Source: Gemmatimonadota bacterium
GTDB lineage: Bacteria; Gemmatimonadota; Gemmatimonadetes; Gemmatimonadales; GWC2-71-9
Direction: 5' to 3'
Length of the DNA stretch: 18,886 nucleotides
NCBI GenBank assembly: GCA_036679645.1
Contig: JAZDCY010000019.1
Coordinates: 1-18,886 of the forward strand
The notes below the pieces were generated by a model. That model ran no database searches. It was given only the letters and a program-made list of their open reading frames with translations, and had not been told where the DNA came from. The position numbers were made by a program, and so were the translations under genes. This document shows positions 1 through 18,886 of this stretch, in pieces (within the stretch, counting starts at the first letter, position 1; the number at the start of each line of letters is the position of its first letter).

Positions 1-1131
1 CCAGGGGGCCACGCTTGCGGGCAGCGGTGTCGTCGCGTCGATCAGAGATGCGAGCAGCAATCCCGTGCCCACGCCGGCTGCCGCGCCGATCGCCGCGGTG
101 GTCGTGGACTCGACTAGGAACTGCCGCAGAATATCGCGCCGACGCGCGCCGAGAGATTTGCGGATCCCGATCTCGCGGGTCCGTTCCGCGACCGACATGA
201 GCATGATGTTCATGATGACTATGCCGCCCACGACGAGGGAGATCCCGACGAGCATCGGCAAGGCGAGCATCAACACGCGATTGATCTTGGCCCAGAAGTC
301 CAGCACCGCGTCCGCCGTCTCGAGCGCGAAGTTGTTCTCCGTGCTAGGCCGCAGCTGCCGGCGCGTACGCATTGCCGCTTCTGCATCGGATAACGCTATC
401 GCCAGCTCGCCCTGGGACTCGGTCTTGAGGATCAGCGCGTCAATGACGCCCGGCGGATTGACGAACCGTTTTGCGGGTCCGTGTGCCGTCGTGACGGCGA
501 ACTTGTCGAGCGAGATTCCAAAGAGGTTGCCCTGCCGCTCCACGACGCCAATCACGCGGTACGGGATGTTGCGGATCTTCACGCGGCGGCCAATGGGGTC
601 AAGGTCCTCGAACAGGCGTTCCGCCAGCTCGTGTCCGATCACGAGGACCGGGGCACCGGCCTGCACCTCCTGAGCGCTGAAGGCACGGCCCATCTCGATG
701 GGGAGACTCTTGATGTCGAAGTACCGTTCGGTTGCGGCGGTGACCTCGATACCGGAAGCAACCTTGCCGCGCCACTCGAGATCCGCTCGGGCCGTGGACT
801 CCCAGGCTGAGATGTGTGGGACCGTAACCGCAGCGTCTACCGCGTCGGCGTCCGCATAGCGAATGCGCGGACGGCGGATCCAGCTGAGCCACGTTTCGCG
901 CGAGATCTCACCGGTTTCGAAGTACGGAAACCGGCGCATGTTGAAAGTGTTGACACCCAGCAACGTCCCTGCGAACCGGTCCGTCATGTACCGGTTCATG
1001 CCCTCGACGATCGACACGACAGCAATCAGAAACATGACGCCGATGAACACGCCGGTGACGCTGAACGAGGTCTTCATCTTGTTCGTCCAGACGGTCTTGA
1101 GCGCGAGGCGCACGGCCTCGAAGAACTGCAC
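1..1131 (-). CDS. ABC transporter permease, FtsX/MacB-like (YknZ-type); 3' end runs off the window
   Basis: Not in the ORF track because there is no stop in the window. Manual translation from GTG at 1131 (overlapping the ATPase TAG) gives MQFFEAVRLALKTVWTNKMKTSFSVTGVFIGVMFLIAVVSIVEGMN... The C-terminal part carries the FtsX signature ISLVVGGIVIMNIMLMSVAERTREIGIRKSLGARRRDILRQFLVES. Confidence 0.93.
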   Translation of the reverse strand, partial: MQFFEAVRLALKTVWTNKMKTSFSVTGVFIGVMFLIAVVSIVEGMNRYMTDRFAGTLLGVNTFNMRRFPYFETGEISRETWLSWIRRPRIRYADADAVDAAVTVPHISAWESTARADLEWRGKVASGIEVTAATERYFDIKSLPIEMGRAFSAQEVQAGAPVLVIGHELAERLFEDLDPIGRRVKIRNIPYRVIGVVERQGNLFGISLDKFAVTTAHGPAKRFVNPPGVIDALILKTESQGELAIALSDAEAAMRTRRQLRPSTENNFALETADAVLDFWAKINRVLMLALPMLVGISLVVGGIVIMNIMLMSVAERTREIGIRKSLGARRRDILRQFLVESTTTAAIGAAAGVGTGLLLASLIDATTPLPASVAPW

Positions 1132-1832
1132 TAAGCCGCTCGCCGCAACGTATCGGAGTGCACACGCCCGTCTCGCAAGGTCACGACCCGATGGGCGTGG
1201 TCGGCGATGCTGGGTTCGTGCGTGACCATGACGATCGTCTGGCCCTGGTCGTGCAACCCCTCGAAGACCCGCATGATGCCCTCGCTCGTGACCGAGTCGA
1301 GGTTTCCAGTCGGCTCATCCGCGAGCAGGATGCTCGGCGCGTTCACCAGCGCACGCGCAATTGCAACGCGCTGCCGCTGCCCACCGGAGAGCTCGCTAGG
1401 CTTATGATGCATCCGATCGGCGAGACCGACGCGATCGAGCGCGTTTTCGGCGCGCCGCCGCCGCTCGCTGGATCGGACGCCCGCATAGATCAACGGCAAC
1501 TCGACGTTGTGCAGTGCGCTAGCGCGCGGAAGCAGGTTGAACGTCTGGAATACAAAGCCGATCTCGCCATTTCGCACATGGGCCAGCTCGTCGTCCGACA
1601 TCTGAGAAACCTCGGTCCCGTTCAGCCAATACTCGCCCGCACTGGGGGTGTCGAGGCAACCGATCAAGTTCATTATGGTCGACTTGCCCGATCCCGAGGG
1701 CCCCATGATCGCGACATACTCGTTCGAGCCGATCTCGAGGTCGACACCGTCGAGAGCGCGTACGGTCTCGGCGCCCATCACGTACTCGCGAGCGAGCGCC
1801 CGCACCTGAATCAACGGCCGGTTCTGCGTCAT
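1131..1832 (-). CDS. ABC transporter ATP-binding protein, MacB/LolD/YknY-type
   Basis: Walker [21 protein letters not shown], signature [15 protein letters not shown], Walker [14 protein letters not shown]-loop MVTHE. Overlaps both neighbouring genes. Confidence 0.97.
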
Positions 1833-3082
1833 GACCCCCTCCCACGCTCGTTGCCGCCCTCGGCCATCGGGCGTACTTGCGTGCTGTCGCGGAGGTCGCG
1901 AATGGCCTGATATGGCCCGGCGACGATCGTGTCGCCGACGCTCAACCCCTCGAGGACCTCGAAGTGCTCTTCGCCCGCGATGCCGACCTTCACTGGACGG
2001 AACTGCGCAATGCCGCCCGCGACGATGAACACTCCCTCGGTCTCCTCATCAGCTTTCGTCGTGTCCTGCGGGGCGTTCTCGGTCGAGATCGGCGTGTGCT
2101 CCCGAATGGTCAACGCGATGATCGGAATGCTCAGCACGCTATCCCGGGTGTCCGTCACGATCTGTGCGGTCGCCGAAAGATCGGGACGTACGTTAGGCGG
2201 CGGATCGTCGAGCGTGATCTCGACGTCATAATCCACCGCACGGTCACCCGACCCGCCGACCTGACCGAGCACGGCGCTCTGCGAGATCTTGGTGACACGA
2301 CCGCCAAACGTCGTGTCGGGGAATGCGTCGATGGTCACTTCCGTTGAGTCCCCGATCGCCAGCCGTACGACATCTGTTTCATCTACCTGGACCTGTACCT
2401 GGATTACCGACAGATCGCTGACCGTCATCAGCAGACCGGTCTCGCGGGAAAACGTACCCGGAACGGCGACCTCGCCCTCCTCGACCGCCACGCGCGTGAT
2501 CTGTCCATCCATCGGCGAGCGCAACACGGTCTTTGCCAACTGGTCACGTGCCTCGCGCAGACCGGCACGTGCCTGGTCGACCTGACGCTGGCTCGAGAGC
2601 AAGATCGCTTCCGCGATACGGAATTGCGTGTCCGCCTGTTCCAACTGCTCGTCGGAAACCAGGTTCGGGTCGGTGGTCCTGAGCTCGCGCGACCGCCTCA
2701 GGGCCCGCTGGGCCTGCTCGCGGTTGGCCTCCGACTGAATTGCGCTGGCTGCCGCAGAAGCCAGCAGTGCCTCTGCCCGCGCCACCGCCGCTTCGTACGT
2801 GGACGGATCGATCCGAATGAGGAGATCGCCCGCACTGACCCAATCCCCTTCCTCCGCCCGAATCTCGATGACGCGTCCGGTGATGTCGGCACTGACATCT
2901 ACCTGCGTTTGCGGTTGGATCTTGCCGCTGGCCGTCACCGAGGCGACGAGATTACGCTGGTCGACCTCTTCCAGGCGAACCGCGACTCCGCGGTCACGCC
3001 CGCCAGCAATGTTGCTGACGATCAGGACGACGACGACAAGGCCGACGATCCCGCTGATAACCCATCTTCGTTTGCGCGCCAT
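1829..3082 (-). CDS. Efflux periplasmic adaptor (membrane fusion protein, MacA/HlyD/YknX-like)
   Basis: N-terminal TM anchor, lipoyl-like half motifs ([36 protein letters not shown]), coiled-coil hairpin, VDETDV, C-terminal [19 protein letters not shown] upstream. Confidence 0.95.
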
Positions 3083-3097
3083 GATCTGCGTTATCTC

Positions 3098-4588
3098 CTA
3101 GCGCAGCGCCCGCCCCACCGCTGCTTCCAGCGAGGCGATCGACTGATGATATGTGTACACCGCGTTGATGTAATCGGCCGCCGCCTGCTGCGACGCCAAT
3201 TGAGCGTCGAGCAACTCGAAGAAGGTACCCGATCCCACACGGTATCGTTCGGTGGCCAGCCGCAGTTGCTCCGAGGCGGCCACACGGTTGCGTTCCTGAA
3301 TCCCGATTGTCTGGTAGGCCGTCTCGAGCGAGTAGAACGCCTGGCTCACGTCGGTACGGACCTGGAGGCGCCTGGCTTCCATCGCTTCCCATGCGTCGTC
3401 GGCTGCCGCGGCGGCCGTTGACACGCGCTGAGGCCGGCCGAATTGGGTGAAGATCGGGAGCGAGATCGAGACACGGGCCGAGAATGGCTGGCTCGTGAAG
3501 TTGAATGGGAATACTTCGTTCTGCGACCGAATACGCGCCTCGTCTGTTGACGTCAACGCGAGCGAGTTGCAGTCGAGTGGCGTTGCACCGGCGTTCAGCC
3601 AGTTGGCATTCGTGAAAATGCATTCGTCTTGATTGGCGAGGGCGCCCAAACGGGCGCGGTCCACGTCGAAATTGCTATTCGTGTTCTGTTGAGTGAACCC
3701 GGCCCAGCCAGCAGAAACATTGAGGCTCGGGAGCCACTCCGATTTTGCCGCGGATTCGCTGGCCCGCGCAGCTCCCGCCCGCGCCCGCAACGTGTTCACA
3801 TCCGGATTGTCGTTTTCCGCCGCCGCCAAAAGCGCGGAAAGCGACCAATCCGGTTCGACCACTGGGAAGCTATCGGTCATGGTGACGACGGACGGATCTT
3901 CCGGGGCCGCTACGCCCATCTGCTGGAAGAGCCGGAGCTTCTCGACCGTCACCAACTGGCGCGCCTGTAGCAGTCCGACCTCCGACTGTCCCTCCGCGAC
4001 CTCGGCCTGTCGCACATCCAGCATCGTGGCCTGCCCGACCTGGAATCTGGCCTGCGCGAGTCGCAGGAACTCCTCGTTGCGGGTGAGTTGTAACTGGGCG
4101 AGCCCTACCTGCGCCTCTGCCTGCAGGATTGCCAGGTATTGCTGCCGCACCGAGGACTCGAGATTCGTGCGCGCACCGTCGATCGCCGCCTCCGCGGCGC
4201 GGAGCTGTGACTTGGCCAGCCCCGGCCCTGCCAGCGTGGCGCCGGAGAAGTTCCACGCTAGTCCCAACGAGTAGCTCGAGCCGAGCGTGGCCGGCTGTGG
4301 AAACTTCGTCGCGCCGAGGTTCAACTCGCCGGAGCCTTGGTAGGAGAATCCCATGTTGGCGTTGAACGACGGCAGGAACAACTGACTGTACGCATTGCGC
4401 ACGGCCCAAGCAGCGGGTCCGCGGTCGTTGGCGACTTGGCGAAACGTCGGGCTGTGACGAGAAGCGAGCTCGATGGCCTCTGAGAGCGACAGGCTCTGCG
4501 GGACGGATGGGACGGCCGGTCGCTGTGCGGCTGCGGGGACGGCTAGCGTCAGTGCAAAGCCCATCATGGCAAGGGTGCGTGCTAACAT
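3098..4588 (-). CDS. TolC-family outer membrane efflux protein
   Basis: Start moved to ATG 4588 (GAAGGAAG upstream; signal peptide MLARTLAMMGFALTLAVPAAA|Q). LSLSEAIELA start and two OEP repeats (ARFQVGQATMLDV; ERYRVGSGTFFELLDAQ), ending LEAAVG. Confidence 0.93.
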   Translation of the reverse strand: MLARTLAMMGFALTLAVPAAAQRPAVPSVPQSLSLSEAIELASRHSPTFRQVANDRGPAAWAVRNAYSQLFLPSFNANMGFSYQGSGELNLGATKFPQPATLGSSYSLGLAWNFSGATLAGPGLAKSQLRAAEAAIDGARTNLESSVRQQYLAILQAEAQVGLAQLQLTRNEEFLRLAQARFQVGQATMLDVRQAEVAEGQSEVGLLQARQLVTVEKLRLFQQMGVAAPEDPSVVTMTDSFPVVEPDWSLSALLAAAENDNPDVNTLRARAGAARASESAAKSEWLPSLNVSAGWAGFTQQNTNSNFDVDRARLGALANQDECIFTNANWLNAGATPLDCNSLALTSTDEARIRSQNEVFPFNFTSQPFSARVSISLPIFTQFGRPQRVSTAAAAADDAWEAMEARRLQVRTDVSQAFYSLETAYQTIGIQERNRVAASEQLRLATERYRVGSGTFFELLDAQLASQQAAADYINAVYTYHQSIASLEAAVGRALR

Positions 4589-4636
4589 TGTTCTTCCTTC
4601 GCGTGTGAATACGGTGGTTCCAATGACCCGCACGAG

Positions 4637-4665
4637 AATACGCGCTGGACGCGGGGAAGGTTTCA
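4637..4665 (-). promoter_or_regulatory. Putative ECF sigma factor promoter (SigW-like) for the efflux operon
   Basis: Minus strand reads TGAAAC-cttccccgcgtccagcg-CGTATT (TGAAAC-N17-CGTA), about 50 nt upstream of the tolC-like start. The B. subtilis SigW consensus is TGAAAC-N16-CGTA. Confidence 0.6.
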
Positions 4666-4724
4666 TGGTGTGACGCGAGCGGTCAGATTGGGCCGGTGAG
4701 CGGAGGGTGAGCCCCCGGCAGTGC

Positions 4725-5327
4725 TTAGCGTAACTGACGTTCTGCTACGAGGTTACGCGATGGAATCGTGACTTTCATGAGCCGGCCCTGTGCGTCGAAC
4801 CAGATGTGATGCGTATCGTCGGGGAGGGTCAAGACGACGTGCCTGAGCGTGCGGCTCGCGGTACCGAGTGTGGTCTGCTCCATGCCACGGTCCTCGAGCG
4901 TGCCGGCCGCCCGCGTACCGGCGCGGGGGTAGAGAACGTTAACCGGTCCGGGCTCGGTGGCGGCAGCGACCGCGTACAGCCCCAGCACCCATTCGTCTGC
5001 CAGCAGGGTATTCGCCCGATTCGGATACTCCCGCGCGGTCTCACCGCTGATGGTCGCAATACGAATGGTGACCCTGCGTGGGCCAAACCGGGCGAAAGTA
5101 CGCACGGACGCCGTATGCGGGTACTCGTTGATGACCGTTAGGGTCCAACCGGGTCGGCCGGTGGCGTCGGCCACTCGCCGCAGCGCAATCTCTTCCCTGC
5201 CTACGACCTGCCCGTTGGCGCGCACCACAAACACCGCCTCGTCAACAGGCGGAATCTGGCAGGCGGCCTGCAGCGGGTGTGCGCAGACAGCCGCCGCGAA
5301 AACGGCGCCCAACAAGCGGGAGGCCAT
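4725..5327 (-). CDS. Exported hypothetical protein, predicted beta-rich
   Basis: Strong SD AGGAGG 4 nt before ATG; signal peptide MASRLLGAVFAAAVCAHPLQA. The C-terminal HIWFDAQGRLMKVTIP is typical of beta-sheet exported DUF proteins. Confidence 0.8.
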   Translation of the reverse strand: MASRLLGAVFAAAVCAHPLQAACQIPPVDEAVFVVRANGQVVGREEIALRRVADATGRPGWTLTVINEYPHTASVRTFARFGPRRVTIRIATISGETAREYPNRANTLLADEWVLGLYAVAAATEPGPVNVLYPRAGTRAAGTLEDRGMEQTTLGTASRTLRHVVLTLPDDTHHIWFDAQGRLMKVTIPSRNLVAERQLR

Positions 5328-5335
5328 ACGTCCTC

Positions 5336-6106
5336 CTAGTCCCCTTCGCGAGCGGACGGCAGCTGGCGACCAAAGATGCGGGCCGCAATCCGCTCATAGA
5401 TAACATTATAGAGTCGGCGTCCCTTCTCAACCGAGGCGAGGGTCGGCCGTCCCAGTGAGCCCGGGCTTTCCGGCGGAATCCGGGAGGTCGCGCGACGATA
5501 TGCCCGGAGCCGGCGCGAGGCGGGGATGAAATCGGTAGCCTCGTCGAGCTCGACGAGACTCGCGTCGATGTAGAGCAAGAGCGACGTATCGAATTCGCCG
5601 CCGTGAATCGGCACTGGCTCTTCCTGAGGGAGCGGCACGCTGAAAATGTCCACCGTGCGAATCTCAGCCGACTGGGTACGGAGTGTGGTGAGCGCCTCCT
5701 GGTGTGGGTCGTTGCCGTGGGCCGTGATGATGACGAACCGCTCTATGCCACCGACCTCCCACGAGCCGACCAGGTCGTTCATGAACCGGTGGAGGGTCTT
5801 GCGGCGAACCGTGGCGTTCCCGGGGTACACCGTACGCGTGACGGCATTGACCCCATATTCTACGGTGGGCGCGCGTAGGACGCCGAATTCCTGCGAGAGG
5901 TCGTCAGCCAGTCGCTCGACGATGATCGTGTCCAAGCCGAACGGGAGGTGGGGGCCGTGCTGTTCGGTCGTGCCGACTGGCACGATGAGCCGCGGGTCCC
6001 GGTCTATGATCTCGCGGACCTCGGGAGGAGTCAGGTACTTGAGCGCCAGGGGGTGGCGGTGACCCGCCGGCGAGTCGGTCAGTGGGAGCTCGTGGCTCTG
6101 TTCCAT
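5336..6106 (-). CDS. Creatininase-family amidohydrolase
   Basis: Start moved to ATG 6106 (AGGAG upstream). Motifs LIVPVGTTEQHGPHLPFGLDT, YGV, PGN, ITAHGN, IHGGEFDTS and G-x-LGRPTLASVEKGRRL match the family. Confidence 0.9.
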   Translation of the reverse strand: MEQSHELPLTDSPAGHRHPLALKYLTPPEVREIIDRDPRLIVPVGTTEQHGPHLPFGLDTIIVERLADDLSQEFGVLRAPTVEYGVNAVTRTVYPGNATVRRKTLHRFMNDLVGSWEVGGIERFVIITAHGNDPHQEALTTLRTQSAEIRTVDIFSVPLPQEEPVPIHGGEFDTSLLLYIDASLVELDEATDFIPASRRLRAYRRATSRIPPESPGSLGRPTLASVEKGRRLYNVIYERIAARIFGRQLPSAREGD

Positions 6107-9100
6107 GGGCTCCTGCTGGGTGCGTGGCTGCTGCACCCGGTTTGGGGATGGGCACTTGCGGTTTGCGGATCGGGCCTGTTGACGGTCGTTCTGGGGATCG
6201 GGGCACGTCGAGCGACGGTTCTGTTGGTCACCGGTATTGGGCTCGTGGCTGTCGGTGCCGCGCTGAATACCACCGCACGGGTCTCGCGCGTCGAGCGGGC
6301 GTGGGGCACGGACTCGACCGGAGTCAGATGGCAGCTGGTCGATGACGCGTTCCGGCACCTCGATGACGTGCTGCTGTCCTCGGTCGATCGGATCCAGGAC
6401 ATCGCCGAACGGGCGGAGGCGCTGGTAGACGGGGAGCGGGCCGCCGCCTTTGCCAAGCTGGAGGATGCGGTTGAAGGGGACGGCGCGGAGGTGGGTGTCC
6501 TGATACTCGACGGCGAGCAGCGGCCGTGGGCGTGGGCTGGACGCCATCGGCTTCCTTTTTCCGCGGTCGTCACCGGACTCGACGTGCGCATCACTCCATT
6601 CTACGCGACGCTGGACGCGTGGCGCCAGACTGAGAATGGGTACACGGTGGTTGCCCACGTGCTGCTCGATGCGGACCAGGCCGTCCCGGACCGCGAGCGC
6701 ACGCTCCGAACGCGGTTCGCGATTACCAGCGGTGTAGACCTCGAGTTCTACGCTGCCGGCCGCGGCCCGTGGGCGGACGTTTTCGACTATTGCCTGCCGT
6801 CGTGTACAGCGACGGACGTGGTCCCCGATACGCTGTTCAGCGTGCGACTGGTGCCACCTACGCAGGGGACTTACAAGCTGGACCTGCTGGCCGGTGGCGA
6901 GCGGCGTGTTGCGGTGCTGATCGGTCTCTTTCTGCTCGGTGCGATGCTGCTGGGCGGCCGCCTCGCGCGGGGCGGTGCGCTGCTGGCGTTGGGTGGCTTG
7001 TTGGTCTTCACGCCTGCCGGAAGCGACCTGCGCTTGGGGACTCTGTTCTCCCCGGCGACATTCTTCACGGAGACCCTTGGACCCGTCTCCGACTCGGCGG
7101 GTGCCCTCCTCACGACCGCTATCCTCGCGCTCATTGCCGCGGTTGCGCTATTCCGGTGGGGCGTGCGCCGCGGGATGGCGACTATCGGCGTGGCGGCGGT
7201 CCTGATCGTGACGGCGCCGTATCTCCTCGGCGAGCTTGCATCTGGGATCACACCTCCCGCGGCGGGATCCGATGTAGGACTCTGGCTTCAGTGGGAGTTG
7301 CCGATCGCCGTAGCGAGCGCCGCGCTCCTGCTTCTCGCCGCGGGGTTCGTCCGTGGCCGCGACCTCGCCGCGCGGGCCCCGGGATGGATGTCGCTCGTGG
7401 CCGCCGCCTGGGCCGTCGGTGCGGCCCTCGTTGGATTGCTCGTGTGGCAGCCCATCTCCGGGTGGCCGTACTGGTACCTCTACCTCTGGCTGCCGGCCAT
7501 CGTGTTCGCCATTCAACCGGGTCCCCGACTCCGGGTGGTCGCCACGTTGGCCGTCGTGTCGGGATCGGCGTCGGCGCTGCTCACGTGGGGCGCGGCGGCC
7601 GATGGCCGGCGGCTGCTGGCCGAGCGGGACATGGTGGGACTGCGCCAAGGTGGTGATCCGGTAGCGGTGGGGCTGCTGGAGCAGTTCGGGTCCCGACTGC
7701 AGGAGGAGGAGTTGCCGCAGAGTGCGGCCGAGCTGTTCAGTCGGTGGAGCCGATCCTCCCTCTACGAGGATGGGTACCCAGCGCTCCTGGTCGCGTGGTC
7801 CCGCAACAACGCCGTCCTAGCACGACTCGACCTGGCGGAACTCGCGTTGGCCGATGAACTCGCCGTCCTGCAACGGCAGGCGGCCGCGGCCGTGGAAACG
7901 CACGTCCCGGTCGTGCGGCAGTTGGAGCGCGTTCCGGGAATGCACTACGTCCTGTCCGTTCCGTATCCGGACGGGTCCGCTGTCTCGGTCGCCATCGGCC
8001 CACGGTCGCGCGCGATCGCCCCCGTGCGGATCGCGCAGTTTCTTCGCGGTGAGCCAACGCTGCCACCGCCGTATCAGCTCACGCTTTCCGAGCCCATCGT
8101 GGGGGCGGTTCCGCTCGGACCGAATGCGATCACTTGGCGGCGTGATGGCCGAGTCGTGCGCGGTGAGGCATTGCTGCAGATCTCGGATGCCGCACGTCAC
8201 CTCCACGCGGCCGTCCAACTCGGCACGACCAGTGGCGTCCTGATCCGAGGTGTGTTGGTCGTCGCGCTCGACGTGGCGTTGATCGTGTTCCTCTGGCTGT
8301 TCGGCGAAGCCGCCCTGGGAGGCGTGCGGGTCCCGCCAGTCCTGATCGAACTCGTGTCCGGTCGCTCCTATCGCACGCGGTTGGGGCTGGCGTTCGCCGT
8401 GTTCTTCGTCATTCCCACGGTCGGCTTTGCTGCGTGGTCTGCCCGGCGACTGCAGGTGGAGGCTGAGGGGGCGCGGGACCTCGTCATTCGCCAGACCCTC
8501 GCCGACGCCGCGGGCACCGTCACCGAGTTTCCGGGCATGCCGGCCATCGTGGCCCGCGAGTTCCTCGCGGATCTGGGTGGGCGGCTCAGCTCGGATCTCG
8601 TGTTGTACGAGGGGAGCGAGCTGTCGGAATCCTCGGCGCCGGTCCTGATCGAGTTGAGCGTGCTGGATCAGTATCTCTCCAGGAACGTGGAGCGCGCGCT
8701 CGTCATCGGTGATCAACTCGAATACTCGACCAGCGAAGTGATCGCCGGCAGTGAGACGCGCGTCGGCTACCGCGATCTCGGGGGCAGGGAAGGACGTGAG
8801 GCAATCCTGGCGGCGCCGCGGCTCGTGGAGGACCCGTTGCTCATTCGGAACGAGCAAGATCTCCTGTTCGGCCTGCTCCTCGTGACCCTCGGCGGCATGG
8901 TGGCGGCCGCGGTGCTCGCGACCGTCGCCGCGGGCGCGCTTGCCAAACCGGTGCAGGCGTTGCGGGAGGCCGCGGAGCAGGTGGGCCGGGGCGTCATGCC
9001 CAGTCCGTTCGGACGGGACACGCCCGGTGAGTTCGTGCCGGTGATGACGGCCTTCGAGCGGATGGCGAGCGACGTAAGCGCCTCGCGGCGCGCCGTCGAG

Positions 9101-10084
9101 GAACAGCGGCAGCGTACCGTCGCCGTTCTCCGCAATGTCGCAACGGGCGTCGTGGCGCTGGACGACCGGCTCTGCGTGACGATGGCCAACCCGCGGGCTG
9201 AGGAACTGCTGGGCTGCAGGCTCGTGCACGGCCTGGCAATCGCCGAGCTGTCACATGAGGGGTGGATGCCGGTCTGGGAATGGGTCCGGGCAGCGGCCCG
9301 CGGGCTCGAGGATACCGAACCCACTGAGTTCACCATCGATGAGACACAGGTCCGGGTCCAGATGGGCCGCCTACGCGGCACGGCGAGCGGGTGGGTAGTC
9401 GCGCTCGATGACGTGACCGATCTGGCCCGTGCCGTCCGCGTCCTGGCATGGGGCGAGCTCGCGCGTCAGGTCGCGCACGAGATCAAGAACCCGCTCACGC
9501 CCATCCGCCTCGGGATTCAGCATCTACGTCGCTCGTTCAACGCTCCCCGCGGTGACTACGCCGAAACACTTGACCGGACGAGCAAGCAGATGCTCGCGGA
9601 GATCGAGCGGCTCGATGCGATTGCCCGGGCTTTCTCGCGTTTCGGTGCCCCACCCGCTGAGGCCGAGCCACTAGAGGTCGTCGATCTGGTGGAAGTGGCG
9701 CGCGATACGGCCGCCCTATACACACTGGGGGAGAGCGATGCCGTGCGCGTCGAATCTGAGGGTCCGGCCACGGGAACGGCCCGACGAGACGAGCTGAAGG
9801 AGGTGTTGATCAACCTGATCGAGAACGCGCGAACGGCCGGAGCGCGGCACGTCACGATCTCGCTGGCAGCTGCGAACGAGACGGCGAGCATCGCGTTGCG
9901 TGACGATGGACAGGGGATCCCGCCAGAGGATCTACCTCGGATCTTCGAGCCGCAGTTTTCTACGACGACGAGCGGGACGGGACTCGGCCTCGCGATCTGT
10001 AAGCGGCTGGTCGAGTCGTGGGGCGGGGAGATCGCGGTCGAGAGCGGAGGGGATGGGACGACTGTGACGATTCGGGTGTCGTAG
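6059..10084 (+). CDS. Large multi-TM sensor histidine kinase (HAMP-PAS-HisKA-HATPase_c), NtrY-like; start uncertain
   Basis: H-box WGELARQVAHEIKNPLTPI, N-box EVLINLIENA, G1 DDGQGIP, F-box RIFEPQFST, G2 GTGLGLAI. HAMP (LAKPVQALREAAEQVGRG), PAS (VATGVVALDD...ANPRAEELLG) and many N-terminal hydrophobic segments. GTG 6059 chosen because it directly precedes the first TM segments. Confidence 0.92.
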   Translation: MTRRRVGQWELVALFHGLLLGAWLLHPVWGWALAVCGSGLLTVVLGIGARRATVLLVTGIGLVAVGAALNTTARVSRVERAWGTDSTGVRWQLVDDAFRHLDDVLLSSVDRIQDIAERAEALVDGERAAAFAKLEDAVEGDGAEVGVLILDGEQRPWAWAGRHRLPFSAVVTGLDVRITPFYATLDAWRQTENGYTVVAHVLLDADQAVPDRERTLRTRFAITSGVDLEFYAAGRGPWADVFDYCLPSCTATDVVPDTLFSVRLVPPTQGTYKLDLLAGGERRVAVLIGLFLLGAMLLGGRLARGGALLALGGLLVFTPAGSDLRLGTLFSPATFFTETLGPVSDSAGALLTTAILALIAAVALFRWGVRRGMATIGVAAVLIVTAPYLLGELASGITPPAAGSDVGLWLQWELPIAVASAALLLLAAGFVRGRDLAARAPGWMSLVAAAWAVGAALVGLLVWQPISGWPYWYLYLWLPAIVFAIQPGPRLRVVATLAVVSGSASALLTWGAAADGRRLLAERDMVGLRQGGDPVAVGLLEQFGSRLQEEELPQSAAELFSRWSRSSLYEDGYPALLVAWSRNNAVLARLDLAELALADELAVLQRQAAAAVETHVPVVRQLERVPGMHYVLSVPYPDGSAVSVAIGPRSRAIAPVRIAQFLRGEPTLPPPYQLTLSEPIVGAVPLGPNAITWRRDGRVVRGEALLQISDAARHLHAAVQLGTTSGVLIRGVLVVALDVALIVFLWLFGEAALGGVRVPPVLIELVSGRSYRTRLGLAFAVFFVIPTVGFAAWSARRLQVEAEGARDLVIRQTLADAAGTVTEFPGMPAIVAREFLADLGGRLSSDLVLYEGSELSESSAPVLIELSVLDQYLSRNVERALVIGDQLEYSTSEVIAGSETRVGYRDLGGREGREAILAAPRLVEDPLLIRNEQDLLFGLLLVTLGGMVAAAVLATVAAGALAKPVQALREAAEQVGRGVMPSPFGRDTPGEFVPVMTAFERMASDVSASRRAVEEQRQRTVAVLRNVATGVVALDDRLCVTMANPRAEELLGCRLVHGLAIAELSHEGWMPVWEWVRAAARGLEDTEPTEFTIDETQVRVQMGRLRGTASGWVVALDDVTDLARAVRVLAWGELARQVAHEIKNPLTPIRLGIQHLRRSFNAPRGDYAETLDRTSKQMLAEIERLDAIARAFSRFGAPPAEAEPLEVVDLVEVARDTAALYTLGESDAVRVESEGPATGTARRDELKEVLINLIENARTAGARHVTISLAAANETASIALRDDGQGIPPEDLPRIFEPQFSTTTSGTGLGLAICKRLVESWGGEIAVESGGDGTTVTIRVS

Positions 10085-10155
10085 CGGTGAGCGGTGAGCC
10101 GGACGCCGCGTCGTGTGTCGTAAATCATTACAGTAAAATCAGTTAGGAGTGCTTG

Positions 10156-10183
10156 TTGACTGTGCTGAGATGTGTATTATTAT
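10156..10183 (+). promoter_or_regulatory. Putative sigma70 promoter of the RHH/nucleotidyltransferase pair
   Basis: TTGACT (10156-10161), 16-nt spacer, TATTAT (10178-10183), in a conspicuously AT-rich intergenic patch about 30 nt before the RHH start. Confidence 0.6.
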
Positions 10184-10214
10184 CTAGTAACACTATTGCA
10201 TACTGGTGCTGGCA

Positions 10215-10613
10215 ATGACGTATGTACGGACGTCCATCACGCTGCCGCCCGAACTCGTGGGGGCGGCAGATCGAAGAGCTAGGGAACTGGACCGGTCGCG
10301 CAGTTGGGTGATTGCTGAGGCGTTGCGGCGGTACGTGGCGGATCCTCTGGACCGCACGGCAGGCTCGGTAGCCGGTCGGGTCAGTGAAGCGGTCGTGCCC
10401 TACGTGGTGAGCAGGCCCGGCCTGGGCGAGTACCGTCAGATCCAACTCGAGGCCGACTTGGCTCTGACGCCTGAGGAACGGGTCCGCGCGGCGGAGGCGA
10501 CCGCTCGGGTTGGGGAGTTGTCTCGTGCGTGCGGCCGGCGAGAGCAGGTGCTCACCTTCGAGCGCTACGAGGATTACCTCGATTGGAAACGCCGTGAGGG
10601 CGTGCGCCCATGA
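10215..10613 (+). CDS. Ribbon-helix-helix (CopG-like) DNA-binding protein with C-terminal extension; putative antitoxin/regulator
   Basis: N-terminal VRTSITLPPELVGAADRRARELDRSRSWVIAEALRRYV is a classic RHH pattern. C-terminal LALTPEERVRAAE. ATGA overlap with the next gene. Confidence 0.8.
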   Translation: MTYVRTSITLPPELVGAADRRARELDRSRSWVIAEALRRYVADPLDRTAGSVAGRVSEAVVPYVVSRPGLGEYRQIQLEADLALTPEERVRAAEATARVGELSRACGRREQVLTFERYEDYLDWKRREGVRP

Positions 10614-11074
10614 ACAAGCATCAGACGCAGCTCGCGGACGTCTGCGAGCGGCTGAACGACCACGGCGCCAAGTACGTATTGGTAGGTGCTTCGGCCATGC
10701 AGCTGTGGGGCACCACGCGCGCCACGCGGGACATCGACATCCTGATCGAGAAGAGTGTAGAGAACGCGGGGCGCGTGCTCGCTGCGTTGTCAGAGGTCGG
10801 TTTCGGATTTGCCCGCGATTGGCTGGCTGAAGAGGTCGCACGAAAGCCCGTGACGATCATCGGAGATTCTCCGCGAGTAGACATCTTGAACGTCGCGTGG
10901 AGCGTGCATTATCCCGAGGCGGCGGCGGACGCGACGGAATTCGCGTTGGAAGGCGTGAAGATCCCCACCGCATCAATCGATCATCTCATCGCTTCGAAGC
11001 GGACCGGACGGCTGCAGGACGCGGCGGACATCGAGGCGCTGGAGGAGATCAAGCGTCTACGCGAAACACGCTAA
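10610..11074 (+). CDS. Small Pol-beta-superfamily nucleotidyltransferase (AbiEii/DUF1814/DUF6036-like); putative toxin
   Basis: YVLVGASAM (hGG/GS-like motif), RATRDIDIL (DxD), RVDIL (third Asp), LIASKRTGRLQDAADIEAL (K...R.QD..D motif of this clade). Translationally coupled to the RHH gene. Confidence 0.82.
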   Translation: MNKHQTQLADVCERLNDHGAKYVLVGASAMQLWGTTRATRDIDILIEKSVENAGRVLAALSEVGFGFARDWLAEEVARKPVTIIGDSPRVDILNVAWSVHYPEAAADATEFALEGVKIPTASIDHLIASKRTGRLQDAADIEALEEIKRLRETR

Positions 11075-11115
11075 CCGCCTTACCCGCCGAGCCGTTGGCA
11101 CCCATATTAGGCGCC

Positions 11116-12291
11116 ATGCCTAGGAACTTCACGGCGAGTCGCACCCACGGATTCACCGAATCGGTGATCCGCGAAATGACGCGGGTCGCAGCCCAGCACA
11201 GTGCTATCAACCTCGCGCAGGGGTTCCCGAACTTTCCGGCGCCACAGGTTGTAAAGGACGCGGCCGCCAAGGCGATCCACGACGACATCAACCAATACGC
11301 CGTCACCTGGGGCGCTCCCCGCCTGCGCAACGCGCTCGCTGCCAAGTACGCCGCGTGGTACAACATGGAGGTGGACCCGGATCGTCACGTCACCGTGACG
11401 TGTGGTGCCACGGAGGCCATGGCGTCGGTCCTCCTGGCGACCGTGGATACCGGTGACGAGGTCGTGATCCTCGAGCCGTTCTACGAGAACTACGGGCCGG
11501 ATGCGATCCTCTGTGGTGCGAAACCGGTGTTTGTGCCCATCGCGCCACAAGGGCCGCTTGACGCGGACCGCATTGCCAAGGCCCTGTCGCGGCGCACGAA
11601 GGCGATCATCCTCAACACGCCGAACAACCCCACGGGCCGTGTGTTGAGTCGTGAGGAACTCTCGGAGATTGCGACGTTGTGCATCGCGCACAACGTTATC
11701 GCGATCACCGATGAGATATACGAGCATATCATCTACGACGGTGAACATGTCCCGCTCGCGTCGCTGCCGGGAATGCGCGAGCGGACGATCACGATCAGCG
11801 GAGCCTCCAAGACGTTCTCCGTTACGGGATGGCGCATTGGGACCATCGTGGCGCCTGAGACGATCACCAACGCCATCCGGAAAGTTCACGATTTCCTCAC
11901 CGTCGGTGCTCCGGCCCCGCTGCAGGAAGGCGTGGCCGCCGGCCTCGAGCAGTTGCGCCCCGGTTTCTACGAGGCTCTGGCGAACGAGTATCGCACGCGC
12001 CGCGATGTCCTGCTCGCCGGTCTCGAAGATGCCGGATTCAAGTGCGTTCGGCCGAATGGGGCGTACTACATCATGGCGGATTTCTCGGAGCTGAGCCGCG
12101 AGTCTGATACGTCATTCGCGCGGCGTCTGACCGGGGAATTCAAGGTCGCGCCGGTCCCGGGTTCGAGTTTCTATAGTGAGCCCGAACTTGGGCGCCAGAT
12201 GGTACGGTTTGCCTTCTGCAAGACGATGGATCTGCTCCAGGAAGCCGGCAATCGCCTGGCAGGCATCCGGGCGCGTCTGGGTGTCGTATGA
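11116..12291 (+). CDS. PLP-dependent class I/II aminotransferase (YbdL/kynurenine/methionine aminotransferase-like)
   Basis: Start moved to ATG 11116. INLAQGFPNF, NQYA, VTCGATEA, EPFYENY, LNTPNNPTG, TDEIYEHI, SKTFSVTGWRIG (PLP lysine), VRFAFCK. Confidence 0.95.
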   Translation: MPRNFTASRTHGFTESVIREMTRVAAQHSAINLAQGFPNFPAPQVVKDAAAKAIHDDINQYAVTWGAPRLRNALAAKYAAWYNMEVDPDRHVTVTCGATEAMASVLLATVDTGDEVVILEPFYENYGPDAILCGAKPVFVPIAPQGPLDADRIAKALSRRTKAIILNTPNNPTGRVLSREELSEIATLCIAHNVIAITDEIYEHIIYDGEHVPLASLPGMRERTITISGASKTFSVTGWRIGTIVAPETITNAIRKVHDFLTVGAPAPLQEGVAAGLEQLRPGFYEALANEYRTRRDVLLAGLEDAGFKCVRPNGAYYIMADFSELSRESDTSFARRLTGEFKVAPVPGSSFYSEPELGRQMVRFAFCKTMDLLQEAGNRLAGIRARLGVV

Positions 12292-12307
12292 AACGGGTCA
12301 TCTCGCA

Positions 12308-12333
12308 GGAACCTTTTTCCTCCTCCCGGTATT
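12308..12333 (+). promoter_or_regulatory. Possible ECF sigma promoter upstream of msrP
   Basis: GGAAC-N16-GTATT (GGAACCTTTTTCCTCCTCCCGGTATT), about 40 nt upstream of msrP. Shares AACCTT and GTATT with the motif at 4637-4665. Confidence 0.4.
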
Positions 12334-12371
12334 AGATCTGGCGACTTGGGAATCCCCCCGCGCCTGAGGAC

Positions 12372-13307
12372 GTGATGCTGATCAAACGCCCGCCCGATAT
12401 CCACGTATCCGAGATCACCGATGAGCGGCTCTACTGGAACCGCCGCGAGTTCATTCGGTCGACGGCAGGCGTCGCCGCCGGTGTGGCGATGCCCTCGGTG
12501 CTGGGGTGCGACCCGGTGCGTGACGCCGGCGCGGAGGAGGGGACGGCCGCGGACGACGAGCTGACGCCCTTCGAGGATGTCACCAGCTACAACAATTTCT
12601 ATGAGTTCGGCACGGACAAGAGCGATCCGGCAAAGAATGCTGGGACTCTGCGCACGCGCCCGTGGACGGTGGTTGTCGAAGGTGAGGTCAACAACCCTGG
12701 CACATGGGATATAGACGACCTGATGAACGTGGCACCTCTCGAGGAGCGCGTGTACCGCCTGCGCTGCGTCGAGGCGTGGTCAATGGTGATCCCGTGGCTC
12801 GGGATCTCACTGAGCGCGTTCATCGATCGCCTCGAGCCGACGTCTCACGCCCGGTTCATCGAGTTCGAAACGCTACTCGACCCCCAGCAGATGCCCGGGC
12901 AACGACGGCGAGTGCTCGACTGGCCGTACGTCGAGGGCTTGCGCATGGACGAGGCAATGCATCCGCTCACGCTCCTGACGTTCGGACTCTATGGCCAGAT
13001 GTTGCCAAATCAGAACGGTGCTCCCGTCCGCCTGGTGATTCCGTGGAAGTACGGGTTCAAGAGCATCAAGTCCATCGTGCGCATGAAATTCGTGCGCACG
13101 CAGCCCATGAACACGTGGAACGTGACCGCCTCGAACGAGTACGGGTTCTACGCCAACGTGAACCCGGAGGTCGATCACCCGCGCTGGAGCCAGGCACGGG
13201 AGCGGCGGATCGGCGAGCTGCGGCGCCGCCGCACGCTCATGTTCAACGGGTATGCAGATGAGGTGGGGCATCTCTACGCCGGCATGGACTTGCGCCGGAA
13301 CTTCTGA
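12372..13307 (+). CDS. msrP: Protein-methionine-sulfoxide reductase catalytic subunit (molybdopterin)
   Basis: SEIT..LY.NRREF Tat signal, [28 protein letters not shown] (Mo-ligand Cys), [58 protein letters not shown]. Confidence 0.98.
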
Positions 13308-13322
13308 CCTAACGGTGACGAC

Positions 13323-13922
13323 GTGATACGGCTACGGCGGGTGCTCAAGCCCGCCGTTTTCCTGTTGGCCCTCGTGCCGTTCGCGCTGCTGCTCCACGAC
13401 CTTGTGACGGACGGGCTCGGAGCCAATCCCATCGAAGAGATCACCCATCGCACCGGTTTCTGGGGGCTCACTTTCGTCGTGATCACCCTCGCGGTAACGC
13501 CGTTCCGGCGTCTCTCGGGATGGAACGGCGTGATCTCGCTGCGCCGCATGCTGGGGCTCTTTGGATTCTTCTACGTGACGCTTCATTTCCTCACGTACAT
13601 CGTGCTGGACCAGTTCTTCGCCTTCGCCTTCATCATCGAGGATATCGCCGAGCGGCCGTACATTACGGTCGGATTCACGAGTTGGCTGCTGCTGATTCCC
13701 CTTGCAATCACGTCGACGAATGCGATGATTCGTCGGCTGGGAAAGCGCTGGCGTACGCTCCACAGCCTCGTTTACATCGTTGCATTCGGCGGGGTGCTGC
13801 ACTTTGCCTGGCAGGTCAAGGCCGACCTGCGCGTCCCGACGATTTTCGCGACGATCCTGCTCGTTCTACTCGTACTTCGACTCGTGCCCACGCGAGTGTT
13901 CCGGGCACTGCGGAGTTGGTGA
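13323..13922 (+). CDS. msrQ: Protein-methionine-sulfoxide reductase heme-binding membrane subunit
   Basis: LGANPIEEITHRTG, LAVTP, RRMLGL, LHFLTY, RPYITVG, PLAITS, RRLGKRWRTLHSLVY. Directly follows msrP. Confidence 0.97.
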   Translation: MIRLRRVLKPAVFLLALVPFALLLHDLVTDGLGANPIEEITHRTGFWGLTFVVITLAVTPFRRLSGWNGVISLRRMLGLFGFFYVTLHFLTYIVLDQFFAFAFIIEDIAERPYITVGFTSWLLLIPLAITSTNAMIRRLGKRWRTLHSLVYIVAFGGVLHFAWQVKADLRVPTIFATILLVLLVLRLVPTRVFRALRSW

Positions 13923-13935
13923 TGAGGAAAACACT

Positions 13936-15588
13936 ATGAAACGCGTATTTCATGCCGTACTGGTTGCCACCATCGCGGCCGGCTGTAGTGGTGAACCCGT
14001 TGTGCCCGGGGCAGCGCTCGAGAGCATCACGGCGGAAGACATCGCTCCGCGTATCGCCGCGCTGGCCTCTGACGAGTTCGCGGGACGTGCACCGTCGTCG
14101 GAGGGCGAGACGCGCACGTTGGCATACCTGCGCGATGAGTTCTCGCGGCTCGGTCTCGAGCCGGGCAACGACACCAGCTACTTCCAGGAAGTGCCGCTAA
14201 TCAAGTCGACCGTGACGCCCGGTCCCGCTCTGGTGATCAGCGGCAACGGCCAGACGGCCCGGTTCGCGTACGCCGATGATTTCGTGGGGGTGACACGCCG
14301 CGTCGTGGACGAGACCGGGCTCGACAACTCGGAGCTGGTCTTCGTCGGGTACGGGATCGTAGCGCCCGAGTACGACTGGAACGACTATGCTGGCATCGAT
14401 GCCCAGGGTAAGACCGTTGTCGTTCTCGTGAACGACCCCGGATTCGCGACGCAAGACACGGCCCTCTTTCGCGGCAACGCAATGACATACTACGGCCGCT
14501 GGACCTACAAGTACGAAGAGGCCGCCCGGCAGGGAGCCGACGGCGTGTTGATCGTGCACGAGACCGCACCAGCCGCGTATGGCTGGGATGTCGTGCGCAA
14601 TGGGTGGACGGGTCCCCAATTCATGTTGGAGACGCCAGACGGCAACATGAGTCGCACGGCGGTCGAGGGATGGATCTCGCACGAGACGGCGCGGTCGATC
14701 TTCGCGAGTGGGGGCCACGACTACGAATCGCTCAAAGGAGGTGCGGCGACACCCGGCTTCACGGCGGTGCCGCTGGACGTCACCGCCTCCGTACGGCTCG
14801 AGAATACGATCGAGCGATCCCGCTCTTACAACGTGCTCGCGCGCGTCCCGGGCACCGATCGCGCCGACGAATACGTCGTGTACATGGCGCATTGGGATCA
14901 CCTCGGCACGGACCCGCTGATTGCCGGTGACGGGATCTACAACGGCGCGCGCGACAATGCGACCGGGACCGCGGCATTGCTGGAGCTGGCCGAGGCGTTC
15001 CAGGCATTGAGCACGCGCCCGTCACGATCCGTCCTGTTTCTCGCCACCACTGCCGAAGAACAGGGGCTGCTCGGCTCGCAACACTACGCGCTGAATCCGG
15101 TCGTTCCGCTCGACCACACCGTGGCGGCGTTGAACATGGACTCGATGAACTCGTTCGGGCCGACGCGAGACATCACCGTCGTTGGGTACGGTAACTCCGA
15201 GCTGGACGACTTCGCCCAGCGGGCGGCGGACGAGCAGGGCCGGTATCTGCGACCCGACGCGGAGCCCGAGAAGGGGTTCTACTACCGGTCAGACCACTTC
15301 TCCTTTGCCAAACTTGGTGTTCCGGCGCTCTACCTCGATCCCGGAGTCGAAGCCGTCGACGGTGGTGAGGCGTACGGGCGTGAGCAGCTGGATGCGTATA
15401 CCGCCAATCGGTACCATCAGCCCACGGATGAAATGGACGATACGTGGAACCTGAGTGGTATGGCGGAAGACGTGCGTCTCTTCTTTCGGATTGGGTACCG
15501 GCTGGCGAATACGGGCGCGTTCCCCAACTGGCGGGAGGGTACGGAATTTCGAGCGGCGCGGGATGCCATGATGGGGCAGGGGCGATGA
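13936..15588 (+). CDS. M28-family metallopeptidase with PA domain, lipoprotein
   Basis: Start moved to ATG 13936 (SD GAGG; lipobox IAAG|C). LASDEFAGR, PA domain (LVFVGYGI...DYAGID), AHWDHLG, IYNGARDNATG, TAEEQGLLGS, LNMD, RSDHFSF, YHQPTDE. Confidence 0.95.
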   Translation: MKRVFHAVLVATIAAGCSGEPVVPGAALESITAEDIAPRIAALASDEFAGRAPSSEGETRTLAYLRDEFSRLGLEPGNDTSYFQEVPLIKSTVTPGPALVISGNGQTARFAYADDFVGVTRRVVDETGLDNSELVFVGYGIVAPEYDWNDYAGIDAQGKTVVVLVNDPGFATQDTALFRGNAMTYYGRWTYKYEEAARQGADGVLIVHETAPAAYGWDVVRNGWTGPQFMLETPDGNMSRTAVEGWISHETARSIFASGGHDYESLKGGAATPGFTAVPLDVTASVRLENTIERSRSYNVLARVPGTDRADEYVVYMAHWDHLGTDPLIAGDGIYNGARDNATGTAALLELAEAFQALSTRPSRSVLFLATTAEEQGLLGSQHYALNPVVPLDHTVAALNMDSMNSFGPTRDITVVGYGNSELDDFAQRAADEQGRYLRPDAEPEKGFYYRSDHFSFAKLGVPALYLDPGVEAVDGGEAYGREQLDAYTANRYHQPTDEMDDTWNLSGMAEDVRLFFRIGYRLANTGAFPNWREGTEFRAARDAMMGQGR

Positions 15589-15629
15589 CGGGGGCGACGA
15601 AGGGGGCGGTGTAAGGGGCGATGTAGGGG
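15573..15629 (+). repeat. Degenerate 12-bp G-rich tandem repeat (GGGGCG-N6, about 4.5 copies)
   Basis: ggggcgatgacg / ggggcgacgaag / ggggcggtgtaa / ggggcgatgtag starting at 15579, 15591, 15603 and 15615, straddling the M28 stop codon. Confidence 0.75.
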
Positions 15630-15759
15630 TGGCGTCGGTCCCTCGTCGATGTATCGCTTTCGGACTTGCAAAACAGTGTGGACGGGCCTCGTGCCGGTTC
15701 TCACCGGTTTCTGACGGGGACTCGGTTGGGGGGGTGATCGGCGATCTGGTTCCCGCCGC

Positions 15760-16632
15760 TCAGAGGGGCGTGCCGACCCGCCGATGCTGCGCGAGCACTG
15801 ATTCGACACGCGTCTGCGGCACCCCAACATGCTTGGCGAATGCCAGCACCGCGCAGGCGAAATCCAATGGAGGTCCATCTCTGCTTGCCATTCCGAGCCA
15901 GTGCGTGCGTTGGCGCCGGAGCGTATCCTCGCTCATTCCGATTGCCCGTGCTACGACGCCCCAACCGAGCCCACTCCAGTCACGGGTGTACGTCGCGAGG
16001 AGCAGCGATGTCCAGTCCAGTAGCTCTTTCGGGCCAGGGACCACGGCCGACGGCCATCGGCGGAGAAGTGTGCGCGGCGAAATGCCGAGGCTCTGGGCCA
16101 GAGCGGCCACCGAGCAGCGGGCACCGACGCCCCGCAGCCGCAAAGCCGTGCGGGCGAACTCGGCGGGACGACCTCGCAAACCGGGTAGCAGAGCGGTGAG
16201 GACCGCCATCACGGCCTCCTCCGGAGCGGTGCGCAGGAGCCGGGCGAGTGCCTTCGCGATGCGTTCGACGTCAGGCGACGTCCTTTCCTGAGAAATGGCT
16301 GACACACCACGCAGGCTTCGTAGCGAAAACAGGACCGGCACCATCTCAGAGTGTACTGGGACATAGAGCAGAATTGGCAGGGCCGGGCGCAGACGCCGCA
16401 GATCGTGTAACGCCCTGACGGCCGTCCGCGCCGGCACGCAATCGAAGATCAACCCTTGATACTTGGCGAGTCTGTCTATGTTCGAGGTCCCGCTCCAGCC
16501 GGCTTCACGCACGGCAGCGCCGAAATGTCGGATCCCCGCCTCCGCGTAGGAACGCGCGAGCGCGTCCGTGACCGCGACCGCAACGGTGGTGCCGTGGTGG
16601 GCTGGACGGAGAACTCCCGGTCGAAGAGACAT
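15760..16632 (-). CDS. AraC/XylS-like double-HTH transcriptional regulator with degenerate receiver-like N-terminal domain
   Basis: HTH1 SVAALAQSLGISPRTLLRR, linker PGPKELLDW, HTH2 WGVVARAIGMSEDTLRR. N-terminal alpha/beta region (GLIFDC...LRRLRPALPILLY) resembles a REC fold. Divergent from the peptide cassette. Confidence 0.75.
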   Translation of the reverse strand: MSLRPGVLRPAHHGTTVAVAVTDALARSYAEAGIRHFGAAVREAGWSGTSNIDRLAKYQGLIFDCVPARTAVRALHDLRRLRPALPILLYVPVHSEMVPVLFSLRSLRGVSAISQERTSPDVERIAKALARLLRTAPEEAVMAVLTALLPGLRGRPAEFARTALRLRGVGARCSVAALAQSLGISPRTLLRRWPSAVVPGPKELLDWTSLLLATYTRDWSGLGWGVVARAIGMSEDTLRRQRTHWLGMASRDGPPLDFACAVLAFAKHVGVPQTRVESVLAQHRRVGTPL

Positions 16633-16697
16633 CGCGCAATGAAATGGCGGGGGCGATCACCGTGAGTCAAGGTGCTTCCCCAAGCGCACATGTCGCA

Positions 16698-16729
16698 TTT
16701 TGCGGGGGGGGGGGGGGCCGGTTTTGCGG
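16698..16729. promoter_or_regulatory. G14 homopolymer between TTTTGCGG direct repeats in the divergent promoter region
   Basis: TTTTGCGG at 16698-16705 and 16722-16729 (24-bp period); G run at 16704-16717. Confidence 0.55.
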
Positions 16730-16807
16730 TTGTGGCACCAAAGCCGATTCACCCATCGTAATGCGATCCACTGCCAGAGGCACACGCTACCTGAGGCCGA
16801 ACGCCGC

Positions 16808-17092
16808 ATGACAGCAACTCATAAACGTGGCTCAGCGCACAGGCTCGCGGCTACGTCGGTGCTGAGTCTTGTCATCCTGCTAGGAGTCGGCGGGTGCGGC
16901 GATGACCGGGATGCGGGGACGCGCGCGTCTTCCGAGAGCGATCGCATTTCCGTCGTGGATGGACGGCCGTTCGATGACGCCTTTGTCGTGGTGGATTCGC
17001 TTGACCGTCCGCAGCGTGCCAAGCGCTTGTCGAATGGTGACATTCGAGGTTCTTCTCTACTGCCCACAACTACACTTCACGTCAGGGGGTAA
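16808..17092 (+). pseudogene. Short lipoprotein ORF (94 aa), probably the N-terminal remnant of a beta-propeller lipoprotein
   Basis: ATG 16808; lipoprotein signal ...SVLSLVILLGVGG|C30, polar linker, then FDDAFVVVDSL, which resembles VLAVDTL in the intact propeller downstream. The sequence afterwards looks non-globular and overlaps the next gene's SD. Confidence 0.45.
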
Positions 17093-17096
17093 CACA

Positions 17097-17303
17097 ATGA
17101 AGTACTCACGCCTAGGGAGTATTGCTGGCGTTCTTGCCGCGGTCGGGATTCTGCTCGTTCTTCGCCCCGCCGAGAGTACTGCGGATCCGGGGTGGAAACT
17201 GAACTTACCCTGGGGTAACTGTGCAATCGATTGTACGCCGAACCCTGAGGTCGGGTTTCATTGCGACTGTTACGAACTTCCCCCAATCATCGTCGAGGGC
17301 TAG
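17097..17303 (+). CDS. Small secreted cysteine-containing peptide (68 aa; predicted 39-aa mature part)
   Basis: SD AGGGGGT 6 nt before ATG 17097. Sec signal MKYSRLGSIAGVLAAVGILLVLRPAESTA|; mature DPGWKLNLPWGNCAIDCTPNPEVGFHCDCYELPPIIVEG with Cx3C-x9-CxC. Stop lies 4 nt before the next gene. Confidence 0.8.
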   Translation: MKYSRLGSIAGVLAAVGILLVLRPAESTADPGWKLNLPWGNCAIDCTPNPEVGFHCDCYELPPIIVEG

Positions 17304-17307
17304 GGCG

Positions 17308-18432
17308 GTGAAACCCGGTCGGGCCCGTCGGTTCAATTGGACCGCATTGCGTTTTGCGTATACGGTGGTGCTGGGCTCGCTCGCAATAGCGTGCACCTCA
17401 CCGGCGGCGCAGGACAGGTCCTCGACCGACGGGCCGACCGTCCTTGCTGTAGACACGCTAGTTCTTGTTGAGACAGACTCGTTGTACCTGGCCCGTCCAC
17501 TTGCTCTCTACAGAGACCCGACCGGTGGATTCTATGTGTCGGATTTGTTTCGGAATCGCGTCGTGCTCTACGATGTCGCCGGGAACGCCGGGCGCATCTT
17601 TGGTCGACCTGGCGGTGGTCCCGGAGAACTCCGACAGGTCTCATTCGTTTTCGTGCGAGATGACTCCACCGTGGCGGTTTTCGATATCTCGAAGAGGTTA
17701 ATCAATCTCTACGATCGCAACACGGCGGTCTTCCGCAAGACTGTGCAGTTTGAGGGCATTGGCTTGAGTATACAGACTACCGATGAAGCGACTTGGTTTG
17801 GCGCAATGCAACTTGGAAGAGGCACCGCCGTCGCACGTTGGAAATCTGGCAGCCAAGCGGTTGAGTACTTCATCCCGATGCCCGAGGCATACTTTCAGTC
17901 GCGACTTCTTGCGGGCAATTACGCTGGCGCCTGGGTAGCGGTTTGGGAAGACACCCTAGCAGTAGTTATGACCGGAGCAGACACTGTCCGCCTATTCACA
18001 ACCACGGGTTCCAAGCTAGACGCCATCCGCGTACCAGTCCGCCGCAGACGCGGGGTCCCACTAGACATCGTGGACCAGATGCAGCCCCGGCGAGGGCTCT
18101 CGACCCGCGACCGTTTTGCTCTTGCCTCTGCGGTAATGGGTTTGTATCGACAGTCGGATGGTACGCTTCTTCTTATACATGCCGATCAAAGCATTGATGG
18201 ACGGCTGATCACGGCGGATGTCTTCGTGAGCTTAATATCGCCGGACCGAACCCGAGCCTGTGTGGATACGCAGCTAGCAGTATCGAAAGACGCGCAACCG
18301 CTATACACCTTCTACGCCGATACGCTGTTTGTGTTGGAGCAGCGTATCGGTGACAATGACAACGTCAGAACCTCTGTGACCAGCTACCGGATTGACGGCG
18401 ACCGATGCGACTGGATTCAGATCACTCGATAG
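17308..18432 (+). CDS. Six-bladed beta-propeller (TolB/NHL-like) lipoprotein
   Basis: Start moved to GTG 17308; lipobox LAIA|C29. Blade motifs FYVSDLFRNRVVLYD, FGRPGGGPGEL (G.xG.GPGE signature), VAVFDISKRLINLYD. Two C-terminal Cys. Confidence 0.85.
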   Translation: MKPGRARRFNWTALRFAYTVVLGSLAIACTSPAAQDRSSTDGPTVLAVDTLVLVETDSLYLARPLALYRDPTGGFYVSDLFRNRVVLYDVAGNAGRIFGRPGGGPGELRQVSFVFVRDDSTVAVFDISKRLINLYDRNTAVFRKTVQFEGIGLSIQTTDEATWFGAMQLGRGTAVARWKSGSQAVEYFIPMPEAYFQSRLLAGNYAGAWVAVWEDTLAVVMTGADTVRLFTTTGSKLDAIRVPVRRRRGVPLDIVDQMQPRRGLSTRDRFALASAVMGLYRQSDGTLLLIHADQSIDGRLITADVFVSLISPDRTRACVDTQLAVSKDAQPLYTFYADTLFVLEQRIGDNDNVRTSVTSYRIDGDRCDWIQITR

Positions 18433-18791
18433 AACAACTCTTCATCGCAGCCTATAACACCGTCATACGAACCGTGGTCACGGCTTGGGCGGGCATCGCG
18501 CTCTCCGGATGTGGTTCTGGGATAATTCCGATTGTGGAAGCCCGCCTTGAGGATGGACGAACAGTCCGTGAGGTTGCAGCAGCTTGGGACACCTCAATTG
18601 TGCTCATATACGATCCGAGTGACTGTTTCACATGTTCGGGGGTCCTAGGGTCGTGGCTGGGAGAGGGCGAGCAGTCACCCGTTGCGGTCGCACTTGTTCT
18701 TGCACGGACTCCGTCGGCGTCTGAGCAGCGATTGATCAAGCTTTACCGTCTACCCGTTGCTGGGATCATGAAGAGTCAAGCCCAATCTTAG
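18405..18791 (+). pseudogene. CxxC thioredoxin-like lipoprotein, apparently truncated by an IS insertion at ~18773
   Basis: Lipobox ALSG|C, beta-strand SIVLIYDPSD followed by CFTC (18624-18635), then helix and VAVALVL. No cis-Pro second half is visible; the last residues (SQAQS*) come from the IS-like terminus. Start uncertain. Confidence 0.6.
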
Positions 18792-18886
18792 TTGAAACTT
18801 CTTACGGCCCCGACAACCTCATGCTGCCCGCCTGCTCCTCTCCTCTGCGCGTTCCAGCTTCAGCTCTTTCATGATCGCAGTTTGAA
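18773..18886 (-). mobile_element. Probable IS256-family insertion sequence, right end only
   Basis: Minus strand shows a transposase-like C-terminus QTAIMKELKLERAEERSRRAA* (stop 18819-18821), followed by AAGTTTCAACTAAGATTGGGCTTGACTC. This resembles IS256-type terminal repeats as recalled, not searched. The window ends inside the element. Confidence 0.6.
18819..18884 (-). CDS. C-terminal fragment of a probable IS256-family transposase (partial)
   Basis: Open frame from the window edge: QTAIMKELKLERAEERSRRAA*. Only 21 residues are visible. Confidence 0.5.
   Translation of the reverse strand, partial: QTAIMKELKLERAEERSRRAA

Follow-up and report, generated by a model that had tools for sequence, protein, structure and literature searches.

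A patchily distributed Gemmatimonadota gene module combining a four-cysteine peptide, a beta-propeller lipoprotein and a thioredoxin-like lipoprotein

A small exported-type peptide with four cysteines, a six-bladed beta-propeller lipoprotein and a thioredoxin-like lipoprotein form a conserved gene module in Gemmatimonadota. The module is patchily distributed and mobile. The copy in the window (the whole 18,886-nucleotide stretch of Gemmatimonadota DNA analysed here) is partly decayed, with peptide and propeller intact and the folding helper probably dead. Our leading but tentative reading, to which we give a probability of about 0.4, is that the module encodes an exported disulfide mini-protein, a thioredoxin-like lipoprotein that helps it fold, and a propeller that is its cognate partner and likely protects the producer, the peptide being used against related bacteria. 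The four open reading frames of the original prediction are real and are located on an acquired island. The features of the island and its left border are:

13933–15588, + strand: M28 peptidase (Pfam), a core gene that forms the left border of the island
15760–16632, − strand: AraC-type double helix-turn-helix (HTH) regulator, 290 aa, N-terminal part receiver-like as read by eye
16633–16807: putative divergent promoter region; 16691 marks a TGTCGC-x-TTT-x-G element, 16704–16717 a run of 14 G
16808–17092, + strand: probable 5' remnant of a lipoprotein gene, 94 codons, lipobox-type signal, missed in the first reading
17097–17303, + strand: 68-aa peptide precursor, predicted Sec signal 1–29, acidic 39-aa mature part
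17308–18432, + strand: six-bladed NHL/DUF5128-related beta-propeller lipoprotein, 374 aa, GTG start 4 nt after the peptide stop
18405–18791, + strand: thioredoxin-like (TlpA/ResA-type fold) lipoprotein, C74-x2-C77, overlapping the propeller gene by 28 nt, start codon uncertain
18773–18886: end of a collapsed multi-copy repeat, which breaks into the thioredoxin-like gene and with which the contig stops

Recurrence of the module and its acquired island

New loci anchored on the thioredoxin-like gene contained a propeller in 22/22 cases and a signal-bearing peptide of the form C-x3-C-xn-C-x0/1-C in 13/22, against 0.004 expected per locus. When the peptide was the anchor, five of six new matches lay directly 5' of a propeller of the clade, with a thioredoxin-like gene adjacent. 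In three families the peptide gene immediately precedes the propeller gene, frequently at a distance of only a few bases. The expectation that propeller homologues carry an adjacent cysteine peptide was thereby borne out as a recurrent unit, but in only 12 of 25 propeller-anchored loci; the other 13 had none (two of these with <400 nt upstream), and at 8 of the 25, with >1 kb of flank, neither partner was found. Propellers also occurred in tandem. In both respects they resemble orphan immunity genes, which favours the leading reading.

These counts bear on the possibility that the propeller and the thioredoxin-like protein are the functional unit, with peptides as exchangeable passengers and the present copy as a decaying remnant. 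The fixed propeller and the less regular peptide at thioredoxin-anchored loci are consistent with it, as are one lineage (L005/L012/L022) from which the peptide has disappeared along with part of the thioredoxin-like gene, and the position of this copy between two broken genes. Against it stand the placement of the peptide before the propeller in three families, the retention of its four cysteines and partly of the same tail, and the window's peptide and propeller genes, both free of stops. We regard it as quite unlikely.

The propeller clade was present in 9/61 relatives at varying sites, with integrases or transposases close by. Both congeners examined (G001 and G002) have an empty site, where a phosphoribosyltransferase-type gene comes immediately after the orthologue of the M28 peptidase. 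The cassette had been described as less GC-rich than its surroundings, which holds for the peptide, propeller and CxxC genes (GC 0.55–0.57, GC3 0.54–0.62, compared with 0.60–0.64 and 0.74–0.84 in four flanking genes) but not for the regulator gene (GC 0.66, GC3 0.72). The contig ends after the cassette, placing the right part of the island outside view. Over 112 nt the repeat that closes the contig matches the end of C66 exactly, with a related end at C42; a unitig covering 17016–18802 stops 30 nt inside the repeat, and summed depth rises from 82 to 423. The repeat is likely an insertion sequence, and its family gave no match among 60 relatives. A sigma-70 promoter scan returned 0 sites, terminators were at chance level, and a search for repeats within the cassette gave nothing meaningful.

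The regulator as an optional partner

The regulator matched HTH_18 weakly (18.3 bits, cut-off 33.6), and one cassette-adjacent relative (L129) passed the cut-off. Its ESM Atlas neighbours were Gemmatimonadota HTH_18 clusters at 0.94–0.97, with HTH_18 in 32–98% of members. Homologues were found in 7/401 genomes of the class, all from its own family. As a regulator lies near the module in 3/51 related loci, we rejected it as a fixed fourth module gene; it is an optional partner.

The regulator had been called divergent from the operon. It does lie on the opposite strand, but it does not directly face the peptide, the 94-codon frame lying between them. Run X1, which may be the sample of origin, contained a second, approximately 90% identical copy of 16264–17045 that diverges at 17001; past this point the copy continues in frame and, by eye, resembles the first strand of a propeller. 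A profile match of the remnant to propellers covers the signal only (probability 25%). Judged from these sequences, the remnant probably derives from a former propeller gene with a break near 17001, and the regulator's promoter seems first to have driven this different gene. The second copy of the regulator rests on the X1 contigs and P0167 (88% identical). Elements similar to that at 16691 lie upstream of related regulators (L064, L092, L094) as direct repeats about 21 nt apart, read by eye. The divergent AraC-type regulator may control the cassette.

This arrangement raises the question of peptide signalling, with the peptide as cue, the propeller as receptor and the regulator closing a feedback loop. 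In this genome 6/9 double-HTH regulators lie within approximately 2 kb of a propeller and 7/9 stand opposite either a small protein with a signal or a redoxin-peptide pair, a propeller is present at 11/17 homologous regulator loci, and regulator promoters have repeat elements in common, all of which would suit such a loop. However, the cassette is without a membrane-spanning transducer and the regulator looks cytoplasmic. The scarcity of regulators at module loci, the many relatives reduced to just two HTH motifs, and a window regulator that faces the broken propeller gene first argue further against signalling, which we find improbable.

The three proteins and their possible functions

The active site of the thioredoxin-like lipoprotein reads C-F-T-C and is placed at a helix start after a strand (strand 43–49, helix 58–70, model numbering). 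Among 40 homologues the CxxC was kept in 35 and the second cysteine in all 40, the first being lost in five; in most of them a proline occupies the cis-Pro column or a neighbouring one. The window's copy stops short of the cis-proline strand and is without the C-terminal beta-beta-alpha. Since its stop lies inside the 112-nt repeat and homologues extend about 50–60 residues further, the copy is truncated and for that reason probably inactive. The rest of the gene was not found in the assembly. Of the overlapping CxxC thioredoxin-like lipoprotein first described, the reading frame, the overlap and the CxxC were confirmed, but not a full-length gene, the repeat cutting it at 18773. Top structural matches were mostly thioredoxin folds, weak at Z 4.0–4.7 and led by the TlpA/ResA/DsbE type. 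Foldseek on the truncated model gave a thioredoxin as best match (E 0.26), and the alignment of the thioredoxin-like family, compared with Pfam and with PDB sequences, gave only one weak AhpC-TSA match.

The peptide has cysteines 42, 46, 56 and 58, a mature motif W-x8-C-x3-C-x9-C-x-C and a hydrophobic C-terminal strand at 61–68. A homologue in congener G002 (L014) is 45–47% identical. Across 26 peptides the four cysteines are invariant and the sequence between them is variable, a conservation that supports the 68-aa frame as a genuine gene. Most of the mature peptides are acidic, with net charges from −8 to +2, and in this differ from typical membrane-active bacteriocins, a point against the leading reading. 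Only a minority of the 26 end in glycine. Pfam and NCBIfam assigned the peptide to no family. The suggested likeness to NVEALA proteins was not upheld: 0/26 peptides match PF14055 at E≤0.1 and the motif is absent from the sequence. The best ESM Atlas neighbour, at 0.79 with low recognition, is a lead only. Elsewhere the same cassette type carries other peptide frameworks, e.g. CC doublets and 5–8 cysteines, and one genome has 10 motif peptides of several frameworks.

TlpA/ResA/DsbE-type folds are reductases. Their place at the head of the structural matches would be consistent with a periplasmic metal or redox module, in which the four cysteines would be copper or zinc ligands, the TlpA-type lipoprotein would maintain their reduced state, and metal or electrons would pass on to the propeller; this would amount to NHLRC2/SOQ1 in split form plus a small carrier. 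In NHLRC2 and SOQ1 a six-bladed NHL propeller abuts the active site of a thioredoxin-like domain, and the acidic peptides and absent exporter point the same way. The CC doublets and frameworks of 5–8 cysteines, however, suit disulfide scaffolds better than one metal site, and patchy, mobile occurrence with approximately ten peptides per genome suits housekeeping poorly. We consider this explanation unlikely.

The predicted propeller lipoprotein 4 nt after the peptide was confirmed, with its GTG start at 17308, lipobox Cys29 and a model of 24 strands in six blades (pLDDT 90.6). Cys318 and Cys367 are invariant, and a P-x3-RRG patch is conserved. Foldseek gave 3s9j (BVU_1028) as best fold match, TM 0.62. 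At E≤0.001, 44/99 family members match PF17170; the window propeller has no match at E≤0.1, and two homologues pass the cut-off. Six-bladed relatives include the peptidyl-alpha-hydroxyglycine amidating lyase and virginiamycin B lyase, and R247, S274, H291 (81%), D293 and D320 are conserved, so that a propeller acting as lyase, hydrolase or maturase on the peptide or an envelope substrate, with the peptide as substrate or regulator, could be envisaged. We hold this to be very unlikely: the 99 propellers contain no invariant histidine or other metal-site constellation, no histidine exceeding 81% conservation, and the enzyme matches are weaker than the DUF4221 match. An amidating lyase in particular, which we take to be marked by invariant metal-binding histidines and a Gly-extended substrate, was rejected, there being no such histidine and most peptides not ending in glycine.

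Under the leading reading of a disulfide mini-protein with a cognate partner, Sec would export the four-cysteine product, as its predicted signal suggests, the thioredoxin-like lipoprotein would likely sort its two predicted disulfides, and the propeller would likely bind it and most likely protect the producer from its own peptide. Among 41 neighbours scanned there was no RiPP modifying enzyme, in agreement with the original prediction, and no peptide exporter, outer-membrane exporter, conserved transporter or peptidase-ABC exporter; release from the periplasm is therefore unexplained. The proposed peptide-propeller co-variation did not emerge. Distances correlated at rho 0.39 (0.31 thinned to 9 loci), compared with 0.21 (0.27) for signal peptides, which shows nothing beyond shared descent. 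Complex prediction with the mature peptide (26-row alignment) and the propeller (96 rows) scored 0.02 with the controls not folded, which counts neither for nor against binding.

The C-terminal strand of the peptide scored 14.4 bits as a TonB box, among the top 20 of 1.1 million 8-mers, a post hoc observation; this lies within the leave-one-out range of 3.6–21.1 for real boxes of this genome. The tail is without the usual Thr at position 7, and similar tails are present in 12/26 homologues and absent from 14/26. This genome encodes two TonB C-terminal domains (C4:86778–87014 and C64:16113–16352), but a TonB gene was rejected as a cassette member, being nearby in 1/10 genomes only (G134, 4.7 kb). 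In one scenario the peptides would be natural disulfide mini-proteins whose C-terminal tail mimics a TonB box. The tail would either allow TonB to draw the peptide into neighbouring cells or block uptake through TonB, and in the producer the cognate propeller would sequester the peptide. About ten per Gemmatimonadota genome could form a polymorphic arsenal controlled by AraC-type regulators of their own, and poly-G tracts in some of the promoters could allow phase variation. Such a scenario seems to us rather unlikely. A functional tail would make them peptides that naturally inhibit or hijack TonB, and a large family of unexplained propeller lipoproteins would gain a role. In the parts of the sources available, TonB is inhibited by TonB-box peptides and designed peptides against it are described (PMC9841981), and colicins require their own TonB box for uptake (PMC11658791).

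Relation to known systems

Small-protein and six-bladed-propeller loci are common in Gemmatimonadota. The present analysis defines one family of peptides together with the thioredoxin-like partner and a family of regulators associated with it, and names an intact congener locus (G002, L032). No match to an already characterised system was found, in line with the original prediction. Our literature search, with most subscription papers and all supplements outside its coverage, found no paper on the gene set and no functional account of such loci; only papers that appear unrelated from the parts available surfaced, e.g. PMC10434189 and PMC12204202.

The closest fold relatives are the DUF5128 (PF17170)/DUF4221 propeller lipoproteins of Bacteroidota (BVU_1028, PDB 3s9j; BF0058, PDB 4raa), which have the same fold and lipoprotein type and a small signal-bearing gene before the propeller. 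NVEALA small proteins neighbour these propellers in Bacteroidota, and the same search found no paper on the function of the loci. Identity of the window propeller to the structures is 10–13%, and its cassette is distinct in the four-cysteine motif, the thioredoxin-like family and the tail.

Disulfide bacteriocin clusters have a dedicated thiol-disulfide oxidoreductase, as in sublancin/BdbB and pediocin/PedC. The module resembles them in that its small cysteine peptide has a CxxC protein and a candidate for the immunity role as neighbours. It differs in that the signal is of the Sec type and not a double-glycine leader, that neither an ABC exporter nor a modifying enzyme turned up among the neighbours scanned, and that the peptide is acidic and has a propeller partner.

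Human NHLRC2 and Arabidopsis SOQ1, the latter matched weakly in sequence by the propeller profile, carry the same two folds side by side in one fused protein, whereas here they are separate lipoproteins accompanied by a peptide gene and without the CCINC motif. Bacterial NHLRC2 homologues have been reported outside conserved operons, according to the part of the source available (PMC6107167). Finally, TonB-box bacteriocins (group B colicins, klebicin C) and TonB-box peptide inhibitors share with the peptide a short strand that scores as the host's TonB boxes do. In colicin M and klebicin C, as far as the available parts of the sources describe them, the box sits at the N terminus of a large protein, whereas here it would be at the C terminus of a peptide of 39 residues.

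The inserted island and its damaged copy

The window is a complete contig of a 4.05 Mb assembly in 100 contigs, and the open reading frames listed in the original prediction were found at the positions given there. Both the named relatives and the matching Atlas clusters place it in Gemmatimonadota. The genes that matter here are:

13933-15588, + strand, M28 peptidase, core gene at the left border of the island
15760-16632, - strand, AraC-like regulator
16808-17092, 94-codon open reading frame with a lipoprotein signal
17097-17303, + strand, predicted secreted four-cysteine peptide
17308-18432, + strand, propeller lipoprotein
18405-18791, + strand, CxxC thioredoxin-like lipoprotein

The lower GC content claimed for the cassette held for the peptide, propeller and CxxC genes (GC3 0.54-0.62, where four flanking genes have 0.74-0.84) and not for the regulator, which was unremarkable. 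In both congeners examined a phosphoribosyltransferase-type gene directly follows the M28 peptidase (read by eye), and the present genome has this gene close to the left end of C92, a different contig, with another propeller gene in front of it. The cassette is therefore the left portion of an inserted island, which synteny would join to C92. Two further loci of the window, a 1378-aa sensor kinase (5948-10084) and a MacB/HlyD/TolC-type export locus (1-4666) at a distance of about 11 kb, seem to belong to the core genome.

The final 112 nt of the window are identical to one end of contig C66, and C42 has a similar terminal sequence. In the assembled unitigs of sequencing run X1, which may be the source sample, the unitig 17016-18802 ends 30 nt into this repeat, and the summed depth, which is not a copy number, climbs from 82 to 423. 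The CxxC stop codon falls within the repeat, and in the alignment the homologues extend about 50-60 residues further, cis-proline column included. Judged by its homologues, the CxxC gene is truncated. The truncating element is most likely an insertion sequence; the repeat had no match in 60 relatives.

Also overlooked was the 94-codon frame, which intervenes between the regulator and the peptide. Against the propeller profile, support for this frame was limited to its signal part. X1 holds a second copy of the regulator and promoter, roughly 90% identical, that diverges at 17001 and from there resembles the first strand of a propeller (read by eye); the homologous regulator P0167 is 88% identical to that of the window. 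We infer that the regulator promoter may earlier have driven a different propeller gene.

A conserved three-gene module

The propeller-anchored set comprised 25 distinct loci once the window was set aside together with four duplicates (L007, L011, L005, L012). The expectation that propeller homologues adjoin small cysteine peptides and CxxC genes was borne out in part: a signal-bearing cysteine peptide was present at 12 loci (nine with the family motif, three with other frameworks) and a thioredoxin-like gene at 14, with neither at eight; two of the loci lacking a peptide had less than 400 nt of upstream sequence. Since these loci had seeded the peptide and thioredoxin models, two out-of-sample tests were made. 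A peptide-alignment search of 401 genomes of the class gave six new matches. One was false; in the other five a clade propeller follows the peptide immediately and a thioredoxin-like gene is adjacent, L073 having the same gene order as the window. The thioredoxin-like alignment matched in 36 of the 401 genomes and returned 30 loci, of which the 22 previously unseen were examined. All 22 had a propeller, and 13 had a same-strand peptide with a signal and the motif C-x3-C-x5..16-C-x0..1-C, against a chance expectation per locus, taken from the own genome, of 0.004; many of the genomes behind these counts are related to each other. A reading of the peptides as loose passengers on a propeller-thioredoxin pair, which the difference between the two counts would fit, is improbable. 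The commonest order is thioredoxin-like gene, peptide, propeller.

CxxC is present in 35 of 40 thioredoxin-like family members and its second cysteine in all 40. Two members (L001:4079-4639, L008:4965-5552; Longimicrobium) have the first cysteine substituted, with the peptide alongside intact. The top structural matches of the truncated thioredoxin-like model were mostly TlpA/ResA/peroxiredoxin-like folds, at weak scores (Z 4.0-4.7). The lineage of L005, L012 and L022 has an intact propeller but neither the peptide nor the terminal part of the thioredoxin-like gene. Among 93 listed neighbouring frames, 41 picked by eye were scanned. Mobile-element functions (integrases, a transposase, a mobilisation protein) turned up beside housekeeping genes, carboxypeptidase-regulatory-like proteins and a single TonB-dependent receptor. 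None of the 41 was a peptide exporter or a peptide-modifying enzyme. At L002:6100-7300, evenly spaced repeats resembling a CRISPR array (by eye) lie directly 3' of the propeller gene.

The window propeller was modelled with 24 strands (pLDDT 90.6). Its closest structural match was BVU_1028 (DUF4221), with TM 0.62 and 10% identity; NHL domains and BF0058 came next. DUF5128 was matched by 44 of 99 family members and not by the window propeller. G102, P243, R247, C318, D320 and C367 are invariant, and every histidine column is at most 81% conserved. An enzyme-substrate relation between propeller and peptide is very unlikely. The clade has a patchy distribution, being present in 9 of 61 relatives (E<=1e-30), with as many as eight copies in one genome and more than 100 full-length representatives (50% identity level) among the best 150 matches.

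Four cysteines are invariant across 26 aligned peptides, whose mature forms are short and mostly acidic; no fitting family was found in Pfam or NCBIfam. A role as metal or redox carrier is unlikely, if less so than the other alternatives. The peptide of congener G002 is 45-47% identical to that of the window and is part of an intact triplet, which has a short, divergent HTH regulator. In the own genome all ten frames with signal and motif look like secreted cysteine-rich mini-proteins. Long forms (L136:9636-10004, L137:8219-8578, L121:1-312) carry an acidic spacer before the four-cysteine domain and an aromatic C-terminal strand resembling outer-membrane-protein beta-signals. Peptide and propeller distances correlated (rho 0.39 at 14 loci, 0.31 at nine thinned loci), against 0.21 (0.27 when thinned) for the signal peptides. 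As signal peptides correlate nearly as well, the predicted co-variation does not demonstrate co-evolution.

The regulator, its promoters and related loci

Close regulator homologues occurred in 7 of the 401 genomes, all from the family of the window. A propeller, mostly distant from the window's clade, was present at 11 of 17 homologous regulator loci; several face other cysteine peptides, and the window's peptide family was found at none of the 17. A broader profile found nine distinct regulators and 19 propeller matches were obtained in the own genome; six of the regulators have one of these propellers no more than about 2 kb away, and seven are facing a small secreted protein or redoxin-peptide pair. 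Only 3 of 51 related module loci (L032, L113/L129, L036; flanks 1.5-6 kb) had a regulator nearby. The regulator, predicted as part of the cassette, therefore tracks propellers and is a genuine but optional companion of the module. A signalling system, which a regulator facing secreted peptides would suit and its rarity at module loci would not, is improbable.

Regulator promoters have short elements in common, some being direct repeats about 21 nt apart (by eye). Four of the 29 own-genome G/C runs of at least 10 fall within the nine promoter windows (0.17% of the genome), three of these four being paralogous. Such runs lie at 16704-16717 in the window and at C32:52576, C97:4476, C97:11920 and C88:3395, and at one of the five the regulator frame shifts. 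Phase variation through these runs is possible. At C24:39841-39862 the element occurs twice with 21 nt spacing. The secreted lipoprotein gene that follows has no adjoining regulator and is a possible regulon member. Related regulators at L060:5437-6321, L064:232-1065 and L036:13149-14786 face secreted serine-protease-like genes, not peptides, and at L061:2778-4922 a regulator-peptide-propeller locus adjoins the gene of a 715-aa protein that combines an anti-sigma zinc finger with an AhpC/TSA-like domain at its C terminus.

A second cassette type, a redoxin with a six- to seven-cysteine secreted peptide, occurs in the own genome at C7:77468-82036, C8:91372-96663 and C97:6577-11939, no more than a few kb from a TonB-dependent receptor; on contig C19 the C8/C97 type of peptide is found in three nearly identical versions. 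Large regulator-peptide-redoxin-propeller clusters (C22:77922-87246, C32:50084-53107) carry tandem six- to eight-cysteine peptides of frameworks other than the window's.

The C-terminal tail, a proposed mechanism and known systems

Many peptides end in a hydrophobic strand after the last cysteine, and the final eight residues of the window peptide recur unchanged in the L112 peptide, from another family. A TonB-box matrix was built from the TonB-box-like 8-mers before the plug domain of 12 of 14 own-genome TonB-dependent receptors, the motif being absent there in the other two. The window tail scored 14.4 bits (shuffled tail, p = 0.0005), a score reached by 20 of 1,100,025 8-mers in called genes: 11 training boxes, about four apparent further receptor boxes and about five by chance. 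The 99.9th percentile was exceeded by twelve of 26 peptide tails and by 8 of 2748 control C-termini, in a post hoc test whose passing tails come from few independent lineages. The window tail lacks the usual TonB-box threonine, 14 of 26 members fail the threshold, and of 10 genomes only one had a TonB gene close to the cassette. The tail could equally well be a generic beta-strand for binding a partner. The TonB-box-like tail is a surprising lead; the local copy of the module is damaged, and the roles of its genes are predicted.

The most likely reading, to which we give a probability of roughly 40%, is one in which the peptide would be exported via Sec, its disulfides would be sorted by the thioredoxin-like lipoprotein, the propeller would bind it and shield the producer, and the peptide would act against competitors. 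We infer every one of these functional steps, on the grounds that the peptides vary around cysteines that stay fixed, that the cassettes are mobile, that repertoires are large and that propellers occur as orphans or in tandem. The reading leaves one gap, the missing route of the peptide out of the periplasm.

Literature searches, covering work outside subscription papers and supplements, found no published account of the cassette. Disulfide bacteriocin clusters are among the nearest known systems. So are Bacteroidota DUF5128 neighbourhoods, with no NVEALA match in the present module. NHLRC2/SOQ1 (PMC6107167; bioRxiv 2021.03.16.435614) and TonB-box colicins (PMC11658791, PMC9841981) are also among the nearest. 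The module is a real and testable family.

Follow-up and report, generated by a model that had tools for sequence, protein, structure and literature searches.

Small cysteine-containing peptides of Gemmatimonadota, about half of them with a C-terminal tail that resembles the TonB boxes of their hosts

A TonB box pairs with β3 of TonB as a parallel strand, and the structure of this strand outweighs its side chains for box activity (PMC11658791, for the latter its section 9). Group B colicins and TonB-dependent pyocins (e.g., colicin M, pyocin S2) are described in the same paper as proteins of several domains, with the box at the N-terminus and a domain that is catalytic or forms a pore (PMC11658791). 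When brought into the periplasm, free box peptides (e.g., ETVIV; siderophore conjugates) compete for TonB and inhibit TonB-dependent growth (PMC9841981). Synthetic box peptides of this kind have validated TonB as a target for antibiotics. These decoys are man-made, whereas the peptide described below is gene-encoded; a full-text literature search, which covered few subscription papers, returned no description of a natural gene-encoded TonB-box decoy, of this peptide family or of its cassette. An earlier study of a free TonB-box peptide is reportedly the pentapeptide work of 1992. The nearest natural analogue is BfUbb of Bacteroides fragilis, a small secreted disulfide antagonist that enters through a TonB-dependent transporter and has a periplasmic target (PMC11467351, as far as its accessible part goes). 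It differs from our peptide in its ubiquitin fold, in its target (a PPIase) and in its reliance on the transporter's box, and no propeller or CxxC partner is described in that part of the paper.

We analysed one entire contig of a Gemmatimonadota bacterium (18,886 nt; the whole stretch is referred to as the window). Close to its end, a gene at 17097-17303 encodes a 68-aa precursor that consists of a Sec-type signal and a mature peptide of 39 aa, followed by genes for a propeller lipoprotein and a CxxC lipoprotein:

15760..16632, minus strand: divergent helix-turn-helix (HTH) regulator (Pfam HTH matches)
16808..17092, plus strand: ORF for a short lipoprotein, similar to the CxxC lipoproteins in their N-terminal part but without CxxC (alignment row)
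17084..17089, plus strand: ribosome-binding site AGGGGG, 7 nt before the ATG at 17097 (sequence)
17097..17183, plus strand: predicted Sec signal peptide, residues 1-29, ending in ESTA (sequence, helix of the model, N-termini of homologues)
17184..17303, plus strand: mature 39-aa peptide and stop codon (translation)
17220..17270, plus strand: Cys core Cx3C-x9-CxC (Cys conservation among homologues)
17277..17300, plus strand: TonB-box-like tail LPPIIVEG, starting two residues past the last Cys
17308..18432, plus strand: six-bladed β-propeller lipoprotein, DUF5128/DUF4221-like (structure model, PDB and Atlas matches)
18405..18772, plus strand: CxxC lipoprotein with CFTC at 18624-18635, cut off at 18773 (alignment)
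18773..18884, no strand assigned: repeated element interrupting the CxxC gene (blastn, depth rise)

Translation of 17184-17300 gives DPGWKLNLPWGNCAIDCTPNPEVGFHCDCYELPPIIVEG (stop codon TAG at 17301-17303) and thereby confirms the mature peptide that the earlier note had predicted, with its 39 aa, two Trp, four Cys (spacing 3-9-1) and the terminal ELPPIIVEG. The signal cleavage site after ESTA was placed by eye; the AlphaFold model of the precursor has a helix at residues 6-21, within the signal region, and the N-terminus is hydrophobic in every homologue. The Cys core probably forms two disulfides, and the tail is unpaired in the model (pTM 0.41). Judged by homology, the peptide gene is genuine; synonymous and non-synonymous counts in five close pairs made no purifying selection visible. 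The precursor had no Pfam, NCBIfam or significant PDB sequence match, Foldseek with the peptide model found nothing, and all Atlas matches were below 0.8. Furthermore, no second copy was found in the same genome among the candidates scored by profile search, and promoter and terminator scans stayed at chance level.

The tail shares the Leu-x-x-hydrophobic-x-Val strand of TonB-dependent transporters (BtuB, FhuA, SusC-type). SusC has an N-terminal extension ahead of its box (PMC11467351, in its accessible part), and the peptide likewise has a small domain ahead of the strand. Unlike a transporter box, the tail is followed by no plug or barrel, contains Pro-Pro, has a poorly kept V-T-[AG] end and would belong to a free periplasmic peptide; in this last respect it resembles the synthetic decoys. 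With the group B colicins and TonB-dependent pyocins it shares an adjacent candidate immunity gene and, if the peptide is indeed an antagonist, a box of its own. However, the peptide is of only 39 aa, Sec-type, without a catalytic domain and with the box at its C-terminus, and its 68-aa precursor lacks receptor-binding, translocation and killing domains, which places it outside this group. Class II microcins possess a double-glycine leader and a C39-peptidase ABC exporter; here the leader is Sec-type, and neither such an exporter nor another peptide exporter was found in the 96 of 215 neighbouring ORFs that were scanned. Enzyme-modified RiPPs are linked to radical SAM, lanthionine synthetase or YcaO enzymes, and none of these was detected in the same 96 ORFs (E≤1e-6).

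A phmmer search against 1.84 billion representatives returned nine matches, i.e. the peptide itself, six short signal-bearing relatives with the same tail (E≤2.5e-5) and two long repeat proteins, which were discarded. As these matches are partly selected by the tail, an independent peptide set was built from the downstream propeller. Among 401 genomes of the phylum, 74 contained matches to the propeller profile, at 126 places in all; 105 of these places and the locus of a same-genus genome, which carries a syntenic orthologue of the peptide gene, made up a set of 106 propellers. A filter blind to the tail (signal peptide and at least two Cys) gave 41 candidates next to these propellers, of which three proved to be junk frames and were removed; the remaining 38 peptides come from 34 loci. 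The tail is present in 17 of the 38 and absent from 21; profile search added two tailed and two tail-less members, and tailed peptides span four host families. We conclude, from sequence comparison, that this is a real, hitherto undescribed and unannotated peptide family of Gemmatimonadota, about half of whose members carry a conserved, host-matched TonB-box-like tail, and whose function is deduced from sequence and genomic pattern. Other searches yielded less: the single peptide retrieved nothing but itself from a word index, no longer or fused form came up in a search of low power, a scan of genome contigs with the propeller found nothing, and contig scans with the close peptide alignment found one locus each, the same-genus orthologue. 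In six loci (L145, L146, L152, L200, L286, L289) tandem pairs of differing Cys peptides stand ahead of one propeller, and the peptides of L286 and L289 end in short hydrophobic strands without L-P-P.

The Cx3C-x9-CxC core proposed in the earlier note holds for this peptide, but the x9 loop (3-10 residues long in the alignment) and the second Trp are not family-wide. The pattern common to the family is Cx2-3C-x3-11-Cx0-1C; C46, C56 and C58 are at least 90% conserved (44 aligned peptides). In alignment A7, row L201 is short of its last 8 residues because its coordinates were shifted. The second Trp (position 39) occurs in only 2 of 33 tailed peptides, and a tryptophan-tryptophan cofactor of the methylamine dehydrogenase type was dropped for this reason. 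An identity with lactococcin 972 was also rejected (weak match in only 2 of 44 members).

Among the 33 tailed peptides, Pro63 is found in 29, Ile64 in 30, Ile65 in 27 and Val/Ile66 in 31. Mean identity (36 pairs of nine representatives) is 0.51 for the tail, a value inflated by the choice of tails by pattern, and 0.22 for the non-Cys core. The alignment of homologues proposed earlier as a check thus shows a tail that is kept while the core varies, but in only 17 of the 38 cassette peptides. The tail is C-terminal in all tailed members, and its distance to the last Cys is nearly fixed; the C-terminal ends differ, the last aligned position (8) being Gly in 11 of 33. On a quick propeller tree, tail presence changes 3 times, compared with 11.6 times when shuffled. 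With so few changes the tails are not independent observations; judging from this tree, all may share one origin and may co-vary with the propeller.

The genome that harbours the window encodes a canonical TonB, followed by ExbB/ExbD-like ORFs, and 12 of its 14 plug-bearing proteins have a box-like segment shortly ahead of the plug (e.g., LPDIVITA, LTPIVVTA, LDPLVVAE); that of a BtuB-like protein aligns to the TonB box of BtuB. A profile of these boxes placed the tail first among 3,416 predicted C-termini (14.3 bits, the next 8.6; background proteome from a simple gene caller of our own), and 23 of 1,233,008 internal 8-mers scored at least as high, about half of them training boxes and about half unrelated strands. 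When the profile was built without the own genome, from 29 distinct boxes that four other host-family genomes supplied, the tail again ranked first of 3,416, which speaks against the chance match that the earlier note had considered possible; 16 of 17 tails exceeded the 99th percentile and none of the 21 tail-less peptides the 95th. All 75 boxes from other genomes taken together ranked the tail 1-2, with 14 of 17 tails above the 99th percentile. Boxes of distant families (45, from the best plug matches) ranked it 29 of 3,416, and 6 of 38 peptides passed the 99th percentile.

Since the boxes had been picked with a pattern of our own, the reverse test matters, in which a tail profile without the query was run against pre-plug segments with the 95th percentile of random windows as cut. 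Above it were 10 of 14 segments of the own genome, 25 of 52 of the host family and 17 of 58 of distant families. The three hydrophobic tail columns alone recovered 9 of 52 and 14 of 58, respectively; the L-P-P part thus adds signal only in the host family. The tail fits the host's pattern of a box strand of 5-8 residues, but it lies neither ahead of a plug nor at the N-terminus of a bacteriocin. Its commonest start, Pro-Pro, is present in none of 29 and none of 48 distinct boxes; in the 29 host-family boxes Pro occupies position 2 in eight and position 3 in eight, never both. Position 6 of the tail is V/I in 31 of 33 members and position 7 is T in 9 of 33, whereas position 7 is T/S in most real boxes; the best-kept residues of the tail (Pro63, Ile64, Ile65) also differ from those of real boxes (V-T-[AG]). 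The resemblance to a TonB box is, at the level of sequence, real and closest to the boxes of the host family; its flaws are Pro-Pro and the T-[AG] end. The likeness claimed in the earlier note stands as far as the pre-plug boxes of the host lineage are concerned; it does not extend to the tail-less majority, to the seldom-kept V-T-[AG] or to the best-kept residues. NVEALA peptides of Bacteroidota may carry a similar motif, on which the literature search returned no paper. A pattern scan of viral contigs for the motif gave eight loci, none with a signal-peptide gene.

The propeller ORF has an in-frame GTG at 17308, likely its start codon, and a lipobox Cys at 17392 (Cys22, found in 82% of 106 propellers). 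Its model is six-bladed (pLDDT 92.8), with 3s9j (BVU_1028) as best PDB match and Bacteroides DUF4221 and NHL propellers as fold neighbours. The partner has the fold and the lipoprotein nature of the DUF5128/DUF4221 propeller lipoproteins (PF17170; PDB 3s9j, 4raa) and matches PF17170 clusters in the Atlas (0.95, 204 shared features); it differs from DUF5128 proper in a Pfam score of 11.1 bits, below the gathering score of 22.9. No paper assigning a function to DUF5128 was found in the literature search. Conserved polar residues are R240, S267, H284, D286 and D313. No peptide is found near 68 of the 106 propellers, and some of these orphans reach 88-94% DNA identity to copies from cassettes; the similarity begins ~50 nt ahead of the profile start, near the start codon. 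Plasmids gave no propeller match. The fold matches include the amidating lyase PAL (rank 34, Z 17.2) as well as NHLRC2 and the plant quenching protein. There an NHL propeller is joined to a thioredoxin-like domain, and such fusions echo the pairing of propeller and CxxC lipoprotein.

A lipoprotein with DPxxCxxC adjoins 28 of the 38 propellers that have a peptide nearby, compared with 4 of the 68 orphans, and thus travels with the peptide. C64 and C67 are at least 90% conserved (30 aligned rows) and the CxxC follows the first strand, which makes a thioredoxin-like protein likely; none of the 30 members had a Pfam thioredoxin match, and a match to 3ia1 was non-significant (E 1.2). In the window, this gene is interrupted by 112 nt (18773-18884) identical to the end of another contig (C66) of the same genome, with raised depth in sequencing run X1; the element, with which the contig closes, is possibly IS-like. 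The ORF at 16808-17092, without a Pfam or NCBIfam match, is a possible remnant. A CxxC gene cut by a repeat and a CxxC-less look-alike upstream mean that this copy of the cassette is possibly decaying; in the same-genus genome the cassette is intact. The HTH regulator is not a conserved cassette member (weak tblastn match in 1 of 100 loci), and in one locus (L135) an ECF sigma gene adjoins the cassette. The 96 scanned neighbouring ORFs include transposases, integrase, relaxase, reverse transcriptase and one TonB, so that 1 of 16 tailed loci has a TonB nearby; neither a monooxygenase nor a protease is recurrent in this set. The loci with a peptide yielded no plug domain at all, and five matches all lie beside orphan propellers. 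In L210 and L215 (G392:C2:12767-15815; G392:C4:1675990-1678943) an orphan propeller stands ~1.6 kb upstream of a plug-bearing frame of 818 aa on the same strand; our own plug profile missed these frames, so that the number of linked transporters given here is a minimum. A SusD-like frame directly follows a tailed cassette (L065/L133; seen by eye; no Pfam match at 1e-6), and tail-less cassettes with long acidic-leader peptides precede multi-CarboxypepD_reg proteins at L214:6536-8386 and L219:6478-8337.

We tentatively prefer, at less than even confidence, to read the peptide as a microcin-like TonB-box mimic, the propeller as its immunity protein and the cassette as a polymorphic module. Cleavage of the Sec signal would release the peptide into the periplasm, in which the C-terminal TonB domain acts; the CxxC lipoprotein would set its two disulfides, and the propeller would hold it and spare the TonB of the producer. 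In the periplasm of a neighbour, the free tail would pair with strand β3 of TonB and either compete with transporters or help in pulling the peptide in. A C-terminal box would be pulled in a geometry unlike that of colicins, which makes a decoy seem simpler than self-import. Tail-less peptides use the same cassette, so the partner of the tail more likely lies outside it, and the propeller shared by a tailed and a tail-less peptide side by side in L152, together with the tail-less cassettes, implies that the cassette does not need the tail. With a partner outside the cassette, the producer would need protection. The orphans, near-identical copies, flanks with transposases, integrase and relaxase, and a scattered occurrence (in no more than 32 of 401 genomes) suggest that the propeller behaves like an immunity gene. 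It is doubtful whether, more specifically, the peptides are natural gene-encoded decoys, stapled by disulfides and copying the small domain and box at the N-terminus of a transporter, that jam the TonB of competing Gemmatimonadota and so starve these competitors, with the propeller, also as an orphan, giving immunity. Against a TonB mimic speak the C-terminal position of the tail (known boxes precede a plug or sit at a colicin N-terminus), Pro-Pro, the scarcity of T at position 7, the rank of 29 with distant boxes, for which the hydrophobic columns alone do nearly as well (14 versus 17 of 58), and the absence of plug domains from the peptide loci and of a linked exporter gene. The tail status also tracks the propeller tree, and other subfamilies end in hydrophobic strands without L-P-P.

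These last two points favour the main rival, possible but somewhat doubtful, in which the tail docks as a strand onto the propeller or the CxxC lipoprotein of its own cassette (β-augmentation) and the peptide is a ligand or small subunit. The TonB likeness would then be generic, as free hydrophobic strands that follow a Pro linker would all look alike; the unrelated strands that make up about half of the 23 top 8-mers, the lack of Pro-Pro in boxes and the missing transporter linkage fit this. However, the 21 of 38 peptides without a tail keep the same partners, the L152 propeller serves both kinds, and with the L-P-P columns included, 25 of 52 host-family boxes are recovered instead of 9. Colicin segments bind the TolB propeller, and the N-terminal Trp of the peptide is reminiscent of them, a likeness unsupported by Foldseek or PDB sequence searches. 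A complex prediction with propeller, TonB C-terminal domain and peptide (median 0.50, against 0.01 in controls with unrelated partners and 0.36 in a control with the propeller replaced) gave no answer either way. The same tail statistics as for the TonB mimic would hold if the tail engaged TonB cooperatively, the peptide being a signal or Cys-based metal carrier re-imported or released with TonB energy, the propeller its receptor and the orphans eavesdroppers. This agrees with the regulators that adjoin certain cassettes (an HTH protein in the window, ECF sigma in L135) and with a binding site that the conserved polar propeller residues could form, but the regulator is not conserved, no transporter is linked, the core is highly variable for a metal site and the CxxC lipoprotein fits disulfides at least as well; we regard this reading as unlikely. 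Less likely still is a processing or structural element apart from TonB and propeller (a protease or amidation signal, or a strand on the peptide's own hairpin): Gly ends 11 of 33 aligned tails and PAL is among the fold matches, but the motif is spaced from the last Cys and not from the variable C-terminus, PAL matches propellers in general, the 96 scanned neighbours show neither a recurrent monooxygenase nor a recurrent protease, and the model leaves the tail unpaired.

If the decoy reading is true, it would add a new way of acting against bacteria, and a first function would be assigned to a large family of propeller lipoproteins that have so far gone unexplained. Whatever the tail binds, the cassette supplies a candidate ligand for DUF5128-type propeller lipoproteins, and with it a phylum that is widespread but little studied gains a candidate system of antagonism; disulfide peptides of 30-40 residues with a box-like tail are cheap to synthesise and test.

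Contigs of sequencing run X1, which may be the source sample, match 17016-18802 without differences. For 16350-17045, from the regulator to the possible remnant, several variant contigs exist in this run, diverging into other sequence at ~17001 and ~17045, which suggests related modules with different payloads. Upstream (1131-15588), a MacAB/TolC-type efflux system, a sensor kinase, an aminotransferase, an MsrPQ-like pair and an M28 peptidase were recognized by eye. Elsewhere in the same genome, contigs C8, C53 and C68 carry a large tandem expansion of Ser/Thr kinases with more than 12 near-identical N-termini, and an open frame of more than 6,100 aa with ~30 weak CarboxypepD_reg-like repeats is found at C54:3-18476.
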